A stretch of 64,000 nt of DNA from Lentisphaerae bacterium GWF2_50_93 (lineage in GTDB: Bacteria > Verrucomicrobiota > Lentisphaeria > Victivallales > GWF2-50-93). Below the pieces are notes generated by a model. The model saw only the letters and a list, made by a program, of their open reading frames with translations, was not told the DNA's origin and did not search any database. The DNA is taken from assembly GCA_001804815.1 (NCBI GenBank), contig MHBI01000011.1, forward strand, positions 1,670-65,669, read 5' to 3'. Below, in pieces: positions 1 to 64,000 of the stretch; the first letter of the stretch is position 1; every line of letters begins with the position of its first letter. The position numbers and the translations under genes were made by a program.

Positions 1-497
1 GACCGATGCTAACGTTGTTGCGGATATCGCAGTCACGGCAACTTTTGCGATCGACACCTTTACGCTTACCTATACTGCCGGACCCGACGGATCCATAGCT
101 GGGACAAGTCCCCAGACCGTCAACCATGGCGCGTCCGGTTCGCTTGTCACGGCGACACCTTCTGCCAACCACCATTTCGTGAAGTGGAGCGACGATGTGA
201 TGACCGCGGCGAGGACCGATGCTAACGTAGTTGCGGATATCGCAGTCACGGCTACCTTCGCGATCGACACCTTTACGCTTACCTACACTGCCGGACCCGA
301 CGGATCCATAGCTGGGACAAGTCCGCAGACGGTCAACCATGCTGCGTCCGGTTCGCTTGTCACGGCGACACCTTCTGCCAACCACCATTTTGTGAAGTGG
401 AGCGATGATGTTATGACCGCGGCGAGGACCGATGCTAACGTAGTTGCGGATATCGCAGTGACGGCGACCTTTGCGATAGATACGTTCACGCTGACGT
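1..497 (+). repeat. Intragenic tandem DNA repeat, 213-bp unit, about 2.3 copies
   Basis: GACCGATGCTAACG recurs at 1, 214 and 427. Copies 1 and 2 differ at only about a dozen, mostly synonymous, positions. Copy 3 diverges after about 70 bp. Confidence 0.9.
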
Positions 498-3400
498 CTT
501 CAAACGGTGCAAACGGATCAATAACACCTAGTTCCACTGTTAATTACGGAACAGACACGACTTTCTTTGTAACACCAGATATCAATTATGATGTTGTCGA
601 TGTCCTTGTTGATGGAGTTAGTGTCGGAGCAGTTACAAGCTACGATTTCACGAATGTCACGGCATCTCACACTATTTCCACGACTTTTGCTATTGGGGAA
701 CCACTGGAAAACGGGGTTTCTATTCTTGGAATCGGCGGGGACGAAGGAAGTGTAAGGATTTTCAAGGTCACATTGCCTGCTGGTCAGACTCTGCTTACGG
801 TCGAGACTACCGCAGGATTTTCCGGCGACTGCGACCTGTATATAAGACGCGGTGAGATGCCGACTCTTTCCGACTACGATGCGAAAAGTGCAACTGAAGG
901 GAATGCAGAACTGATAACGATCCATGATCCGGAATCCGGCAACTGGTACGTGATGCTCAATGCGTACAAGGATTTTTCCGGAGTGACACTTGTTGTCACA
1001 TATACCGCTGATGCGCCGGCCAAAGTTCTGTCGCTCGATGCGACACAGGGAGCCTATGCGGATAAGATAAGTCTCACTTGGGCAGGTGTAAGCGGAGCTA
1101 CAAAATATGAAGTCTGGCGTTCAGACGTGAACAACGTCGAACTTGCGGTGAATATCGCAGCCGTCGAAGCTCCAGCTGTGTCTTATGAGGATATGCTGCC
1201 AGCCAAGAGCTCGTTCAAGTGTTATTACTGGGTCAGGGCCCTGAACGCCAGTTATACCGGCGGCTTCAGCGACTATGCATACGGAACGACAATCGCGGAC
1301 AATTCCGTGGTGGACCTGAGGAACGGGGTTGCGAAGACGGGGATCTCCGGATCAATTGGTTCCATGAGGACCTTCAGGCTTAACGTGCCTGCCGGGCAGG
1401 CTGTCCTTGATATAACAGTTTCGGGCGGGACAGGGGACTGCGACATCAACGTAGGGCTCGGGGAGACCGGAAGCAGGAGATATTCGATCCGGAGCACAAC
1501 CTCGGAAAACATACAATATGCAAATCCTGTTGATGGCAACTACTACATCAACATCTATGGAAAGACGGCATATACAGACGTAAAGCTAATGGCTAAATAC
1601 ATGCTGGGCTCACCTGTTGCGCCGACTAGGCTTGCCGCTACGCAAGGGACATTTTCGGACAGGATTGTCCTCACCTGGACGGCGAGCTGCGGGGCGACAA
1701 GCTATGATGTCTACAGGGCACTGAAAGTTGGAACAGCCGTGCCTAAATTCGCCGATGCAGTCAAGATAGCCACAGTAGCCGGCACCGAGTATGAAGATAC
1801 GGACGTGGTCTTCGGAGCCGGAGATGCAACCAATATCTATTATTATTGGCTGAAGGCTGTGAATTCGGCCGGTTCGAGCAAGGAAACAGCAGCTGTGAAG
1901 GGCCATATCATGCCATTGCCACTGGCAGCCGGGACGCTTGCAGCATCCGACGGGACATATTTTGACAAGGTTCGTGTGACCTGGGGCAGGAAGACGAATG
2001 TCACAAGTTATGAGGTTTACAGGACTGAAGGTCCGCTTTTCGCCGGAGAGACGCTTGTCGGCGGAGTTGACGCGAGCAGTCTGGCCTCATACGTGTTTGA
2101 TGATTTCAATGTTCCGCTGAACACACTGCCTGCGACGAAATACTATTACTGGATCAAGGCGATAAACAGTGACAATGATAAGTCAGTGCTCAGCATCAGG
2201 CCTAATTCCGGATATGTCTCGAACAGGGGGCCTTCCAAGGTTATCGCCACAAAGGGAACGCTTGCCGACGGGAAGATAATTGTGACCTGGACAGCCGTAT
2301 CAGGCGCCACATCCTACGATGTCTATAAGGACAGCGAAGCTCCTGAAAATGTACCATCAGCAACTTATGAAGACATGCCGGGGGATACTAATTCCCATAC
2401 GTTCGCCATCAAGGCGATATATGGCGGCTATGAGAGCGCTTTCAGTCCTGTAGCTTCCGGTTATGCGGGAGACGCGCCAAGCACATTAGGTGCTCCGGTC
2501 CTGAAAAGCGCCAGCACGAATCTGTATGAATACGTCCTCATCACCTGGGGAGCGGTTGCGAAGGCCAAGGCATACAGGATTTACAGATCCGGGACAAATG
2601 TATTCCCCAATGACGGAGGGATTGCAGATGTCATAGACAGTCTGACCTATGAAGACCATGTAGGCGCCGGCGTGAAATACTACTACTGGGTAACAGCTGT
2701 GATCGATACTGTGGAAAGCAAGCCTAGCGCATCAAAGACAGGCATGGCTGCAGCGGTACTGGCCGACAGCTTTGCTGATCCGGCAGACTATCCGGACGGC
2801 CAGATGATAGCAGTCGCAGGCGCGGACAAGGGATCATGCACGTATTACTCAATAGTGGTACCGGCCGGCACGACACGTCTTGTAGCGACGCTGTCAGGCG
2901 CAGCTACGGCCGGCGATGACTGTGATATGTATGCGAAGCTGGGATGTTATCCGACAACCGCCTCATATAATGCGAAGGGTGTCGAGAACAGGACAGATGG
3001 AACAGATGAAATACTGGCTGTCAAGAATCCTGCAGCCGGCACATGGTATTTCATGCTGTACGGAGCGGGGATCAGTGGATATACTGGAAGGGATTTGACA
3101 GTCGCCTGCTATTCCGCTGCGAATATTTATCTGACAGTGGTTCCAGCCAACGATATGAATCCTCCGTTCAGGGCGACATTCAAAGGCGTGGTTGTTGATG
3201 CGTCCGGGAAAGGCATACCCGGCCTGGCCATCATGGCAAGGAGTCCGATAACCGGGCTTAGTTCATATCTGATAAAGACCAACGCTTCCGGAGTGTTCAC
3301 GTATTCCGACCTCATCAGCACCGAAGGGGAGCACACATACGACTTCTTCTTCACTGATATGCCTGATACGGGAACGGCAAGCCATACGGTGTTTACAAAG

Positions 3401-4066
3401 AACACAAGCCTGAAAACGGCGGACTTTGACTTCTCGGCCTATCTGAAGGCAGCTCCTGTTGCACTCACAGGCGCTCCGGACGATCTTGCAGGAATGAAGG
3501 CATTCCTCAATACAAGCAACGGCTGGGATGACGCGGCTGTAAGTGCAACTTACACGAGAATGTGGATTGACGAGACGATTGGAAAGGTCCAGAGCGACGA
3601 TGCACTTCTCGGGAAGCTTGACGGCGGACTGTATATGGTATTCTACGGAGTTGAAGGCGCTGGCGCAGGCAATGGTACGGACGCAGTTTCCGGTGTTCCT
3701 GTATCCGGACTGTCACCTGTTCCTTTTGTCGTCCACGTGACGACGTCGAAAAAAGATACCGTACTCGGCAATCTGCTGGACATGGGTATCATTGACGCTT
3801 CGACCAAGGCCGGAATTGACTTGGGAAGAACCGGAGTAATCGCGATTGCCTCCTTGGACAGTGCTGATGCCAACAAGGACATTTCACTGCGCGCATATGA
3901 ACAGCTGAATCTCCTTTCGAGCATTACGGACAAGGACATGTCAGTGGTATTTGTCGAGGACGGTAAATATTCGGATGTCCTCACAAGGAAGTTCACTGTC
4001 ACTATCGGTGACAGGCAGATCAATGTGATTACATCAGCGTTTGCAGCGATTACCCAGGAGGAATAA
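2..4066 (+). CDS. Large secreted/cell-surface multidomain repeat protein (5' end outside window)
   Basis: Frame 2 is open to the window edge. Near-identical 71-aa units (FVKWSDDVMTAARTDANVVADIAVTATFAIDTFTLTYTAGPDGSIAGTSPQTVNH) resemble divergent InlB B-repeat (Flg_new_2-like) domains. Three PPC-like modules carry GDCDLY / GDCDIN / DDCDMY. At least five Fn3-like modules match LTWxxVSGATxYxVYR. TAA stop at 4064-4066 is followed by a terminator. Confidence 0.85.
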   Translation, partial: TDANVVADIAVTATFAIDTFTLTYTAGPDGSIAGTSPQTVNHGASGSLVTATPSANHHFVKWSDDVMTAARTDANVVADIAVTATFAIDTFTLTYTAGPDGSIAGTSPQTVNHAASGSLVTATPSANHHFVKWSDDVMTAARTDANVVADIAVTATFAIDTFTLTSSNGANGSITPSSTVNYGTDTTFFVTPDINYDVVDVLVDGVSVGAVTSYDFTNVTASHTISTTFAIGEPLENGVSILGIGGDEGSVRIFKVTLPAGQTLLTVETTAGFSGDCDLYIRRGEMPTLSDYDAKSATEGNAELITIHDPESGNWYVMLNAYKDFSGVTLVVTYTADAPAKVLSLDATQGAYADKISLTWAGVSGATKYEVWRSDVNNVELAVNIAAVEAPAVSYEDMLPAKSSFKCYYWVRALNASYTGGFSDYAYGTTIADNSVVDLRNGVAKTGISGSIGSMRTFRLNVPAGQAVLDITVSGGTGDCDINVGLGETGSRRYSIRSTTSENIQYANPVDGNYYINIYGKTAYTDVKLMAKYMLGSPVAPTRLAATQGTFSDRIVLTWTASCGATSYDVYRALKVGTAVPKFADAVKIATVAGTEYEDTDVVFGAGDATNIYYYWLKAVNSAGSSKETAAVKGHIMPLPLAAGTLAASDGTYFDKVRVTWGRKTNVTSYEVYRTEGPLFAGETLVGGVDASSLASYVFDDFNVPLNTLPATKYYYWIKAINSDNDKSVLSIRPNSGYVSNRGPSKVIATKGTLADGKIIVTWTAVSGATSYDVYKDSEAPENVPSATYEDMPGDTNSHTFAIKAIYGGYESAFSPVASGYAGDAPSTLGAPVLKSASTNLYEYVLITWGAVAKAKAYRIYRSGTNVFPNDGGIADVIDSLTYEDHVGAGVKYYYWVTAVIDTVESKPSASKTGMAAAVLADSFADPADYPDGQMIAVAGADKGSCTYYSIVVPAGTTRLVATLSGAATAGDDCDMYAKLGCYPTTASYNAKGVENRTDGTDEILAVKNPAAGTWYFMLYGAGISGYTGRDLTVACYSAANIYLTVVPANDMNPPFRATFKGVVVDASGKGIPGLAIMARSPITGLSSYLIKTNASGVFTYSDLISTEGEHTYDFFFTDMPDTGTASHTVFTKNTSLKTADFDFSAYLKAAPVALTGAPDDLAGMKAFLNTSNGWDDAAVSATYTRMWIDETIGKVQSDDALLGKLDGGLYMVFYGVEGAGAGNGTDAVSGVPVSGLSPVPFVVHVTTSKKDTVLGNLLDMGIIDASTKAGIDLGRTGVIAIASLDSADANKDISLRAYEQLNLLSSITDKDMSVVFVEDGKYSDVLTRKFTVTIGDRQINVITSAFAAITQEE

Positions 4067-4093
4067 ATCCTGAAGGTTGATTGAATGAACAAA

Positions 4094-4127
4094 AAGAGGC
4101 CGGTTTTTCCGGCCTCTTTTTCTTTTA
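4094..4127 (+). terminator. Rho-independent terminator of the surface-protein gene
   Basis: GAGGCCGG-TTTTT-CCGGCCTC stem-loop followed by TTTTTCTTTT, 28 nt after the stop codon. Confidence 0.75.
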
Positions 4128-4204
4128 TTGACACCCTGCGCCCACGCGTCGGCTTCATCATGCCGCCCCTTGAGCCTGTCGGACTTAAGGTTTTTCGCTT
4201 GCAG

Positions 4205-4410
4205 CAGTCCTCCTTCGGAGGATCTGAGCGTTAAGTAGGTACGTGCTTTCCTGTCCTGTACCGAGCTTAGTTGAAGTAGCTGTCGAAGGAAGCATGTAGC
4301 ATCTTAATTTAGGAATGGGACAGGCTGAAGCCCGTCCCATGAATTCAAGAATGGTACACCCTAAAGGACGTACCTACTTCAAGAACGCGCAAATCCGCCT
4401 CGGCGGACTG
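4205..4410. other. Long imperfect hairpin, candidate structured RNA or palindromic element in a convergent intergenic region
   Basis: CAGTCC (4205) pairs with GGACTG (4405). A perfect 12-bp pair AAGTAGGTACGT (4233-4244) / ACGTACCTACTT (4368-4379) lies inside. Inner hairpins are CCTCC-TTC-GGAGG and GGGACAGGC-TGAA-GCCCGTCCC. No convincing ORF. Confidence 0.3.
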
Positions 4411-4633
4411 TTCGTCATTCGATATTCGTCCTTCCCCAGGTGGAGTTTGCCATCGTTCTTGTCGATCCGCCGCGGTAGTTTTCCAGCGTGTGCAAATCCC
4501 CAGCCGCCTGTGCCAGTGTGCGGAAATCGGGCCAGCCCATGGAAAGATCAGGTAAATGAGTAGGGGGCGACTCTTTGGTTGCGTGGTTCAATCTGTCGTT
4601 TGATGGAGGAGATCTGGAGATAAAGGCGCGATG

Positions 4634-6655
4634 TCACTGTCTGCTGACCACTGACTGCTGACCACTGACCACTGGCTGCTGGCTGCCGTCTGCTGTCTGC
4701 TGTCTCCTGACTCCTGTATCCTGAATTCCGACTCCTTTTGCAATAGCCTCATGAGATGATACGGGTTGGAAATCCAGTATTAGCGATTCTTCTCCCTTCC
4801 ATTCTGTCAGGATGATTTTATTTGTCCTGCAGAAATCAACAAGTATTTCCCTTGCTGGCTCGTTGATTGTCTTCGTGATGGTGATTTTATCAAATTTTGA
4901 GTTTGCATATATTTTTTTAAGATCTACAGAACGTCCGAGCACCTCCAGGCCGAAGACATACTGCCCCTGGAACATCAGCTCCTCCTCGATGATGCCTATT
5001 ATCATGTTGGGATTATCCTCCAGTATCCTGCCCTGGTTTGCGATGAAATACCTGCAGTTGTCGCCGACTCCGCAGAGCAGTATCCTCTGCACCGCAATGC
5101 CATGGTTCTTCCTCATGAAGAGCACATTGATCAGATGATGTTTGAGATAGCGCAGGAACAGCCTTTCACCCAGCAGCGCCAGAGTGGTCAGGGCGAAGAA
5201 GAGGAGGCGTTCGGCGGCAAAGCCACGCCAGCCTTCGATTCCAAAGAGCAGGTTGAGCACGATAAGGAGCAGGAACCCGGCGGACAGGCACTTTATGAAA
5301 TAGATGTAGTCCGGAGCGCTGCCGTGCAGCCAGTTCCTCCTGTAGCACCCGCTGAGGTTCAGCGCCAGCACAATCGGGGCCATGGTAAAAATGGTGCTGA
5401 CGTGCCACGGCATTGCTGCGCACTCATTGTATGTCGAATCAATGAAGAGGAGCCTGCAGAAGAGATAGATGACCGCTACTCCTGCAATATCAAAAAGGGG
5501 CTGGACCGCGCTTGCAATCGCACTTTTCCGGGGTATGGAGAGCCCGGTCAATATCGCCTTGCTCGTATTCCACAGTTCGATATGGGCGATCGTGCTGACA
5601 AGGGTATACACCAGTACCAGCATCAGCACATAGGAAAGGCCGACCAGCACATCCTCCTTCATCAGGTTCAAGACTGCTGCTGCGGCGAAGACTGCGGACA
5701 GGAGGTATATTTTAAACGCCGTGGCCTTCTGGTCATGGTGCTCCTTCTCCAGCATCCTGTGATGTATATGTTCCTTGTCACCCTCGGAAATGGACATTTC
5801 CTTTCCCTGTTGGTGCGGACTGCTTATCAGCTTTCTTGTAAAGCGCCGCCAGATTGCGAGCAGGACATCCAGAATGGGCACGCCAGCAGCAAGCACAGGA
5901 ATCAAGACGGATGTTGCCGCAGTAGAAATGTTGGATGAGACAATACCTATTACTGCAAATACAAATCCGAGGAACATGCTGCCAGTATCACCCATGAATA
6001 TTTTTGCAGGATGGAAGTTGCAGATCAGGAATCCAGAGCAGCATGCGGCAAGGCACAGGATCAGGACAGTGTCGTTGGGGGCGTGGCTGAAGGCAAAGAC
6101 GGCAGCCATGCAGAATGCAGATATGGCTCCCAGTCCAGCCGCCAGACCATCCATCCCGTCTATCAGGTTGAATGCATTTACAAAACTGACTATCCAGAAT
6201 ACCGTCAGCAGCAGGGAAACTACGTCAGGCAGCTCAAGTCCAAAAATATATTTGAGCTTGACGCCGCAAAACCAGGCGACTGCCGCCACGAAGATCTGTC
6301 CCAGGAGCTTTACCCTGGCTTTCAGCTCAAACCTGTCATCGAAGATCCCAAGGATGATTATAAGGCACGACAAGAGGCCGATCTTCTGGAACATCTCAAT
6401 CTTGAAAGTACCCTGGAAATATCCCCAGCCGCTATAGAGGAAGCAGAGCCAGGTTGCGAAAAACGCGACGGCAATCGCCAGCCCTCCGCCCTTGGGCACA
6501 TCGTTCTTGTGGATATGCCTTCCTCCCACAACCCGGTCTATCAGGCCGACAGCTGGCAGCAGCTTGATGCACAGCTTGGTCAAAAACAGCGACAGCATGA
6601 ACCCGATCATCGGGAATATCAGGTACGCCATATATTTTATAATTATAATAACCAT
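4634..6655 (-). CDS. Polyprenyl-phosphate HexNAc-1-phosphate transferase (WecA/MraY GT4 family) fused to a C-terminal TM + CoA_binding_3-like Rossmann domain
   Basis: The N-terminal half is multi-TM with NAFNLIDGMDGLAAG and FMGDTGSMFLGF motifs. The C-terminal part has extra TM helices, then RILLCGVGDNCRYFI...IIGIIEE...VLG...FDKITI, as in the N-terminal half of WbaP-type transferases. The last ~30 codons lie in a word-repeat tract. Confidence 0.8.
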   Translation of the reverse strand: MVIIIIKYMAYLIFPMIGFMLSLFLTKLCIKLLPAVGLIDRVVGGRHIHKNDVPKGGGLAIAVAFFATWLCFLYSGWGYFQGTFKIEMFQKIGLLSCLIIILGIFDDRFELKARVKLLGQIFVAAVAWFCGVKLKYIFGLELPDVVSLLLTVFWIVSFVNAFNLIDGMDGLAAGLGAISAFCMAAVFAFSHAPNDTVLILCLAACCSGFLICNFHPAKIFMGDTGSMFLGFVFAVIGIVSSNISTAATSVLIPVLAAGVPILDVLLAIWRRFTRKLISSPHQQGKEMSISEGDKEHIHHRMLEKEHHDQKATAFKIYLLSAVFAAAAVLNLMKEDVLVGLSYVLMLVLVYTLVSTIAHIELWNTSKAILTGLSIPRKSAIASAVQPLFDIAGVAVIYLFCRLLFIDSTYNECAAMPWHVSTIFTMAPIVLALNLSGCYRRNWLHGSAPDYIYFIKCLSAGFLLLIVLNLLFGIEGWRGFAAERLLFFALTTLALLGERLFLRYLKHHLINVLFMRKNHGIAVQRILLCGVGDNCRYFIANQGRILEDNPNMIIGIIEEELMFQGQYVFGLEVLGRSVDLKKIYANSKFDKITITKTINEPAREILVDFCRTNKIILTEWKGEESLILDFQPVSSHEAIAKGVGIQDTGVRRQQTADGSQQPVVSGQQSVVSRQ

Positions 6656-6671
6656 GAAAGGGCCTTTCCCA

Positions 6672-7784
6672 TCATTTTTCTCCTTGTCGGCCGCAGGGGA
6701 GCTTCCCGAGCCTCTCGACTATCCTCCGGGCGGCATTCCCGTCCCATAGTGGAATCCTCCCCGCTTTCTTGAAGGCGTTGTTCCTTATCATCTCCGCATA
6801 TTGCAGAAGCTTGACGGGGCTGTTCCCTGCAAGAACGGATGAACCTTTGCTTACAGTCACCGGGCGCTCAGTGGCGGACCGGAGCGTAATGCATGGCTTA
6901 TTCAATACGGAGCTCTCTTCCTGGAGTCCGCCGGAGTCGGTCATGATGAACCTGCAGTTCATCTGGAGATTCAGCATGTCGTGATAACCGGCCGGTCCTG
7001 TCAGGATGATGTTTTTCATTGAAGAAATGCGCTGCCATAAATCAAACTGCCTGAGATTTTTTTCAGTACGTGGATGAACCGGATAGATTATCGGCATCCA
7101 TGAAGATATCTGTTCAAATGCATCGACAAGTTTCTTGAGCGTAGCAGGATGGTCGACGTTTGATGGCCGGTGCATGGTCAGCAGGGCATAATTATTCCTG
7201 CTGAGATTATAGTCCTGATATGTCTTCTTCTGCATGGCCCTGTCCTTATTCGCCACCAGCGTATCTATCATTAAATTACCGACAAAATGTATCCTTTCTT
7301 CAACATGCCCCTCATTTTTCAGATTATCTATTGCGGACTGTTCCGTAACCATGAAGCAGTCGGCAATTGAATCAGTGGCGAGCCTGTTGATTTCTTCGGG
7401 CATGGAGCGGTCAAAGCTGCGTATGCCGGCTTCATAGTGTATGACGTATATATGAAGCTGCTTTGCCACAATTGAACAGGCGAGGGTGCTGTTGACATCT
7501 CCGACAACCAGTACAATATCGGGTTTGTATTTGATGCATACTTCTTCAAAAGCCTTCATTATTTCAGCCGTCTGCACTGTGTGCGATGCAGAACCCACGC
7601 CTAGATTCACATCAGGTTTTGGAATTCCAAGCTCCCGGAAGAACATATCGCTCATCTTATCATCATAATGCTGGCCGGTATGCACCAGCACAGGCTCGAT
7701 TTCCGGATGAACCTTGTAGGCTTCCATCAACGGTGCAATTTTCATGAAATTAGGCCTGGCGCCAACTACATTGATGATTTTCAT
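6672..7784 (-). CDS. wecB: UDP-N-acetylglucosamine 2-epimerase (non-hydrolysing)
   Basis: MKIINVVGARPNFMKIAPL, HTGQHYD, VVGDVNST, HYEAGIRSFDRSMPEEINR are classic WecB signatures. There is a 4-nt overlap with the upstream GT. Confidence 0.9.
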   Translation of the reverse strand: MKIINVVGARPNFMKIAPLMEAYKVHPEIEPVLVHTGQHYDDKMSDMFFRELGIPKPDVNLGVGSASHTVQTAEIMKAFEEVCIKYKPDIVLVVGDVNSTLACSIVAKQLHIYVIHYEAGIRSFDRSMPEEINRLATDSIADCFMVTEQSAIDNLKNEGHVEERIHFVGNLMIDTLVANKDRAMQKKTYQDYNLSRNNYALLTMHRPSNVDHPATLKKLVDAFEQISSWMPIIYPVHPRTEKNLRQFDLWQRISSMKNIILTGPAGYHDMLNLQMNCRFIMTDSGGLQEESSVLNKPCITLRSATERPVTVSKGSSVLAGNSPVKLLQYAEMIRNNAFKKAGRIPLWDGNAARRIVERLGKLPCGRQGEK

Positions 7785-9019
7785 TGGTTTATAATCTCCA
7801 GATATTTTTTCGCCAGGCTTTCCCTGGTATAGTGGCGGATGATATTCTCATAGCCTTTCTGCCCCATTCGCTCCGCCAGTTCCCCGTCTCCCGAGATCTT
7901 TTCCAGGGCATCCAGTAATTCGTCCGAATTTCCGGGTTCAATGCATATCCCAGCTTCGATTGTCCTGACAAAATCGGCGGCATATCCCTGGACCCCGATT
8001 ATGATCGGATTCTTCATGGCTGCTGCCTCGAATATCTTGGATGGCAGTACCGATTTAAAAAGATCATTCTTTATCAAATGGATAAGATTTGCATCGCTGG
8101 CAGACAAAATACTCGGAATATCCTCCTTGGGAAGCCGGCCGGTGAAAATAACATTATTTAATTTCCTGTCCTTTGCCAATTGTTCCAGTTCATGGCGTCT
8201 CGCTCCGTCACCGACCAGCAGAAAGGCAATTCTGCCGTTGTTTCCGGCCCTCAGTTTTTCAGCTGCATCTATGACGATGTCAAGTCCGCAGGCCATGCCT
8301 ATGGTTCCCACGTATGAGCAGACAAACTTGTCCATCAAGCCATATTGGGAGATTACAGCCTGGTTTCTAGGGGATGGCTTAAAGATTGCCGTATCAGCTC
8401 CGTTGGTGATCACCGCGATTTTTCCAGCATGGACTTTTTTCGCGGTCAGTTGATCCTTATAGCCGTCACCGACAGTGACAATTGTATCCGCCGCCTTATA
8501 CATTAAGATTTCAAGGACTTCCAGCATCTTGATAAGCAGTTTCGGCATGGATGTGCCGACTGCGATGATTGAATCCGGCCAGATATCACGTATCTCCAGT
8601 ATAAACCTGCGTCTTCTGAGCTTGCTGAGTATTACACCCGCCCAGCCACAGAAGAATTGCGGACTGGTGGCTATTACGACATCCGGGCTTCTGACGAACA
8701 GTCCCGCCAGCACGCTGCTGGACATATAGGACAGGTAGTTCATGATACGTCGAAGTGTCCCTTTGTTGGCGGCGATATAGGTCCAGACTCTGATCACAGT
8801 GATGCCATCAATTGTCTCTTTCTGATATAGTCTGTTCTTGTATCCTTCATACACTATGCCGTCCGGTACATTGGGCACACCTGTAATTACCGTGACCCGT
8901 TGACCATCCTTGATCCAGCACTTTGCCATTTCATATACCCGCGATGCCGGAGCATTGCCTTCCGGCGGGAAGTAATGCGTTAAAAACAGTATATGCTTGG
9001 ATTCAGCCTGTTTATTCAT
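7781..9019 (-). CDS. wbuB: Glycosyltransferase family 4, WbuB-like
   Basis: The N-terminus ILFLTHYFPPEGNAPASRVYE and the GT-B C-terminal half are typical of WbuB-type transferases. The wecB / heparinase-like / bi-domain oxidoreductase context also fits. Confidence 0.7.
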   Translation of the reverse strand: MNKQAESKHILFLTHYFPPEGNAPASRVYEMAKCWIKDGQRVTVITGVPNVPDGIVYEGYKNRLYQKETIDGITVIRVWTYIAANKGTLRRIMNYLSYMSSSVLAGLFVRSPDVVIATSPQFFCGWAGVILSKLRRRRFILEIRDIWPDSIIAVGTSMPKLLIKMLEVLEILMYKAADTIVTVGDGYKDQLTAKKVHAGKIAVITNGADTAIFKPSPRNQAVISQYGLMDKFVCSYVGTIGMACGLDIVIDAAEKLRAGNNGRIAFLLVGDGARRHELEQLAKDRKLNNVIFTGRLPKEDIPSILSASDANLIHLIKNDLFKSVLPSKIFEAAAMKNPIIIGVQGYAADFVRTIEAGICIEPGNSDELLDALEKISGDGELAERMGQKGYENIIRHYTRESLAKKYLEIINQ

Positions 9020-9036
9020 TTTAATTAAAGGACTTT

Positions 9037-9095
9037 TTAACCACTAATTTACACTAACAGGACACTAACGAATATTTGCTGTGAATCTGTTTTTT
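9037..9095. repeat. Half copy (left arm) of the CACTAA/TTAGTG palindromic element
   Basis: TTAACCACTAATTTACACTAACAGGACACTAACGAATATTTGCTGTGAATC lies directly upstream of the wbuB-like start. No right arm is present. Confidence 0.6.
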
Positions 9096-9192
9096 GCATA
9101 TTTCTTAACCAGATTCCCTTGTCCGAGACGGACAACGCTACATTCTGTACCGACGACTGTCCCACCGTCTTACTGTCTGACCGTCCCACTGC

Positions 9193-10860
9193 CTACTGTT
9201 CTATTCCAATATAAAATCCAGATTCTGCCCTCGGGCTTTCAATCACAAGCGACTGACGGAACATTTCAAGGCCGAACTCGGGATGATAGGTGGTTTTTTC
9301 CAGACAGCTCCTGCAATCACCAAATATATGGATTACGAGTTTATTTTCATCTTTTATCACGTATTCCGTCCCTGAAACCTTCTCAACCCTGCAGCTGGGA
9401 TGGAAATGTATCCGGGAATTGGCAGATATCTTCCGGGTGCTCTCTATGCGATCGACTACCTTCAATCCAACTTCTGGATTCCATTCAAATATTCTCCTGT
9501 GTATCGGTGCACCAGGCAGATGCTGGTATCCATTATGCGCGGCTTCCAGCCGGAACCCAACGGCTGATGGCTGCCAGCTGACTTCTATCGGGTAACCACG
9601 GCGTCCGACCCGGAACGCACCCCACATGTCGCACTGATCCTGTCCTTCGATCTCAATTGTATTGTGTGCGGAAGTAGACCGGCAATAACGGCGAGTATTC
9701 GAAACCTCATAATCATGCACTCCGGAATCAACTGCTACGCGGTGCCCTGCGAGTGACAGTTCGAAACTGAGCATGTCGGCATGGGCATGTCCGGGGATAT
9801 AGTCCGGCCCGATCTTTCCCGCATCGCAAACCAGGTAGTTCCCTGAAGCATCGCGCCAGCCATAATATCCGGCATCTGGCAGGGCAAAACAGCCGTAGTC
9901 CTGCCGGGAATAATTCCGTTCCAGTAGCTTGCCGCAATACTCCAGCAACTGGACTGGCTCGTTATATATGCCAAAGGCGCTGTCGTTCAAAAGCGCAATA
10001 CGTCCGTCCGGATGGCAGATATGTTTCAGTGCACATGCCATGCGTTCCATCGGATCTTCGGTTAGTTTCTGAAGAGTAGGATGACCTGTCGCCCGGAGAG
10101 CTGCCAGCAGATACAAAATCCTGCAGTGGTACATCGGAGACAGCTCAAAATGCATGCCGTCCGGCAGGATCTGCTCTGGAATCTGCTTTTCGAGGATTGA
10201 AACCCCCTTTTCCAGCCAAAGCTCCGCATTTTCACCTTTGAAACAGCTGCCTGCGAGCGCCAGGGCGGCACCATTCTCAAAATAATGATTGCCAAGCAGG
10301 CGTGTTTCCAGATGGCAGGACAGCCATTCACACTGCAAATAAATGATCTGCCACAACTGGCACTGGAAAGACTGATCCTTTTCAACTTCTGTTCGGTACT
10401 GCCCCCAGAACACACTGCACCAGTTCATCACACGCAATGAAACTGGATAAGAATCCCAGCCAGCTTGATCCTTCGCCAGACGGTGCTTGGCGATCCAATC
10501 CAGTGCAACGGTCTTGGCATCTTGATAGTCCAGCGACCACAGCCACTCGAAATAATGCAGATTGTACTGCCAGAGCTTCGGAAGATTAGTCCGGTTCCAG
10601 CCTGGGGGCCACCCGATCTCTTCAGTACGGTTGATGAAAGTCATTCTTCCTTCCAGGACACCTGCACTGCTGTTGTTTTGGATTCCCGGAGGAAGGAATT
10701 TCCGGTCCTGATTCCATCGGCAACCTGGAAAATCCGGCGCCTTCCTTGCTGAAACCCGGGCTGGGTTCTCCAGAAAAGGACGAATCCTGTGGTCTATCTG
10801 TCCATGGATCTGGCATGGCTTCAGATGCCGAATGGTATGGTAGAATCGTGAGATGTTCAT
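9193..10860 (-). CDS. Heparinase II/III family protein
   Basis: LLGNHYFENGAALALAG and PGHAHADMLSFELSLAGHRVAVDSG motifs are present. The gene neighbourhood is typical for this family. Confidence 0.75.
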   Translation of the reverse strand: MNISRFYHTIRHLKPCQIHGQIDHRIRPFLENPARVSARKAPDFPGCRWNQDRKFLPPGIQNNSSAGVLEGRMTFINRTEEIGWPPGWNRTNLPKLWQYNLHYFEWLWSLDYQDAKTVALDWIAKHRLAKDQAGWDSYPVSLRVMNWCSVFWGQYRTEVEKDQSFQCQLWQIIYLQCEWLSCHLETRLLGNHYFENGAALALAGSCFKGENAELWLEKGVSILEKQIPEQILPDGMHFELSPMYHCRILYLLAALRATGHPTLQKLTEDPMERMACALKHICHPDGRIALLNDSAFGIYNEPVQLLEYCGKLLERNYSRQDYGCFALPDAGYYGWRDASGNYLVCDAGKIGPDYIPGHAHADMLSFELSLAGHRVAVDSGVHDYEVSNTRRYCRSTSAHNTIEIEGQDQCDMWGAFRVGRRGYPIEVSWQPSAVGFRLEAAHNGYQHLPGAPIHRRIFEWNPEVGLKVVDRIESTRKISANSRIHFHPSCRVEKVSGTEYVIKDENKLVIHIFGDCRSCLEKTTYHPEFGLEMFRQSLVIESPRAESGFYIGIEQ

Positions 10861-10896
10861 ATGTGTAAAATCAGGAATTAGGAGACGGTCGGACGG

Positions 10897-11274
10897 TCAG
10901 ACAGATTTACAGAAAGACTCATAATTCTGGATCACGCTTCCGAGCTTACGTCCTAGCTCAGCATATCTCAATAATAGTTGGTAATGCTCTTCTGTAATCA
11001 TATATTCGCAGGATTTCGCTGTTTCAATCCAGTGCACGGTTTCCTGAAGTTCCCCGTCAGCGTCGGTACACTTGCTCAGAAAATGCGCAGGATATCTACG
11101 CTTTGACCAGGCTTCCGCGATATTGGCTCCAATTGAACGGGAACTCCGACGGACCTGATCGGTCAATGCATACTTTTCCTCTGGAGGCCAGAGTTTGCTA
11201 ACTTTGAAAACATGCTGTTGCAGTTCGAACGCCAATTTGTAAACATCTAAGTCTCGATAACTTTGCACGCGCAT
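10897..11274 (-). CDS. Four-helix-bundle protein (23S rRNA intervening-sequence protein / Avd-like family)
   Basis: 125 aa. YRDLDVYKLAFEL...ALTDQVRRSSRSIGANIAEAWSKRRYPAHF matches the family pattern. It is inserted between two functionally linked sugar-modification genes. Confidence 0.8.
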   Translation of the reverse strand: MRVQSYRDLDVYKLAFELQQHVFKVSKLWPPEEKYALTDQVRRSSRSIGANIAEAWSKRRYPAHFLSKCTDADGELQETVHWIETAKSCEYMITEEHYQLLLRYAELGRKLGSVIQNYESFCKSV

Positions 11275-11302
11275 TCTTACCCCCTTTTTCTTTTCTTAAT
11301 TA

Positions 11303-11370
11303 CACTGCCCACTGCCCACTGCCTACCGCCTTACCGTCAGACCGTCAGACTGTCAGACCGTCAGACTGCC
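11303..11370. repeat. Degenerate word tract (CCCACTG x3, then CCGTCAGA x4)
   Basis: The sequence is CACTGCCCACTGCCCACTGCCTACCGCCTTACCGTCAGACCGTCAGACTGTCAGACCGTCAGACTGCC. It overlaps the last 6 codons of the oxidoreductase. Confidence 0.85.
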
Positions 11371-13500
11371 AATCTTAATCACCCTATTCTCAGATGCGGA
11401 AGTCATTGCCGCGAAACTCGCCCTAGTTACGTTTTCAATCTGCTCAAATGGAATCATCGGCGCGCCTCCTTGCTCTACTCTCCCGACAAACTGTCTGATT
11501 TCCGACTGGTGCCCCTTGTCCTGGCTCCAGGTCTTGAGCTTCCTGAAGTTCCTGAACCCAAAACCGCTTGTCACCCTGAAATTCTCAAGCTTCAGCACCC
11601 TTCCGTCGCTGAACACCTCCAGAGTTTCCTTGGGATAGCTTTTTGAACCATTGGCGAAATAGTTGAGCGTACCCATCGATCCATCGGCGAACCCCAGCAT
11701 GATGGCCATCTTGTCCTCCCGGACAGCCGGACCATCTCCAACCATCATGGCCGAAACAGACCTGACCGGACTGCCGGCAATATAGCTCAGCAGATCGATG
11801 AAATGACAGGCTTCACCGATGATGCGGCCGCCTCCGCGCCGGGGATCCTGCAGCCAGTTGTCTGCCGGAATTTCACCTGCATTCACAGTCATGTTCATCG
11901 TCAGAGGGCAGCCACGTCCGTCAAGCAGCTGTCTGATCTTCTGGGTATGCTGGCTGAATCGGCGGTTGAAGCCTACCATCAGCTGAAGTCCGGCATGCTT
12001 CTGCACCTCCTGGGCAATTCCAGCCAGTTCATCTTCACAGATGCAGAGAGGCTTTTCCACAAATACATGTTTGCCGGCCGCCATGGCCTCTGTTACAAGC
12101 TGTGCATGCGTATTATGGCCGGTGGCGATAAAGACCGTGTTTACCTCTTTGTCGTCAAGAATGACCCGGTAGTCGGTCAATGCATTTTCTATGGAAAACT
12201 TGGCGGCGGCATGCTTGACCGCATGGGCGTTGCTTTTGCCACAGACATATTTCAGTCTGGCATCGGTCTTCTTTAAGCAGGGCAGGATCACGCCGACCGA
12301 AAAATTACCGGCGCCAATGACCCCAACCACAACTTTGCTGCTAGCTGCGCTTTTTGTCTGGGGAATGGCGATTTTCACGGAGCGATCCGCCATTTTGGGA
12401 TATTGCAATATGACACCGAGCGCGGAGGAGTCATTTTGGATTTTATCGTATGCCTGCAGTGCATCACCCAGCTGATATCGATGAGTGATCAGGGAATCCA
12501 CCTTCAGGCTGCCTGACGCCATTGCGCCCAATACCGCTTCAAAATTGCGTCCTTCGGTCCAGCGAACAAGTCCCAGAGGATAATCCTGTCCTTTCTGCTC
12601 ATATTTCTCATCGTAGCGGCCTGGCCCATAGCTTGCAGACACTTGGAAAGTCAGTTCCTTCTTGAAGAAATCGTCCCTCCTAAGATTTAATCCAACCACC
12701 CCGACTAGCACAATCCGGCCGCGCTTCCGGCAGCTTTCCGCAGCCTGGTGCATGATTTCGTCGGTTTTGGAGGAGGCGGTTACAATCACGGCATCCACTC
12801 CGTTCTCCCTGGTCCATCCACGGCTTGCTGCTACCGGATCCCCTCCCTGGGAAAGATCAACTGTCTTAACGCCAAAGCTCTCTGCGAGTTTCAGTCGTCC
12901 AGTGTTGAAATCAACTCCAATAACCTCGCAGCCGTTGGCGCGTAGCAGTTGTACGGTCACAAGACCGATCAGTCCCATTCCAAAGACCATTACCTTCTCA
13001 CCGAGCGTCGGCTGTACAAGCCGGATACCCTGCATGGCGATTGCGCCAAGCACTGTGAAGGCGGCGGCCTCATCTCCCACGCCATCTGGAATCCTAGCCA
13101 CAAGATTCCGGGGTACGCATACTACCTCGGCATGATTGCCATTGCTGATCACCCGGTCGCCCGGCTGCAGATCGCTGACGCCAGACCCCGCTTCCAGCAC
13201 CACGCCGGCATTGCAGTAACCCAGCGGCAGTGGTTCATCAAGCTTGCGGAATACCGCCTCCAGAGTCGGAAGCAGGCCATCAGCCCTGATCTTGTCCAGC
13301 ACCTGCTTGACCTTGTCAGGCTGCTGACTCGCCTTCTGCAGAAGGTTCGCCTTGGAAAATTCCACCAGCATCCGTTCCGTACCTGCCGAAATAAGTGAAG
13401 CCCGTGTCTGGATCAGTACCTGTCCCGAACCCACCTGCGGGCAGGGCACCTCAGCCAGTTCCATTTGTCCGGTTTTCAAATGTTGAAGTATCTGTTTCAT
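11353..13500 (-). CDS. Bi-domain oxidoreductase (N-terminal Zn-type alcohol dehydrogenase + C-terminal Gfo/Idh/MocA)
   Basis: 715 aa. The MDR-type N-terminus has GDRV..GNHAE and a GMGLIGL Rossmann motif. The second Rossmann motif is VGVIGAGNF, followed by HVFVEKP typical of Gfo/Idh/MocA. Confidence 0.8.
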   Translation of the reverse strand: MKQILQHLKTGQMELAEVPCPQVGSGQVLIQTRASLISAGTERMLVEFSKANLLQKASQQPDKVKQVLDKIRADGLLPTLEAVFRKLDEPLPLGYCNAGVVLEAGSGVSDLQPGDRVISNGNHAEVVCVPRNLVARIPDGVGDEAAAFTVLGAIAMQGIRLVQPTLGEKVMVFGMGLIGLVTVQLLRANGCEVIGVDFNTGRLKLAESFGVKTVDLSQGGDPVAASRGWTRENGVDAVIVTASSKTDEIMHQAAESCRKRGRIVLVGVVGLNLRRDDFFKKELTFQVSASYGPGRYDEKYEQKGQDYPLGLVRWTEGRNFEAVLGAMASGSLKVDSLITHRYQLGDALQAYDKIQNDSSALGVILQYPKMADRSVKIAIPQTKSAASSKVVVGVIGAGNFSVGVILPCLKKTDARLKYVCGKSNAHAVKHAAAKFSIENALTDYRVILDDKEVNTVFIATGHNTHAQLVTEAMAAGKHVFVEKPLCICEDELAGIAQEVQKHAGLQLMVGFNRRFSQHTQKIRQLLDGRGCPLTMNMTVNAGEIPADNWLQDPRRGGGRIIGEACHFIDLLSYIAGSPVRSVSAMMVGDGPAVREDKMAIMLGFADGSMGTLNYFANGSKSYPKETLEVFSDGRVLKLENFRVTSGFGFRNFRKLKTWSQDKGHQSEIRQFVGRVEQGGAPMIPFEQIENVTRASFAAMTSASENRVIKIGSLTV

Positions 13501-13527
13501 ATTGTCCCTTGAAAAAAACTAAAGATT

Positions 13528-13888
13528 TAACCACGAAACACACGAATGACACGAAAAGCAAGATTATTTAACCACTAATCTTCACTTATCTGACACTAAT
13601 AAATCATTTGCTGCGAGTTTGCTTCTCCGGAGGAGAATCAAAATCACAGCAAGTCTTGTATGTTAATTCCTGTTAGTGACAGATTAGTGTCCGTTAGTGG
13701 TGAAGTCTTTGTTCAGGTTTTAAGAAGGGCTCCCGAATTTCCGCATTCCCTCTTTCACAGACAACGGATCACCGACCTCTGATTACCGTGTCCATCCTGT
13801 CTGTCGTCTGCCCTCTGACCCCCCGATTACCGACCCTCCTGCCTGACTGTCCTCTGTCCTCTGTCCTCTACTGCCTACCGTCCTCAAC
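13528..13888. repeat. Composite intergenic mosaic: CACGAA words, palindromic element (13568-13706), TTCCGCATTCCCTCTTTC module, C/T-rich word tracts
   Basis: ACCACGAAACACACGAATGACACGAAAAGC comes first. The palindrome runs TTTAACCACTAATC...GTTAGTGGTGAAGTC. It is followed by CCGAATTTCCGCATTCCCTCTTTCACAGACAACGGATCACCG and then GATTACCG / CTGTCCT words. Confidence 0.85.
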
Positions 13889-14599
13889 CTACCTTTTCCT
13901 AAAAGTACTCAGCAGGATAACCTTTAGAGATTCAATCCCCAGGCAATTAACAATCCGTTCATATGCAATTCCGACCATATATGTTGCCGGATTCATTCGT
14001 AAATATTCAGGTCTTCCTTCTATATGTTCTATTTCTAATAGATCAAAACCTGTTTTCTCGGCTGTCCTTCTTTGATCATTTTCCGTATTCAATTTATAAA
14101 GGGTGGGGAATGTGTCATCATCATTTCTTCCCCTTTTCCTATTTATATACTTGTGAAAGCTGTCCGGAGTTAATGACGCGATTAATGGCACGTAATGGTA
14201 CTTGTTTGGTGTTTTGGCGATGAAGAGGCCTCCGCTCTTCAGTATCCTGGCCACCTCAGAAAAAACCTTTTCTGGAGCCGCTATGTGTTCAAAGACATTG
14301 TTGCAGACAACAACATCGCAGGAGTGATCCGGAATAAATGGCATGTTTTCAATGGAGGAAACATGGGCTTCGTCAAGGAATGGATTGTTTTTAACTCTTT
14401 CATCAAGATCCACGCCTATGACCTTTTTGGCGACTCCTTTGAAATTCATAAAGCCGATGATTCCAGCACCCGCCCCGAGGTCCAGAAGGACTGTGTCCTT
14501 ATTTATATTCTTTCTTACTTTCTGGGAAACGAGCAAATTATCCCAGTTCTTCTCAAAGTCCTTATAAAATATCTTATCTAATCTTTCTGTGAGCTTCAT
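13889..14599 (-). CDS. Class I SAM-dependent methyltransferase
   Basis: LLDLGAGAGIIG (motif I) and VVVCNNVFEHI are present. The start at 14599 has GGAG 7 nt upstream; the longer ORF start at 14635 is possible. Confidence 0.75.
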   Translation of the reverse strand: MKLTERLDKIFYKDFEKNWDNLLVSQKVRKNINKDTVLLDLGAGAGIIGFMNFKGVAKKVIGVDLDERVKNNPFLDEAHVSSIENMPFIPDHSCDVVVCNNVFEHIAAPEKVFSEVARILKSGGLFIAKTPNKYHYVPLIASLTPDSFHKYINRKRGRNDDDTFPTLYKLNTENDQRRTAEKTGFDLLEIEHIEGRPEYLRMNPATYMVGIAYERIVNCLGIESLKVILLSTFRKR

Positions 14600-14639
14600 A
14601 ATATTTCTCCAAAACAATCCAGAAGTTGCAGACACGCGA

Positions 14640-15644
14640 TTATTTACCTGATTCTACCGGTGTTTTACGCCATCCTCCAGAGGCTTCAGTGAAATCCCTA
14701 GCGGAAAGACACCAGACTATTACCTTGACATGGTTTAGCCATCCTGCCTGCTTGGACTTACGATACAGATTTATCCTAACAGAGGTGGCTCCGGAACCAC
14801 GTACAGCTAGTAAGTCAACAGGAAATCCCATCTCATAAGCGAGCTGATCGACTAGTCCAGACTTTTCCGCCAGCATATCCCCTCCTGCATGAAATACCAG
14901 AGCGTGACTGTCTCCGATTAATAATACAGGACTGCCGGCGTCAATGGTTTCTGTACCGGTTATCAGGCGAGACAAGATTTTCTCCTTTGGTATGGTCTTG
15001 TCACCTAACGATTCCCATAGATCGCCAGTCAACTCGAGCTCTTTATTTTCAGACTGAAATTGTTTTTTAGGAATAGCTTGCACCCATGGTTCAAGGAGTA
15101 TGACGGCGGCAATGGCTTTGGCTGCAATCTCACAGGCATATGGGCTCCAATGAGAATCCTGACGACAATAAAGCTCCTGTCCCGGCTTTTTAGCAGCTAT
15201 AAAAATCCCGTGGAGATCCAGTGTTTCTACCCCTTTGTCCTTTAATATGCCGTAGAACTCGCGGAGAGCAGCATAAGCAGCGTCGGGACTGAACTTGGAG
15301 GAGATCCCTTCGGGATAGACCGTAGCCTTAGGCGGCACAGGAACGAAAATGAGTTTCACTCCAAGTTTTTTCAACTGGTCGTTAAAATCTACTATTGCCG
15401 GGATAGGGTTTGTTTGTGGGTCCTTGGGAGGAGATGCGAAAAACCGACCGGATGCGAGATGCCGCAGTTCCGAACCTGAATACATCCAGCCGTCTTGTCC
15501 CTTGTAGGTGATACTTTCCGAAGGGACGCCTTTGGCTGCGGCCTCACAGGTCTGTTGGAAATCATCGCCGCAGACTACTTTTGCTGAGCTTGCCGTCAAA
15601 ACTAGTCCGACAAGGCATTCAAATAGAAAAATTTTACTTTTCAT
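14640..15644 (-). CDS. AlgX/AlgJ-like (DHHW/SGNH-type) polysaccharide O-acetylation protein, secreted
   Basis: There is a signal peptide. RQDSHWSPYACEIAAKAI corresponds to the D-x-H-W motif, and LLIGDSH is also present. It lies adjacent to the MBOAT gene. Confidence 0.65.
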   Translation of the reverse strand: MKSKIFLFECLVGLVLTASSAKVVCGDDFQQTCEAAAKGVPSESITYKGQDGWMYSGSELRHLASGRFFASPPKDPQTNPIPAIVDFNDQLKKLGVKLIFVPVPPKATVYPEGISSKFSPDAAYAALREFYGILKDKGVETLDLHGIFIAAKKPGQELYCRQDSHWSPYACEIAAKAIAAVILLEPWVQAIPKKQFQSENKELELTGDLWESLGDKTIPKEKILSRLITGTETIDAGSPVLLIGDSHALVFHAGGDMLAEKSGLVDQLAYEMGFPVDLLAVRGSGATSVRINLYRKSKQAGWLNHVKVIVWCLSARDFTEASGGWRKTPVESGK

Positions 15645-17367
15645 GAATTATTTCTCCCCAACATGGTTCTTCCAAGGCAGCGGCCTCGTTTTTTATTTCA
15701 GAGCGGTTGATACCGCTAAACTTGTTTTCAACATCCCTCCAACTGTACAGCTTGACCTTTATCCTGTTTCCCGTTTTGATTTTGGCAGCATCGGTCCAAC
15801 AGTTGTTTTTCATGCTGACAACGTAAACCAATGCCTGTCGGTTCGCCCCTGCCGGAGAGCTTAGATCGTCTAGAAGCATTGACACTACGTGATCTTTGTA
15901 GGGCACAGTTCCCGGACGTGGCACAGAAGCTATTTCCATCACAGTGGCGGTGATGACCAGGTTTTGTCCCGACTCGAGGGATAGGAAATCAGCCTGCCGT
16001 TCCTTACCCAGATCCATTTCGACAATTCTCCAGTCGCCGCAGGCCAGTTCGCGATTGGCGAATTCCCAGATCACAACTTTTTTGCCGGTCAGACGGTCAT
16101 GCCCTTTCTTCAGCTCGGTGGAGAGAAGTTCCCGTGTCGCACATGATCCCGCATCGTTTCGCAAAATGGTATCCACAGGCCGCTGCAGATGGAAGCTGAG
16201 CTGCTCTGCGAAACCTGCTGATTCTCCCCATCCCATCTGACCTAGAGAAAAAATGTTACTGAAACTGTCTCCTAAAAAAAGAATGTCCGAACCGCCCTCT
16301 GATATCCACGGAATGCCATCTGGCTGGAACACTTTTTGGATTGTAACAGTTTCCTCATGGAAAATTTGCTGAGTCTCAGGTAATTTGAGCATCATGGCAA
16401 TATCTCCGAGATTGCTTATCTGTACGGGTTTCCTGAAATATACCGTTGGCCCATTGACTAGTAGATTATCATTGACCAACATGGATGAGAGCTCTCTTGC
16501 AACGAAGTCCATTGCTTCCGGCGTCCAATGAGTGTCAGTCTTAAGATACTGAGGCCGACTCTCCGATTTCTTCCTGTTGAAAAGCATGGAAGCGCAATCG
16601 AAAACCTGTATCCCGTTGTTGCGCATCTCATTGAAAAATGACTCTTCAGATGGGTTGCGTATGGGACATTTCAAGAGCCTTTCATTTAATTCAGCGAAAT
16701 GTTCAGCCTCCAGCATTGGTTTTACTGGAATTGGCATCAGCACAAGCTTGATTCCTCGCGATTTCAGTTGTTCAGCAAATTTCAGAATCGCCTTGCGCGG
16801 ATCCGGCTGTGGAGAATTGGCTGAAAGTTTTCTCAGCTGCAGTTCTCTCCGGTCAAGAAACGGCCGGCCAGTAACATAATCGACATCAGGCCTGTAGAAA
16901 AGCCATCCGTCCCGACCGATATAGGCCTTCTCGTTTCCAAGTCCGAAATTTGACGCAAAAAATTGCTGGACTGAAGGCAATAATGTTTTAATGACGACAG
17001 ATTCGCGTTCAAGTGTCTCATCATAATCCTTTATGTTCGTGGTAGATGGAAGGAGATTGGCTGCATCGGAAAAACTACGGACTCCGCATATCTTTTTCCA
17101 GCTTGGCAGAAGTGAAAACACTTTGAAGACCGACCATTTGGGAGAGGAACTCCCCACTTCTGCATTTTCAGCTTTGACAGAGGGAATTCTTTCCATAACC
17201 AGCTGGATTGATGGAACAATTGCAATTGCCGCAAGGAATACGATTGTCAATGTGATTTGCACACCTTTTGAGAAGCAAGTATGTCCGAGTTCGGCGGAAG
17301 CCTGCTGTTCGCGGGTTATTTTTGCGTGTATTCCTGCAGTTGAATGTGCTTCAAAAATCTTTTTCAT
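15634..17367 (-). CDS. AlgX/AlgJ-like polysaccharide O-acetylation protein (large paralog)
   Basis: LKTDTHWTPEAMDFVARELS and LFLGDSFSN motifs are present. The start is chosen at MKKIFEAH, 5 nt after the MBOAT stop. The maximal ORF start 17433 would overlap the MBOAT gene by 62 nt. Confidence 0.65.
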   Translation of the reverse strand: MKKIFEAHSTAGIHAKITREQQASAELGHTCFSKGVQITLTIVFLAAIAIVPSIQLVMERIPSVKAENAEVGSSSPKWSVFKVFSLLPSWKKICGVRSFSDAANLLPSTTNIKDYDETLERESVVIKTLLPSVQQFFASNFGLGNEKAYIGRDGWLFYRPDVDYVTGRPFLDRRELQLRKLSANSPQPDPRKAILKFAEQLKSRGIKLVLMPIPVKPMLEAEHFAELNERLLKCPIRNPSEESFFNEMRNNGIQVFDCASMLFNRKKSESRPQYLKTDTHWTPEAMDFVARELSSMLVNDNLLVNGPTVYFRKPVQISNLGDIAMMLKLPETQQIFHEETVTIQKVFQPDGIPWISEGGSDILFLGDSFSNIFSLGQMGWGESAGFAEQLSFHLQRPVDTILRNDAGSCATRELLSTELKKGHDRLTGKKVVIWEFANRELACGDWRIVEMDLGKERQADFLSLESGQNLVITATVMEIASVPRPGTVPYKDHVVSMLLDDLSSPAGANRQALVYVVSMKNNCWTDAAKIKTGNRIKVKLYSWRDVENKFSGINRSEIKNEAAALEEPCWGEIIHEK

Positions 17368-17371
17368 GTCT

Positions 17372-18847
17372 TCAGAAGATAAAATAGATGAAAGGGTTAT
17401 AGGTTTGTGTGAAAAGAACGACCATTGAAACAATCATCACACCTACGCACCAGGCTGTGCGGGGCCAGGTTAATTTTCGCGTGATGTCCCAGGATTGCGG
17501 CATCCGCCATACGGCAAATGCAGCTACTGCGAAAGTTAGCAGATAGTATGGCTTGTATATGAGTCCCGATACGAGTTCGGCGCCACCCTGTACGTAACCA
17601 ACACCAAACATGTTTTGAAGGTATAGAATTGCTGCCGGCAGATCTGCGGCACGGAAAAAGACCCAGCCAAGGCAGACTATTCCAAATGTTATCGCCATCC
17701 GGATGATTGCAGGCATTTTACTGTATAGGCTCTGATTGCCCAGACGGCGTTCAAGTGCCAGCCAGCTTCCGTGTATTCCGCCCCATATCACAAAATTCCA
17801 GCTTGCTCCATGCCAAAGTCCTCCAAGTAGCATCACAAGGAAGAGATTGATATAAGTTCTTATTGGACCTTTTCTGCTTCCTCCCAGGGGGACATAGAGG
17901 TAATCACGCAACCAGCTTGAAAGGGATATGTGCCAACGTCGCCAGAATTCTGTTATTGACAGGCTGATATAAGGAGAATCAAAGTTTTTAGCAAAAATGA
18001 AGCCAAGCATCAGGCCGAGACCAATAGCCATGTCGGAATAACCTGAGAAGTCGAAATATATCTGAAAGGAATATGCCACAGTGCCATACCATGCGTCGAG
18101 TGCATGTACGCTGCCGGCGTTGAACACAGTATCGGCTATCTTGCCGCATCCGTTTGCAAGCAGGATCTTCTTGCCAAGTCCCAGAGAAAATATTGCCACC
18201 CCTCTTGCAAATCTTTCAAGCTTCAGTTTGCGGTTCTCAAGTTGATCAGCAAGGAACGAAAACTGAAGGATGGGTCCCGCTACCAAGTGGGGATACATTG
18301 AGACAAAGCAGGAGAAATCTATCAAGTTCTTCATAGCCTTCGCATCGCCGCGATATACATCTATCGTATATGAAAGAGACTGGAAGGTGTAGAAGCTGAT
18401 ACCGAGCGGCAGAATTACGCGGAACGCTGTATCCCACTGCGCCGAGGACCATCCCATTGCCATGAATAGCGAATTGTAACTGTCTATGCCAAAATTGAAA
18501 TATTTGAAAAATCCCAAGGATAGGAGGTTGGAAACAACCGACGCAACTATAGCCCACTTCTGGAGGCGTGTCCGCGTACCGTCCTTGACCAAAGGCTCCA
18601 CCGGTTCGTGCCAGACCCGCCATACTCTCCAATCGTTATGAGCAATGATTATGCTGACAATCCAGTCAACAAGCGTGGTTCCCAGCATAAGGAAAATGAA
18701 TTTTGGATTCGCCCATCCATAGAAAATATATCCGGCAATTATCAGTGAGAGATTGCGGATTCGGTTGCTACTTCTGAAAAGGGCAAAATATGATGCAAGC
18801 GCAACAGGGAGAAAATAAAAAAGAAACAGATACGAACTGAAAACCAT
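17372..18847 (-). CDS. MBOAT family O-acyltransferase (AlgI/DltB-like)
   Basis: MVFSSYLFLFYFLPV at the N-terminus, FWRRWHISLSSWLRDYLYVPLGGSR, and a multi-TM profile. Confidence 0.85.
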   Translation of the reverse strand: MVFSSYLFLFYFLPVALASYFALFRSSNRIRNLSLIIAGYIFYGWANPKFIFLMLGTTLVDWIVSIIIAHNDWRVWRVWHEPVEPLVKDGTRTRLQKWAIVASVVSNLLSLGFFKYFNFGIDSYNSLFMAMGWSSAQWDTAFRVILPLGISFYTFQSLSYTIDVYRGDAKAMKNLIDFSCFVSMYPHLVAGPILQFSFLADQLENRKLKLERFARGVAIFSLGLGKKILLANGCGKIADTVFNAGSVHALDAWYGTVAYSFQIYFDFSGYSDMAIGLGLMLGFIFAKNFDSPYISLSITEFWRRWHISLSSWLRDYLYVPLGGSRKGPIRTYINLFLVMLLGGLWHGASWNFVIWGGIHGSWLALERRLGNQSLYSKMPAIIRMAITFGIVCLGWVFFRAADLPAAILYLQNMFGVGYVQGGAELVSGLIYKPYYLLTFAVAAFAVWRMPQSWDITRKLTWPRTAWCVGVMIVSMVVLFTQTYNPFIYFIF

Positions 18848-18879
18848 ATTATCAATCCTAAAGAATCATTTTTCCTTGT

Positions 18880-20940
18880 TCAGCGCAGATTCTCCTGTTT
18901 TTTGTAAATACTCATATCCTCCCTGATTTCGATTGATTTGATACCGATCACAGGTTTCTTCTTAGACCGTGTGGTGTTGATGGCTATTTCCACGATGCCG
19001 TCCTTAGTCATGTTGTTATCATAGGCAAAGGTTACCAAAGGATTCACATCCGAACAATCATGTCTTGTCAACCTGCTCTTGTTCGAATTGAGTATTAGGT
19101 ATATCTGGATTGGGTTGTATAACGATAGGCGGACTAAAATGTTTTTCTCAGAACAGGTTGTCGGCAGCTTCAACTTCAACTTGAAACTGTCGTTGGTCTC
19201 GTCATAAACAATGGGAAAACACTGGGAGATTGGATCGCTAAGGCATTTGTGCTGAAGCACTATGTTGTCCGCTGGGATTTTGGAAGGGATTGACTCTATG
19301 GCCGTAAAAAGATCTTTGTTTTCGTATAATGCCACTGGTTTTGAGTTCACCCATCTTTTTTCTTCAGAAATAATGTTGTCAATGTTAAGCCATACTGGGC
19401 TTTCATTGGAGATATGGTAACTCCCGACGATTAAGACTACAGCTTTCCCGTCTTTCATTAGGACATCGGCATTTCGCAGCAGAAGCCGCGATATCAGATT
19501 GGCGGCTCCTGGGCACTCGTAGAGCTGGGGGATGATTCCAGTCTTCAGGGAGAAGAAAGCGGAAATATTGCCAGAAGCGTATGGTGTCCCGCAGAAGCTA
19601 TTGCCGGTAAAAAGGAAAGGGGATCCTGAGACAGGATAGGTTAACCGCTGGCTATTAACGAGCACCTCTTTGAACTTTATGGGTTCGTCCTGCTTATAGC
19701 GTCCTGAGTTTTCATGCCAGCGCAGTTTATGGTGTTCCTGATCGCGGGTGGAAAACACGTTCCCTTTCTGTTGCGGCACATTATAGCGGTCTAGGCGGGA
19801 AGCGATCATCTTGGCGGCTATCTCCGCCACTCCGGTATGAGGATGACTGTCATAATAGTCATGGTAGTAGTAAAGCAACTGGTAATCAAATAGGGAATCC
19901 TTGATTGCATCAGTCAGATCAATAGTCTCTATATCGTTTTTCAACAGCTGGTCTACAATCTCCGTGAGTTGGGGAGAATGAAATTTGCGAAACTCAGGAC
20001 AGAATACTCCTGCCGATATGTCGAAGAGGTAGGGGATTGGTACGACAATCAAGTCGATGTTTCTAGCGGCCAAATATTTATTAAGCGATATCAAGGCAGG
20101 GAGGTTGTTCTCCTTCCATTTAGTCTGCGGTTCATAGAATGGGTTGTACGTCGAGTCCAAGGTGAAAAAAGAGTTGTTTTCCCAACGCATGAAGGTTTCT
20201 TTTCCGGAAAGCTTCCCAGTGGTATCCCATGCCATACTGACATAGTTTCCTTTGACTGAAAGACATTTTTTCTTCTCAGAGTCAAAGGCAACCTCGAAAT
20301 CTGCATATAGCTTTTTCCTGATCGGGGTTTCAATACGAATGATTTCTTTGATCCTGGCAATATCTTTCTCTATGGCTTCTTTTCTAGCTGCTTTTGCTTT
20401 CTCATCGGGCTCAGGGATTTTGTCGGCAACCTGTGGTGGAGGCTGAGAGAAGGTGGTTGGCATCTCTTGGCTATAGATATTAATTATCTCTGATTTGACG
20501 ATAAAATATACTGGAAGATCGATTTCATCGATGTCGTCAGATTGCTGTATGGAACGTTTTCCCTGTGGCAAGGACATGAAGGGTATAATCTCAAGCTTTA
20601 GACGGTCTCCCTGTCGGAATTTTGATTCTGCTTGAAGTTTGCGTTTAAAGAAACACGGAAACACGGCAATAAATTTCTGTGGAACAGCATTGGAAAGAGA
20701 GTTGTGGCTATCAAATATGGAGGTATAATAACAATCCGAGTAATCAGACTTAAGGGGATCGGGGATTTTTGAGCATTTACCCAATTGACCTTCGACAACT
20801 ATAATTTTTGACTTGTCGTAGTCCTTATATCCGATTTGTGGCGAAGAACAGCCTAGCAAGTACGCCAGACCCAGGAAGGTGTATGGTCTTATGAGCTTAT
20901 TTAAATTTCGCAGTGTTAGCGCGGGTAAGTTTAGTTTCAT
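18880..20940 (-). CDS. Lipoprotein with a divergent AlgX/AlgJ-like domain
   Basis: Lipobox LLGCSS. NIDLIVVPIPYLFD and YYDSHPHTGVAEIAAKMIA parallel the KLxxxPxP and D-x-H-W regions of the two paralogs, but Trp is replaced. Confidence 0.45.
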   Translation of the reverse strand: MKLNLPALTLRNLNKLIRPYTFLGLAYLLGCSSPQIGYKDYDKSKIIVVEGQLGKCSKIPDPLKSDYSDCYYTSIFDSHNSLSNAVPQKFIAVFPCFFKRKLQAESKFRQGDRLKLEIIPFMSLPQGKRSIQQSDDIDEIDLPVYFIVKSEIINIYSQEMPTTFSQPPPQVADKIPEPDEKAKAARKEAIEKDIARIKEIIRIETPIRKKLYADFEVAFDSEKKKCLSVKGNYVSMAWDTTGKLSGKETFMRWENNSFFTLDSTYNPFYEPQTKWKENNLPALISLNKYLAARNIDLIVVPIPYLFDISAGVFCPEFRKFHSPQLTEIVDQLLKNDIETIDLTDAIKDSLFDYQLLYYYHDYYDSHPHTGVAEIAAKMIASRLDRYNVPQQKGNVFSTRDQEHHKLRWHENSGRYKQDEPIKFKEVLVNSQRLTYPVSGSPFLFTGNSFCGTPYASGNISAFFSLKTGIIPQLYECPGAANLISRLLLRNADVLMKDGKAVVLIVGSYHISNESPVWLNIDNIISEEKRWVNSKPVALYENKDLFTAIESIPSKIPADNIVLQHKCLSDPISQCFPIVYDETNDSFKLKLKLPTTCSEKNILVRLSLYNPIQIYLILNSNKSRLTRHDCSDVNPLVTFAYDNNMTKDGIVEIAINTTRSKKKPVIGIKSIEIREDMSIYKKQENLR

Positions 20941-21116
20941 TTTAAATTGTCCTCTGAAAATATTGGATGTGTTTTAACAATCTTGAATTCAAAGCCGAAG
21001 CTGAAAAGTCATCTGATGGGCAGAACGGTAGTTCAGACGTTTGTCAAAATCTGTTCGTTTGCAAATTGATTCTTTCTCTGGCTTATTGTTTCTTTTCACT
21101 CAGTCATCGAACTGCC

Positions 21117-21845
21117 TCAAGATATGGGGTTTTTTGACCTGTGGACAAAGGAATATTCTTCTCCCGAGCTGGAAACGGAAAACAGCAAATATCCCATTCC
21201 TTTAAGTTTCGCAATGGCGTCTTTTGTTTTCTGTATTCCGATTCCCGGGAAGCGATGATGGAACTCAACTAAGATCTGCTGGGGGAATACGCCAGATGCA
21301 GAGAGATTGTCAATAACAGCATATTCTCCTCCTTCTATATCCATCTTCAGGATATCTATATAAGAATGTCTAAGATCTTTCATTATGCTTGCTAGGGACT
21401 TAACTTTAAGCACAACTTTTTCAGCCTCTGTGTCAGGACGCTCCAGGATTGAATACGATACATGGTTTTTGTTTTTAGGTGGGAAGAATGCCATTTCCCC
21501 ATCACATACGCCAAGCCCATATTCATGGACAATAAATTCATGAGGGAAATTTTGCTTCTCAACCCAGCGCATCGCTCTGGGAGTCGGATCAAAGGCATGG
21601 ACCATACACCCGTATTCTTCAATCAAGCCAATGTCGAAGGATGCGTCTTCACCGATGCCAAATGAATAGATTACAGAATTCCGGCTCACCGATCCTTCGA
21701 CAATATTCCATCCGCCATATTCCGTCCCGAACCTTCGCATGGCACAGGCTCGATCCGGACTGATGGAAAAGTCCTTTCCAATTGCCGTCCAGACAATTCG
21801 CCGTACCCTCCTGAAAACTTTTAACAGTATTTTTTTCATGGACAT
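21117..21845 (-). CDS. FkbM family methyltransferase
   Basis: FGIGEDASFD, HAFDPTP and LKMDIEGGEYAVI motifs are present. The start at MSMKKIL has AGGGAG upstream. The maximal ORF (to 21986) would overlap the upstream GT. Confidence 0.75.
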   Translation of the reverse strand: MSMKKILLKVFRRVRRIVWTAIGKDFSISPDRACAMRRFGTEYGGWNIVEGSVSRNSVIYSFGIGEDASFDIGLIEEYGCMVHAFDPTPRAMRWVEKQNFPHEFIVHEYGLGVCDGEMAFFPPKNKNHVSYSILERPDTEAEKVVLKVKSLASIMKDLRHSYIDILKMDIEGGEYAVIDNLSASGVFPQQILVEFHHRFPGIGIQKTKDAIAKLKGMGYLLFSVSSSGEEYSFVHRSKNPIS

Positions 21846-21930
21846 CCTACTCCCTGAAGGAAACTCTTCACGCATGATTGAATGGGGAACAATGCTTAAT
21901 CCAGTATTTCCATTTCCGACAACACCGTGA

Positions 21931-23076
21931 TCATTTGAGTTGAACCAATGTTTCAATATGTACTGTGAGTTCCACAGCGATCTCATCCCAGGAGCGGAAA
22001 AGGGAGATTAAGCGTTTCTTTCCTGATTCGGTCAGTTTTTTCCTCAATTCTCCATTCTCTTGCAATCTCAATATCTCCGACTTTATACTTTCAGCATTCC
22101 AGGGATCGAAATATATGGCCGCATCCCCGCAGACATCATGGGCGAAATCCAGATCGCTGGTTATTATTGGCCTGCCAAAGCGCATTGCCTCTAGGTATGT
22201 TCCACTAAATGACTCCAGCAGGGTCGGAAGGAACAGGGCGTCGCAGTTCTGATAGTAAGCCGCCAGCTCCGTCTGGGGCAGGGGGCCGACGTTGATGACG
22301 CAGTCCTCCAGGCCTCTCCTCTTGATATCGAGGAGGAGCCGGGCCGCCAAAGGATGTTGATCTGCAGTGATGGTCAGGATTACCACTGTATTCTCTAGCT
22401 CATCACGGAACCGGGAAAACATTTCCGTGATAATTTCCAGATTCTTATGAGTATAATATCGTGTCAGGCAAAAGAGTTTGCGTTTATCTTTAAATGGAAG
22501 CAGTGCCTGGGGCATTTCTGTTTTTCCGGAAGTATTTTCGACAGCCTGTGAAACGGCGTTTGGACAGATTGCCAATGCCCCAGTATAACCCAATGAATCT
22601 CTTGCTCTGGCTGCAGCAGTCTCTGTCTGGAACAGCATCAGTGCGGCACGGCGCGACTCCCGGACCAAAGCCCATTTATTATACCGTTTGACAGCCTTGT
22701 TAAACCAGGTCTCGTTTGCGTAATGTTTTTCCGGATAGAACAGATGCGGATCATGGCAGAGGATGACGATTGGGCATCGGTCATAACGAACGCCTCGGTT
22801 TCCAAGACACAGCACAAGGTCGGGATGGAAATCGGAGATCATTCTAGGAAGCTGAAATGTGTCAAAACACCAACGTCCCAAAGTTCCGCCTTTCCTGTCA
22901 TAATAGAATTTTCTGGTGGATGGCAGACAGGTAATGGCCTCGTAACCGACACCACTGGGCATGGTGAGGAGATATTCATTCCCCGGCCTGACTTTCTGCA
23001 ATGACGAGATTAGGTTCGTTCCGACGGAAATTCCACCGCCACCCCTGAGCGCATGTGCGATTACGGCAATCCTCAT
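21931..23076 (-). CDS. Glycosyltransferase family 1/4 (GT-B)
   Basis: The C-terminal EAMRFGRPIITSDLDFAHDVCGDAAIYFDP is typical of the E-x7-E region. There is a 4-nt overlap with the upstream gene. Confidence 0.75.
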   Translation of the reverse strand: MRIAVIAHALRGGGGISVGTNLISSLQKVRPGNEYLLTMPSGVGYEAITCLPSTRKFYYDRKGGTLGRWCFDTFQLPRMISDFHPDLVLCLGNRGVRYDRCPIVILCHDPHLFYPEKHYANETWFNKAVKRYNKWALVRESRRAALMLFQTETAAARARDSLGYTGALAICPNAVSQAVENTSGKTEMPQALLPFKDKRKLFCLTRYYTHKNLEIITEMFSRFRDELENTVVILTITADQHPLAARLLLDIKRRGLEDCVINVGPLPQTELAAYYQNCDALFLPTLLESFSGTYLEAMRFGRPIITSDLDFAHDVCGDAAIYFDPWNAESIKSEILRLQENGELRKKLTESGKKRLISLFRSWDEIAVELTVHIETLVQLK

Positions 23077-24239
23077 TTTCCCGTTTCCTCGGCTGGGAGC
23101 CGGTTACGCAGTGTTCTTTCGATGCAACGGCAAACCTGGGCAACCATGTTCTCAGATGAGTACCGGTTTAGGATCATTTCCTGCCCTTCCTTTCCCATTC
23201 TCCTGGCAGTATCTGGTGAATCGAGCAGGGATTTGATCGCTCTTGCAATGTCATCAGCATCACCTGCGGGCAGGCGAATTCCTGTCTTGCCATCGATAAC
23301 CAGGTCATATTCGGTTCCGTCTGCCTGGAAGACTATTACCGGTAACCCATACGCCATCGCCTCCGAAATTACCATGCCACCGCGTCCGGGTAAAATTAGA
23401 ACATCTCCGCTTTTATAATACAGAGGTAGCTTTGATGACTCAATCTTGCCGGTGAACGCGACATTGGTAAGAGACAATTCCCTGGACATCTGCTGCAAAT
23501 TATCAATATGATGGCCGTCACCGATAATGATGAAGGAACACTCCGCCATGGCGGATGTTTGAGCGGCGGCGAGTAGCTGTTCCAGTCGTTTGTTGGGTTC
23601 CACTGTTCCAACATAGAGGACGGTGAATCGTTCTGGCAGGCCCAAACGATGCCGCGCCTCGGACGGGGAGTCGGGAATCGCCGCCGCGCGATCCAGGTGG
23701 GATGTTGTGTCGGACACGTTCACAGCCACGTACATCTTGTCAACTGGGACGCCTTCCTGAAGCAGGGCATCCCTTCCAAAACTTGAGTATAGAAGGAATC
23801 CATCTACTCCAGACCGCAGTTGCCGGTTGATGATTGATTTCGAGTTGAACCTAGAGGGTTCTATCCTTCCTGGTAACCCTCCCAGTGACCATTGGATTAA
23901 AACTGCTTCAGGATGGCGTCGCCGATAATATTTAGCCTGGAGAAAACTCAGAAGATTGCTGTTCCCCTCGCACAACAGCACATCGGGTTTAAAGCGTTCC
24001 AGTTCTTTAAGAAGGCCATGGTGCCAAAGCAACGCCCACTGTCCCACCTTAAACTGTGAGGTGGATAGCTTCACAAGATCGATACCCTCTAAGTCCTTTG
24101 TATTTTTAACCTTGCTATTTGCAACATCATCCCCTATAAAAACCTTGACTTGATACTGATCAAGCGCAGAAAGGTCTGCGAACAATATTTTCCGGTAGCT
24201 TGTGCAGACTCGCTGAAGAATGGCGACTTTGATTTTCAT
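23073..24239 (-). CDS. Glycosyltransferase family 1/4 (GT-B)
   Basis: SEAMAYGLPVIVFQADGTEYDLVIDGKTG. The start is chosen at MKIKVAILQ; the ORF extends to 24293. Confidence 0.75.
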   Translation of the reverse strand: MKIKVAILQRVCTSYRKILFADLSALDQYQVKVFIGDDVANSKVKNTKDLEGIDLVKLSTSQFKVGQWALLWHHGLLKELERFKPDVLLCEGNSNLLSFLQAKYYRRRHPEAVLIQWSLGGLPGRIEPSRFNSKSIINRQLRSGVDGFLLYSSFGRDALLQEGVPVDKMYVAVNVSDTTSHLDRAAAIPDSPSEARHRLGLPERFTVLYVGTVEPNKRLEQLLAAAQTSAMAECSFIIIGDGHHIDNLQQMSRELSLTNVAFTGKIESSKLPLYYKSGDVLILPGRGGMVISEAMAYGLPVIVFQADGTEYDLVIDGKTGIRLPAGDADDIARAIKSLLDSPDTARRMGKEGQEMILNRYSSENMVAQVCRCIERTLRNRLPAEETGK

Positions 24240-24271
24240 ATTAATTTCTAGGATTTGCAAGTGCCTGGTGG

Positions 24272-25168
24272 TCACACTGGAATGCCACGGCATATGAATT
24301 TCGGAGCGGAAGACACTCTTTCTCGTGCAAGGTCTATGTTCTTGATATAAATTGTGTTCTGGGCCTTGAGGTTCTTACGTTCCAGAAGGGAGAGCTCCCT
24401 GCTTATAGGATCATAAATATAGGGGCGGTACTTGAGATCGTAGAGCATGTCGATGATCGCAGACTCGTCGAACCCGTAGCGGCGACCGTGACCTGCTAAT
24501 TCAACAATTATCGAATTAAGAGATTCCTTGTGCAACAGATTTTGCGCTCCGCGCAAAACCAATGTTTCATATCCTTCGACATCAACTTTCAGCAATTCCG
24601 GATTCTCGGCCTCCAGGATCTTGTCGAGACTTACAATGGTGACAAGAGCGGTCTTTTCGGATAAAACATTCTCGTTGTCGGCAAGCACGTGATTGATTGT
24701 GTTTGTTTGGTTGGTGAAACGCACAGATTTATTTTCATCGCCAACACCGACATTCATGCATTTGACACGACTGTCTAGACGGTTGAGATGGATGTTGGTC
24801 TCCAATCGGTCGAATGTTGATTTTATAGGTTCGAAGCAATAAGCTTTCGCACCAACAGCCCCTGCGGCCAGGAGGGTGTAGGATCCTACATTGGCACCGA
24901 CATCAATGAAAAGCTCGTCCCGTCTTAGGGCATGCAGGGTGTATCCCATGCCTTCATAGTCGTACAGACCACAATATACATTGCCAGTCATCCCAGTTTC
25001 TCCGCGGAATACAACGAACTTCACATCGTTGACCCAATGATATATCACTTCCCCCGGAACCAGCCTGCTGCTCAGCTGCCATTTGAAAAAATCCTTTACA
25101 GCCGCACACTTACGGTGACGGTTCAAAGGGTGTGAAGTTATGAACTTGAGAATATCAAGAATGACCAT
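24272..25168 (-). CDS. FkbM family methyltransferase
   Basis: IDVGANVGSYTLLAA, CFEPIKSTFDRL and LLKVDVEGYETLVLRGA. Confidence 0.75.
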   Translation of the reverse strand: MVILDILKFITSHPLNRHRKCAAVKDFFKWQLSSRLVPGEVIYHWVNDVKFVVFRGETGMTGNVYCGLYDYEGMGYTLHALRRDELFIDVGANVGSYTLLAAGAVGAKAYCFEPIKSTFDRLETNIHLNRLDSRVKCMNVGVGDENKSVRFTNQTNTINHVLADNENVLSEKTALVTIVSLDKILEAENPELLKVDVEGYETLVLRGAQNLLHKESLNSIIVELAGHGRRYGFDESAIIDMLYDLKYRPYIYDPISRELSLLERKNLKAQNTIYIKNIDLARERVSSAPKFICRGIPV

Positions 25169-25263
25169 TAATGGTTTCTCCTCTGCTAGTTAAGTTGCTT
25201 GCTCTTTTTACGAAACGGAAAACAGTTCGGGTGCGAAAACAGGAAAACTAATGCAGGGTGGCA

Positions 25264-25881
25264 TCATTGCTGCTTGAAAAAAAACGAGGTGTCGAATACC
25301 CCATTGCTAGTGTGGTACCGGCGCCAGCTATGGACTGAAGCCTGGAACACCTGCCAGGCAGGCTCCATGTCCGAAAGCTTCCTCAACGGCGACGGCGTTG
25401 AGGTGGGGTGATAGAAATAAAGATCCGAGTTGTCGAGAATCAACAGTCCGCCGGGTTTGATTTTCCTGAGAGCCACTTCCGCACACTCAACCCGGTATCT
25501 CCCATCAACCAATACAAAATCCAGGGAGTTGTCTGCGAAGCGCTCCAATACCGCGGGATAGTCAGGCTCTCCATTGGTTTTATTGTCGAGGGAGACGTGA
25601 AGATATTCGACGTTATTCAGTTGATTTATTTTCTCCTTGACGATAGCATGCCATCCCGGGTCATGTTCGATGCTGGTAAGTTGAGCAATCCTAGCCGCGA
25701 ACCACATAGTGCTCCGGCCAGAGCCGAACTCCACGCCTACATCTGACTTTTTCAGCCAATTGTCCAGGAAAGCTATCCCATCGGCAGTTAACCAAGGTGC
25801 ATCCGGATTTTGGCGTTGCCACCATAGAAGCTTGAGTTTGTCGATCAAGTATTTCCGATTCCAGTGTTTCTTCCAAATCAT
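25264..25881 (-). CDS. Class I SAM-dependent methyltransferase (Methyltransf_24-like)
   Basis: GVEFGSGRSTMWFA, DFVLVDGRYR and GGLLILDN. Confidence 0.65.
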   Translation of the reverse strand: MIWKKHWNRKYLIDKLKLLWWQRQNPDAPWLTADGIAFLDNWLKKSDVGVEFGSGRSTMWFAARIAQLTSIEHDPGWHAIVKEKINQLNNVEYLHVSLDNKTNGEPDYPAVLERFADNSLDFVLVDGRYRVECAEVALRKIKPGGLLILDNSDLYFYHPTSTPSPLRKLSDMEPAWQVFQASVHSWRRYHTSNGVFDTSFFFKQQ

Positions 25882-25932
25882 AATCAGCCTTGTTTATATA
25901 AATTAGTTTGCGTTCATCCGAGTTAGCACGGG

Positions 25933-26943
25933 TTATTTCTTAATCATCTTTTGGAAAACCTTCAGATATTCTTCAGCCATGTTTTCTAGCCCGAATCGTT
26001 GTTCAGCTGTTTTTCTGGCCATGATGGAATAATTTAGCCAATTATGAGAAATTTTCTCAAATGCAAGAACTAGGGCACCTATATCAGGAAATTCCAAAAG
26101 CCAAGGGTCAGAGCCGTATGGAACAACTTCGCCAGCACCAGAAGGCACCAATTCTTTTAGAGCTCCAGTGTCAAATCCTATGACAGGAATACCACTGGCA
26201 AGAGCTTCAATGACGGTGTTTGGACATGCAGCATTGACATCCAAAGATAGGAAAACTCCGTCGCGGTATACTTCGGGCATGTTATTCCGTGGTACTCTAC
26301 CTCGAAATTCGATACCTCGAGTTAATCTGTCGGCATTGCCCTTGTCTATGAAGTCGCCGTAGAGGATGATGCCTCCATAATTTGATTTTCCTTCCATTCT
26401 TTCCGCTAAAGTATTGAGCAAGGCTACTGCGTATGGAGAATAATCAATTACACCTTCAACGCAGATGATCTTAAGTGGCGCATCTGACATCATTTTCGCC
26501 GGATAAAAAAGTGACAGGTCAACTGCGTTGTAAATAATCCGTTCACACGCCACAGTGTTACCGCCTTTTTGCCGCCATATCTTCTCCACGAAATCACTTT
26601 GGTAGACGACCTCGTCCGCCAAGCTGTTTCTAATAATCCGCATAAGAAAGTTGGCAATCTCGGCATATGAAAACGCCTTGATACCCTTTCGCTGGCGGTG
26701 CATCCAATTCAATCCGGCCAGCCGATGGACAATGGGTACCCCTTTATGTCTATTGTACCAAAGCCACCAAAGTTTACGCGTTCCACCGACCACTAGGATC
26801 ACGTCGGGGGTGATATCGGAATTGGGATAAACCACCGTCCAGCCCCTCTCTTTCACGGCTTTTTCCAAACGTATTTGGAAACTGCCAGGTCCCCCATTTG
26901 CGGGAGGATGCGGGAAACCAATTATTATATCTTTGCTTGTCAC
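25933..26943 (-). CDS. Glycosyltransferase family 1/4 (GT-B)
   Basis: CPNTVIEALASGIPVIGFDTGALKELV. The stop overlaps the upstream gene start. Confidence 0.7.
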   Translation of the reverse strand: MTSKDIIIGFPHPPANGGPGSFQIRLEKAVKERGWTVVYPNSDITPDVILVVGGTRKLWWLWYNRHKGVPIVHRLAGLNWMHRQRKGIKAFSYAEIANFLMRIIRNSLADEVVYQSDFVEKIWRQKGGNTVACERIIYNAVDLSLFYPAKMMSDAPLKIICVEGVIDYSPYAVALLNTLAERMEGKSNYGGIILYGDFIDKGNADRLTRGIEFRGRVPRNNMPEVYRDGVFLSLDVNAACPNTVIEALASGIPVIGFDTGALKELVPSGAGEVVPYGSDPWLLEFPDIGALVLAFEKISHNWLNYSIMARKTAEQRFGLENMAEEYLKVFQKMIKK

Positions 26944-27530
26944 TAGATTTTATCTTCATAGTCAGTACGGTTAATATAATCTTTGGAGCCATTGAATGAA
27001 ATAACCTTGCCAGGAACTCCAACCACTACAGCATTATCGGGGATGTCTTTAGTAACCACGCAATTTGCTCCTATGGCGACATTGTTCCCTATCTTTATTC
27101 CACCGACAATTTTTGCACCGGGACCAATATATACATAATTCCCGAGGGAGGGGAAGCCTGGATGTTTGCCTCTATTGGATTTCCCCAATGTTACCCCATG
27201 AGAAATGTTGCAATTCTTACCTATTTTTGAATTGCCACTCACTACTATCCCCCCGAAGTGGCCAATAAAGAAACCACTGTCGATCTCAGTGCGATATGGG
27301 ATGGAGATGCCTAATTTATAGACATAATGCCGTAAAATAAGACGAAGCAGTGGATATAGTAGTAACTTTAACACAGTGCCGTTGCTGGAATATCGGCAGG
27401 TTCGCATCCAGAAATTGTATTTATAGGATTCTCCGAACAATACATGCCTCAAGAGGGTTGCCAGTCGGGTATTGCCAGCAACCCGGTACAGATCTGAGAG
27501 TAAAAAGTACTTGTATTCTTTGAACGTCAT
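26943..27530 (-). CDS. Hexapeptide-repeat O-acetyltransferase (serine acetyltransferase/WcaB-like)
   Basis: Left-handed beta-helix repeats: GIVVSGNSKIGKNCNISHGVTLG...IGPGAKIVGGIKIGNNVAIGANCVVTKDIP. Confidence 0.75.
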   Translation of the reverse strand: MTFKEYKYFLLSDLYRVAGNTRLATLLRHVLFGESYKYNFWMRTCRYSSNGTVLKLLLYPLLRLILRHYVYKLGISIPYRTEIDSGFFIGHFGGIVVSGNSKIGKNCNISHGVTLGKSNRGKHPGFPSLGNYVYIGPGAKIVGGIKIGNNVAIGANCVVTKDIPDNAVVVGVPGKVISFNGSKDYINRTDYEDKI

Positions 27531-28681
27531 CTTTTTTTCCTCCTAATCTGTTCCTCAATGAAATTGAGGATGTTATTGGCACGGTTATCCCATGAAAGAC
27601 CTTCAGCCCTTTTGAAGGCATTGTCGGCTAATGTTCTGGCAAACCCCGGAGATTCTTTGAGTTTCCGCAAAGCGGCAACAAAAGCATCAGGATCGTCCTT
27701 TCGGAAATATAGGCAGTCCCGACCTGGCTCCAAAACTTCCCGGAAGACAGGGAAATCGGAGAGCACGATTGGTTTCCGCATGGCCATGTATTCCGGTATT
27801 TTCAGGGATGAGCAGAATTCGATGGTTGGTGTATCGCTTCGATACGGCGACATCAGGACATCCGCCATTCGCAGATATTTGGGTATATCTACATGGTCTA
27901 TAAACCCCATGACTTTCAAATTTCCCAACTCATCTATTTCTCTCCTGTACTTTATAAAGTCCTCAGATTTTGCCCCGATCATCAGAAATTTCATGTCAGG
28001 CAAATTTCCGGCGGCATAAAAGATATCCTTAATGCCCCTGCAGTCTTCAAACTTTCCTGTGTAAACGGCGAGATAATCATCAGCTTTGTATCCGGCATCA
28101 AGTTTTAAAGCTGTTGGGTCATAGGAGTCAGCCGTTTTAAATAAATCCAGTTCGGCGGCATCATGTGCAACCAATATCTTTTCCTTATGAACTCCGCCTT
28201 TATCGACCAGCATCTTTTCCAAGGCGTGAGAAATAGTGATAATTCCACCGAAACTCCGCCATCCAAACAATCTTTTGACTATAGGCCAGAAATTGCTGTT
28301 GATCGAAGTACCGAGGTCATGTATTTCCCAGAATGACGGCATGCCTAGCAGTATACTCCAGAAAAACGTATAGCCGTCGCGTGTACAAAGGACGTTTTTT
28401 CTTTTTCTTTTTAAGGCCGACACTGCTTTGAGTTGATAAATGCAACGACCGGAAACTACTTTCCCTGGAGTTATGGCGATGATGTCATTGAATTCCCGTA
28501 AGTGGTATTTCGCAGCGATCTCTTCGCGGGTTGTAAGAATATCCGGGACTGTCAGGGTTGTGTGACATCCAGCGTGTGTGAAAGCCTCGCACATCTGCAA
28601 GATCTGCAGGCAATTTGCATTTTTTCTGGGGAATGAGGCATGTCCGACATATCCCAGAGACAATTGATGCCTGTCGTTCAT
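27527..28681 (-). CDS. Glycosyltransferase family 1/4 (GT-B)
   Basis: GT-B C-terminal half (IPEYMAMRKPIVLSDFPVFREVLEPGRD). ATGA-type overlap with the downstream gene. Confidence 0.7.
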   Translation of the reverse strand: MNDRHQLSLGYVGHASFPRKNANCLQILQMCEAFTHAGCHTTLTVPDILTTREEIAAKYHLREFNDIIAITPGKVVSGRCIYQLKAVSALKRKRKNVLCTRDGYTFFWSILLGMPSFWEIHDLGTSINSNFWPIVKRLFGWRSFGGIITISHALEKMLVDKGGVHKEKILVAHDAAELDLFKTADSYDPTALKLDAGYKADDYLAVYTGKFEDCRGIKDIFYAAGNLPDMKFLMIGAKSEDFIKYRREIDELGNLKVMGFIDHVDIPKYLRMADVLMSPYRSDTPTIEFCSSLKIPEYMAMRKPIVLSDFPVFREVLEPGRDCLYFRKDDPDAFVAALRKLKESPGFARTLADNAFKRAEGLSWDNRANNILNFIEEQIRRKKR

Positions 28682-30183
28682 CAGGAGGCGTCCTCCCTAT
28701 GGTGAAGACTGGTCACGGGACGCGAGATGCTTCCAATGAATAGGAAGGCACAAATGAACGTTGCAGCCACAATGGCTACACAGGTATATTTGAAGAAGTC
28801 AATCCCGATTCCTCGCCAGGCAACAAAAGCAGTCACTGATGCCACCATAGCCGATATGAACAGCAACTTGAACCTTGAGCGTTCTCCGGCTATGACGGCC
28901 GCCACAGCCAGAAAGACCATTGGTGAAAGCATCTTGCCGATTGATTCAGGCATCCTAGCCGGCAATGCCGCGACAAAGAACTCAAACAGGACTATAAGCG
29001 CATAGATGTAGACGTATGGATTCTGTCGCTGGATGCAGGGCCACAGCATGATACCACCAAAGAGAATCCCGTATATGAACGGGAAGCAAAGAATCGCACC
29101 AATACCTCCCCACGAATAGAACTCCGCTGCATTGGGAAAGGAATACATCCCCCTTCCCGCCATGCCGCCTGCAAAGTAGAGGTCACGCATTTCAGAAATA
29201 AGTGACTGAGCATTCGTCGTTATGCCGGGAAGCATGTTGTTGAAGGATACCACGCAGTTTCCTAAGCCTGCATATGGAACCTCATTTGGGAAAAGGTTTA
29301 TTATCCATGCCGTCTGGTGTACTCGCATTTCGCGCATGGTCAGCGAAGAAGTGAACTTTTCAACTAGTTCCGTGAATTCAAGTTGGTTGTAGCGCAGCGC
29401 AGTTATCAGGAACAGAGGAACAATGACGAATAGGGCCCAGCGTATTCTCAGCCTGAATCCCTTGTTCTCACGGGTGAACAGAAGTAGCAGGAATATGAAT
29501 TCACAAGTGAACATGAGCAGGTTGAACCTTCCTCCATAGAGGATAAGGACACCGGCGAAGAGCAGGTATAGGATGACGCACAACCGCTTCCTGTCGGTTT
29601 CAAACGCCAATATGAAAAGCGCGTACTGGGGCAGTGGAACGAAATAGAACGCCAGATAGCAGAAAAATGGATTGGCCATGATTGCATTACTTGTTGCCAT
29701 CGCCCTGGTTGAGGCGATTTCAAAAAAACTGACCTCCTGGAGCAGAATCTTTATTATTACGAGATTGCATGCCATACCTATGATGAAAAGGAGGATTCCG
29801 GCTTGAACACGATGCTTGCCGAATTCGAATAGCCCTACGGATGCGACCTGAGACTCGGGTCTGGGACGGTAAAGGATGAGATATGCAATTCCAAGGCCGA
29901 TGAACAAGCCAACATATGTCAGAAGCGTCAACAACCATCCTGAGGACAGATCCGCCTCTGAGGCGTTCAGCCATGGCTTGCCGTTAATTGAGGATAGATC
30001 GGACACCTGTGAAAAACTCAGTGGCGTAACAGCAAGATCATAAACGGCGAAAAGTGCTGTAAAGCATAAGGCCAATGTGATAAATAGTAGTTCCGAGCGC
30101 TTTGACCTAAAGCGCCAGAGCGTGACAAGCAAAACTCCTCCAAGAACAAGAGTGACAATGAAAACTGGAATACTGTATAACAT
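28681..30183 (-). CDS. wzy: Putative oligosaccharide repeat-unit polymerase (Wzy-like), polytopic membrane protein
   Basis: 500 aa with at least 10 hydrophobic segments and no soluble-domain motifs. It sits among GTs and next to wzx in a Wzx/Wzy locus. The call rests on context only. Confidence 0.5.
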   Translation of the reverse strand: MLYSIPVFIVTLVLGGVLLVTLWRFRSKRSELLFITLALCFTALFAVYDLAVTPLSFSQVSDLSSINGKPWLNASEADLSSGWLLTLLTYVGLFIGLGIAYLILYRPRPESQVASVGLFEFGKHRVQAGILLFIIGMACNLVIIKILLQEVSFFEIASTRAMATSNAIMANPFFCYLAFYFVPLPQYALFILAFETDRKRLCVILYLLFAGVLILYGGRFNLLMFTCEFIFLLLLFTRENKGFRLRIRWALFVIVPLFLITALRYNQLEFTELVEKFTSSLTMREMRVHQTAWIINLFPNEVPYAGLGNCVVSFNNMLPGITTNAQSLISEMRDLYFAGGMAGRGMYSFPNAAEFYSWGGIGAILCFPFIYGILFGGIMLWPCIQRQNPYVYIYALIVLFEFFVAALPARMPESIGKMLSPMVFLAVAAVIAGERSRFKLLFISAMVASVTAFVAWRGIGIDFFKYTCVAIVAATFICAFLFIGSISRPVTSLHHREDAS

Positions 30184-31377
30184 TTAGACGTGTCCTGTCG
30201 TTTTGTCTAAAGGCCATGGATTTTCGATTTCTTTGAGCCATCTGAGTCTCTGACGATAGAATTCCCGCAATTCATTGAATCCCTTGTCAAGATCAAATTC
30301 ATTCCTGATCTTGTCTTTGGCGGCAATGCTCATACACTTTAGCATATTCTTGTCGGTCAGCAACTTCTCAATGGCGTTCGCGAACGCTTCAGCGCTCATG
30401 TCGACAATAAACCCGTCAACTCCGTCATCAATGATCTTCTCAGCCCCTTCAGCATGGGCGACTATCGGGACCAGTCCCTGTTCCATTGCCTCCAGCAATG
30501 TGTAATTTAAAAAGAGTAAAGTGGTCGGCAATGTGAAGATCGCATAGGTCTCCAGTAATTCGCCGGGATTATCAACCCAGCCCATCAGATGGATGTTAGT
30601 CAAACCGGCAGCATTGACTTTTGCCTCGCAGACTTGCATTGTCAACTTTCCCTCGGAGTCCAGTGGCTCGTATTGGTTCCGCGCCCCGGCGATAGTGAAT
30701 TTGACATTAGGGAATCGCGTTGCTAGGAGCATAGCCGCTTCAAATACGATGTCCGGACGTCGGAAATTCCTCCAGGAGTTGAGGAACAGCACGCCACTGT
30801 CCTCTGTTGTTTTCTTCGTGGTAACAGGGACGCGATTGTAGAAGAAAATGCGTTTTTGTTTTGTGATGTGCAACTGATCCAGTTGCGTCGGCATGTGAAG
30901 TTGCTTATATACGACGACGTTGGCCATCATTAGCCCAACCCATACGGCAAAATTTGCTACTGGCCCGCGCTTATCCAGGTAATACAGCTCTCCGCCCCGA
31001 CATACAGCCACGAACTGTGTCCTTGTAAGCAGCAGTGTTAGGTAATATCCGAAATAGACAAAGAATGACTGGGCCCCGTAAAGATACATCTCCACATGCC
31101 TGGGACGGTATTGCCTTAGTAGTTTCCAGAATAACGCAATGTCGGCGAGTTTGCTGCCTTCCGGGACTTCGTGCCATTCGATGCCATATTTGGAGGCAAA
31201 TCTTTCTGAACTTTTGTTGGCATTTCGAGAGTAAACTATCATCGAACATCCAAGCTTTGTTCCCAGTAGCTGATAATGCCTGCCAATCTTGTCGAGAGTT
31301 TGTTCTAGCCCGCATACAAGAATGTATTTTTCTCTTTTGCCATTAAATATGGAATTTTGTGAAGGGATATTTTTCAT
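30184..31377 (-). CDS. Glycosyltransferase family 1/4 (GT-B)
   Basis: LLEAMEQGLVPIVAHAEGAEKIIDDGVDGFIV. It abuts the Wzy-like gene with no gap. Confidence 0.7.
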   Translation of the reverse strand: MKNIPSQNSIFNGKREKYILVCGLEQTLDKIGRHYQLLGTKLGCSMIVYSRNANKSSERFASKYGIEWHEVPEGSKLADIALFWKLLRQYRPRHVEMYLYGAQSFFVYFGYYLTLLLTRTQFVAVCRGGELYYLDKRGPVANFAVWVGLMMANVVVYKQLHMPTQLDQLHITKQKRIFFYNRVPVTTKKTTEDSGVLFLNSWRNFRRPDIVFEAAMLLATRFPNVKFTIAGARNQYEPLDSEGKLTMQVCEAKVNAAGLTNIHLMGWVDNPGELLETYAIFTLPTTLLFLNYTLLEAMEQGLVPIVAHAEGAEKIIDDGVDGFIVDMSAEAFANAIEKLLTDKNMLKCMSIAAKDKIRNEFDLDKGFNELREFYRQRLRWLKEIENPWPLDKTTGHV

Positions 31378-31423
31378 TTCTTGTCATTCTCCATGTATGA
31401 GATTGCCACGTAATAAGTATGGA

Positions 31424-32173
31424 TTAAATACCCTGTATTTTTGAGAAACGCATGCAATAAAAGGTTGTTACGAGGGGATTAAATAGCCGGGTGCTGACGA
31501 TGGGTGTGAAGTGCCGCAATGTATATGGCACATATGGACGCAATTCGTCTAGTTTGAAGCCCGCCGCCTCCATAAGCCTGATCCAGCCCTCTGGCTCCTG
31601 TTTTTCATTGTATTTCACTTGCGTCCTGAAGCGTGGGAATGCCTCTCCCAGATAACGTTTAAAGCAATGCCTATAGGTGTCCCTGACTAGGACAATTCCA
31701 TCAGGAGCCAATAGTTCGTCCCAATGTTTCAGGCTTTTCGCCATACATTTCACATCATCATCTCTTATCTGCCGGAAATCCTGGGAGCAATCGAAAAAAT
31801 GATGAAGAGCCTGCGAAGCAATGATAATATCGATAGAACCTTTCTTTAACGGTATGTCAAATGCGTCAGCCTGCATTACTTCTACGCATTTGTTGCCTGT
31901 TTTCTTGATGTTTTCGAGAAAACGGGACTGATTTTCCGGAACCCCTCCATCGCAACCGTAATTGTCCACGCCTATGATGCGCTTGGGATGCCAGTAACAA
32001 CCTAAAAACAATGTCTCGGAGCCCCAGCTGCATCCAACGTCCACGACCGTTTTTCCACGGATTATTTTACCGAAGTAGCTGTTGTAGTGTATCACTCGTT
32101 CCAGTGGTTTTTTCAGCCAGAAATAATCGGATTTTGTCTTGTCGGGAGGTGGAGGTAGCGTATTTTTTATCAT
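31424..32173 (-). CDS. Class I SAM-dependent methyltransferase
   Basis: VVDVGCSWGSETLFLG (motif I), IDIIIASQALHHF and DGIVLVRD. Confidence 0.7.
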   Translation of the reverse strand: MIKNTLPPPPDKTKSDYFWLKKPLERVIHYNSYFGKIIRGKTVVDVGCSWGSETLFLGCYWHPKRIIGVDNYGCDGGVPENQSRFLENIKKTGNKCVEVMQADAFDIPLKKGSIDIIIASQALHHFFDCSQDFRQIRDDDVKCMAKSLKHWDELLAPDGIVLVRDTYRHCFKRYLGEAFPRFRTQVKYNEKQEPEGWIRLMEAAGFKLDELRPYVPYTLRHFTPIVSTRLFNPLVTTFYCMRFSKIQGI

Positions 32174-32283
32174 TGTAAAACTTCTCTAATATGATTTTTT
32201 ATTAATGCTAATTGGGCGAATCACATAATAGATTCTTTATAGTAGCGACATCCTTGAAAATTATAATTCTATTGCTGAAACCT

Positions 32284-33843
32284 TCAGTGTCCTAGGGCTT
32301 TTACCTTCCAACTGTACAAGCTGATCAGACACGGTTTAAGGCTCCGCGTTAGGGTATTGGTGTCGGCCAACTTTTCCAGCGATACCAGATCGGGGGCATT
32401 GTACGGATGGAAAAAAAATAGCATAACTACATAGCAAACCCCAAATGCCGCAGAAATTCCGATCAGAGAGTAGATGTTTTCAATCTGTGCGGCTGGGACG
32501 TAAAACAGGCAGAACAGGATGATGAAGCTCAACAATAAGTTCCGGTACTCACCAAAACGGTATACAATTGGAGCTTTCCGTCTTACTAGTAGAAACATTA
32601 TTGTATTTTTTAACAAATCGCCGATGGCAGTGACTAGCACTACTCCCAGTATTCCATAATATTTCATGGCAAGTATGCCTCCAACTATGCTGAACACCAC
32701 TACTATCTTGCTGTACAAGGCATATTCCATCTTTTCAATAAGCAGCATTGTAAGTCCGACTGGATAGAATATGGCGATGATTATATTGCTGAACATGATG
32801 ACGCACGTTATGATATAAGCATCAATATATTTAGGATCGAAAATTATATTTATCACCGGTTTGCCGAAAAGCCATATGTACAGCACAGGGAGGCAATAAA
32901 CCGCAAGCATGAACTTGACAATGAAATTGTAAACCTGAATAAAATCATCCTTTTTGTGAACTTGTGTAAATTTCTGGAAGAAAACTGGGCGCAGGACAGA
33001 GAGAAAGTCTTTCATCGGCAAGGCCTGTTGGGTCATATTGAATATTCTGAATGCAAAAGAATAGAGGCCGGTGAAGTAGGCGTTCGACATGGCCGAGATA
33101 ATATAATAGTCTGACATTTTACCGACGACTCCAGCCCCAATCTCGTTGGCGCTTGAAAATAACCCTAGCCGGACAGTTCGCCGCCACTGAAAATTAATAT
33201 TTTCTTCGCCGTCAAACTTGTCGATGACCTTCGCCTTGTACCATAGATATACAATGATTCCTGCGGTAAGTGTAATAATGACGCTGCCGATTTCAATGAA
33301 TAACATAGTCTCCAGTGAAAGCCAAGGGATGGAAATCAAATATGCCAGAGTCCTCAGCAGCGACTTGGTTATGTTAACATGGGCAAGTATTTTATGGAGC
33401 AAGAGCGAAGCCAGAACTGAATTCATCAGAGAGTTAAGAAGGCTGAACATCAGGTATACGACAAACATCATGGCATATGTCTCCATCGCCTTCATGTGAA
33501 GAAAGTCACTCAGAGGAGACTTGAAAATGTAGAAGAGAACGCAGATCGTTCCAACTACACCCACGCTGACCAAGGCGCCGTAATTGATGAGCGCGATGAG
33601 TTCTCGCTTTGCCTTCTTTTCGAATAACTCAGGGATATAACGGTTGAAAACTGTGCAGACGGCCGATGTGCCGCAGAGGCTGAAGATCATTACATTGGCG
33701 ACAAGGAAATTGAAAGAACCGAAATCATCCACAGAAAGCTTACGGATGATGAGGATAGTTACAACGACCTGAAGCAACTCGGTGACGAGTTTATTCAGGT
33801 AAATCCAGAAGGTGTTTTTTACTAGTATTTTAGCTTTAGACAT
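32284..33843 (-). CDS. wzx: Oligosaccharide flippase (Wzx, polysaccharide biosynthesis protein family)
   Basis: 519 aa with ~14 TM segments. The N-terminus KNTFWIYLNKLVTELLQVVVTILIIRKLS is typical of Wzx/MOP flippases. Confidence 0.75.
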   Translation of the reverse strand: MSKAKILVKNTFWIYLNKLVTELLQVVVTILIIRKLSVDDFGSFNFLVANVMIFSLCGTSAVCTVFNRYIPELFEKKAKRELIALINYGALVSVGVVGTICVLFYIFKSPLSDFLHMKAMETYAMMFVVYLMFSLLNSLMNSVLASLLLHKILAHVNITKSLLRTLAYLISIPWLSLETMLFIEIGSVIITLTAGIIVYLWYKAKVIDKFDGEENINFQWRRTVRLGLFSSANEIGAGVVGKMSDYYIISAMSNAYFTGLYSFAFRIFNMTQQALPMKDFLSVLRPVFFQKFTQVHKKDDFIQVYNFIVKFMLAVYCLPVLYIWLFGKPVINIIFDPKYIDAYIITCVIMFSNIIIAIFYPVGLTMLLIEKMEYALYSKIVVVFSIVGGILAMKYYGILGVVLVTAIGDLLKNTIMFLLVRRKAPIVYRFGEYRNLLLSFIILFCLFYVPAAQIENIYSLIGISAAFGVCYVVMLFFFHPYNAPDLVSLEKLADTNTLTRSLKPCLISLYSWKVKALGH

Positions 33844-33970
33844 AAAATAAAATGGAAATGGATGGGGGAGGTGTTAATAAGGGCTCAGCAAAACGGACAG
33901 TCGGACGGTTGGATTACGGTATGACACTCTCACCGTTAACTATCATTAAAATGATTATCTCGCGCAGCGG

Positions 33971-34232
33971 GGCCGGGATATAACCACGAAATACACGAAT
34001 CACACGAAAATAAGATTTTTATAACCACTAACATACACTAACAATATATTTGCGTTGAATGCTATTTTTTGAAACAAGAAAACATCATTCGACGCATGGT
34101 CTGTTTATTAATCCTGAGTCCCGAAAACTCTCGCACTTTAGAACTCCAGAACTTTCGAACTTCCGTTCGGTGTTTCTGTTAGTGCCGATCCTCCGTCGCC
34201 AAGGCTATGGGGGACGCGTTAGTGGTGAAATC
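33971..34232. repeat. CACGAA-word block + palindromic element (variant B apex) with internal GAACTTTCGAAC words
   Basis: GGCCGGGATATAACCACGAAATACACGAATCACACGAAAATAAGATTTTT is followed by ATAACCACTAACATACACTAAC...TGCGTTGAATG...CATTCGACGCA...GTTAGTG...GTTAGTGGTGAAATC. Confidence 0.8.
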
Positions 34233-34361
34233 TCTTCTTTATTCTGCGGTTGGGAAAAAATACGCACGCTGTGAACTCCAACGTAATTCGCTGATCAAAA
34301 ACTACCGACCTCTGATTACCGTCCCACCGTCCCACCGTCCCACCGGCTTCTTCTCCATGAC

Positions 34362-34625
34362 TCACTTGATTCGCCAGAATCCAGTTTTATGGCCGCCAAT
34401 TCATTCAAGGATTCCATCTTTCTTCAGTTTCAGAATATGCTGCTTCACTCCATTAATGCCGATACCAAGCTGCTGCGCTAGTTCTTTTCGCGTAACGCGA
34501 CTGTTCAGCCCGATTATTTCCAATAGACGTTCACGAGTCTTAGGGGTAGTCTTAGGGGTAGTCTTAGTCTTCTGTTCTTGATAATTCAAGCTGGCGAGAT
34601 ACCCATCGCCACTCTCCTCATTCAA
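34362..34625 (-). pseudogene. Remnant of the C-terminal wHTH part of an AlbA_2/ATPase-type regulator, with premature TGA
   Basis: KTTPKTTPKTRERLLEIIGLNSRVTRKELAQQLGIGINGVKQHILKLKKDGILE is followed by TGA (34401-34403). The frame then continues as IGGHKTGFWRIK-stop, the usual family ending (..RIGG.K.G.W.I). The N-terminal domains are absent. Confidence 0.55.
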
Positions 34626-34642
34626 ACGAAAAAATAAGATCT

Positions 34643-34770
34643 TTTAACCACTAATATTCACTAACAAAGAGACACTAACAAGACTAGGGACACTGACCAA
34701 TATTTGCTGCGAGTTTGTTTTGAAGCAAAATCAAAATCACAGTAAGGTGTTCATGTTAATTCTGAATCAT
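34643..34770. repeat. Palindromic element, copy lacking the right arm
   Basis: TTTAACCACTAATATTCACTAACAAAGAGACACTAACA...ATATTTGCTGCGAG...TCACAGTAAGGTGTTCATGTTAATTC. It ends where the PIN gene 3' end begins. Confidence 0.7.
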
Positions 34771-34786
34771 TGCTTTTGGCTGAGGT

Positions 34787-35269
34787 TTAGGCTGCCAATT
34801 CAGTTTGACGGCTAATCCAGACTCCATTCCTCCGCATGTGTTCGATCGAGGTTGCCATGTCAATTTCTGTGCAAAACCCTAGAGATTTCGCTTTCAGGAT
34901 AATTCCGATGGAACCTGTAACATTGAGTCCGTGTAACCGTGCAATGCGACGTCCAGCAGACTCGTCAATGCAGACTGTTGCTATCTTTTCATTCAAAGCC
35001 GTTTGAATCACAGCAGCTTCGCCAAGATCAAGAATATTAGACAAGTAGGAATTGATATGAATTCCGCGATTCTTCTTGGAAAGGAAAGATGCTCCATGAT
35101 ACTCAAGAACTCCCAATGCATCTGGCCCTCAAGCCAAAACTTCATTAGCAACTTCCTCTGGTACAATGACATGCCTGTAAAGATTGGTAAGTATGTCAAG
35201 ACTTCCAAGGGCAGCCGCCAAAGCTAAGATTGGGCCAGTGTTGATTACAATATCTGTGTTTTTACGCAT
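34787..35269 (-). pseudogene. DUF3368 (PIN-like) toxin gene interrupted by one in-frame TGA
   Basis: ATG at 35269 gives MRKNTDIVINTGPILALAAALGSLDILTNLYRHVIVPEEVANEVLA. TGA at 35129-35131 follows, and the same frame continues GPDALGVLEYHGASFLS...LGEAAVIQTALNE...CIDESAGRRIARLHGLNVTGSIGIILKAK. The start overlaps the UPF0175 stop (ATGCGTAA). Confidence 0.7.
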
Positions 35270-35516
35270 GAGTCAAGTCAGATTTCAGTTCCGATTCAGT
35301 AATGTCTATTATGGAAACATTATAATTTTTTAGCATCATTAAAAAATTGACCCGCTCGATGCCGAGCAGTGAGGCAGCTTGTCCGGACGACAGGCGCTTC
35401 AATTCGAAAAGTTTCACTGCCATCGCCACCTTTGCTTCATGCTCGAACTGTTCCCGAGTTTCATGTAGAGCGTCAGGCAGTGTATCCGGAAACTCCAGTG
35501 TTATTGTGCATGGCAT
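35262..35516 (-). CDS. UPF0175 family antitoxin-like protein
   Basis: 84 aa. AMAVKLFELKRLSSGQAASLLGIERVNFLMMLKNYNVSIID matches the family pattern. It is translationally coupled to the DUF3368 gene. Confidence 0.75.
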   Translation of the reverse strand: MPCTITLEFPDTLPDALHETREQFEHEAKVAMAVKLFELKRLSSGQAASLLGIERVNFLMMLKNYNVSIIDITESELKSDLTHA

Positions 35517-35678
35517 TTTATATTCCTCCAGTTAACATGTTTTCTAATTTGTTGAATTTTCCGTTTTCTCGCAGTCTATCGTAGAAAGTTACGATGCTCA
35601 TCTTTTGTATATTTTAACATTAGCGTATGCTAACGCTAAAACAACAGTATGTCAAGATGCGTATGATGGGAAATCCGG

Positions 35679-35852
35679 GGCCGGGATATAAACACGAAAT
35701 ACACGAAAATAAGATTTTTATAACCACTAACAAGAGCACTGACGAATATTTGCTGCGAGTTTTATTCTCAGATGAGAATAAAATTCACAGCAAGGTGTTC
35801 ATGTTAATTCCTGTTAGTGTTTCCGTTAGTGTCCATTAGTGGTGAAGTCTTC
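35679..35852. repeat. CACGAA-word block + palindromic element (variant A)
   Basis: GGCCGGGATATAAACACGAAATACACGAAAATAAGATTTTTA is followed by TAACCACTAAC...ATATTTGCTGCGAG..ATTCTC-AGAT-GAGAAT..CACAGCAAGG...GTTAGTGTTTCCGTTAGTGTCCATTAGTGGTGAAGTC. The right arm encodes the last 9 codons of wzz. Confidence 0.85.
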
Positions 35853-36824
35853 GGTTTTCCGGAACTTTTCCTTATACATCTTTAGAAACTGCATCAGAAA
35901 AATATATCCGCCGGCAATTAGGAGCCCGATAAGTCCACCCATTACGGATTTTTTAGCTCCACCACGCGGCAAAGGACGGTCCGCTGGCTGGGGCTTTTCA
36001 AGGACGGTCAACAATGTCAAATCGTATTCCCCTTTGAGCTTTAAGGAGTTATATCTTTCAAAAAGCCCTTTGTAGAGCTGTTCCTTCTCGTTGACCTGCA
36101 TCAGTAATTTATCTTCCAGGTATTTCAGGTTTGGAGGTGGACTGGATTCCGCAATCAGTTTATTGGTCTGTCTGAATTTTAGCAGAGCCTGTTTCGCATC
36201 GTCAAGCTGAATCTTAGCTTTTTCCATGTCAATGTTTATTTTATTGATATCTGTCTGGGAATTCGAGCTTAGCTGGGAAGTATAAAATGCGTTTAGCTTA
36301 GTTATTAATTCATTTACAATCAACGGCGAGATTTTTGGTTCTGAGGTCGTAGCTGAAATTTTGAGCACAAAGGTATTCTTATTGAAATTCAGCTTAAGGG
36401 ATTTTTTCAATTTGCGTATTCCATCAGGCATGTCTTTGCAGCCAAAATATTCCATCAGCGAACTCTTCTTCTCCACCCCGTCCTTCTGATAGGCTACTTC
36501 CATCATCAGTATGCTTTTCAGAGTGTCGTTGGAGAATATCACGGCCTCATAGGTGCTTGCTATGACATTGCCGGATTTGCCAGTGCCGGATAAATCAAAA
36601 TCAGCTTTCGCAGAGTAAGACATGGGGTTGCCCAGCAGTATCACGCCTGTTGACTCATAATTTTTGGTATAGAACGCTACTGCGTAACCTGCACCAAGGA
36701 CAAATCCAATTATAAAGAGGCTTACTATAAGCATCTTATAGCGGAGGATTATTGACAGGATATCGAAAATACTTATTTCGTTTTCCTGCATATTGTCAGG
36801 ATATTGTGGAAGAGGATTATTCAT
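35826..36824 (-). CDS. wzz: Polysaccharide chain-length determinant (Wzz-type PCP, no kinase domain)
   Basis: N-terminal EISIFDILSIILRYKMLIVSLFIIGFVLGAGYAV (Wzz motif + TM1), a coiled-coil periplasmic region and a C-terminal TM (GGLIGLLIAGGYIFL). Confidence 0.75.
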   Translation of the reverse strand: MNNPLPQYPDNMQENEISIFDILSIILRYKMLIVSLFIIGFVLGAGYAVAFYTKNYESTGVILLGNPMSYSAKADFDLSGTGKSGNVIASTYEAVIFSNDTLKSILMMEVAYQKDGVEKKSSLMEYFGCKDMPDGIRKLKKSLKLNFNKNTFVLKISATTSEPKISPLIVNELITKLNAFYTSQLSSNSQTDINKINIDMEKAKIQLDDAKQALLKFRQTNKLIAESSPPPNLKYLEDKLLMQVNEKEQLYKGLFERYNSLKLKGEYDLTLLTVLEKPQPADRPLPRGGAKKSVMGGLIGLLIAGGYIFLMQFLKMYKEKFRKTEDFTTNGH

Positions 36825-36955
36825 TTTGTTTTCCCATTACTATTACAGGTTCCTATAGCAGTTCACGCGACAACCAGAACATGTGCCCACAGATAACACA
36901 GATAAAAACATTTTTAACCACCAGTCTTCGCCAAAGCGCTAAGCCTTAACAAGCT

Positions 36956-37116
36956 AATCCATTACACGCAAATGCTTCTTTACCACTAATCTACACTAAA
37001 AAGAGACACTAACGAATATTTGCTGCGAGTTTGATTCTCCGAGGAGAATAAAAATCACAGCAAGGTGTTCCTGTTAATTCTTGTTAGTGTTCCCGTTAGT
37101 GTCGATTAGTGGTGAA
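36956..37116. repeat. AATCCATTACAYGCAAAYGCTT module + palindromic element (variant A, most complete copy)
   Basis: TACCACTAATCTACACTAAAAAGAGACACTAACGAATATTTGCTGCGAGTTTGATTCTC-CGAG-GAGAATAAAAATCACAGCAAGGTGTTCCTGTTAATTCTTGTTAGTGTTCCCGTTAGTGTCGATTAGTGGTGAA. Confidence 0.9.
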
Positions 37117-37278
37117 AGCTCTTCTTTATTCTGCGGTCGTCTGCCGTCTGCTTACTGGCAACTGGTGGTCACCAACCTCTGTTACCGCCCTTCTAATTAC
37201 TAATCTCGGATTACAATTTTCCCTCGTGCAGCGGCGCAAGAACACAGAGATTATACTCACCACGATGAAACGAAGGGA

Positions 37279-37614
37279 TTATAATTTCAGGCTTTCAAGC
37301 CATTCCGTAAGTAGGGGGATATGGTTTTGCACAGCATCCCACACAATATTATCATCAACGCTATCATATCCATGTATGATTCGGTTGCGCATGCCGATGA
37401 TGCTTCCAATTGAGGGGATTTGACTTCGGAACGATGTGTCTATGCGATCTATCCGACTAAACGCTTCGCCAAGAATTTCAAATTGTCGTTCTACAGCTGA
37501 GCGCAAAAGCAAGCTGGCAGAGTATTCACTCAACGACTTCTCAGCAGTGAACAATGTGATTGCCTTGCATGCCGTCAGGGCATCAAGCAGATACTTTGCC
37601 AGTTCGATCTTCAT
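37279..37614 (-). CDS. hepT: HepT-like (DUF86) RNase toxin
   Basis: 111 aa with the R-x4-H-x-Y motif in GMRNRIIHGYDSVD. It is paired with an upstream nucleotidyltransferase. Confidence 0.8.
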   Translation of the reverse strand: MKIELAKYLLDALTACKAITLFTAEKSLSEYSASLLLRSAVERQFEILGEAFSRIDRIDTSFRSQIPSIGSIIGMRNRIIHGYDSVDDNIVWDAVQNHIPLLTEWLESLKL

Positions 37615-37924
37615 AAATTAAAGCTCTAGACTCATCTACTTTCTTTTGAAAATAAGAATTGCGGATTGATTTTGGGGTTAGCAGATCCACTTCTCTTCCC
37701 AGCAGTCTTTCAAGCTGTGTGGCTAGAGCAAGATAACGATCCAAAAGGCCCAAGCTTGAAGCCGAATTGTCAAATTCGACTATAAAATCTATGTCGCTAT
37801 GAGAGGAGTCAAATCTGCCATCGGAGGCAGAGCCAAAAACCTCCAAACGGTGAATTTGAAGATTTTTACAGATGGTCGCAATTTTAGGTTTGTTGGCAAC
37901 AAGCAAATCTATCATATACAACAT
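37583..37924 (-). CDS. mntA: MntA-like nucleotidyltransferase antitoxin
   Basis: LEVFGSASDGRFDSSHSDIDFIVEF (G-S-x10-D-x-D minimal NTase motif). The start is uncertain (37924, 37915 or 37966). It overlaps hepT by 32 nt. Confidence 0.75.
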   Translation of the reverse strand: MLYMIDLLVANKPKIATICKNLQIHRLEVFGSASDGRFDSSHSDIDFIVEFDNSASSLGLLDRYLALATQLERLLGREVDLLTPKSIRNSYFQKKVDESRALIYEDRTGKVSA

Positions 37925-38060
37925 ACCCGAATTTGTTGAATCATACACATTGGGATACTCTATCATGTATCAACCGTTTCTGCAAGAGGTGCCTGCTAGT
38001 GGCGAAGTATTTTTTCCTTTCTTCGGATTACGGCTTGCCAAACCACTGTCCATCCGATAC

Positions 38061-38091
38061 AGGATCTTCGCCGAGACGGCGAACTCTACAT
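38061..38091 (-). promoter_or_regulatory. Conserved hairpin module (sense: ATGTAGAGTTCGCCGTCTCGGCGAAGATCC), minus-strand copy
   Basis: It is the reverse complement of the modules at 49638-49670 and 55674-55702, between the wza-like stop and the mntA start. Stem TTCGCCG/CGGCGAA, loop TCTC. Confidence 0.6.
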
Positions 38092-38121
38092 TTTTACCGA
38101 CCGACGTCTGTCCTCCGCTGC

Positions 38122-40566
38122 CTACTGTATATCAATCGTGCTGTCCATCGGGACTTCGGGATTGAACCAGAGAAGTCTCTTGCCGTTCAGGATGTTTCCG
38201 GCGTACGTTTTAATCAGGATTTCCCTAGGAGTAAAGCCGTGTGTGTATCCGCCGGCCATATTTACGTAATACATATAATCTTCGCCTTCCTTATACACAT
38301 ACCGGCCTGGCTTGACAACAGAGCCTGAAATGAAAACCCAGGGCTGTATTTCCATAACCTCAATTTCATCGCCGGGCTTCACAACTATATTCTGCGCGCT
38401 GTCATGATTCTCTATTGCTTCATTGATATACACATCTGAAAGCATCCCGTCCCTTTTTAGAACCGCCTTGCCGATCATTACATTATTTTTAAAACCTCCC
38501 GCCCTCTCGACAAGCGATGATAATTTCTCATTATCCATATAGTTATATTTGCCTGGATAGTTGACCTTTCCTGACAATTCGACATCAGCCTCGTTTAAAT
38601 TAAAGTACGGATTCTTTGGGATGATTACCAGATCCTTCTCCTTCAGCAGGAAGAGCCTGTTCTCTTTGGAATTATAGTTCAAAAGTATAGCTTCCTTTTT
38701 CTCAATATCGGCTTCTCTTTTTAATCGCCCGATATCCACTCTTTCGGGATTTGCGGATTCAGTAAATCCTCCAGAGGCTTTTATGAGGTCGGCAATATTC
38801 ATGTTTTCTGTAAACTCATATTTCCCAGGCTTTTTAACTTCACCTCTGATTTCAATATGTTTTTTAGGTATGATCTCGTCTACCGAGTAAATCCTTACGC
38901 TGTCTCCGCTTGACAGCTTTATGCTTGTCTTGTTGCCCAGGACCTCGTAAATATTAAAAGGAATGATCTCAAATTCCCCCAGGCTTTTCTTCCTGAAAAG
39001 GTCAGCTCTCTCCATGTATATCTTCTTGTCCCTGTCCGGATCGTCAAAACCTCCGGCCATGAAAAGTAGATCCTGGAGGGTCATATCCTTGTTGAGCATA
39101 TATTTTCCGGGATTGCTGACAATGCCTGATATGCTGACGAATTTATCCTGCCCCTTCATTTCAAACTGGGAATAGATGATTATCTTGTCCATAGGGTTAA
39201 GAACAAATGGCTTGTCATTAGTATCAGCAAAGTTCAACCTGACGATTTCCTTCGTCAGATCCGCATTAGTACGGAGGATGATTATATTGTCCAGATAAGC
39301 ATCTTTATAGAGTCCGCCGGCCTCTGCAACAAGGTCCTTGAGGGTCGAGCCTTTTTTGTATTCATAGGTCCCAGGCTTTTTTACCCCGCTTCCACTGACA
39401 GTCAGGATGTCTCTGATTTTTTTAATTGGCATCACTGTGAAGCATATAGAATCCCTCGGATATAATTCTACATCTTTGCCGTCAACTAAGTCAATGTCAA
39501 GGAATTGCTCGCCTTTTACAGGATCATATCTTTCTATTTTTACTTTATCCTTGATTGCCTCAACGGAATAGCCTCCGGCGATTTCAAGAAGCTTGTTCAG
39601 GTTTTCATCTTTTTTAAGCTCGTATATGCCGGGTTTGGCGACGGCCCCTTGAAGCGCAACAGTTTTTCCTCTGATCGGTACGTATATGATATCGCCGTCA
39701 TTGAGATACTTGTCCTCTGACTTTAAGTTTCCTTTCAGAAGAAAGCTGTATAGGTCGAAAGTGTTGACTTTTCCGTCTTTCATCTTTCTGATTTCAATGT
39801 TCCTCAAAGACCCTATGGGATTTACACCGCCCCCTTGTTTCAGCGCGTTCATTACTGAGGCCGATGCAGCGTCAAGGTTAATCTCGCCAGGCTTAGCAAC
39901 TTCGCCTGTTACAAACAACTTAACTCCGATGTTCTTCCCGAGCGTTATATCGACTATGGAACTGCCGGAACCGGGATTTTCTGGATTGATGAACGCGGCA
40001 TATGTCTGGCTGAGGGCTTTAAGGATCTTTGCTTTGGCGGTGATGAGTTCCATCCCATGGACGTAGACGCGCCCGACTTTCAGTATGTCAATAAATCCAT
40101 CCTGTTGTATAGGAAGCTTATAATGGAGATTGACGTCACCCCAGATGTCAATTATGATTTCATCACCGGATTTCAAGATATAGTCGCCGAGGATTGCATT
40201 TGACGCACCCTGTGCAGGTCCTCCGGTTTTCAGGAACTCATAGCCAAATTCCTTTAAGGCGCCTTCAGCAGTTATCTTGTCGGTATCAGGAGAATTTGGA
40301 CCGCCTGCAACTTTCGCAGTAGCGCTGCCTGCTGGAACTGCCGCCCCAGTTGTAGAAGCGGAGGCAGTTCCTGGAGCAGTCGCTGTGCCGACCGAAGAAG
40401 AAGCCCCGGGGTTGCTTGATACAGCGGGCGGTGCAACGACAGCTGGAGCGGTCGCAGTTGCCCCGGCAGTTGAAGTTTCCGCTGCAATTACTGCAGCCGC
40501 GATAGCTGCGGTTGTTAAAACCGCAAACACAAGAAATACGATTGTCTTCTTACTGAATATTTTCAT
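38122..40566 (-). CDS. wza: Outer-membrane polysaccharide export protein (Wza/OPX family) with multiple SLBB domains
   Basis: 814 aa. A signal peptide is followed by an Ala/Thr/Ser/Pro-rich linker and a Poly_export-like segment (SGDEIIIDIWGD...IQQDGFIDILKVGRVYVHGMEL). Repeated SLBB-like modules follow (V.I.G.V.KPG.Y). Confidence 0.8.
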   Translation of the reverse strand: MKIFSKKTIVFLVFAVLTTAAIAAAVIAAETSTAGATATAPAVVAPPAVSSNPGASSSVGTATAPGTASASTTGAAVPAGSATAKVAGGPNSPDTDKITAEGALKEFGYEFLKTGGPAQGASNAILGDYILKSGDEIIIDIWGDVNLHYKLPIQQDGFIDILKVGRVYVHGMELITAKAKILKALSQTYAAFINPENPGSGSSIVDITLGKNIGVKLFVTGEVAKPGEINLDAASASVMNALKQGGGVNPIGSLRNIEIRKMKDGKVNTFDLYSFLLKGNLKSEDKYLNDGDIIYVPIRGKTVALQGAVAKPGIYELKKDENLNKLLEIAGGYSVEAIKDKVKIERYDPVKGEQFLDIDLVDGKDVELYPRDSICFTVMPIKKIRDILTVSGSGVKKPGTYEYKKGSTLKDLVAEAGGLYKDAYLDNIIILRTNADLTKEIVRLNFADTNDKPFVLNPMDKIIIYSQFEMKGQDKFVSISGIVSNPGKYMLNKDMTLQDLLFMAGGFDDPDRDKKIYMERADLFRKKSLGEFEIIPFNIYEVLGNKTSIKLSSGDSVRIYSVDEIIPKKHIEIRGEVKKPGKYEFTENMNIADLIKASGGFTESANPERVDIGRLKREADIEKKEAILLNYNSKENRLFLLKEKDLVIIPKNPYFNLNEADVELSGKVNYPGKYNYMDNEKLSSLVERAGGFKNNVMIGKAVLKRDGMLSDVYINEAIENHDSAQNIVVKPGDEIEVMEIQPWVFISGSVVKPGRYVYKEGEDYMYYVNMAGGYTHGFTPREILIKTYAGNILNGKRLLWFNPEVPMDSTIDIQ

Positions 40567-40618
40567 GGGTTATCTCCTTGATGCAAAGTTAAGTCTGAAA
40601 AAATAAAAAAAACACTTG

Positions 40619-40988
40619 TTAACCACTAATCTACACTAAAAAGAGACACTAACAATACATATGCGTTGAATGCTGTTTTTCAAAACAAAAATATCATCCG
40701 ACGCATGGTCTGTTTATAATTAAACTTTCATCCTGGTTAGTGTAAAATCAGTGTGGATTAGTGGTGAAATCTTCAGTTTTCTTTACGGAACGCCGGCACC
40801 CCTGCCGGCATGTTTCTTTTCTTCTTATATAACTATGCCACCAGGTCTCAAGATCCCGGCCACGAAGTGCGTCGGGATTGGTGGCGTTCCATGATTCGCT
40901 GATTACCGACCCCGGATTACCGATTACGCCATCCGTCGTCCGTCCTCCGTCCCCTGCCGACTGCCCACTGCCCACTGCCCACCGATTC
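40619..40988. repeat. Direct repeat copy 1 (~365 bp): palindromic element variant B + hairpin/T-tract + GATTACCG and CCCACTG words
   Basis: Near-identical to 42423-42785 at an offset of 1804 bp. This copy has one extra CCCACTG unit. Confidence 0.9.
40792..40826 (+). terminator. Orphan terminator-like hairpin on the + strand inside the direct repeat (second copy at 42596-42630)
   Basis: GCCGGCA-CCCC-TGCCGGC is followed by ATGTTTCTTTTCTTCTT. There is no + strand CDS upstream. On the - strand no U-run follows the stem. Confidence 0.3.
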
Positions 40989-40996
40989 CCTGCCTC

Positions 40997-42304
40997 TCAC
41001 TCCAGAAGCCATTTCCAAGCCGGGACAGCTCGTATTTTAACGCCTTCACTGCTGAAATATTGTTCTTCATTGCGGGTTACAATGAAGTTTTCCTTGACAC
41101 CGAAATATTTTGCAGTTGAAACCAGAGGGTCAACCTCCCTCTTAAGGGTTTCCTTGTCTGAAATGTCAATACAGACCTGTATGGTGGACGAAGGCCTTCC
41201 GCTGTTCCCGGTAACTATGAAATCCACTTCCTGCCTATGGGACTTCGTCAGATAGTAGTTCAATCTGGAGTGCCTTCTTTTGAGATGGACGAAGACCATG
41301 TTTTCAAAAGCGCGTGAAAGACTTCCATCCCATACAGGACTGTTATGGTTGGCAAGAGCCCAGTCAATACAGTAGTTCTTCTTGCTGTTCCTGTCGATCT
41401 CCTTTTGTGAGGAGCTGTAAATCGGGATCGGAAAGAAAAGCCAGGAATCTTCGGAGTGCTGGAGTAGTTTTAATACGGTATCCCTTCCTATGTGAAAACC
41501 GCATTGCCTGAGATATCCGTATGTGCTCTTATGGGATACTCCCTTCCCCATGCATGAGAGCAGGTACCTGTATAGATGGATGCATTCCCTGGGCTGGGTG
41601 ACACCAAATCTCTGTATCACATCCCTGAGTATCATGGTGTCAAAATATTCCCTCAGCAATTTCGCCTTTGAGCTCTCCTGGGTTTCCGTAAGGGCGGGAA
41701 ACCCTCCCCAGAGAAGATAGCTTTCTAGAAGGGAGTCCAGTCTTGCCTGTCCCACCGTCGAACCGACATCGGCATGAACGCGGTTGAAATCCAGAAATTC
41801 GCGGAAAGAAAGAGGATATATCTCGGTGCCTATTGATTTTCCGCGGAGTTCCTTTGCTGCGTCGTCCCTGAGAAGTTTGGACGAGGAGCCGGTGACGAGC
41901 ACCTTCCAGTTCCTGTTTCTTGAGAGTTCGATAACTGCGTTTTCCCAGCCATCTATCCTATATATCTCATCGAATATGAAAAGGGACGGCGTTTTCATGT
42001 CGAAGCTGGGATTGAGCTTGAGATATGATTTCTGTATGTCTAGAAGATCCTTCGCATTCATGGATGAAAGGACAGGATTGTCAAAGTCCAGGAAGCATAT
42101 GTTCCGTATTGAGGCGACCTGCCGTTGCCTCAGAAATTCATCGGCGACCTGCAGGGCTCTGAAGCTTTTTCCGGCACGCCTCGACCCTATGAGCGAGGAT
42201 ATCATGTTGGGAACGATATCGACCGGATCCAGCCTTGGCACGAATTCGGGAATGCCGTTTTTCCAGAAGTCCTCGAGTTTTCGGCCTATCTCGTTTGAAA
42301 TCAC
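40997..42304 (-). CDS. AAA+ ATPase with DUF4143 (AAA_14 family)
   Basis: 435 aa. Walker A is LIGSRRAGKSF and Walker B is LFIFDEIYRIDGWE. The C-terminal region has the typical WGGFP pattern. Confidence 0.8.
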   Translation of the reverse strand: MISNEIGRKLEDFWKNGIPEFVPRLDPVDIVPNMISSLIGSRRAGKSFRALQVADEFLRQRQVASIRNICFLDFDNPVLSSMNAKDLLDIQKSYLKLNPSFDMKTPSLFIFDEIYRIDGWENAVIELSRNRNWKVLVTGSSSKLLRDDAAKELRGKSIGTEIYPLSFREFLDFNRVHADVGSTVGQARLDSLLESYLLWGGFPALTETQESSKAKLLREYFDTMILRDVIQRFGVTQPRECIHLYRYLLSCMGKGVSHKSTYGYLRQCGFHIGRDTVLKLLQHSEDSWLFFPIPIYSSSQKEIDRNSKKNYCIDWALANHNSPVWDGSLSRAFENMVFVHLKRRHSRLNYYLTKSHRQEVDFIVTGNSGRPSSTIQVCIDISDKETLKREVDPLVSTAKYFGVKENFIVTRNEEQYFSSEGVKIRAVPAWKWLLE

Positions 42305-42422
42305 TTTTACTCCACAATTATGACTTGTTACAAGGCATAATATGATATAATTGACACTTTTAGCAAGGCATAAATTAAAAAAGTAACTATACTAAACACG
42401 TGGAAAACATGAAAAAGATCTT

Positions 42423-42785
42423 TTAACCACTAACGTCCACTAAAAAGAGACACTAACAGTACATATGCGTTGAATGCTATTTTTCAAAACAAAAATATCA
42501 TCCGACGCATGGTCTGTTTATAATTAAACTTTCATCCTGGTTAGTGTAAAATTAGTGTGGATTAGTGGTGAAGTCTTCAGTTTTCTTTACGGAACGCCGG
42601 CACCCCTGCCGGCATGTTTCTTTTCTTCTTATATAACTATGCCACCAGGTCTCAAGATCCCGGCCACGAAGTGCGTCGGGATTGGTGGCGTTCCATGATT
42701 CGCTGATTACCGACCCCGGATTACCGATTACGCCATCCGTCGTCCGTCCTCCGTCCCCTGCCGGCTGCCCACTGCCCACTGATTC
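42423..42785. repeat. Direct repeat copy 2 (~365 bp)
   Basis: See copy 1. Only scattered substitutions were seen (e.g. CTAATCTAC vs CTAACGTCC, AATCAGTG vs AATTAGTG). Confidence 0.9.
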
Positions 42786-42892
42786 ATGACATGCAGGCAA
42801 GCTTCGCCCCGTCAATTATGCGGATTGCTAACTCATAAAATAGCTCTAAAATGGGGATTTTACCACCTGAATTATAAAACTCCAGAATGCAA

Positions 42893-43255
42893 ATCCATTA
42901 CATGCAAACGCTTATTCACCACTAACGTACACTAAAAAGAGACACTAACGGTACGTATTAATTAAACTATATCGTTTACTTAATCCGTACTAATAGAGGT
43001 AATTTCAAAACTCAAGGAATGGTCATGGCAAGCATGACCCTCCACGCCCGAAACGGGCGTAAGAATGGAGGGACGCGGTTTTGCCTTCGGCAAGCATCGC
43101 TTCGCTAAGCTAAGCCGCGTCCGAAGTTTTGAAATTACCTCAATAATCAAATTCACAGCAAGGCCTGGTTTATAAATTCCGAGTCATAAAAACTCCAGCA
43201 CTCCATAACTTTAGAACTTTAGAACTCCCCTTCAGTGTCCATTAGTGGTGAAGTC
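42893..43255. repeat. Palindromic element copy with an expanded/interrupted apex
   Basis: The left part is AATCCATTACATGCAAACGCTTATTCACCACTAACGTACACTAAAAAGAGACACTAACG. The right part is ...ATTCACAGCAAGG...CAGTGTCCATTAGTGGTGAAGTC. The left apex half is replaced by new sequence that includes the 146-bp insert. Confidence 0.75.
42996..43141. repeat. 146-bp insert bounded by perfect 17-bp inverted repeats, highly structured (MITE-like element or ncRNA)
   Basis: GAGGTAATTTCAAAACT ... AGTTTTGAAATTACCTC. Internal helices are GGTCATG/CATGACC, CCCTCCA/TGGAGGG enclosing ACGCCCG-AAA-CGGGCGT, and GACGCGG/CCGCGTC enclosing TTGCC-TTC-GGCAA. Confidence 0.6.
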
Positions 43256-43320
43256 TTCTCGTTCCGAACTTTCGAACTTCCGCATTCCCTCTTTCTCAGA
43301 CCACGGATCACCGTCCTCCT

Positions 43321-43398
43321 GCCCACTGCCCACTGCCCACTGCCCACCGCCCACTGCCCACTGCTCACTGCCCACCGCCCACTGCCCACTGCCCACTG
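43321..43398. repeat. Heptamer tandem repeat (GCCCACT) x11
   Basis: Eleven consecutive 7-mers, three of them variants (GCCCACC x2, GCTCACT). The complementary strand reads (CAGTGGG)n, a G-quadruplex-type motif. Confidence 0.95.
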
Positions 43399-43520
43399 TC
43401 TGCCAGCCACTTTCCGATCTTTCAGGAGTATTTCCCTTGATTTTACCTAGTGCCTGATTATCTTCAAGGTGCGAGACAATTGCAAAAACGGATCTTTCGT
43501 TGAAATATATGATCTATGCT

Positions 43521-43738
43521 GTGCCGCCACCCTGCGGGGGCTGGAAAATTTATTTAATGAATTATCATCCCCACGCTTACGCATGAGGCTACAATATGAC
43601 ACCCTCTGTGAGGGTTGAATATAAAAAAGGCATTTTTAAATAGCCTCCGCAGGAGGTGAAATCCTGTAGCCCAAAGGCGTAAGCCTTGGGAGATATGGAT
43701 TATATAAAAGACAACAAGCCCCCGCAGGGCGGCGACAC
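43521..43738. repeat. 218-bp element bounded by 22-bp inverted repeats, internally structured
   Basis: GTGCCGCCACCCTGCGGGGGCT ... AGCCCCCGCAGGGCGGCGACAC (20/22 complementary). Internal helices are GGCTACA/TGTAGCC enclosing ACCCTC-TGT-GAGGGT and CCTCC-GCA-GGAGG, then CCCAAAGGC-GTAA-GCCTTGGG. Confidence 0.6.
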
Positions 43739-43788
43739 TTAAAGAAAAATACAGATATAAAGTGATAGGAGTTGACAAATAAGTCTTT

Positions 43789-45735
43789 ATGGCAATTAAG
43801 GGAAAAATACTATACTGCGGAACGACGTTGCTTAATTTATTCAAAGATTTTGCCTCTAATGCAAAGGGGAATATCACAGCGGCTGTTATTGCAGCTATAG
43901 CAGCGTTCATACCGCTGATAGTGCATCTGAGGATTGTCCCCCTCCCACCGGACACAGCCATGTATTGGCCCACCGGCACAAATTACGATTTTTTCTCCTA
44001 CTACAAGATGGTATGGTTTTTGGTTTTAACATTGTTTGCACTTATTATTTTTATCATTGGCCTGAAATATAAAAAAATAGCTCTCACGAAGACCTGGATA
44101 TACGTGCCTGTCGGGATATATGCTTTGACAGCCATCCTCTCAACTGTATTCGCAAAACACAAGGACGCTGCCCTTTTCGGCTTCCCGGACAGATACGAAG
44201 GGCTGTTTGTCATCCTCGGATATATCCTTGTCTTCATCATAACCTTGAATGTCGCCCAGAACAGAGGAGCCTTGAAGCTGATTCTGACTGGGCTTTTCTT
44301 CTCGGCATTTTTTGCCTCCCTGATAGGACTCTTCCAATTCATCGGCACGATTCAGTTGTTTGGGAAGACATACGTGCTTGATTTATTCAAGACCAGCCTG
44401 GGGCAGTGGTTGATTGTCCCAGGGGCCTACAGGGATGCGCTGACCCTTGATTTCCGCTTCGCCGTCCATCAGGTCTACACAACCCTGTATAACACCAATT
44501 TTGTTGGAAGCTTCATGGAGATGACGCTTCTACTCTCGATTGTTCTCTTCATCTATGATCCCAACAAGAAAAGAAAGCTGATTTACTGCATATTGGCTAT
44601 GCTTATCTTCACCAACTGGCTTGGCTGTCTTTCAAGGGCAGGGTACCTCGGAGCTGCCGCCTCGATCCTGATCTTATTCATCGTCGCTGTCTTCCGGTAT
44701 AATCCGCTGAAGAAGGAATCAAAAGGCAGTTCCGTTCGCTCCTTATGCATAAATTCAATCCTCATCATCTGCTTGTTCACTGTATTGTTCCTCTTTTTGA
44801 ACTTCTTCTCGAAAAGCACTATTACCATGCAGTTCTCAAGACTTTTGGATACGGCTGACAGGATAATAACCGCTTCCGACTCAGACGCGCAGCCAACAAA
44901 GACTCAGGATATCTTTCAGACCAAGCCAAAGGACGAGATAAAGGATATCAGGATCACCCCTGACACGATCTATTACTCAACAACAGATGCAGACATGAAG
45001 ATCAGGTTAATCGGAAATGATCTGCAATTTTCCACAGGGGATGGGAATCAGCTCGTTCCAACCTTTGATAAAAAGAAGAATGGATACGTATTTAATTATC
45101 CGAAGTATTCAAAATTCATGTTTAACCTTGCAAAGAACAATGTTCTTTTCCTGTATTATAGAAAACTCATCATTCAGGTCGCTATCACAAACCAAGGATT
45201 CAAGAATTATGATGAGCGGTTTGGAATTACGGATGTAAAGGAGATCCCTTCCTGGGGGTTCGAAGGCATGGAAAGGAAGGCGACCCGCTTTTATGGATGG
45301 TCCAGGTCCATCCCCATGCTGAAAGATACTGTTGTCCTAGGCAACGGACCGGATACCTTTGCCCTCCATTTTCCCCAGCTTGACTATGTCGCCAAAATGA
45401 AATATTACGCCGATCCATATCTGATAATCGACAAGCCCCACAACATGTACCTGCAGATTGCATTAAACACAGGAGTTGTCTCCCTTATATGCGTCCTAAT
45501 TATTTTCGTCTCGTATATAGCCACGAGCATCAAGATAATATTGACAAATATGACGCGCTCCATCTACACGACCATCTCGCTGGGAGTCTTTCTCGGCACT
45601 ACCGCCTATATGATAACCGCCTTCTTCAACGATTCCCTTATATCCGTAGCGCCTGTCTTCTGGATCATGCTGGGACTCGGATATGCGGTGAATTTTGTGG
45701 TGCTTGGTGAAAGACAGCAGGGGACAGTGAACTGA
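43789..45735 (+). CDS. O-antigen ligase family (Wzy_C domain) membrane protein with a large periplasmic insert
   Basis: 648 aa with at least 10 TM segments. It carries the CLSRAGYLGAAASILILF motif region and a soluble segment of about 170 aa between TM blocks. Confidence 0.65.
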   Translation: MAIKGKILYCGTTLLNLFKDFASNAKGNITAAVIAAIAAFIPLIVHLRIVPLPPDTAMYWPTGTNYDFFSYYKMVWFLVLTLFALIIFIIGLKYKKIALTKTWIYVPVGIYALTAILSTVFAKHKDAALFGFPDRYEGLFVILGYILVFIITLNVAQNRGALKLILTGLFFSAFFASLIGLFQFIGTIQLFGKTYVLDLFKTSLGQWLIVPGAYRDALTLDFRFAVHQVYTTLYNTNFVGSFMEMTLLLSIVLFIYDPNKKRKLIYCILAMLIFTNWLGCLSRAGYLGAAASILILFIVAVFRYNPLKKESKGSSVRSLCINSILIICLFTVLFLFLNFFSKSTITMQFSRLLDTADRIITASDSDAQPTKTQDIFQTKPKDEIKDIRITPDTIYYSTTDADMKIRLIGNDLQFSTGDGNQLVPTFDKKKNGYVFNYPKYSKFMFNLAKNNVLFLYYRKLIIQVAITNQGFKNYDERFGITDVKEIPSWGFEGMERKATRFYGWSRSIPMLKDTVVLGNGPDTFALHFPQLDYVAKMKYYADPYLIIDKPHNMYLQIALNTGVVSLICVLIIFVSYIATSIKIILTNMTRSIYTTISLGVFLGTTAYMITAFFNDSLISVAPVFWIMLGLGYAVNFVVLGERQQGTVN

Positions 45736-46074
45736 TGACAGAAGTTCGAAAGTTCGGGAATGCGTAGGTGCGTCAGTCTTTATTTCTAAAGGTAGGGACG
45801 CCTTAAAGTTTATCCCGATCCTGTAAGGCATCGGGAAGGCGTCCACGGCGCTCTCGGCGAGAGCGCCGTACCTGGATTCATCCCATGCAATAGAAACTGA
45901 TGTGTTACGTGCCCCCGTTAATCTAATTCCAGAATATCTTGCGAATAACCAAAATGACTGTATTGTATATGCCGGAGTCTTGGGGATACGCATTGTGTTT
46001 TCGTGCAATCCCTGATCTGGGCTCGTCTGGAAAAATCATGGGTCAGGACAACTAATCTATGGGGGAACATCATT

Positions 46075-46788
46075 ATGGGCATTGTTTTCAGGATTTTATT
46101 CATACTTTCCACGCTGGCATTTCCGTTTCTGGCGGGATGCATGTCGACATACAACAGGGAGGCCGTGGAAGACAGGCTTGAGAAAGTCACGCTTGACAAT
46201 GAAGTAGCCCAGCAGATGTCGATCATATATATGCCTATCAAGGTCGCTGTATTCATCGACATGGAGACTATGGATTCAGATGGGGGCTTCGAGGAGAACT
46301 GGGACTGGAGCAAGAGCGACAAGAAGCTGATAATGTCGTATCTGGACAATCTCCAGGATCTTGGGTACATCTCGGAATATTTCTTATTGCCGGACAATGC
46401 GGACTTCACGATGCAGGACATCAATTACCTGATCGACGAAGCCGGGAAGCGGGAAGCGGACGTCCTGCTGACGCTCCGGGGCATCATATGGATAAACAGC
46501 TACTTGAACCCTTCCTCGATTTTCAATCTGACAATCCTGGGCGCCTGGCTCGTGCCCGGATCAAACCGCGATGCGATTCTACAGGTCAACATGGATTTAT
46601 GGAATGTAAAGGACAACAACTGCGTCCTGACTGTCAAGGGTGAAGGTGTGACCAGGCTGAGCAGGCCGACTTTCCTGATAGAGACGGAAGAAGCAGTCGA
46701 TACGGTGAAGAGAGATACCCTGCGAAAGATCCTGCCTGAGTTCAAAAAGCGATGCCGTGAGATAAAGCCTGCCAAAGGGGATCGGTGA
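46075..46788 (+). CDS. Hypothetical lipoprotein
   Basis: MGIVFRILFILSTLAFPFLAGC lipobox. No recognisable domain. It is the first gene upstream of the secretion operon. The ORF extends to 46003. Confidence 0.55.
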   Translation: MGIVFRILFILSTLAFPFLAGCMSTYNREAVEDRLEKVTLDNEVAQQMSIIYMPIKVAVFIDMETMDSDGGFEENWDWSKSDKKLIMSYLDNLQDLGYISEYFLLPDNADFTMQDINYLIDEAGKREADVLLTLRGIIWINSYLNPSSIFNLTILGAWLVPGSNRDAILQVNMDLWNVKDNNCVLTVKGEGVTRLSRPTFLIETEEAVDTVKRDTLRKILPEFKKRCREIKPAKGDR

Positions 46789-46822
46789 GGTTCCCTGAAT
46801 TCAAACCCGTTAATCCATTAAT

Positions 46823-46844
46823 CAGTCATCCCTTGGGATGACTG
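46823..46844 (+). other. Hairpin CAGTCATCC-CTTG-GGATGACTG within a recurrent module (second copy 59411-59432)
   Basis: It is preceded by TCAAACCCGTTAATCCATTAATC, as at 59373-59410, and lies 35 nt after the lipoprotein stop. It may act as a terminator, but the U-run is weak. Confidence 0.4.
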
Positions 46845-46880
46845 TGGAATCCCGTCTTTCGCTCTTTCACCTCAAAAGCT

Positions 46881-46908
46881 TTGCTTTTTCTGAATTTAAA
46901 ACTATATT
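46881..46908 (+). promoter_or_regulatory. Possible sigma70-like promoter of the secretion operon
   Basis: TTGCTT-N16-TATATT lies about 65 nt upstream of the gspL-like start. The promoter consensus for this lineage is unknown. Confidence 0.25.
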
Positions 46909-46971
46909 ATAGACTGGATTCAAGAGGGCTTTTCATGCAATGTAACCGTTTGCAAAAAAGGGAGTTGCCAA

Positions 46972-48231
46972 TTGTTCGGGAACCATAGCTGCACAGCAAT
47001 ATACTGGGACAAGGATGGGAATATCTTTGGCGCCTCCGTCTCCAAGGGGGAGGGCGGGAGGATTGTTGTCCTTAAGGCGGTATTTTCAGATCCGAAAATA
47101 ACGGATTTCTCCGACAGTCTCCTTGACGTGTACAACAGGCTTGCACCCGGAGAAAGCCATACAATAATACTTGCCTCCCGTTTTGAGGGCGCGATCTGCA
47201 TGGATTTGAATCTTCCGAATCTGCCCCATGCTGAAATGGAGAAGGCGCTTTCCTTTGAGCTTCCAAGACACATCCCCGTACCGGTCGAAGAGATAACATG
47301 GTCATACAGGATAATCGGAAATGTCCGGGAGGAAGGCAAACCCTCCTCCCTTGTCAAGGTCAGGATCATGGCTGTCAGCCGCAAGTCCTGGGATTCGTCT
47401 GTCGCGGGGATCGTCGACTCCGGCATAAAGGCCGATTCTGCAACCCATCCTTTCATGGTCTTCAATGTGCTTCCGGACAATCCCGAATTCATCCTTGAGG
47501 ATCCGAACGAGCTGCTGAAGCTTTTCCCGGGGATGCCGGAAGATGTATCCCACGACAAGGTGCACCTGTCGCAGAAGTTCTCCGGGCTGGAGGGATTCCT
47601 CAACTATACGCCTGTCCAGAAGACCGGCCTCCTGGTCTGCCTGCTTATCGGCGAGTCCATCCTGGACGGGACAGTATCCCCGGACAATATCAAGATCTCG
47701 TCTCTTCCCGACATTGTAAGGCCGCAGAGGTTCAGGCTTGTAAGATATTCGGCGGCGGCTTTGCTGATCGTAGTACTGCTGCTGGGTGCTGTCCTGCTTG
47801 CGAGGAACTGGTGGGACGTCCGTACAAGGTACGGGCAGATCACCGCTGAGAAGCAGAGGATCAGCGCGAAGATCAATGAGTTCAAGCAGGAGAGGCTTAA
47901 AAACAAGAAGATAGACGAGCTGATAAAGAAGATAGACGAGACTGAGCCGGGCAATTACGAGCTGATCCAATGCCTTTCCGCCCTTTCGCAGAAGCTTCCA
48001 TCGAGCATGTGGATTACCATGTTCAGCACGAGGGATGATGAGATGGACCTGACAATATGCACTACAAAGGACCAGTCGGCGCAGACCGATCTCGCAGCCC
48101 TGAACAATATTCCGATTTTCTCGAATTTCAGCATCAGGAGCACGAGAAGGGACAGCGACGGCACGTTGACCATATTCGTACATATCGTCTACCAGAGCAA
48201 ATTCAAAAGGCAGAAGGGCAAGAATGGATAG
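46972..48231 (+). CDS. gspL: GspL-like assembly-platform protein (PilM-like cytoplasmic domain fused to a TM + PilN-like periplasmic domain)
   Basis: TTG start with AGGGAG 6 nt upstream. NLPNLPHAEMEKALSFELPRHIPVPVEEITWSY resembles the PilM/GspL N-domain. A TM segment (AALLIVVLLLGAVLLA), a coiled coil and a PilN-like C-terminus follow. Confidence 0.65.
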   Translation: MFGNHSCTAIYWDKDGNIFGASVSKGEGGRIVVLKAVFSDPKITDFSDSLLDVYNRLAPGESHTIILASRFEGAICMDLNLPNLPHAEMEKALSFELPRHIPVPVEEITWSYRIIGNVREEGKPSSLVKVRIMAVSRKSWDSSVAGIVDSGIKADSATHPFMVFNVLPDNPEFILEDPNELLKLFPGMPEDVSHDKVHLSQKFSGLEGFLNYTPVQKTGLLVCLLIGESILDGTVSPDNIKISSLPDIVRPQRFRLVRYSAAALLIVVLLLGAVLLARNWWDVRTRYGQITAEKQRISAKINEFKQERLKNKKIDELIKKIDETEPGNYELIQCLSALSQKLPSSMWITMFSTRDDEMDLTICTTKDQSAQTDLAALNNIPIFSNFSIRSTRRDSDGTLTIFVHIVYQSKFKRQKGKNG

Positions 48232-48826
48232 GATTGCATCGCTCATAAGCACCAACAGGAAGGCCGTGGCCGGCATTGCCGTCGTCTGCGTGCTTTTCCT
48301 GGTCGTCGTTGCCCTCTACTGGAAGGAGATCGTCAACTTCTGGCCCAGCGGCGAGAAGATACGCAATGAGTTATCCGGCCTGGAAAAGCTGCACCAGGAG
48401 CTCCAGAAGGAGATAATCGAAGTCCAGAACATCCGCCAGGTAAGGCAGGCTTTCATAAAGCAGGGCAAGGATTTCTGGGTTCCGAAAAGGGACGGGGACA
48501 TTGAAAGCAACATCATAAAGAAGGTCGAGGAGGTCGCGAAATCGTCCGGACTCAAGCTTCAGAACATTGGAAACGCCAGGCCTACCAAGGTAAACGAGGA
48601 CATCTCATTCCTGGAGATAAACATAGAGGCGAAGGCTTCAATGGAGGAGATATCCAGGTTCATCGCCGAACTATACAAGACAAACCCATGCTTCTACTGG
48701 AGGAAATGCGTGCTCAGGCCTTTCAATCCGCGAGACGCGAAGGACATAGTGCTCAGCGGGACGCTCAACGTCGTCTCCCTGACCAGCGACAATGTGGCAA
48801 AAGTCCTGATGGGGGAGGAGAAATGA
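48224..48826 (+). CDS. gspM: GspM/PilO-like protein
   Basis: 200 aa with an N-terminal TM, a coiled coil and a ferredoxin-like C-terminal pattern. There is an 8-nt overlap with the preceding gene. Confidence 0.55.
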   Translation: MDRIASLISTNRKAVAGIAVVCVLFLVVVALYWKEIVNFWPSGEKIRNELSGLEKLHQELQKEIIEVQNIRQVRQAFIKQGKDFWVPKRDGDIESNIIKKVEEVAKSSGLKLQNIGNARPTKVNEDISFLEINIEAKASMEEISRFIAELYKTNPCFYWRKCVLRPFNPRDAKDIVLSGTLNVVSLTSDNVAKVLMGEEK

Positions 48827-49560
48827 AGATTTTCTACATATTCCTGAACATGTTCCTGTTCATTCTGGCGGTGCTTCTGCTCGTGCTCAACCTGACTTTC
48901 AAACCCCATGTCCAGGACAAGATACTCTCGATGGCTCCCGACTTGAAGAAAAGTGCTTTTGTTGTCAGCAAGATAAAAGGTGAAAGAGAGGAGGTTCCCG
49001 GAGTCTCCGCTTTATGGGAAAATAATTTGTTCAGTCCGTACAGATCCGGTGACGGAGGCCCCCTCCTGGGAACCGCCAGACCGGTGGGGATGGAGCTTCT
49101 TGGAGTGAGCCGCCTCGGAGATATCGCCGGGGCCGTCATAATCGACAAGACCCCGTCGATTTCCCCTTCAGCCCCGCCTACGAGGATCCGTGGAAGCAGA
49201 GGGGTGGCGCCTGCTGCTTCCTCATCTCAGGCGAGCGCACCCAAGTTCTGGAAGCTTGGAGAACAGTTGCCGAACGGTTTCTTCCTGAGCGAGGTGAACA
49301 ATGATTCTGTTGTTCTGTCGAGAGGCCGGGAACAGATCGTCCTCAAGCTTGACTATTCCAGCCAGGAATCCCTGTCAAGAAATGCTTCCGCGGCTGAAGC
49401 GGCCGCTGCCGCAAGCGCGAAGCTTGAAGTCAAGCCTCCAGTTGTTCCGCCAGTGCCTGGAAAGGGTGGCAGGCAGATACCTGCGCCTCCGGCTCCTCCG
49501 GGCGTACAGCAGGATCAGGACAATGATTCCCCGTCTCCGGCGGTGGTGAAGCCGGAGTGA
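48823..49560 (+). CDS. gspC: GspC/PilP-like protein (no PDZ), Pro-rich C-terminus
   Basis: ATGA overlap with gspM-like. It has an N-terminal TM (MKIFYIFLNMFLFILAVLLLVL). An HR-like segment FWKLGEQLPNGFFLSEVNNDSVVLSRGREQIVLKL is followed by an A/P-rich tail. Confidence 0.5.
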   Translation: MKIFYIFLNMFLFILAVLLLVLNLTFKPHVQDKILSMAPDLKKSAFVVSKIKGEREEVPGVSALWENNLFSPYRSGDGGPLLGTARPVGMELLGVSRLGDIAGAVIIDKTPSISPSAPPTRIRGSRGVAPAASSSQASAPKFWKLGEQLPNGFFLSEVNNDSVVLSRGREQIVLKLDYSSQESLSRNASAAEAAAAASAKLEVKPPVVPPVPGKGGRQIPAPPAPPGVQQDQDNDSPSPAVVKPE

Positions 49561-49606
49561 GGGAGGCAGGAAGTGCGGAAGTGCGGAAGTGCGGAAGTTG
49601 CGAATT
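49561..49606 (+). repeat. GGAAGTGC octamer word tract
   Basis: GGGAGGCAGGAAGTGCGGAAGTGCGGAAGTGCGGAAGTTGCGAATTACG begins immediately after the gspC-like stop. Confidence 0.85.
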
Positions 49607-49637
49607 ACGTTGGAGTCCAAGCTTCAGATTGCGTATT

Positions 49638-49670
49638 GGATGTAGAGTTCGCCGTCTCGGCGAAGATCTT
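49638..49670 (+). promoter_or_regulatory. Conserved hairpin module GGATGTAGAGTTCGCCGTCTCGGCGAAGATCTT
   Basis: One of three copies in the window, all in sense orientation relative to the flanking genes. This one lies 72 nt upstream of gspD. Confidence 0.6.
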
Positions 49671-49741
49671 GGGACGGTGTGCAGTAGAGAAGACAGAATT
49701 TGAATTTAAAAAATACAAAAAAATATGGATGTATGTGGATT

Positions 49742-52042
49742 ATGAAAAAAATCATTGTATCAATTGCAGCGTCCTCGTGCGCGCTGTTCTTCCTCTTTTC
49801 GTGTACCATGTTCAAGGAGGACAAGCCTGCGGACCAGGGCATAGTCAAGGACTCCACGCTCAACAAGAAGACAGGTCTTGTTAAGCAGGAATTTACCGGC
49901 AACATGAAGGACGATGCAATCGAAACCCTTCCACCTCCAAAGACAGATGACAGGATACAGGAGATCATAAAGATCCAGGAGAGGAAGGCCGCGGCGGACG
50001 CCAAGCTGAACGAACCGTTCTACGTGAAATGGCTTGCAGGCACGGAAAACGAGGAGATTCCCGTGATGTTCAACAGCGACGTAGTTCCGATTGGAGCTTT
50101 CCTGCAGCAGTTTTCAAATTCCCTTAAATTCAATTATCTTGTGGATCCCCAGGTCACTGGAAACGTTACGATCTTCATGAGCAGCACGAAAATTACAAAG
50201 AAGGAGGCATGGGTGCTCCTGGAACAGGTGCTCTGGCTCTGCGGAGCCTACTGTTCCCCGGAAGGAAACGTCCTGCACATACTTCCATTCTCCAAAATGC
50301 CCCAGGAAAGAAAGCTCCTAATCGGACATGATCCCCAGGTGAATGTCGAAGTCATACTGCTCTCGATCAAAAATGCCGCATCAAAGGACATGCTTGAGAA
50401 GATCAAGCCCTTCATAACTCCAGGAGCGACCGTCACCGACATCTCCCACCAGAATGCGATCCTGCTTGTGGAGACGCCTGCGAACGTCGAGAAGATACAG
50501 GCGCTGGTAAGGCTTCTCGACCAGAAGAACAAGAACAACTGGCCGCAGACCGTGATCCAATGCATAAACGTCTCTTCGGCGAGAGTAAAGAATGAGCTTG
50601 CCGCGATACTGCCGGTGCTTGGTTTCCCTGTTTCAACCGACAACATCCAGGCCGAACCCGGCTCGATAACCCTCATCAGTCTTGACAGGCTGCAGGTGGT
50701 CGTAGCCACCGCCGCGAATGAAGAGGCCCTCGGGGAGCTTAAGAAATGGGCGGCGATCCTCGACAGGACCGATGTCGGCGAGCAGGAACAGGTTTTCATC
50801 TACAAGGTCGTGAATTCCAGGGCCGATCAGCTTCTGAGCGCGATATCGGTCATCTTCCCGGTTGAAAGCACGGTCCTTTCGGCGCCATCCGGAGGAGGAG
50901 GAGACGCGTCTACTTCTACTTCGACGTCCACATCAGGCACCGGATCAAAATCGTCGAGCGCCAGTTCGCCGTCAGGCAGCGGGGCGTCGAAATTCTCAGC
51001 GGCTTCCGGATCTGGTAATAAGGCCGGCAGTGCAACTGCGACCTCAAGCAGCAGCGCCAAGGGGCAGGATGACAAAGGGCCTGCAAGCGTCTTTGATGTG
51101 CCTGTCAAGGTATTTGCGGATGGAGTCCACAACAGGATGGTCATAAGGACGACTCCGAGGACCTACGCCATGCTGAGGGCCGTGCTTGAAAGGCTTGATA
51201 CGGTTGCCGCACAGGTGCTGCTGCAGGTGCTGGTGTCGGAGGTGACGCTCACGGATGACACGGCGTACGGCCTCGAATTCTCCCAGAAAAAGTCGGATGG
51301 CAATACCGAGAGCCTTTTCGGGACAAGCTGGGCGTCTCTGGCCAGGGGGACGACGGGGAAGCCCTCGGACGGATTCAAGTACCTGCTTACAGACAAGGGC
51401 AATCCTGATGAGAAATTCGCCTATATCAAAGCCATTGCAGGGAAAGGAAGGGTGAAGGTTCTTTCAAGCCCGCAGATCCTGGTGGCCAGCCATTCCGAGG
51501 CCAAGATATCGGTGGGAGACCGGGTTCCCATCATCACCAATCAGATCACCGATACATCCTCGGTTACGACAACCAGCACGGTGCTCAACAGCGCAGTCGA
51601 GTATGTCGACACCGGAATAATCCTCATAATCACTCCGCATGTCACCGAAGGGGGCCTTATAACGATGGAGCTTGATCAGACAGTTTCGGATGCAATTAAA
51701 ACCACTTCCTCCACGATTGACTCCCCGACCATTTCGGAACGTATCCTGCAGACCACCCTTTCAATCCGCGATGGGGGAACTGTCATAGTCGGTGGAATCA
51801 TCAAGGAAAGGGACGAGGAAAACAACCAGTCAGTTCCCTTTGTCTCCGAAATAAACCTGCTGAGCAAGCTTTTTGGCAATACCACCAGTACTTCCGTAAG
51901 GACGGAAATGGTTGTCCTCATTACTGGCAGGATCATCGACGAGCACAGCAATCTCGATGAGATCACCGCAAGATATAAGCAGGCGTTGAAGGCTATAAGC
52001 GACATGGAAAAACAGAATATCAGGGAAGAAAATGTCAAGTGA
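49742..52042 (+). CDS. gspD: Secretin (GspD/PilQ family) with lipoprotein signal and a Ser/Thr/Gly-rich insert
   Basis: MKKIIVSIAASSCALFFLFSC lipobox. N-domains are followed by VLSSPQILVASHSEAKISVGDRVPIITNQ and RTEMVVLITGRII secretin signatures. The low-complexity insert is SGGGGDASTSTSTSTSGTGSKSSSASSPSGSGAS. Confidence 0.85.
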   Translation: MKKIIVSIAASSCALFFLFSCTMFKEDKPADQGIVKDSTLNKKTGLVKQEFTGNMKDDAIETLPPPKTDDRIQEIIKIQERKAAADAKLNEPFYVKWLAGTENEEIPVMFNSDVVPIGAFLQQFSNSLKFNYLVDPQVTGNVTIFMSSTKITKKEAWVLLEQVLWLCGAYCSPEGNVLHILPFSKMPQERKLLIGHDPQVNVEVILLSIKNAASKDMLEKIKPFITPGATVTDISHQNAILLVETPANVEKIQALVRLLDQKNKNNWPQTVIQCINVSSARVKNELAAILPVLGFPVSTDNIQAEPGSITLISLDRLQVVVATAANEEALGELKKWAAILDRTDVGEQEQVFIYKVVNSRADQLLSAISVIFPVESTVLSAPSGGGGDASTSTSTSTSGTGSKSSSASSPSGSGASKFSAASGSGNKAGSATATSSSSAKGQDDKGPASVFDVPVKVFADGVHNRMVIRTTPRTYAMLRAVLERLDTVAAQVLLQVLVSEVTLTDDTAYGLEFSQKKSDGNTESLFGTSWASLARGTTGKPSDGFKYLLTDKGNPDEKFAYIKAIAGKGRVKVLSSPQILVASHSEAKISVGDRVPIITNQITDTSSVTTTSTVLNSAVEYVDTGIILIITPHVTEGGLITMELDQTVSDAIKTTSSTIDSPTISERILQTTLSIRDGGTVIVGGIIKERDEENNQSVPFVSEINLLSKLFGNTTSTSVRTEMVVLITGRIIDEHSNLDEITARYKQALKAISDMEKQNIREENVK

Positions 52043-53648
52043 AGCTAAAAACATCCTCGATACCGCAGAGAGGGAGCTGTCGTCCCTCTATCCTGAATAT
52101 CCCGAGAAGATGAAGACTAATCCCGACCGCAAGAAGCTTGACTGGGAGCTCTGCAACCAGGGCGCAATTTCCGAGGCCGACCTTATTTCCATTTATGCGA
52201 GGGCCTCTGGATTGGAAGCCAAGGACGAGGAGGAGGTAAGGGACAGGGAGGTCGTGCAGTTCCCGGGGATTTCAGCCGATTACCTGATAAACTCAGTCTG
52301 TCTTCCAGTATCGTGGACCGACGATGCGATGGAGCTTTTTGTCAGCGAGCCGTACACTCTCGGAAAGATGTCGTATTTCATAAAGAGCCTCTATGGCAGG
52401 AAGGTAAGCTTCTCCCTCGCCAGAAGAAGCATCCTCGAACGCAAGATCCATACGGTCTACGAGAAGCCGGTCGACGAAAAGGTCAATGAGTCCAGCCAGT
52501 TCCTGCAGTCCGGAGACAGCGAGGAGGCGCTGAGGAACCTGGCGAGCGAGGCCGCCATCGTGAGGCTTGTCAATGAACTGTTCACCAGGGCGATCGAATC
52601 GGGAGCGAGCGATATCCATATCGAACCCGAGGAGACCAGGCTCATCGTCCGTTTCAGGATCGACGGAGTGCTCCACCTGATCCTGACAACTCCGCTCTCC
52701 CAGTATCCAGCCATCGTTTCGAGGATCAAGCTCATCGGCGGACTGAACATAGCCGAACGCAGGCTCCCCCAGGACGGCAGGACCAATCTCAAGCTCGGAA
52801 GATACGACGTCGATGTCCGCATAAGCACCATCCCCACGATGAATGGTGAAAGCGTCGTGCTCAGGCTCCTCAGGAAGGATACTTCCTACGATCTGAAGAA
52901 CATTGGCATGAACGACAATATACGCGGAGAATTCGAGAAGCTCATCAGCCTGCCTTATGGAATAATACTTGTCGTCGGCCCTACTGGAAGTGGAAAGACA
53001 ACGACCCTGTACGGTGCAATGTCCATGCTCAACACCATGGAAAGAAAGATAATAACCATCGAGGATCCTGTAGAATATAAGATGTCGGGGCTTTCCCAGA
53101 TGCAGGTCAACCCTAAGATAGGGCTCGACTTCGCAAGCGGCCTGAGGCATATCGTGCGCCAGGATCCGGATGTCATCCTCGTCGGTGAGATCCGCGACAA
53201 GGAGACTGCGGAAATCGCAATTCATGCCTCCCTTACTGGGCATCTTGTCCTGAGCACCCTGCATACGAATGACGCCGCCGGCGCGATCAGCAGGCTTATC
53301 GACATCGGTGTCGAGGGCTTTCTGATCTCGTCCTCGCTGAAGGCGGTAATTTCGCAGAGGCTCATAAGGAAGATCTGCGTCAAATGCCATGGAAAGGGAA
53401 CTGAGCATGAGACTGGGAAATGCAAGGTGTGTTCGGGAACCGGGTTCAAGGGAAGGACGGGCATCTACGAACTGCTGTCGATAAGCGATGAGATTGCTTC
53501 GGCCATCTCGAAGAGCAGCGACAGCAGCACGGTCTTCAACCTCGCCAGGAAGCAGGGGATGAAGACCATCATCGAGGACGGCAATGAAAAAGTCGCCGCC
53601 GGCATAACCACGGAATCTGAAATCGCACGCGTCACGATAAATGTGTAG
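52032..53648 (+). CDS. gspE: Type II secretion ATPase GspE (PilB family)
   Basis: Walker A VVGPTGSGKTTTLY, Asp box, Walker B DPDVILVGEIRD, His box LTGHLVLSTLHTND, and a tetracysteine motif CVKC...CKVC. Confidence 0.9.
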   Translation: MSSEAKNILDTAERELSSLYPEYPEKMKTNPDRKKLDWELCNQGAISEADLISIYARASGLEAKDEEEVRDREVVQFPGISADYLINSVCLPVSWTDDAMELFVSEPYTLGKMSYFIKSLYGRKVSFSLARRSILERKIHTVYEKPVDEKVNESSQFLQSGDSEEALRNLASEAAIVRLVNELFTRAIESGASDIHIEPEETRLIVRFRIDGVLHLILTTPLSQYPAIVSRIKLIGGLNIAERRLPQDGRTNLKLGRYDVDVRISTIPTMNGESVVLRLLRKDTSYDLKNIGMNDNIRGEFEKLISLPYGIILVVGPTGSGKTTTLYGAMSMLNTMERKIITIEDPVEYKMSGLSQMQVNPKIGLDFASGLRHIVRQDPDVILVGEIRDKETAEIAIHASLTGHLVLSTLHTNDAAGAISRLIDIGVEGFLISSSLKAVISQRLIRKICVKCHGKGTEHETGKCKVCSGTGFKGRTGIYELLSISDEIASAISKSSDSSTVFNLARKQGMKTIIEDGNEKVAAGITTESEIARVTINV

Positions 53649-53660
53649 ATGGGAATCGAC

Positions 53661-53755
53661 AGGTAGGAAGTAGAAATTAGAAATTAGAAAGTAGAAAACA
53701 GTAGAAAGTTTAAAACGGGAATGTTTTCTAAATCATACTTTCTAAATTCTAAATA
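53661..53755. repeat. AT-rich palindromic word tract (TAGAAA / TTTCTA words) in the gspE-gspF spacer
   Basis: AGGTAGGAAGTAGAAATTAGAAATTAGAAAGTAGAAAACAGTAGAAAG ... CTAAATCATACTTTCTAAATTCTAAAT. The two arms are complementary. Confidence 0.8.
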
Positions 53756-53792
53756 TCTTTAATGACTGAAATCAGCAATCGGAAATGCGCCC

Positions 53793-54995
53793 ATGCCCCT
53801 GTTCAAATACAAAGCGGCCAGTCCTGACGGCAAGGTTTCGGAACTCCTCATAGAAGGCGATTCCGAACCCGACTCCCTCGTCAGACTGAGGCAGAGGGGG
53901 TTCATGCCCCTCGAATCATACGGGCAGGTGCAGAGCTTCCCGCAGGAGAAGAACTGGCGTTTCTGGCAGGGCGGCGGATTTGACGCCTGCGATTTCACGA
54001 ACCGTCTCGCGCCTCTCCTCAAAGCCCACATACCGCTCGAAAGGGCCCTTGGAATAATCGCGCAGGGGGCGGACAACCAGAACTACACCAGGACCGTGAA
54101 CGACATAAGGAAAGGGCTTCATGAAGGCAAGAAGTTCTCCGCCCTTATCCGCGACCATGGCGCAAGGTTCCCCAGGATTTATGCGAACCTTGTCGAAGCA
54201 GGCGAGGAAACCGGCTCCCTGACTGAAATCATTGCGGAACTGCAGCGCTTCCTCAACGAACGAAAGGACATGAGGAACTTCCTCCTGACAAGTTCCATCT
54301 ATCCGGCGTTTGTCATTGCCGTCACCGGCACGGTCGTGATCCTCCTTTTCACGGTTTTCATCCCCAGGTTCTCGAAGATTTTCGTCGATATGGGCAAGCC
54401 GCTGCCGTTCATCACGAAGGTCATGGTGGAGATCAGCAATGCCATGATTGGCCTCTGGTGGCTGTGGATTATCCTTGCGGGGGTGCTGGCATTCCTTGTT
54501 TCCCGAATCAGGAAGGGCGGCAGGATTGCCGACTGGTGGAATGAAACCGTCCTCAAGATCCCCATCTTCGGAGAGCTCCTGATACTCACCGAGATCAGCA
54601 GGTTCCTGAGGACTATTGCCGTGCTCATCCAGAACCATGTCCATCTGCTGAGCACCATGCAGATCGCCGTGAACGTCCTTGTAAACCCGAGGATAGCCAG
54701 GACTTTTGCGGACGTCCCGCCGGAACTGAAGGGCGGCGCGAAACTGTCTACCGCGCTCAGCAAGAGCGGCTACGTTCCCAAGCATGCCCTGCAGATGCTC
54801 TCCATCGGCGAGGAGTCGGGCAACATGGGCGGCATGCTCAACCAGGTCGCAGATCATTACGAGGAGATGCTGAGGACGAAGATAAAAAGGCTCCTAGCGC
54901 TTTTCGAACCTGTGGTCATCCTCTTCCTCGCAGCCGTGATCATGGCGGTCGTGCTCTCAATATTCCTGGCGATACTGGAAATGCAGAACATATAG
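53793..54995 (+). CDS. gspF: Type II secretion inner-membrane platform protein GspF
   Basis: 400 aa. MPLFKYKAASPDGKV at the N-terminus, two T2SSF repeats and three TM segments. Confidence 0.9.
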   Translation: MPLFKYKAASPDGKVSELLIEGDSEPDSLVRLRQRGFMPLESYGQVQSFPQEKNWRFWQGGGFDACDFTNRLAPLLKAHIPLERALGIIAQGADNQNYTRTVNDIRKGLHEGKKFSALIRDHGARFPRIYANLVEAGEETGSLTEIIAELQRFLNERKDMRNFLLTSSIYPAFVIAVTGTVVILLFTVFIPRFSKIFVDMGKPLPFITKVMVEISNAMIGLWWLWIILAGVLAFLVSRIRKGGRIADWWNETVLKIPIFGELLILTEISRFLRTIAVLIQNHVHLLSTMQIAVNVLVNPRIARTFADVPPELKGGAKLSTALSKSGYVPKHALQMLSIGEESGNMGGMLNQVADHYEEMLRTKIKRLLALFEPVVILFLAAVIMAVVLSIFLAILEMQNI

Positions 54996-55050
54996 GGGGC
55001 AGGGGGTGGGGATTGGGAGATTGGGAGAGTGTGAGATTGGATAGGGTTGG
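54995..55050 (+). repeat. G-run word tract with G-quadruplex motif in the gspF-gspG spacer
   Basis: GGGGGCAGGGGGTGGGGATTGGGAGATTGGGAGAGTGTGAGATTGGATAGGGTTGG on the sense strand, starting at the gspF stop codon. Confidence 0.85.
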
Positions 55051-55115
55051 AACGATTAATGCTTTCCTTTTGGATGTTGAAATAATGGTAACATGAAACA
55101 AATGGAGGATCAGAT

Positions 55116-55535
55116 ATGAAACGGAGATACTGCGAAGCAAGGTTTTTCACCCTGATGGAAATGGCCGTGGTTGTCGCGATAATCGCGCTTACCGCCGCAA
55201 TTGTCATGCCCGTCTATTTCAACCATGTGAAAAAGGCGAAGATAGGCACGGCAAAGACCCAGATATCCCTGCTCGAACAGGCGATAATGGATTTCAGGCT
55301 GGATACGGGGAATCTGCCGGGTTCACTGGAAGACCTCAATAAGAATCCCGGCAACGACAAATGGAACGGACCGTATCTGCAGAAGGCGGTTCCCAAGGAT
55401 CCCTGGAACAATCCCTATATTTATACCGTTCCCGGCACACACGGCGACTACGACCTTGTCAGCTATGGAAGCGATAACCAGCCGGGTGGTACGGGAGAAT
55501 CTGCGGATCTCGCAAACTGGGATGCCCAGCCATAG
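55116..55535 (+). CDS. gspG: Major pseudopilin GspG
   Basis: FTLMEMAVVVAIIALTAAIV, then TAKTQISLLEQAIMDFRLDTGNLP, DKWNGPYL, DPWNNPYIY and DLVSYGSDNQPGG. Confidence 0.9.
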   Translation: MKRRYCEARFFTLMEMAVVVAIIALTAAIVMPVYFNHVKKAKIGTAKTQISLLEQAIMDFRLDTGNLPGSLEDLNKNPGNDKWNGPYLQKAVPKDPWNNPYIYTVPGTHGDYDLVSYGSDNQPGGTGESADLANWDAQP

Positions 55536-55536
55536 G

Positions 55537-55626
55537 CGAACAATTCAACTTCGAACATTGAACATCCAACGTCGTGGAACAATCGAATATCGAACAGCCG
55601 AACAATCGAATTACGAATATCGAAGT
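55537..55626 (+). repeat. TCGAACA-type word tract
   Basis: GAACAATTCAACTTCGAACATTGAACATCCAACGTCGTGGAACAATCGAATATCGAACAGCCGAACAATCGAATTACGAATATCGAAG. Confidence 0.8.
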
Positions 55627-55673
55627 GCAGGAATGGAAGACGGGGGAAAGCCAGCCAGAGTTCGGATGAATCT

Positions 55674-55702
55674 GATGTAGAGTTCGCCGTCCCGGCGAAG
55701 AG
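55674..55702 (+). promoter_or_regulatory. Conserved hairpin module GATGTAGAGTTCGCCGTCCCGGCGAAGAG
   Basis: Third copy, followed by the GGAAGTGCGGAA and TTGGAGTTCAAACTTTAG modules. These also occur at 49570-49630, but in a different order. Confidence 0.6.
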
Positions 55703-55873
55703 AATTGCGGAGTTCTGGGATGGAACTAAGGAAGTGCGGAAATCTTGTTGGAGTTCAAACTTTAGTTTGTCTTAGTATTCAATTCAAGGCGGGTTTTTCC
55801 ATGAACTCAAATCCGAAACAATTAAGGCGGAAGATTCAAATATCTGAAATTTCAAAACTTAGAATTTCGAATT

Positions 55874-56377
55874 TTGCATATGCTTAATACATGGAAATCT
55901 AAAAAAAAGACCGTCCGTTCCGGATTCACGCTGATTGAACTCATAGCCGTACTGGCGATAGCTCTCCTCATCACAGGCGTCGTCGTGGTTAATGTTGGAA
56001 GGATGCCGGCTTTCATATCCCTTGACAATACAGCCCACAGGATACAATACCTGTTCTCAAAGGCTGCAATGATGGCGGCCGCGCAGGGCAAAGTCGTAAA
56101 TGTGTCATATTCAGGTAACTCTTTCACAATCGACCAGGCGGATAACTCCGAAGCCGGAATAGGCCTCTCGGCCGGCGGAACAGCGGTTTCAGAAAGAATT
56201 CCGGAATCAGTGGAACTGGTGTTCGACGACGAGGAGCCGAAATATATCTTCTTCCCCGACGGAACAGGTTCGGGTACAGCATTCAAAATGACTCTCAAAG
56301 GGCATTCCTGCAGGATACGGATATCGCCGCTTACAGGCGCCGCCGTGCTGGAATATCCCGGGGAGGGGGAGCAATGA
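55874..56377 (+). CDS. gspH: Minor pseudopilin, GspH-like
   Basis: Prepilin leader ...VRSG/FTLIELIAVLAIALLITGVVV (canonical Gly at -1, Glu at +5). 167 aa. Confidence 0.65.
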   Translation: MHMLNTWKSKKKTVRSGFTLIELIAVLAIALLITGVVVVNVGRMPAFISLDNTAHRIQYLFSKAAMMAAAQGKVVNVSYSGNSFTIDQADNSEAGIGLSAGGTAVSERIPESVELVFDDEEPKYIFFPDGTGSGTAFKMTLKGHSCRIRISPLTGAAVLEYPGEGEQ

Positions 56378-56450
56378 AATTAATTACTTTTAAATATGAT
56401 GCAAGTTCCAGGATGCAGGATCCAGGATTTCTAAAACAAGCATCGAGTGT

Positions 56451-56520
56451 CCGGCATCCGGCATCAAGCATCCGGCATCCGGCATCAAGCATCCGGCATC
56501 CGGCATCAAGCATCCGGCAT
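56451..56520 (+). repeat. Perfect 21-bp tandem repeat (CCGGCATCCGGCATCAAGCAT) x3.3
   Basis: It abuts the ATG of the gspI-like gene and is in frame with it (it would read HPASSIR x3). The unit is itself three 7-mers (CCGGCAT CCGGCAT CAAGCAT). Confidence 0.95.
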
Positions 56521-56901
56521 ATGAAATTCACCCTCATCGAAGTGGTAGTGGCGCTGGCGGTCCTCGGACTGGCGGTCATTTCGGCCATGGAAATGTGCTC
56601 GAGCGCCGTCAACAGGATGGAAAAGGCCAAGGCCAGATGGACGAACCAGCACAGGATTTCACAGGCCGCCGAGTTTTTCCTGCTTGCAGGTCCCAGCGGC
56701 CAGCTCCCACATGAGATATTCCCCTACCAGGACGCAAGAGCCTCGTGCAGTATCGACAATGCCATGGGGCTGCCCGACGACGTCGAAGCGGTTTCCGGAC
56801 AATGGTGTCTGGCGACCTACCACATCCAGCTTTACGATTCTTCAGGCAGGCAGACCAGTTTCCTGAAGGTGGACAAGATAATACAGGTGTCGGACCAATG
56901 A
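56521..56901 (+). CDS. gspI: Minor pseudopilin, GspI-like
   Basis: MKFTLIEVVVALAVLGLAVISAMEM. The upstream in-frame ORF extension to 56374 consists of the repeat tract and overlaps the gspH-like stop, so it is considered less likely. Confidence 0.6.
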   Translation: MKFTLIEVVVALAVLGLAVISAMEMCSSAVNRMEKAKARWTNQHRISQAAEFFLLAGPSGQLPHEIFPYQDARASCSIDNAMGLPDDVEAVSGQWCLATYHIQLYDSSGRQTSFLKVDKIIQVSDQ

Positions 56902-57539
56902 GGATCAGGAACTCATACACGCTGATTGAAATGGTGATTGCCGTCGGAATCTTCGGCATGGTGATGCTGCTCGCCTCGATGGGGCTTGTCGTTATCCAGA
57001 AGACCTGGAATTCCATTGCGAACCAGAACCAGAAGATGAGGAACTGCCAGCTTATAGATGCCGTGGTCGACTCGGCCTTCAGGAATGCCATCCCTTTCCT
57101 ATGGACCAATGCCAAAACCAAGAAGAACAGCGTTGTCTTCTCCGGCGAGCCCGGCAGGGTGGCTCTAGCCTACCAGCACCGGATAAACAATGTGGACGAG
57201 GGGGGCATCAGGTTCATCGCCCTCTTCCTTGAAAATGAAAAACTCGTCGCGGAATACAAGAAGACCCCGATCCTCCCCTGGGATGGAAAAGGTGGAGGCA
57301 GAGACTCGTTCAAGGACGTCCTGGCGGAAAATGTCAGGGCCATATCATTCACGTACGCCGATATGCAGAAACAGAATATCGTCTGGACGAACAGCTGGGA
57401 CAAGAACTACAACAGCATTCCCGTAGCAATACAGATAAAGGTCGAATGGATGAACGGCGACAGCGAGGTCTGGATGAGGCGGACCGCCGGCGCCGGACTC
57501 AGGGAGACATATGGAGCAAGAGTTGACAACTTCAAATAA
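56898..57539 (+). CDS. gspJ: Minor pseudopilin, GspJ-like
   Basis: ATGA overlap with gspI-like. MRIRNSYTLIEMVIAVGIFGMVMLLA. 213 aa. Confidence 0.6.
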   Translation: MRIRNSYTLIEMVIAVGIFGMVMLLASMGLVVIQKTWNSIANQNQKMRNCQLIDAVVDSAFRNAIPFLWTNAKTKKNSVVFSGEPGRVALAYQHRINNVDEGGIRFIALFLENEKLVAEYKKTPILPWDGKGGGRDSFKDVLAENVRAISFTYADMQKQNIVWTNSWDKNYNSIPVAIQIKVEWMNGDSEVWMRRTAGAGLRETYGARVDNFK

Positions 57540-58563
57540 AAAACCCGCAGGATGGCTTGGAACGCCCGTGATTTTGAAGAGCCTGCGCGATGAGAGGGGG
57601 GCGGCCCTGATTGCAGTGCTCTGCTTCGTCGTGCTTGTCGCGCTTCTGACAGCCTCCGCGGTGACACTCTCGCAGGTCGGCAGCTATACTTCCAGGACTT
57701 TCGCCGACCGTTCAATCTCAGCCTACATTTCAGAAGGCGCCGCCGCAAGGGTCCAGTGGCTTGTCATTGCCGACAAAAAGAAGTTCACCAGCAGGATCCT
57801 GGGAGAAACGGAGTATGCGGCCGAGGTCCAGGAACGCTTCATGGCGGATGGCGTCCAGCACAAGATAGACTATTATGGAATCGAGATTGACGTGATGATC
57901 AACGACATGGCGTCAGGCTATGATATTTCCGACGACAATCCTTCAAGACAGCTGGAGTCGTTCAAGAACATGTTCTACGACAATGATGAGATGCAGAAGG
58001 ATTTCAATGTTTTCATCGACTGCCTGAAGGATTACACGGATGCGGACGATTTCCCGCAGTTGAACGGAAAGGAGCGGACGGATTATGAAAGACTGGGCCT
58101 CTACCCGCTTCCCAGGAACGGAAAGATGCAGTTCAGGGAGGAGATCATGCTGATCCCCGATTTCGACAAGTTCTTCCAGCCTGACATGTTTGGAAGGCTT
58201 ACCTCGTTCAAGATCATATCTCCTCCGACCATGCCGAGGATAGGGCAGGGCAACTCGTTCTTCTCCGCATCGAAGGATGTAATAATGAGCAAATGTTCCT
58301 TTTCTTCGGTGCAGGCCGACAAGGTAATGGAGGCCAGGAACCAGTGGATAAACGAAAGGATCCCGCTCAACCAGACCCTCGATCTGGGCATCCTCGGCAC
58401 TCTCAAGGGAGCATTTTCATTCAATGAGTCAGGATTTTTCACGATCATAGTCAACGCATCCCCGGGGCAGGGCCGCGCGAAGCGCGTGCTCGCCGTCTCA
58501 ATGCAGATCCCCACGAACATCACCCTTCCCGGCATCCGCTACTACGAATGGATCCTGTATTGA
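57511..58563 (+). CDS. gspK: GspK-like pseudopilus cap protein
   Basis: RGAALIAVLCFVVLVALLTASAVTL N-terminal helix without Glu at +5. 350 aa. It is the last gene of the G-H-I-J-K series. Confidence 0.55.
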   Translation: MEQELTTSNKKPAGWLGTPVILKSLRDERGAALIAVLCFVVLVALLTASAVTLSQVGSYTSRTFADRSISAYISEGAAARVQWLVIADKKKFTSRILGETEYAAEVQERFMADGVQHKIDYYGIEIDVMINDMASGYDISDDNPSRQLESFKNMFYDNDEMQKDFNVFIDCLKDYTDADDFPQLNGKERTDYERLGLYPLPRNGKMQFREEIMLIPDFDKFFQPDMFGRLTSFKIISPPTMPRIGQGNSFFSASKDVIMSKCSFSSVQADKVMEARNQWINERIPLNQTLDLGILGTLKGAFSFNESGFFTIIVNASPGQGRAKRVLAVSMQIPTNITLPGIRYYEWILY

Positions 58564-58764
58564 CATCGACCAGCAAATGCGGAAATCCGAAACAAGCTCC
58601 AAATCCGGATTTCGAATTTGGTTGCGGCATAAGGGCTCTGGAAATTACTACTGTACCGTTTGCCGCCAGAGATTTTGGTGGTTTCCAAGGAACGGGAGAT
58701 GAGGATGAAGAGACACCGGAAACAGCCGCATGTACGCGATTTTCCTTCTTCTGGGGAATGCCCG

Positions 58765-59127
58765 CTACGCAAGGCGTAAAAATAGCGGCAGCAGCATGAA
58801 AGTTGAAAAGCAGAATTTAAAGGGGGCTACGGTACCTGTCAGCAAGTTTTGACAGCCGCTCTTAAATAAACCAAAAGGAGCACCAAGCGTAATTTCCAGC
58901 AAGCCTACCGGAAGCATGAAGATATCAACCATGCTCGTGAAGATAGGCGCTACTCCGTCGGATGCGTTGACAAGGCCTTTCAGGGTCCATATTCCCGCCG
59001 CTTCCGCGTATGGGAGGGCGTATGGCGCGAGAATGGCTATTGTAATCGGATCCATTGCCTTGGCTTTTGGCAGGCCGGCCACGCCGAACACGGCCAAAGT
59101 CAGAAGAACAAGGAAGATTTTTCTCAT
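58765..59127 (-). CDS. Small hypothetical membrane/secreted protein
   Basis: Signal peptide MRKIFLVLLTLAVFGVAGLPKAKA followed by hydrophobic segments. No recognisable family. Confidence 0.4.
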   Translation of the reverse strand: MRKIFLVLLTLAVFGVAGLPKAKAMDPITIAILAPYALPYAEAAGIWTLKGLVNASDGVAPIFTSMVDIFMLPVGLLEITLGAPFGLFKSGCQNLLTGTVAPFKFCFSTFMLLPLFLRLA

Positions 59128-59240
59128 TATAACCACCACGTTTGTCCAGCGCTATGAATACAAAATAATGACACCGGAGAACTTACCTTAATCCGTCGCC
59201 ACTTCAAATATTATTATAAATAAATCCACTGCCGTCCCAT

Positions 59241-59432
59241 GGATTATTGGATTGCTGGATTATTGGATTGTTGCAAATCAAAGAGTTATGCCATAATCAC
59301 AATATAGGAAAAATCCGAAATGCCTATTCTGAATTTTTTCTTAAAATCCAGCATCTTTGGTTTTTCTGGAACTCAAACCCAATAATCCAGGAATCCATAA
59401 ATCCATTAATCCGTCATCCTGTGGGATGACGG
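59241..59432. repeat. Inverted GGATTATT-word arms plus GTCATCC hairpin module
   Basis: GGATTATTGGATTGCTGGATTATTGGATTG (59241-59270) faces CCCAATAATCCAGGAATCCATAAATCCATTAATCC (59378-59412). CCGTCATCC-TGTG-GGATGACGG follows. Confidence 0.75.
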
Positions 59433-59496
59433 ACGGATGGATGTTTGCACTTGTGGTCGCAGCAGTTTAACGTGCTTATGATAGGGCGTTAAGAAT

Positions 59497-60372
59497 CTAC
59501 CGTGCCTTGCGTATCTTGCTTGGCGCTACGCCAAATCTGGAACGGAATGTCCTGGAGAAATGGGCTGCGCTTACGAATCCGCAGGTGTCGGCTATCTCCT
59601 TGATGCTGGCAGTGCTCATGTGCAGGAGCTGGCGCGCACGGGACAGGCGGACCTCCCGTATATATTCGCTCGGGGGAATTCCGACATTCTTCCTGAACTG
59701 GCGGACAAAATGGTATTGGCTGAAGCCGGAGGCCTTTGCCAGCTCCCCGACGGAAATCGGACGTTCGGCATGGGCTGCGCAGTGTTCGAAGGCCCTTTCG
59801 ATGAAGGGAGGATGCTGCCTCCTGTTGGAAGATATTGAAAGTTCCCTGGCAGTATTCATTATCAGGTCGTAGGCAAGCATCGAGGCTGTCCAGCGGCATG
59901 AAATCCTCTGATCCCTGGCATGCGCCAAAAGTTCATGTGCTGACGCCAAAGACAGGGAGCCCGCCGGCAGCTGGTTGACCGGCCCATGGAATTTTATAAG
60001 TCTGCGGCATAGGCTCAGAGCAGTATTCCCGTTCATGCAGACGAAAAGGAAATCCCATTCCCCCGACGACTTCGCAGGATAGTAACGGTACCTGTGCGGG
60101 GAGGTCAGCAGCATCAGCGAACCAGGAGCGATCGCAATACCACGCCTGTCCTCGAAATCCAGGACGCCCTCTCCGGCCAAGGTGTACTGCCAGACGACAA
60201 AGGGGAGGATTGCAGGATGCTGCCCGTCGCAGAGGTAGCCGGGATAATGTGCCGCCTGGCTGTGCCCGCAGGAAAGCAGCATGGCCGGCAATGGCATATC
60301 GTCCCCGCCTCCCGCCTTTCCGAAGGAGAACATTTCCGAGAAATATGATATGTCTTTATATTTGAATAGCAT
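59497..60372 (-). CDS. AraC family transcriptional regulator
   Basis: The C-terminal dual HTH is SVGELAKASGFSQYHFVRQFRKNVGIPPSEYIREVRLSRARQLL...IKEIADTCGFVSAAHFSRTFRSRFGVAPS. The N-terminal domain is cupin-like. Confidence 0.85.
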   Translation of the reverse strand: MLFKYKDISYFSEMFSFGKAGGGDDMPLPAMLLSCGHSQAAHYPGYLCDGQHPAILPFVVWQYTLAGEGVLDFEDRRGIAIAPGSLMLLTSPHRYRYYPAKSSGEWDFLFVCMNGNTALSLCRRLIKFHGPVNQLPAGSLSLASAHELLAHARDQRISCRWTASMLAYDLIMNTARELSISSNRRQHPPFIERAFEHCAAHAERPISVGELAKASGFSQYHFVRQFRKNVGIPPSEYIREVRLSRARQLLHMSTASIKEIADTCGFVSAAHFSRTFRSRFGVAPSKIRKAR

Positions 60373-60523
60373 GATTAGTCAAATCATAGCAAGATATGAT
60401 ATTCTGATTTTATTATTATCATATGGAAAATGGTCAATTATTTCTATATAATAAAGCATGAAAAATCATTTACAAGACAAAAGGACTGGCGGTTTGAAAC
60501 AGAAGAAGATAAATACTGGGGTC

Positions 60524-60557
60524 GGAAGCCAGGAGCCAGAAGCCAGGAGTCAGGAGG
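60524..60557 (+). repeat. Purine-rich GCCAGGA word tract in the 5' leader of the DUF1559 gene
   Basis: GGAAGCCAGGAGCCAGAAGCCAGGAGTCAGGAGG. Its last GGAGG could serve as the RBS. Confidence 0.8.
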
Positions 60558-60565
60558 CTGGATAT

Positions 60566-61366
60566 TTGCATCCAGCATCGCTGTTTACTTTAATAGAACT
60601 CCTGGTCGTAATCGCGATCATCGCGATTCTGGCGGCCATGCTGCTGCCGGCATTGAAGAGCGCGAAGGATGCCGCCAAGCGTCTCACCTGCCTGGCCAAC
60701 CTCAAGCAGATTGGTCTTGCGCAGATGACCTATGCCGAAGACAACTCAAGCACTCTTCCATACCCTGTCCCCGGCGACCGCGGGGCATGGGACAATGGAC
60801 GTGGAATGAGGCTGGAAAGGCTTGTTGCGGACTATGTCGGATTCAAATGGCCTTCCAACAATTCAAAGGTGATAGGCGGTATTTTCATCTGCCCCAGCTC
60901 GAACATGACCACCTACATGGATGGCGGCAACCTGAGATACAAGCACGGCAGCAATACAAACCAGCGCGAGCTGAATTCCTATACCGGTTCCAGGATCTAC
61001 CAGGAAAGCGAACCGGATATTTCTCCGGCGCTCAAGCTTTTCTATTATGGCAATCCATCCGCAAAGCCAATCCACTACTGCTCCCGGGGAAGATCCGGAA
61101 ATCCAGATGACTTCATATCGCCCGGTGATTTTTCATCCGGCTGGATCATCGACTGGTCGCCGGCTTCAAGCTGGCATAGGGCGCTTGGCCCGCGTCCGAC
61201 AGTCTTTCTCGACGGGCATGGCATGGTTCTCACGACCTTGAAATACCGCCAGCATCTGACATCGGAAAGCCTCGATACGGATCCGGCAGGCAACTCATTT
61301 TACTGGGGACATCCTGGTGCATCCGATCCATGGAAGCCGTTTGAGACGAGAATCAGCGAATACTGA
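60566..61366 (+). CDS. DUF1559 / H-X9-DG pseudopilin-like protein (prepilin-type N-terminal domain)
   Basis: A TTG start 7 nt after GGAGG gives a short leader [50 protein letters not shown]. The C-terminal H-x9-DG motif is [17 protein letters not shown]. The maximal ORF from 60458 would translate the word tract. Confidence 0.75.
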
Positions 61367-61435
61367 ACGCCGGTTCCGGTGGTTGTACTGCCGGCATAAC
61401 TTTTCAACCCAGGAACGAGTTTAATTTTTAAAGGA

Positions 61436-62857
61436 GTGCTTATGAGAGTGAATATTGCATTGGCGGCTTTCCTGTTGCTGTTTATTTCTGTTTTCGCCGA
61501 TGATCCGGGAAAGGGTGCCGCCGCGCCAGGAGGCAGAGCCGTCTATCGCATAATTGTCAATCTGCCGGATGCTTCAAGGGCGGAAAAGATACAGCTCTCG
61601 GTCGCCCCGCTGAAATACAACAAGGACTGGGCCATCGCTTTCACAGGGGACGACGGACATGTCGGATTCTATTCTTATCTGCAGCGGTATGCGAACAACA
61701 GGTTCACATCCATCCGCAAGACGGTGTTCCTGTATGGAAACGACAAGGGGTATTATTACCACGATGACACCGACGCCCAGTACAGGCAGGGCATCTATGC
61801 GGGCGAGTACAAGGGAGCTACCGACGGATGCGGAAATATAGTGCCGTTCAAGTTCGGTGTAGCCCCCATGAATGTCTGGGTGAAGAAGGAGGGAGGCGCC
61901 CTGAACCCGTATTTTTCCGAAGCGGAGCTGCAGACATTCTCCGACTTTGGAGGAGGAGTGTATTGCCATGAATCCGGAACCTCCAGGGATCCCTATATGT
62001 CCATCCGGGAGAATCTTGATTTCCTCAAGGGGAAATTAGGCGTCTCTCCGACAGTTGAAGTACGCCCCAATGGAGACAATCGCTATCTTGAAGCGATCTA
62101 TGCCCTGCCGGAAATCAAGTGCGGAGTTAGCGGCGGGGCATATAAGACATATCAGCAGGAGGCCCTCGACCTTAGGAAGAACGATCTGAAATTGGAAAAA
62201 ATAGTTTTCCCCCGGTCTTTCGGGATGGATAAGGCGCAGGCGGATACGGTGGCGATGAAGCGCAGCGGCGCGCTGGTGCATTTCGGAACGCATGAAGTCT
62301 TCGCGGATTCCGTCCCATCCTTCTGCCAGGGCTACCTCGAATGGCTGCACAAGACATATGGCGCAAAAGGCGATGACAGTGTCTGGCCGGCCACGATAGA
62401 CGAAATATGGCAGTACAATTACATGAGGCAGAACACAGCCATAAACAGATGGATTTCCAATGTGGAAGATGGGCCCGGGGCGAAAGCGGGTACGAAAGTT
62501 GTTTTCGATATTTCCATAGGAGACGATCCTGCTTTCAGGTTCAAGGAACTGTCGTTCCTGATTGCAGGTGCGACAGTGTCCGACGACATAAGGATTTATG
62601 GCAGGGCTGTGACAAAGTCGACCGCAAACAACGGTTCATCCGTGCTGCTTAATATTGGCTGGAATGACAATGACATTAGGCTGGCGGAAAAATATACCGC
62701 GATCGCCGAGGCCCACATGAAGGACACATACGCATCCGACTATGCCTCCGACGCCAGGTACTTCATAAACAGGCTTAATCCGGCGCTGAGGCAGTCTTTC
62801 CTCAACAGGCTGGGTAATCCTCCTGCTAAAAGCGAACCGAAGAATCCCGGGAAGTGA
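61436..62857 (+). CDS. Secreted protein, possibly polysaccharide deacetylase-like (CE4/NodB-like)
   Basis: Signal peptide. AFTGDDGHVG, CHESGTS, RPNGD and LVHFGTHE loosely resemble NodB motifs. The functional call is weak. Confidence 0.35.
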   Translation: MLMRVNIALAAFLLLFISVFADDPGKGAAAPGGRAVYRIIVNLPDASRAEKIQLSVAPLKYNKDWAIAFTGDDGHVGFYSYLQRYANNRFTSIRKTVFLYGNDKGYYYHDDTDAQYRQGIYAGEYKGATDGCGNIVPFKFGVAPMNVWVKKEGGALNPYFSEAELQTFSDFGGGVYCHESGTSRDPYMSIRENLDFLKGKLGVSPTVEVRPNGDNRYLEAIYALPEIKCGVSGGAYKTYQQEALDLRKNDLKLEKIVFPRSFGMDKAQADTVAMKRSGALVHFGTHEVFADSVPSFCQGYLEWLHKTYGAKGDDSVWPATIDEIWQYNYMRQNTAINRWISNVEDGPGAKAGTKVVFDISIGDDPAFRFKELSFLIAGATVSDDIRIYGRAVTKSTANNGSSVLLNIGWNDNDIRLAEKYTAIAEAHMKDTYASDYASDARYFINRLNPALRQSFLNRLGNPPAKSEPKNPGK

Positions 62858-63172
62858 AAGAAGGGATAGGTTTTAGGATGATGGCAACTGGATTCTGAAT
62901 TCCGATTCCTGGATACGGAAGACAAATCATTTGCCCTGTACGGGTGGTTGCTCAGGCTGCTGGTCGCCTGTCAGCAGGCTGAATATTGCTGCAAATAAGA
63001 ATCTCATAGCTGCTAAAGATAATATGGAGGGATTGGAAATCAAGATGCTCATAACTGGACGTTGCTCGAAAAGGTAAGTTCAAGATGAAATTTGTCTGAA
63101 AAGTAGCACAGGCATTCTTGTCTGTGGACTCGAATTTCATTTTCACAGGATATTAAATAGGAGTCTGCAGAT

Positions 63173-63274
63173 ATGAAAGTCATGGCAATCAACGGCAGTC
63201 CCAGAAAGAAATGGAACGCCGCAAACGCCGCAAGACCATTTGGAAAAGGATTAGATGCACTTCGGCCTGTTTGA
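63173..63274 (+). pseudogene. Remnant of a flavodoxin-like NAD(P)H-dependent FMN reductase gene
   Basis: AGGAG RBS. MKVMAINGSPRKKWNAANAA matches the family N-terminus, followed by a stop after 33 codons. Downstream fragments appear only in other frames. Confidence 0.4.
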
Positions 63275-63447
63275 CCAGGGCGGAAGCCTGGCTGCCTGTG
63301 CCATCGCCGTTGCTCTTTCACCGGCGGAAGCGAAGATCCGCCAGATGGCGGTCAGCCTTGAGCATCAAGGGATATGATGCCGGGGACAAGAAGGATGCCT
63401 TGCCTTGGAGGCATTGAAATTAAAAACGTACTGTATACTGTAACAGC

Positions 63448-64000
63448 ATGAAAAAACTGATTCTGTTTTTTTCGATATCCTTGATTTTAAGCTGTTCCGG
63501 CGAGGAGCGGATCCTGCCTGATGCGTCCTGGGACAAGCTGCCAAGATGGAGGGGCTTCAACCTCCTGGAGAAATACCATCTCGAATGGTCGAACAAGCCG
63601 TTCAAGGAGGAGGATTTCAGGATGATCTCGGAGCTTGGCTTCAATTTCGCACGGCTGCCGATGGATTACAGGACATGGATCGTGGACGGAGACTGGAGGA
63701 AGCTCGATGAAAAGGCCCTGAAGGAAATTGATCAGGCTGTTGAATGGGGAGGGAAATACGGGATCCATGTATGCATCAACTTCCACCGCGCCCCAGGATA
63801 TTCCGTCGCGAAACCTTCAGAGAACATGAATCTCTGGAGCGATGACGAGGCGCTTGAGGCGTGCATTTTCCACTGGTCCACATTCGCGAAAAGATACAAG
63901 GGGATCCCCAGCAGCAGGCTCAGCTTCAATCTTTTCAACGAGCCGGGCGGAGTTTCGGACGAGGTTTATTTCAAGGTTTTCAAGACCGTATGCGAAGCGA
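63448..64000 (+). CDS. Glycoside hydrolase family 5 lipoprotein (3' end outside window)
   Basis: MKKLILFFSISLILSC lipobox. WRGFNLLEKY, GFNFARLPMDYR, IHVCINFHRAPGY and FNLFNEP (catalytic NEP) are present. The frame is open to the window end and is not in the supplied ORF track. Confidence 0.8.
   Translation, partial: MKKLILFFSISLILSCSGEERILPDASWDKLPRWRGFNLLEKYHLEWSNKPFKEEDFRMISELGFNFARLPMDYRTWIVDGDWRKLDEKALKEIDQAVEWGGKYGIHVCINFHRAPGYSVAKPSENMNLWSDDEALEACIFHWSTFAKRYKGIPSSRLSFNLFNEPGGVSDEVYFKVFKTVCEA

Follow-up and report, generated by a model that had tools for sequence, protein, structure and literature searches.

Short-period G-rich repeat arrays in mosaic gene spacers of a Lentisphaerota genome

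Repeat arrays and their positions

The window, the whole 64-kb stretch of DNA analysed here, belongs to Lentisphaerae bacterium GWF2_50_93, a metagenome-assembled, uncultured member of the Lentisphaerota, and comprises a minus-strand block, which includes a surface-polysaccharide cluster with wza-wzz-type export genes, and a plus-strand block, which includes gsp genes; the presence of T2SS and DUF1559 genes in it is in keeping with the PVC group. Between 42304 and 43789, in a divergent region of 1.48 kb, lies an array of eleven CAGTGGG units (hereafter the flagship array). It is upstream of the minus-strand polysaccharide-export genes, and a conserved promoter-like block precedes it by about 30-40 nt. 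This block is 86% identical to positions 2901-2966 of the related genome sequence L002 (comparison sequences are cited by such labels), and its flanks differ between the two. Judging from its consensus match, it may be a promoter reading into the flagship array; the promoter scan returned 27 matches in all, no excess over the 22.7±4.7 found in shuffled sequences. The array is separated from wza by a mosaic spacer of approximately 1 kb and by the insertion of an AAA_14 gene. Open reading frames that span the flagship array (43219-43410 and others) are without gene context and were rejected as protein-coding.

Similar tracts of short repeated words are found elsewhere in the window (Table 1). 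Lag-7/8 periodicity was significant in 13 of the 16 regions listed as such tracts by an earlier, sequence-only reading (P<=0.0075, autocorrelation against 2000 shuffles), and Tandem Repeats Finder (TRF) detected 7/8-nt arrays at or within 14 of them. Periodicity was not significant at 37131-37200 (P=0.16), at 38094-38135 (P=0.12) and over the whole of 54995-55050 (P=0.17), within which TRF still called an array. Short-period repeats make up 840 of 9,164 non-coding bases (9.2%) and 260 of 54,836 coding bases (0.47%), a 20-fold higher density in non-coding DNA, and the bulk of the coding repeat bases belongs to the 3' tail of ORF 4634-6655. Dinucleotide shuffling of the spacers produced only 20±22 repeat bases, which corresponds to an approximately 40-fold excess in the actual sequence. 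The tracts of the earlier list are thus real and are not equally frequent inside genes. At least 10 distinct 7- and 8-nt units occur as array words in the 64 kb, the two unit sizes being equally frequent, and copy numbers range from 2.4 to 11.4 without a peak at four units. Apart from the flagship array, all tracts of the window are reproduced with 100% identity in four independent assemblies, without length polymorphism, and are therefore not assembly noise. The four identical assemblies probably sample one aquifer population. An apparent tract difference in L030 proved to be a scaffold gap (NN) and was rejected as a polymorphism.

Gaps of 40 nt or more are present at 23 of the 43 co-directional junctions of the window, and a 7/8-periodic tract is found within the first 60 nt past the stop at about 10-11 of these 23; at 10-11 junctions the array begins 0-12 nt after the stop. 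The tracts had been placed at almost every gene boundary, which overstates their distribution: approximately 11 of the 43 co-directional junctions carry one, and no post-stop tract was found at 14.6-33.8 kb, the core of the polysaccharide cluster. The flagship array follows no gene. Tracts occur in leaders as well as in post-stop positions. In some cases an array encodes the C-terminus of a protein, as in ADH-GFO of the window and Wzy of L002. The C-terminal tail of the GT4 glycosyltransferase was rejected as genuine protein sequence because it is not conserved in the 95%-identical ortholog P0002, which stops 42 residues sooner at ...DFQP. For the protein variant P0010, a look-up gave no record. 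The perfect 21-nt repeat at 56450..56520 is probably no spacer tract but is translated in frame within the prepilin leader of GspI, because the ORF that begins with the ATG at 56374 overlaps the stop of gspH and the GspI leader of L007 aligns into the repeat. Viewed in register, the units showed no robust gradient of homogeneity away from the stop, because the distal halves take in non-array sequence.

Table 1. Positions of repeat tracts and accompanying elements in the 64-kb window (units and words as read in the analysis)
Position	Strand	Feature	Support	Context
4635..4735	-	heptamer array, units GGAGTCA, GCAGACA, GTGGTCA	TRF	translated as 42-residue C-terminal tail of GT4 glycosyltransferase ORF 4634-6655
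9146..9201	-	8/16-nt periodic G-rich tract	TRF 9156-9191; P=0.0075	directly past heparinase II/III stop; orthologous spacer of L005 only 33 nt
10881-10904		listed region in minus-strand block, G-rich on + strand
11303..11370	-	(GTCTGACG)x4 then (GGCAGTG)x3	TRF	ADH-GFO stop codon inside the (GTCTGACG)x4 array; C-terminus unlike that of the ortholog
13771..13888	-	118-nt degenerate heptamer array, words including (AGGACAG)x3 and GGTAATC	TRF 13847-13869; lag-7 autocorrelation 0.48, P=0.0005	directly past methyltransferase stop
34302..34345	-	(GGTGGGAC)x3.5	TRF score 56; lag-8 autocorrelation 0.64	about 55 nt past stop of small HTH_24 ORF (34401-34640); HTH_24 gene call in L030
36964..37137	-	long hairpin element: left arm CACCACTAA..CACTAAC, central hairpin, right arm GTTAGTG..TTAGTGGT	fold z=-4.0	between tract and following gene start
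13553-13709, 34006-34250, 40604-40789, 42408-42593, 42900-43257		other copies of long hairpin element
9022-9092, 34629-34771, 35725-35851		partial copies of long hairpin element
37131-37200	-	listed region without significant periodicity
38064..38093	-	REP-like module AATGTAGAG then hairpin TTCGCCG-TCT-CGGCGAA	family D20	directly 3' of post-Wza tract
49639-49668, 55674-55703	+	further REP-like copies
9116-9145	-	REP-like variant
38094-38135	-	listed region without significant periodicity		past Wza stop
40902..40996	-	degenerate heptamer array, units drifting from GTGGGCA through GAGGACG to GTAATCG (register view)	TRF 40932-40952, 40954-40982; lag-7 autocorrelation 0.69	begins 1 nt past AAA_14 gene stop
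42706..42781	-	paralogous copy of 40902-40996 tract, one heptamer unit shorter	repeat families D1 and D5; side-by-side sequences
43319..43398	-	flagship array (CAGTGGG)x11	TRF unit (CTGCCCA)x11.4, score 139; lag-7 autocorrelation 0.92	two G4 motifs
43404..43469	-	conserved non-coding block with sigma-70-like match TTGAAG, 16 nt, TAAAAT	promoter scan, 43467 to 43440
45736..45776	+	8-nt periodic purine-rich tract (GAAGTTCG type)	lag-8 autocorrelation 0.48, first 60 nt	directly past Wzy stop
49561..49606	+	(GGAAGTGC)x3.8	TRF score 60; lag-8 autocorrelation 0.79	directly past stop of gene upstream of gspD; different G-rich heptamer tract at same place in L007 ortholog
53663..53754	+	tract-loop-anti-tract: (TAGAAAT)n 53663-53697, (TTCTAAA)n 53740-53754	TRF; arms pair in fold, z=-1.6	past gspE stop; L007 orthologous spacer has same kind of hairpin with different word (GTTTTAA / CTTAAAAC), z=-5.0
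54995..55050	+	G-run tract (GGGGGCAGGGGGTGGGGATTGGGAGATTGGGAG...)	TRF 55007-55040; G4 in minimum-energy fold	directly past gspF stop; (GGAT)x4.5 in L007, 4-nt indel variant in L009
55537..55626	+	A-rich 7/8-nt periodic tract (GAACAATC / ATCGAAT)	TRF; P=0.0015	past gspG stop; partly conserved in L007
56450..56520	+	perfect 21-nt repeat (TCCGGCATCCGGCATCAAGCA)x3.4	TRF period 21, 100% matches, score 142	probably coding (see text)
59240..59412	.	inverted 8-nt array pair: (TGGATTAT)n 59240-59273, (AATCCATA)n 59384-59412	TRF	downstream of AraC-type gene
60524..60557	+	(AGCCAGG)x4.3	TRF	leader of DUF1559/prepilin-type gene (N_methyl motif position); last unit gives AGGAGG 8 nt ahead of TTG at 60566, the putative start of that gene

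Strand bias, repeat words and quadruplex potential

In the sample of approximately 20 non-coding tracts from this single 64-kb window, from which the probably coding in-frame repeats at 56450-56520 and 34536-34571 were left out, G exceeds C on the sense strand in 16 of 20. A sense GC skew of at least 0.3 was found in 12 of the 20 tracts, compared with 14% of length-matched coding segments (P=3e-6), and a skew of -0.3 or lower in only two, both of which are the anti-tract arms of hairpins. When the first tract past each stop is considered in the window together with its relatives, whose junctions are not independent, 17 of 19 such tracts contain more G than C on the coding strand. The proposal that the tracts are G-rich on the sense strand therefore stands as a strong tendency and fails as a rule, since three listed tracts break it: the sense strand of 10881-10904 is C-rich, its + strand being the G-rich one, 55537-55626 is rich in A and has more C than G (skew -0.11), and 56451-56520 likewise contains more C than G. 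Some tracts form hairpins with inverted copies of themselves, 53663-53697 pairing with 53740-53754 and 59240-59273 with 59384-59412.

The triplet CAG is present on the sense strand in 7 of 10 heptamer units, compared with about 15% expected (P=1e-4); a CAG anchor is thus common to most heptamer words, a point that is new. Many words are indeed in use, but it is not the case that each spacer has its own, because CAGTGGG was found at four loci and two tracts are copied in a 385-nt duplication. The related view that the tracts are not copies of one element needs qualification, as some of them lie next to dispersed modules with 91% identity from locus to locus. Units resembling GGGAATC and GGTAATC are also present within arrays. 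CsrA-type GGA sites and Shine-Dalgarno-like motifs, judged by eye, are absent in CAGTGGG, GTCTGACG and TAGAAAT and were rejected as a common denominator.

A motif scan located the canonical G3+N1-7 quadruplex (G4) motif at three tract loci only, namely 43336-43394, which holds two such motifs (43336-43359 and 43371-43394), 40964-40990 and 54995-55017; one further site lies in coding DNA, and the scan found no such motif in the remaining tract regions, which number 12 or more. Runs of at least three G are present in CAGTGGG (four loci) and in the G-run tracts that lie at 34319 and 54995. GG is the longest run, at most, in the majority of the remaining words (AGGACAG, GGACGGA, GTCTGACG, GGAAGTGC, TAGAAAT), and half of the arrays consist of 8-nt units. 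The assertion that (CAGTGGG)n fits the quadruplex rule is correct for 43336-43394 but does not extend to the tracts in general, and with three fitting loci G4 potential cannot be upheld as their unifying trait. Folding that permits G4 (ViennaRNA) altered the minimum-energy structure in four of nine tracts, in one of them via a two-tetrad quadruplex.

Mosaic spacers, turnover among relatives and known systems

A second new point is that the tracts share their spacers with REP-like hairpins and a long hairpin element, as one layer of a mosaic. The REP-like motif consists of GTAGAG followed by TTCGCCG-TCT-CGGCGAA, with a GC-rich 7-bp stem. Its 25-mer has three matches with at most one mismatch where none is expected, and L002 and L005 contain copies in either orientation, among them an inverted doublet in L002. 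The long hairpin element (repeat families D3, D7 and D9-D14) is about 100-250 nt long and has a core of approximately 95 nt that is conserved in L002, L005 and L010. No Rfam family reached its gathering score for the window, and relaxed thresholds gave only a sub-threshold Acido-Lenti-1 match outside the tracts. The hairpin-arm pattern has 16 matches in viral contigs, which show no further similarity to the window and are therefore chance matches; for the phage contig L054, terminase similarity yields no host.

Nine gene ends were compared with those of the related Victivallales genome JBAQUG01, the proteins of which are 85-95% identical to those of the window. Protein conservation extends right up to the stop at six of the nine orthologous ends, and at most of the nine a short-period G/purine-rich tract again follows the stop with a different word or length; the exceptions are the GspG spacer, which is partly conserved and A-rich, and one spacer of the relative that is only 33 nt long. 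In a third relative (L013) only an array remnant is left, and a metagenome scan with Wza found a single close relative, on a 1.5-kb contig. The flagship array is absent at the orthologous site of L002. It has 11 units in the window, compared with at least 19 in L025 and at least 18 in L026, two contigs that dead-end inside the array; on its left side, 3 perfect units in the window correspond to at least 11 in the ENA contig and at least 10 in the JGI contig. The interior variant units are identical between assemblies and the number differs only in the homogeneous part, a difference that could be a true polymorphism or an assembly collapse. The copies of the 385-nt duplication (40600-40988 and 42404-42792) are 95% identical and differ by one GCCCAC(C/T) unit. 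The description of the tracts as locally expanded microsatellites is borne out by this one-unit difference between paralogs, by the different words or lengths at most orthologous junctions and by the unit numbers of the flagship array; such turnover therefore points to slippage-driven simple-sequence arrays.

The closest precedent is provided by the G-rich heptameric simple sequence repeats (SSRs) of Xanthomonas (GGGAATC) and Nostoc (GGGGA(C/T)T) (Rehm et al., 2015; PMC4692102), to which the Lentisphaerota add a new host and no new phenomenon. Those repeats are non-coding, lie between aligned ORFs 0-50 bp past the stop on the coding strand, and vary in length and sequence between relatives (PMC4692102). 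The window tracts are similarly non-coding-biased, located between aligned ORFs 0-12 nt past the stop and G-rich on the coding strand, with junction-level variation in length and sequence and occasional inverted pairs able to form stem-loops. Unlike them, the tracts have no single dominant word and no four-unit preference, satisfy the G4 rule at three loci only, belong to a Lentisphaerota host and are embedded among other dispersed modules.

Cyanobacterial STRR heptamers such as CCCCAGT and CAACAGT were reportedly described by Mazel et al. in 1990. PMC4679880 summarises an excess of heptanucleotide SSRs in bacteria, for which polymerase slippage was proposed, and a class of bacterial long SSRs with 5-11-nt units (Mrazek et al., 2007). 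The window arrays share with these repeats an intergenic tandem organization, several words per genome, units with CAG(T) and a proposed slippage origin; there, heptamers are the dominant unit size, whereas here 8-nt units are equally common, and CAGT lies on the C-rich strand in STRR1 and on the G-rich strand here. A cyanobacterial origin or STRR membership was rejected, with HIP1 found twice against 1.2 expected, proteins named Lentisphaerae/Victivallales and a member of the Victivallales as the closest genome. The TAACTGA direct repeats of marine Beggiatoaceae, some cyanobacteria and Bacteroidetes comprise 2-6 copies of one fixed word a few nucleotides upstream of start codons, and a post-transcriptional role with S1, Csp and CsrA as candidate binders has been proposed for them (MacGregor, 2015; PMC4679880). 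Both systems are intergenic heptamer arrays of lineage-specific abundance, and the reverse complement of TAACTGA contains CAGT; unlike the TAACTGA repeats, which precede starts, the window arrays follow stops. Identity with these repeats was rejected, since the window contains no TAACTGATAACTGA match even at two mismatches.

The REP/BIME elements of enterobacteria and pseudomonads carry a GTAG-type tetranucleotide beside an imperfect palindrome and are mobilised by RAYT transposases. It is the neighbouring module and not the tracts that resembles them, with its GTAG(AG), its 7-bp stem and its multiple extragenic copies just 3' of genes; the window spacers, like BIMEs, are mosaics of short recurring motifs. 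Unlike REP/BIME systems, the 64-kb window contains no RAYT gene, and classical BIMEs are not known to contain heptamer arrays.

Origin and possible roles of the arrays

With moderate confidence, we consider the tracts to be hypermutable 7-8-nt SSR arrays of the STRR-like, 5-11-nt long SSR class, mostly without sequence-specific function, a few of which happen to be G4-capable by prediction. Units would be gained and lost by slipped-strand mispairing, a mechanism that we infer from the observed copy-number change, and new unit variants would spread locally, so that the word and length at a junction would turn over rapidly while the array persists. Selection would restrict the arrays to sites at which a change of length is harmless, mainly at or a few bases past the stops of co-directional gene pairs and in leaders, and an array that overran the native stop would be translated into a junk C-terminal tail. 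The G/purine-rich, C-poor coding strand may reflect a filter that removes arrays producing C-rich, G-poor operonic untranslated RNA, plausibly because Rho is loaded onto such RNA and polarity results; a mutational or R-loop bias linked to transcription could contribute to the orientation as well. The flagship array would lie in the putative leader of an operon and could adjust expression through its length, and accessory genes have been inserted into the mosaic spacers. Two observations count against this explanation, namely the presence of CAG in 7 of 10 units and the retention of a G-rich array at the same junction across species. Pure neutral slippage predicts neither, and they could mean a sequence-specific factor or common descent. 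The uniform length of the other tracts in four assemblies, which probably sample one aquifer population, and the possible assembly collapse at the flagship array also speak against the explanation.

In an alternative that we entertain only tentatively, the arrays would be functional cis-elements acting on the transcript or the non-template strand. They would form a periodic, CAG-anchored, G/purine-rich platform past each cistron, at a few loci a G-quadruplex, and a multimeric RNA-binding protein or a structure would modulate 3'-end protection, pausing, anti-termination or translational coupling. Some ring proteins, such as HutP (UAG every 7 nt) and TRAP, are known to recognise regularly spaced triplets, and the CAG anchor recurs at 7-nt spacing in the heptamers. 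The strong strand bias is consistent with such a role, as are the position at the stop codon, which is kept at orthologous junctions despite sequence turnover, the tract/anti-tract hairpins kept with different words at the gspE-gspF junction of two genomes, and G4 as the predicted minimum-energy fold in four of nine tracts. Against this, the words vary between spacers, the G4 rule is limited to three loci, the arrays are missing from half of the gapped junctions and from the whole 14.6-33.8 kb core, relatives are without arrays at several junctions (the 33-nt spacer of L005 and the remnant in L013), and the 64-kb window contains no candidate binding protein. The precedent itself argues in both directions, because the Xanthomonas repeats are mostly transcribed and form G4 in vitro but no regulatory role was found for the heptamers of Xanthomonas and Nostoc (Rehm et al., 2015; PMC4692102). 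It is also tempting to speculate, by analogy and with little expectation of being right, that the CAG-anchored post-cistron arrays constitute a functional system, either a platform for a HutP/TRAP-like regulator or a set of "anti-Rho insulators." If the anti-Rho version were true, C-poor RNA would permit hundreds of nucleotides of untranslated mosaic spacer and cassettes within long operons without polarity, and the C-rich antisense RNA would shut down antisense transcription.

The mosaic architecture suggests instead that the tracts could be parts or tails of mobile or recombining spacer elements, which spread together with the REP-like and long hairpins and serve as landing pads for accessory cassettes; we consider this improbable. 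Each of the four REP-like hairpins of the window follows a tract on its 3' side at a distance of 0-50 nt, but their confinement to tract-bearing spacers is not significant among the 23 gapped junctions (about 0.07). The modules that adjoin tracts recur at 91-95% identity (D18 at 13734-13779 and 43273-43318; D1/D5), and the order of tract, modules, hairpin element and gene start is repeated in at least six spacers; nevertheless, the tracts after gspF, after gspE and at 60524 are without modules, and the words differ among copies of otherwise similar spacers. Relative to the related genome, spacers of this kind in the window contain additional, inserted AAA_14, MNT-HepT and 23S-IVS genes. The 385-nt direct repeat, which ends in a heptamer array, lies on both sides of the AAA_14 gene, and in L010 the same gene stands beside the same hairpin element in a different genomic context. 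No transposase, RAYT (IS200/IS605-type) or integrase gene was found within the 64-kb window, and no link to mobile elements was seen for the Xanthomonas and Nostoc repeats (PMC4692102). The inverted tracts that flank the 23S-IVS gene were rejected as an insertion signature, because the downstream "tract" is mostly ancestral spacer sequence that is present in L005 too.

That the flagship array alone is a contingency (phase-variation) switch, its copy number altering expression of the polysaccharide export operon, is highly improbable: its place downstream of the promoter-like block and upstream of surface-polysaccharide genes, the unit number that differs between assemblies in the homogeneous part and the known ability of intergenic SSRs to govern expression via 5'-UTR effects (PMC12721329) favour a switch, but the promoter is a consensus match from a scan without excess, a 1-kb mosaic spacer and the AAA_14 gene precede wza, the length difference may be an assembly artefact and the related genome is without the array.

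In practice, the arrays break assemblies, in which contigs dead-end inside them and scaffolds gain N gaps, and they cause false C-terminal extensions and false start calls in annotation. The window also offers natural contrasts for testing whether such arrays matter: junctions shared by two genomes but occupied by different words, a paralog pair that differs by one unit, and an array in a putative operon leader with 11 versus at least 19 units. Intergenic SSRs of 7-8 nt are common in scattered bacterial lineages. To these lineages the window adds an example from the PVC group (Lentisphaerota) with the same geography as in Xanthomonas and Nostoc, and this shared geography supports a general rule, mutational or selective, over a lineage quirk.

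Distribution and orientation of the arrays

The tandem 7-8-nt arrays described in the sequence-only reading exist in the main, although several details had been overstated. Of the 16 regions that had been listed, 14 gave TRF arrays with 7- or 8-nt units, the flagship being (CTGCCCA)x11.4 at 43319-43398, and 13 were more periodic than 2000 shuffles (37131-37200, 38094-38135 and, taken whole, 54995-55050 were not). Within the window, short-period repeats cover 9.2% of non-coding versus 0.47% of coding DNA, and the spacers contain 840 repeat bases versus 20±22 after within-spacer shuffling. The "coding" repeat bases are mostly the final 90 nt of the ORF at 4634-6655, in which an array is translated through; its ortholog, 95% identical, ends 42 residues sooner. 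Four other assemblies match the window at 100% over all tracts but the flagship.

The arrays had been placed at almost every gene boundary; however, an array directly follows the stop codon at only about 10-11 of the 43 co-directional junctions, in 23 of which the genes are separated by 40 nt or more, and the core between 14.6 and 33.8 kb contains none. The flagship is not downstream of any gene but lies in a divergent region; approximately 30-40 nt upstream of it is a block with a sigma-70 promoter match, conserved in the nearest species-level genome, the metagenome-assembled Victivallales JBAQUG01 (Wza 86% identical). The divergent region also contains, ahead of wzy at 43569-43616(+), a sub-threshold match to the Acido-Lenti-1 RNA of Rfam (24 bits, E=0.05; gathering score 37).

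Strand statistics were taken on 20 tracts, excluding two coding repeats and one duplicate. G exceeds C on the local sense strand in 16 of the 20; the skew is at least 0.3 in 12, versus 14% of same-length coding segments (P=3e-6), and -0.3 or below in only two, both of which are the anti-tract arms of hairpins. G-richness of the sense strand thus holds as a tendency, from which three listed tracts depart. One of these, 56451-56520, consists of 3.4 perfect 21-nt units and is probably translated in frame within the GspI prepilin leader. Translation from ATG 56374, a codon that overlaps the gspH stop, would read the 21-nt repeat as IRHPASS repeats within 56374-56520 and would mean an expanded prepilin-type leader peptide; the leader of the ortholog has 14 residues. 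A 12-nt in-frame repeat (ACCCCTAAGACT, x2.7) at 34536-34571 belongs to a small HTH_24 ORF situated in what had seemed a 943-nt spacer. Only three tract loci (43336-43394, 40964-40990 and 54995-55017) contain the G3+N1-7 motif, and the minimum-energy fold was altered in 4 of 9 tracts once quadruplexes were allowed. Taken with the broad skew, these results indicate that G-/purine-richness is general whereas quadruplex potential is not, contrary to its proposal as a common trait.

Turnover and shared style of the words

The arrays change locally, as had been proposed. A 385-nt direct duplication on either side of the AAA_14 gene (40600-40988 and 42404-42792, 95% identical) differs by one heptamer unit between its copies. 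The flagship has 11 units in the window; contigs that end inside it in two independent assemblies show no fewer than 19 (ENA ERZ909592) and 18 (JGI 3300025154); its interior variant units are identical across assemblies and the length difference is limited to the homogeneous run, being either a true polymorphism or a collapse in one assembly. When nine gene ends were compared with those of JBAQUG01, six showed protein conservation as far as the stop codon, and at most of the nine a short-period G/purine-rich tract again came next, with another word or length (GGAAGTGC vs GACAGAG/GCAGACG, GGGAGATT vs GGAT, GACGGTCA-type vs GAAGTTCG); the GspG spacer is instead partly conserved and A-rich. In three genes the native C-terminus is overrun by the array, and a more distant relative (L013) retains only a remnant of an array.

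Units drift gradually in register (e.g., GTGGGCA, GTCGGCA, GAGGACG, GATGGCG, GTAATCG), and CAG is present on the sense strand in 7 of 10 heptamer units of the window (approximately 15% expected, P=1e-4) and in 10 of 15 with relatives added. Viral or proviral metagenomic contigs selected for (CAGTGGG)>=4 carry many further heptamer arrays, with CAG or CTG in 23 of 33 units, a count biased by that selection. In the high-GC IMG/VR contigs (L048-L054), one of them (L054) being a true phage that encodes a gpA terminase, the arrays often form inverted pairs and hence long hairpins (z=-4.7 for L049 2840-2980); the pattern of many heptamer words is therefore not confined to the GWF2_50_93 genome. The CAG anchor and the retention of arrays at orthologous junctions leave some room for a functional reading, which we consider unlikely.

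Gene setting and mosaic spacers

Pfam scans distinguish two gene sets, whose proteins are on record as "Lentisphaerae bacterium GWF2_50_93" by exact look-ups. The polysaccharide cluster encodes a GT4 transferase, UDP-GlcNAc 2-epimerase, GT1, heparinase II/III, ADH-GFO, a methyltransferase, AlgX and MBOAT O-acylation proteins, Wzx, Wzz and an SLBB-type Wza. The window contains no tRNAs, HIP1 enrichment or Rfam families at threshold. A tandem repeat with a 213-nt unit (x2.3, 93% identical) occupies positions 1-492, within a large PPC/fn3 surface-protein gene that extends past the left edge.

Features of the window and of other contigs
Feature	Coordinates	Strand	Remark
Surface-polysaccharide cluster	~4.6 to 42.3 kb	minus	Pfam scans
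Wzy, type II secretion set GspD to GspK, DUF1559/N-methyl proteins	from 43.8 kb	plus	Pfam scans
HTH_24 ORF, small	34401-34640	minus	called in another assembly
REP-like module	38065-38089(-), 49642-49666(+), 55677-55701(+), 9116-9145(-)		always just 3' of tract
Long hairpin element	13553-13709, 34006-34250, 36964-37137, 40604-40789, 42408-42593, 42900-43257		between tract and next gene start
Long hairpin element, partial copies	9022-9092, 34629-34771, 35725-35851
TTCGTG repeats	13515-13556, 33968-34009, 35676-35707; L010 1-30
MNT-HepT	37279-37966		inserted in spacer
23S-IVS four-helix-bundle gene	10897-11274		inserted in spacer
Array-bearing examples in L049 (IMG/VR)	2840-3037, 7795-7998, 12350-12602

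The spacers are mosaics, in which one order recurs in the sense direction: the stop codon, a G-rich array including GGTAATC words, sometimes a REP-like module, a long hairpin element, TTCGTG repeats and the next start codon. The REP-like module consists of GTAGAG and, after it, the GC-rich hairpin TTCGCCG-TCT-CGGCGAA, and has three near-exact copies versus none expected; in contigs carrying orthologous loci it forms an inverted doublet (L002 3423-3490) and occurs in reverse orientation (L005), and the 64-kb window contains no RAYT gene. The long hairpin element (8-9 copies, fold z=-4.0, no Rfam match) has three CACTAA/TTAGTG repeats in each arm, approximately 10-11 nt apart, and shares a core of about 95 nt with other genomes, in L002, L005 and L010, a contig in which it adjoins an AAA_14 gene. 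The copy at 42900-43257 holds nested palindromic insertions. Past this element and just upstream of several gene starts, the TTCGTG repeats, approximately 9 nt apart (TTTCGTGT.ATTCGTGT.TTTCGTGG), may serve as a module near promoters or as one of binding sites. Terminator-like hairpins (GCCGGCACCCCTGCCGGC and a T-rich tail) at 40792-40809 and 42596-42613 on the plus strand of the duplicated spacer are directed against antisense transcription of the minus-strand genes.

Compared with JBAQUG01, the window spacers contain inserted accessory genes: MNT-HepT, the 23S-IVS gene and the AAA_14/DUF4143 ATPase gene (40997-42304), which is missing at the syntenic locus and adjoins the same hairpin element in a different genomic context, L010. 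These spacers resemble hot spots at which accessory genes insert. Dispersal of the arrays themselves as part of such mosaic elements is improbable.

Origin of the arrays and known heptamer repeats

The data show non-coding arrays with a non-random position and strand, a variable copy number and a turnover at fixed junctions. The earlier interpretation is supported as to locally expanding arrays and not as to quadruplexes as a general trait. In the most likely mechanism, slipped-strand mispairing would have created the arrays and would drive their change, and they would be kept only where a change in length does no harm. Their orientation would be filtered toward C-poor untranslated RNA within operons, perhaps through Rho avoidance or a transcription-linked bias, and most arrays would have no word-specific function. 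A contingency role of the flagship array is very doubtful.

The closest description of such arrays is that of the GGGAATC and GGGGA(C/T)T heptamer SSRs of Xanthomonas and Nostoc (Rehm et al., 2015; PMC4692102). Those repeats are found in non-coding DNA between aligned ORFs, on the coding strand and no more than 50 bp past the stop; they differ between relatives and form G-quadruplexes in vitro, with no function identified. An excess of heptanucleotide SSRs in general and the idea of polymerase slippage have been summarized (PMC4679880). The TAACTGA repeats (PMC4679880), absent from the window, consist of a single word upstream of starts, whereas the window arrays use many words, mostly after stops. 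Families of four tandem heptamers or octamers in Geobacter metallireducens carry the annotation of putative regulatory sites. The present case differs in host phylum, in its many words, in having 8-mers besides 7-mers and in showing no four-unit preference. The arrays join a known kind of repeat.

What the first reader, a model, noticed from the sequence alone, without database searches (positions are those of the whole stretch)
49638..49670. Conserved 30-nt hairpin module whose orientation tracks the direction of transcription
GATGTAGAGTTCGCCGTCYCGGCGAAGA occurs at 49638-49670 (+, upstream of gspD) and 55674-55702 (+, upstream of gspH-like). A reverse-complement copy lies at 38061-38091, between the wza-like and mntA genes, which are on the minus strand. 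In all three cases the same strand is the sense strand, which argues for an RNA-level or directional function. The stem is TTCGCCG/CGGCGAA with loop TCTC or TCCC. No U-run follows, so it is not a classical intrinsic terminator. The companion modules GGAAGTGCGGAA and TTGGAGTYCAARCTTYAG accompany it in two spacers but in permuted order. Related CTCGGCG-centred hairpins occur at 4394-4410 and 45847-45867.
Basis: seen in the sequence. Interest (0 to 1): 0.6.

Follow-up and report, generated by a model that had tools for sequence, protein, structure and literature searches.

The report
Victivallis REP repeat, transposase-linked

Summary
The three copies sit where reported (0 expected by chance), and a fourth copy with a different stem (9117-9144, minus strand) was missed.

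The module is not a local regulatory signal. It is a dispersed family of about 83 copies in this 6.4-Mb genome, about 93% of them outside ORF calls. Each copy has an invariant GTAG head, a 7-bp stem with three covarying pairs, and a 3-nt loop. Sixty percent of copies form inverted doublets with GTAG outward, nearly always pairing an 'A' stem (TTCGCCG) with a 'B' stem (TTGTCCG or TTGCCCG). One locus is a tandem array of four doublets.

The family occurs only in the genus Victivallis (Lentisphaerota): 8 of 9 congeneric genomes and 0 of 21 others. In two congeners, a REP-associated tyrosine transposase (RAYT) above NCBIfam's cut-off is directly flanked by these repeats. No ortholog is in this assembly. 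Three window copies are missing from the orthologous spacers of the nearest relatives.

It is therefore a REP/REPIN/BIME family: a new member of a known kind.

The orientation claim holds for solitary copies only (13:1 here, 7:1 in relatives). Doublets are symmetric. The cause is unresolved.

The parts
49639..49666 (+). F1 REP, A-type stem (TTCGCCG/CGGCGAA, loop TCT). Solitary copy between a 290-aa ORF and gspD. The repeated unit is about 49637-49669.
   Evidence: Absent from the orthologous spacers of G004 and G005.
55674..55701 (+). F1 REP, A-type stem, loop TCC. Solitary copy between gspG and an N-methyl pseudopilin gene.
   Evidence: G005 keeps the neighbouring TTGGAG module but lacks the REP-containing stretch of about 85 nt; G004 has a short empty spacer.
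38065..38092 (-). F1 REP, A-type stem. Solitary copy downstream of the wza-like gene and upstream of mntA/hepT, all on the minus strand.
9117..9144 (-). F1 REP, B-type stem (TTGTCCG/CGGACAA). Solitary copy between a heparinase II/III-like gene and a glycosyltransferase gene, both on the minus strand.
   Evidence: Absent from the orthologous spacer in G005:C183.
49610..49627 (+). The 'companion' TTGGAGTCCAAGCTTCAG: a member of a separate dispersed hairpin-repeat family, directly abutting the REP.
   Evidence: (147 genome hits, covarying stem CAARC/GYTTG).
55748..55765 (+). Second copy of the TTGGAG-family repeat (TTGGAGTTCAAACTTTAG).
   Evidence: It is conserved at the orthologous site in G005, so it is older than the REP insertion.
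49569..49598 (+). GGAAGTGC tandem repeat (about 3.5 units). Part of the lineage-specific spacer filler.
   Evidence: Absent in G004 and G005.
55577..55617 (+). 41-nt dispersed repeat (GGAACAATCGAATATCGAAC...), another independent family in the same spacer.
   Evidence: at least 10 further copies at 88-98% identity.
45791..45872 (.). Inverted doublet of a different GTAG-hairpin family (F3, GGTAGGGACGCC... with GGCGCTCTCGGCGAGAGCGCC).
4353..4378 (-).

Best explanation
The module is a REP (repetitive extragenic palindrome) of the GTAG-tagged class. It is a non-autonomous repeat whose single-stranded DNA form (GTAG guide tetranucleotide, 2 nt, 7-bp hairpin) is the substrate of a cognate REP-associated tyrosine (HUH/Y1) transposase, a RAYT (TnpA_REP).

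The propagating unit is most likely the inverted A/B doublet (REPIN or BIME unit) with GTAG ends outward. The two arms carry different, internally compensated stems, so each arm folds on itself rather than the whole doublet forming one long perfect palindrome.

The family is confined to the genus Victivallis. In relatives the RAYT gene is bracketed by these repeats (a 'REPtron').

In the window's genome no cognate RAYT is assembled, and 40% of copies are solitary or have a decayed partner. All four window copies are of this kind. They lie in spacers that are mosaics of several unrelated short repeats, and these copies are lineage-specific insertions.

Shown: family anatomy, copy number, covariation, doublet structure, taxonomic range, RAYT linkage in relatives, presence/absence at orthologous sites, and the orientation bias of singlets.

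Inferred: that the RAYT mobilises them, that the doublet is the mobile unit, and that singlets descend from doublets.

My preferred reading of the sense-strand bias (about 40% of my belief) is filtering after insertion. Copies in promoter spacers, and antisense halves inside transcribed spacers, are lost, while sense-strand hairpins are tolerated or mildly useful in the mRNA. Strand-specific insertion is the main alternative.
For: 1. Copy number. There are 83 copies against 4 in a shuffled genome. GTAG is invariant in all catalogued copies (whose scan was anchored on GTAG; the unanchored fuzzy search shows the same head in nearly all hits). About 93% of copies lie outside ORF calls.

2. Stem covariation. 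Three of the 7 stem pairs covary (CG/GC; GC/UA/CG; CG/UA). 77 cells are changed on both sides, against 31.9 +/- 3.3 in shuffles and 2 or fewer in slid controls.

3. Doublets. There are 25 head-to-head pairs with GTAG outward. 23 of the 25 pair an A stem with a B stem, and spacers are mostly 9-11 nt. One tandem array of 4 doublets lies at C23:6056-6408. Doublets fold with z = -5.5 to -6.1.

4. RAYT linkage in relatives.
- G003:C60:1139-1624 scores 95.6 bits against NF047646 (cut-off 80). F1 REPs flank it at 1024-1136 and 1660-1723.
- Its 65%-identical ortholog G001:C144 is flanked by arrays of a variant of the same REP.
- The only solved-structure match of this protein is E. coli TnpA_REP (4ER8, E = 7e-9). 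The HxH motif (DHIH aligned to EHMH) and the Y-x3-N motif (YVFMN aligned to YIYIN) both line up.

5. Range. The family is genus-restricted with very uneven copy numbers (3 to 69): 8 of 9 congeners and 0 of 21 genomes from other genera. All named records are Victivallis, Victivallales or Lentisphaerae.

6. Mobility. Three window copies are absent at orthologous sites of the closest relatives. The repeated unit is only about 30-32 nt, with unique flanks.

7. Host genome. It carries 17 Y1_Tnp matches, 4 above the RAYT cut-off, and at least 5 other GTAG-hairpin families.

8. Literature. The definition matches: GTAG plus palindrome, dimers, REPtrons, and location between unidirectional and convergent ORFs (PMC8266576, PMC3733652, PMC3116915).
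Against: - No RAYT in the window's own assembly is flanked by this family. The best homolog of the cognate RAYT there is only 36% identical. Linkage therefore rests on relatives, and the assembly is 91% complete.
- The indels at orthologous sites are larger than the REP (75-140 nt) and are not clean excisions. They show lineage-specific gain or loss rather than a demonstrated transposition event.
- A CT cleavage dinucleotide is found within 7 nt on either side in only about half the copies.
- Surviving singlets are not more diverged than doublet members (0.79 against 0.52 mismatches, p = 0.27). This does not fit simple 'dead remnant' decay, although the catalogue's mismatch threshold truncates this test.
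- No biochemical or transcript evidence is available.
Confidence: 0.85

Rival explanations
1. The solitary, sense-oriented copies are functional RNA elements. They would be transcribed inside operon spacers, where the hairpin acts as an mRNA stabiliser, processing site or decay barrier, and selection keeps them in the sense orientation. This is compatible with a REP origin (co-option). It is the reader's reading.
For: - Singlets are 13:1 sense in this genome and 7:1 in relatives.
- In decayed doublets the intact half is sense 4:1.
- Singlets are as well conserved as doublet members.
- There are 25 convergent copies against 1 divergent in this genome. In G003, which keeps the RAYT, doublets also sit in divergent spacers: 11 copies divergent against 8 convergent. 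That contrast suggests filtering after insertion.
- Where gene strand and local GC skew disagree, the REP follows the gene 5:1 for F1 and 4:0 for F2.
- REPs are known mRNA stabilisers in E. coli (established knowledge; PMC3733652 argues that most REPs are transcribed).
Against: - The stem is a perfect palindrome, so the same hairpin forms in either orientation. Only the GUAG head and the loop differ.
- There is no fixed distance to the upstream stop (33-1005 nt) or to the downstream start (24-1243 nt).
- There is no Rfam match.
- The copies are absent from orthologous spacers of close relatives, so they are dispensable for these operons.
Confidence: 0.25
2. The orientation bias is mechanistic. 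The RAYT acts on only one strand (REP, not its complement) and inserts into single-stranded DNA. Orientation would then be fixed relative to whichever strand is exposed: the lagging-strand template at forks, or the non-template strand of transcribed DNA.
For: - TnpA_REP recognises single-stranded REP but not the inverted REP (PMC8266576).
- IS200/IS605 relatives insert into the lagging-strand template (PMC6006769).
- A second family (F2) shows the same singlet bias, 20:3.
- For leading-strand genes, both the replication model and the transcription model predict the observed sense orientation (inference).
Against: - Local GC skew does not predict orientation. In skew-discordant cases the REP follows the gene, not the skew.
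- Gene-strand and skew concordance is only about 62%. That is too weak to yield 90% sense orientation through replication alone.
- Nine of the 20 sense-oriented F2 singlets are explained by the head's TAG serving as a stop codon.
- A third family (F3) shows no bias, 17:16.
- Skew on draft contigs is a weak proxy for replication direction.
Confidence: 0.3
3. It is a terminal inverted repeat or MITE of a conventional (non-RAYT) transposon, or a protein operator site, and the RAYT neighbourhood in relatives is coincidental.
For: Doublets resemble MITEs. REP clusters are known insertion targets for IS elements (PMC3116915 discussion).
Against: - Two orthologous RAYT genes in different species are bracketed on both sides by their own species' variant of exactly this repeat.
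- The GTAG head and hairpin geometry match the RAYT substrate definition.
- No other transposase is linked.
- The stem sequence varies freely while its structure is kept, which is the opposite of a sequence-specific double-stranded operator.
Confidence: 0.04
4. It is an intrinsic (Rho-independent) terminator or attenuator.
For: It is a GC-rich 7-bp hairpin located downstream of genes, with a convergent-spacer preference.
Against: - No T-run follows the stem in any window copy. The consensus 3' flank is AAGA-NTCTTAA.
- Copies sit inside the T2SS gene cluster between gspG and the pseudopilin gene, where termination would split the cluster.
Confidence: 0.03

Closest known systems
Group 3 REPtrons (Stenotrophomonas maltophilia REP_Sm, Marinomonas MWYL1 REP_Mb) with their TnpA_REP (PMC8266576)
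   Same: Short perfect palindrome with a 3-4 nt loop, preceded by GTAG directly or at 2 nt. The RAYT gene is flanked by REP and inverted-REP pairs.
   Different: - Different phylum (Lentisphaerota rather than Proteobacteria).
- Unrelated stem sequence.
- The RAYT is only distantly related.
- No biochemistry has been done.
E. coli REP/BIME (Y, Z1, Z2 palindromic units) and TnpA_REP (PDB 4ER8)
   Same: GTAG head, alternating inverted arrangement of two distinct REP subtypes (Y/Z there, A/B here), tandem BIME-like arrays, and extragenic location. The cognate transposase's only solved-structure match is 4ER8, with the HUH and Tyr motifs aligned.
   Different: - E. coli REPs have bulged, longer stems, whereas here the stems are perfect 7-bp helices.
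- About 83 copies rather than about 600.
- The cognate RAYT was not found in this assembly.
REPIN-RAYT systems of Pseudomonas fluorescens SBW25 (PMC3116915, PMC3337134)
   Same: Inverted doublets are the dominant form, singlets form a minority, the family is lineage-specific, and the RAYT is flanked by its REPs.
   Different: - The doublets here are much more compact (57-68 nt; spacers of 1-16 nt).
- Singlets are not detectably more decayed than doublet members.
- Singlets show a strong sense-strand bias, which is not reported in the papers I read.
GTAG-tagged REP super-family survey (Di Nocera et al. 2013, PMC3733652)
   Same: GTAG terminus, 'HH' dimers with GTAG outside, a preference for unidirectional and convergent spacers, and TAG of the head supplying stop codons (seen here for family F2).
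   Different: Neither Lentisphaerae nor Victivallis appears in that text. This stem family is not among the ones I could check.
IS200/IS605 insertion sequences (IS608, ISDra2)
   Same: Y1 HUH transposase, sub-terminal single-stranded DNA hairpins, and a guide tetranucleotide 5' of the hairpin.
   Different: REPs are gene-less, and the RAYT is a single-copy, domesticated-looking gene rather than part of a mobile IS.

Membership tests
REP / REPIN / BIME with RAYT (TnpA_REP) | Conserved GTAG (or GTGG) tetranucleotide 5' of the palindrome | tested here: met
   GTAG heads all 85 catalogued copies, 2 nt from the stem (that scan was anchored on GTAG). The unanchored fuzzy search shows the same head in nearly all of its 70 hits.
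REP / REPIN / BIME with RAYT (TnpA_REP) | Short (20-50 nt) palindrome forming a hairpin, with structure kept through compensatory change | tested here: met
   7-bp stem with a 3-nt loop. Three pairs covary: 77 double-sided changes against 31.9 in shuffles. DNA fold z = -3.3 to -3.7. Caveat: the catalogue allowed at most 1 stem mismatch.
REP / REPIN / BIME with RAYT (TnpA_REP) | Many dispersed copies, overwhelmingly extragenic | tested here: met
   83 copies against 4 in a shuffled genome. 77 of 83 lie outside ORF calls made with my own crude gene caller.
REP / REPIN / BIME with RAYT (TnpA_REP) | Inverted doublets (REPINs) and tandem higher-order arrays (BIMEs) | tested here: met
   25 GTAG-outward pairs, 23 of them A/B heterotypic. 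One array of 4 doublets with a period of about 95 nt.
REP / REPIN / BIME with RAYT (TnpA_REP) | A cognate RAYT gene flanked by the same REPs (REPtron) | tested here: inconclusive
   Met in relatives: G003:C60 and G001:C144. Not met in the window's own assembly, where the best homolog is 36% identical and no F1 copy lies within 20 kb of any Y1 gene. The assembly is 91% complete.
REP / REPIN / BIME with RAYT (TnpA_REP) | The transposase has the HUH motif and a single catalytic Tyr (Y1) and belongs to the RAYT clade | tested here: met
   NF047646 score of 95.6 bits against a cut-off of 80. Aligned to 4ER8 with DHIH/EHMH and YVFMN/YIYIN in register.
REP / REPIN / BIME with RAYT (TnpA_REP) | Lineage-specific family with variable copy number and presence/absence at orthologous sites | tested here: met
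   Found in 8 of 9 genomes of the genus and 0 of 21 outside it, with 3-69 copies. Three window sites are empty in G004 or G005, though the indels are not REP-precise.
REP / REPIN / BIME with RAYT (TnpA_REP) | Strand-specific binding and cleavage of single-stranded REP by the RAYT at a flanking CT | not testable with these tools
   This needs purified protein and oligonucleotides. In sequence, a CT lies within 7 nt in 44 of 83 copies on each side, which is uninformative.
Intrinsic terminator | GC-rich hairpin immediately followed by a U/T run | tested here: not met
   The 3' flanks are AAGATCTTGGG, AAGAGAATTGC and AAGATCCTGTA. The consensus has no T-run.
Any curated RNA family (Rfam 15) | Match at the gathering threshold | tested here: not met
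   No match in the whole 64-kb window.

The most novel reading that the evidence does not exclude
Solitary REPs in Victivallis are not inert remnants. They would be retained, or inserted, specifically on the sense strand of transcribed spacers, for one of two reasons: the GUAG-headed hairpin has been co-opted as an mRNA element, or the RAYT targets the non-template strand exposed by transcription. The second reason would make transcription, rather than replication, the source of single-stranded DNA for a Y1 transposase.
Probability: 0.2. Interest if true: 0.55.

Novelty: new member of a known kind. Interest (0 to 1): 0.3.

Why it matters
The finding removes a candidate 'regulatory RNA motif' upstream of type II secretion genes and replaces it with a well-understood class of selfish or domesticated repeat.

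It also documents REP/RAYT systems in Lentisphaerota. I found no paper linking Victivallis to REPs. This genome carries at least six repeat families and 17 Y1-transposase homologs, so annotators of these MAGs should expect spacers built as mosaics of short repeats, and contig breaks at those repeats.

Two points may interest REP specialists:
- Solitary copies are strongly biased to the sense strand (20:2 across genomes).
- The RAYT-bearing relative has tight doublets everywhere, while this RAYT-less assembly has many singlets and almost none in divergent spacers. If that contrast holds, the genus is a natural comparison set for studying how REP populations are filtered after insertion.

Tried and rejected
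- Rfam scan of the window: no match.
- Search for a RAYT flanked by this family in the window's own genome. I examined 17 Y1_Tnp loci. Several are flanked by other GTAG-hairpin families (C108, C87), and none by F1. A tblastn search with the relatives' cognate RAYT found at best 34-38% identity.
- Replication-strand explanation of the orientation, tested with local GC skew (+/-20 and +/-50 kb). Skew does not predict orientation. Skew on draft contigs is a weak proxy, so this explanation is down-weighted rather than excluded.
- A stop-codon-overlap explanation. It holds for family F2 (9 of 20) but not for F1, whose nearest upstream stop is at least 33 nt away.
- A larger composite mobile unit around the window copies. 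I rejected this because only the REP of about 30-32 nt is repeated and the flanks are unique or belong to other families. The one 80-nt composite match is C58:365-444.
- A CT cleavage dinucleotide as a conserved flank: inconclusive.
- Singlets being more decayed than doublet members: not seen. The test is truncated by my catalogue threshold.
- One Pfam call failed on a wrong frame and was repeated correctly.

Full report
OBSERVATION

The 28-mer GATGTAGAGTTCGCCGTCYCGGCGAAGA matches the window three times: 49639-49666 (+), 55674-55701 (+) and 38065-38092 (-, one mismatch). None of 100 dinucleotide-preserving shuffles gave a match.

- The stem is TTCGCCG/CGGCGAA.
- The loop is 3 nt (TCT or TCC).
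- No T-run follows.
- The GGAAGTGC and TTGGAGTYCAARCTTYAG modules lie in the two plus-strand spacers.

Pfam confirms the gene names:

| Window coordinates | Strand | Product |
|---|---|---|
| 49700-52042 | + | GspD secretin |
| 55116-55535 | + | GspG |
| 55874-56377 | + | N-methyl pseudopilin |
| 38122-40566 | - | Wza-like exporter |
| 37583-37966 | - | MntA-type nucleotidyltransferase |
| 37279-37614 | - | HepT |

WHAT THE GENOME SHOWS

The window is C11:1670-65669 of a draft genome of 6.42 Mb in 120 contigs, with 50% GC.

Copy number and conservation:
- A fuzzy search found about 70 copies.
- A structure-aware catalogue found 85, against 4 in a shuffled genome. Dropping two doubtful hits leaves 83.
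- The head ATGTAG-N-GTT and the tail AA are essentially invariant.

Stem variation. Three of the seven stem pairs vary, and they vary together. This gives an 'A' type (TTCGCCG or TTCGCTG) and a 'B' type (TTGTCCG, TTGCCCG or TTGCCTG). On 63 distinct sequences, 98.9% of cells pair. 77 cells carry changes on both sides, against 31.9 +/- 3.3 in shuffles and at most 2 in slid controls. The high pairing percentage is partly built in by the catalogue criterion; the covariation is not. Single units fold as DNA hairpins with z = -3.3 to -3.7, and doublets with z = -5.5 to -6.1.

One consequence is that the window holds a fourth copy, of B type, at 9117-9144 on the minus strand.

ARCHITECTURE

Using a crude ORF and codon-usage gene caller of my own (4,828 calls, 87% coding), 77 of the 83 copies lie outside ORF calls.

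- Fifty copies form 25 inverted pairs with the GTAG ends outward.
- 23 of the 25 pairs combine one A with one B unit.
- Spacers are mostly 9-11 nt, with consensus GRGAATTAAGAWTC.
- One locus (C23:6056-6408) is a tandem array of four such doublets.

This is the geometry of REPINs and of E. coli BIMEs, where Y and Z units alternate. Di Nocera et al. call such dimers 'HH' (PMC3733652). Because the two arms differ at the covarying positions, the predicted fold of a doublet is an outer ATGTAG/CTACAT stem carrying two local hairpins, rather than one long perfect palindrome. I infer that this heterotypy is what keeps the doublet from being an unstable long palindrome.

LINK TO A TRANSPOSASE

The genome has 17 matches to Pfam Y1_Tnp. 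Four of the proteins exceed the curated cut-off of NCBIfam's RAYT model NF047646.

The genome also has at least five other GTAG-plus-hairpin families (381 perfect-stem GTAG hairpins against 34 in a shuffle). Some of these flank RAYT genes in the classic way: C108:102912-103505 and C87:92412-93650. None of the 17 genes is flanked by the family in question.

The link appears in relatives.
- **G003:C60** (= CAZRKP010000060, 'uncultured Victivallis sp.'). A RAYT at 1139-1624 (95.6 bits) has F1 units at 1024-1051, 1072-1099 and 1109-1136 on one side, and at 1660-1687 and 1696-1723 on the other.
- **G001:C144.** The 65%-identical ortholog is bracketed by arrays of a slightly different version of the same repeat (GGTGTAGnGTTGCCCGTGCCGGGCAAG with ...GTTCGCCGTGTCGGCGAAGG).

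The only match of this protein in the PDB is E. coli TnpA_REP (4ER8). The HxH motif and the Y-x3-N motif both align.

In the window's genome the best homolog of this protein is only 36% identical. The cognate gene is therefore either lost or lies in the unassembled 9%. REP-bracketed genes are hard to assemble, and F1 copies sit at several contig ends (C58, C59, C86).

DISTRIBUTION AND MOBILITY

An IUPAC pattern covering both stem types occurs in 8 of 9 genomes of the same GTDB genus, with 3 to 69 matches each. It occurs in none of 21 genomes from other genera of the family and order, and the reversed-pattern control is zero everywhere. An exact-pattern scan of 185,579 species' genomes returned only Victivallis, Victivallales or Lentisphaerae records, plus one 3.7-kb contig binned as 'Babeliales' from the same study as two of the Victivallales MAGs.

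The closest relatives, G005 and G004, are 78-88% identical in the flanking genes. Their orthologous spacers lack the REP at the three sites that could be compared.

| Site | G004 | G005 |
|---|---|---|
| Upstream of gspD | The stop of the upstream gene runs almost directly into the conserved gspD leader | A short unrelated filler |
| Upstream of the pseudopilin gene | A 60-nt empty spacer | Keeps the 41-nt repeat and the TTGGAG module but lacks about 85 nt containing the REP |
| 9117 | Not found | Lacks about 130 nt |

These indels are larger than the REP, so they show lineage-specific turnover rather than a caught transposition event. Within the genome, however, the repeated unit around each window copy is just the REP of about 30-32 nt.

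THE COMPANION MODULES

These are not parts of the element.
- **TTGGAGTYCAARCTTYAG(YTTG)** has 147 hits. It has its own covarying 5-bp stem (CAAGC/GCTTG, CAAAC/GTTTG, CAGCC/GGCTG), its own inverted doublets 38 nt apart, and tandem arrays.
- **A 41-nt repeat** at 55577-55617 has at least 10 further copies.
- **GGAAGTGCGGAA** occurs 8 times.

The 'permuted order' is what independent insertions into the same spacers would give.

- The hairpin at 45847-45867 is the second arm of a doublet of family F3 (doublet span 45791-45872).
- The CCGCCTCGGCGG hairpin at 4394-4410 lies next to a minus-strand copy (4353-4378) of AGTAGGTACnnCCTTYAGGnnGTACC.

THE ORIENTATION CLAIM

Orientation of F1 copies lying between co-directional genes in this genome:

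| Class | Same strand as genes | Opposite | Two-sided binomial p |
|---|---|---|---|
| True singlets | 13 | 1 | 0.0018 |
| Decayed doublets (intact half) | 4 | 1 | 0.375 |
| Members of intact doublets | 15 | 12 | 0.70 |

The near-even split for intact doublets is what symmetry demands. Nor is there a preferred A/B order in doublets relative to transcription: 8 against 6 by my reading.

An independent sample comes from the 39 loci fetched from other Victivallis genomes. There, singlets are 7:1 and paired copies 17:14. Pooled, singlets are 20:2 (two-sided binomial p about 0.0001, my arithmetic).

Of all copies here, 25 lie in convergent spacers and 1 in a divergent spacer. The background is 450 convergent and 572 divergent spacers.

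Other families:
- F2 shows the same singlet bias, 20:3. In nine of its 20 sense-oriented cases the TAG of the GTAG head is the upstream gene's stop codon. That is a known behaviour of GTAG REPs (PMC3733652), and it does not apply to F1, whose upstream stops are at least 33 nt away.
- F3 shows no bias, 17:16.

WHY THE BIAS?

I tested the obvious mechanistic rival, which is that Y1 transposition targets the lagging-strand template (PMC6006769).
- Local GC skew agrees with gene strand in only about 62% of genes.
- For singlets where skew and gene strand disagree, the REP follows the gene 5:1 for F1 and 4:0 for F2 with +/-20-kb windows. With +/-50-kb windows the figures are 7:0 and 3:0.

This argues for a gene-linked rather than a fork-linked cause. 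The numbers are small, though, and skew on draft contigs is a weak proxy.

Two further observations point to filtering after insertion.
- In G003, which retains the RAYT, almost all sampled copies are tight doublets with 1-nt spacers, and they occur in divergent spacers as often as in convergent ones. In G000 and G005, which have no close RAYT ortholog, singlets abound, and in G000 divergent spacers are almost empty.
- Surviving singlets are no more diverged than doublet members.

I therefore lean towards selection or tolerance at the transcript level. Strand-specific insertion is the main alternative.

COMPARISON WITH WHAT IS KNOWN

Every sequence-level defining feature of a GTAG-tagged REP family is met:
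- the GTAG guide 5' of the palindrome;
- a short palindrome kept by compensatory change;
- a high extragenic copy number;
- inverted doublets and tandem arrays;
- a lineage-specific distribution;
- a Y1/HUH RAYT bracketed by the repeats.

The last feature is met only in relatives, not in this assembly, so I mark it inconclusive for this genome. The literature definitions come from PMC8266576, PMC3733652, PMC3116915 and PMC6006769.

In geometry the family is closest to the 'group 3' REPtrons, which have a perfect short palindrome with GTAG 0-2 nt away.

I found no paper that mentions Victivallis together with REPs. Lentisphaerae does not appear in the two surveys I searched.

Earlier notes of this scan had already recorded RAYT/REP systems, and REP heads supplying stop codons, elsewhere in this genome. 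My results agree with them.

VERDICT

The strand bias is real for solitary copies, but the element is a transposase-associated REP, not a dedicated regulatory RNA motif.
- Novelty: a new member of a known kind.
- Interest is modest (0.3). It rests mainly on the singlet orientation bias and on the contrast between RAYT-bearing and RAYT-less genomes.

Noticed in passing
G000 genome-wide (e.g. C3:13760, C4:43585); family F2, GTAGsACAGrCATTCyTGyCTGT: This is a second GTAG-hairpin family with about 126 perfect-stem copies. Its singlets are 20:3 gene-sense. In 9 of the 20 sense-oriented singlets, the TAG of the GTAG head is the stop codon of the upstream gene.
   Followed up: partly
window 49610-49637 and 55748-55775; genome-wide, e.g. 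C24:46914-47118 and C82:88-377: TTGGAGTYCAARCTTYAG(YTTG) is a separate dispersed repeat with 147 hits. It has a covarying 5-bp stem, inverted doublets 38 nt apart and tandem arrays. It has no GTAG head, and no transposase has been linked to it.
   Followed up: partly
window 55577-55617: A 41-nt repeat, GGAACAATCGAATATCGAACAGCCGAACAATCGAATTACGAAT, has at least 10 further copies in the genome at 88-98% identity. G005 shares it at the orthologous site.
   Followed up: no
G000:C108:102546-103560: This is a classic REPtron for another family. A RAYT (81.7 bits against a cut-off of 80) has five AAGTAGGrCGGkTTTyAAmCCGyC units upstream and one downstream.
   Followed up: partly
G000:C87:92412-93650: A 412-aa open frame has a RAYT-like N-terminal half and a long unrelated C-terminal extension. 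F3 REPs abut its 5' end. It could be a fusion or a mis-joined frame.
   Followed up: no
G000: C18:4723-4810, C23:10948-11037, C88:62672-62760, C90:29109-29197, C99:313503-313590: Five doublets have as partner an A-type REP carrying an insert of about 17 nt in its loop (TCAGTCATCCGACGGGG). This is a third, longer REP subtype.
   Followed up: no
L031 (JBAZHB010000138.1, 3.7-kb contig labelled Candidatus Babeliales): This contig carries an exact F1 REP. It comes from the same study as two Victivallales MAGs, so it is probably mis-binned.
   Followed up: no
G003 loci L013-L051 compared with G000: In the RAYT-bearing relative, doublets mostly have 1-nt spacers and also sit in divergent spacers. In G000, spacers are mostly 9-11 nt and only 1 copy lies in a divergent spacer against 25 in convergent ones.
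   Followed up: partly
window 9034-9070: A repeat of about 35 nt with CACTAA boxes (5 further copies) lies next to the fourth REP copy.
   Followed up: no
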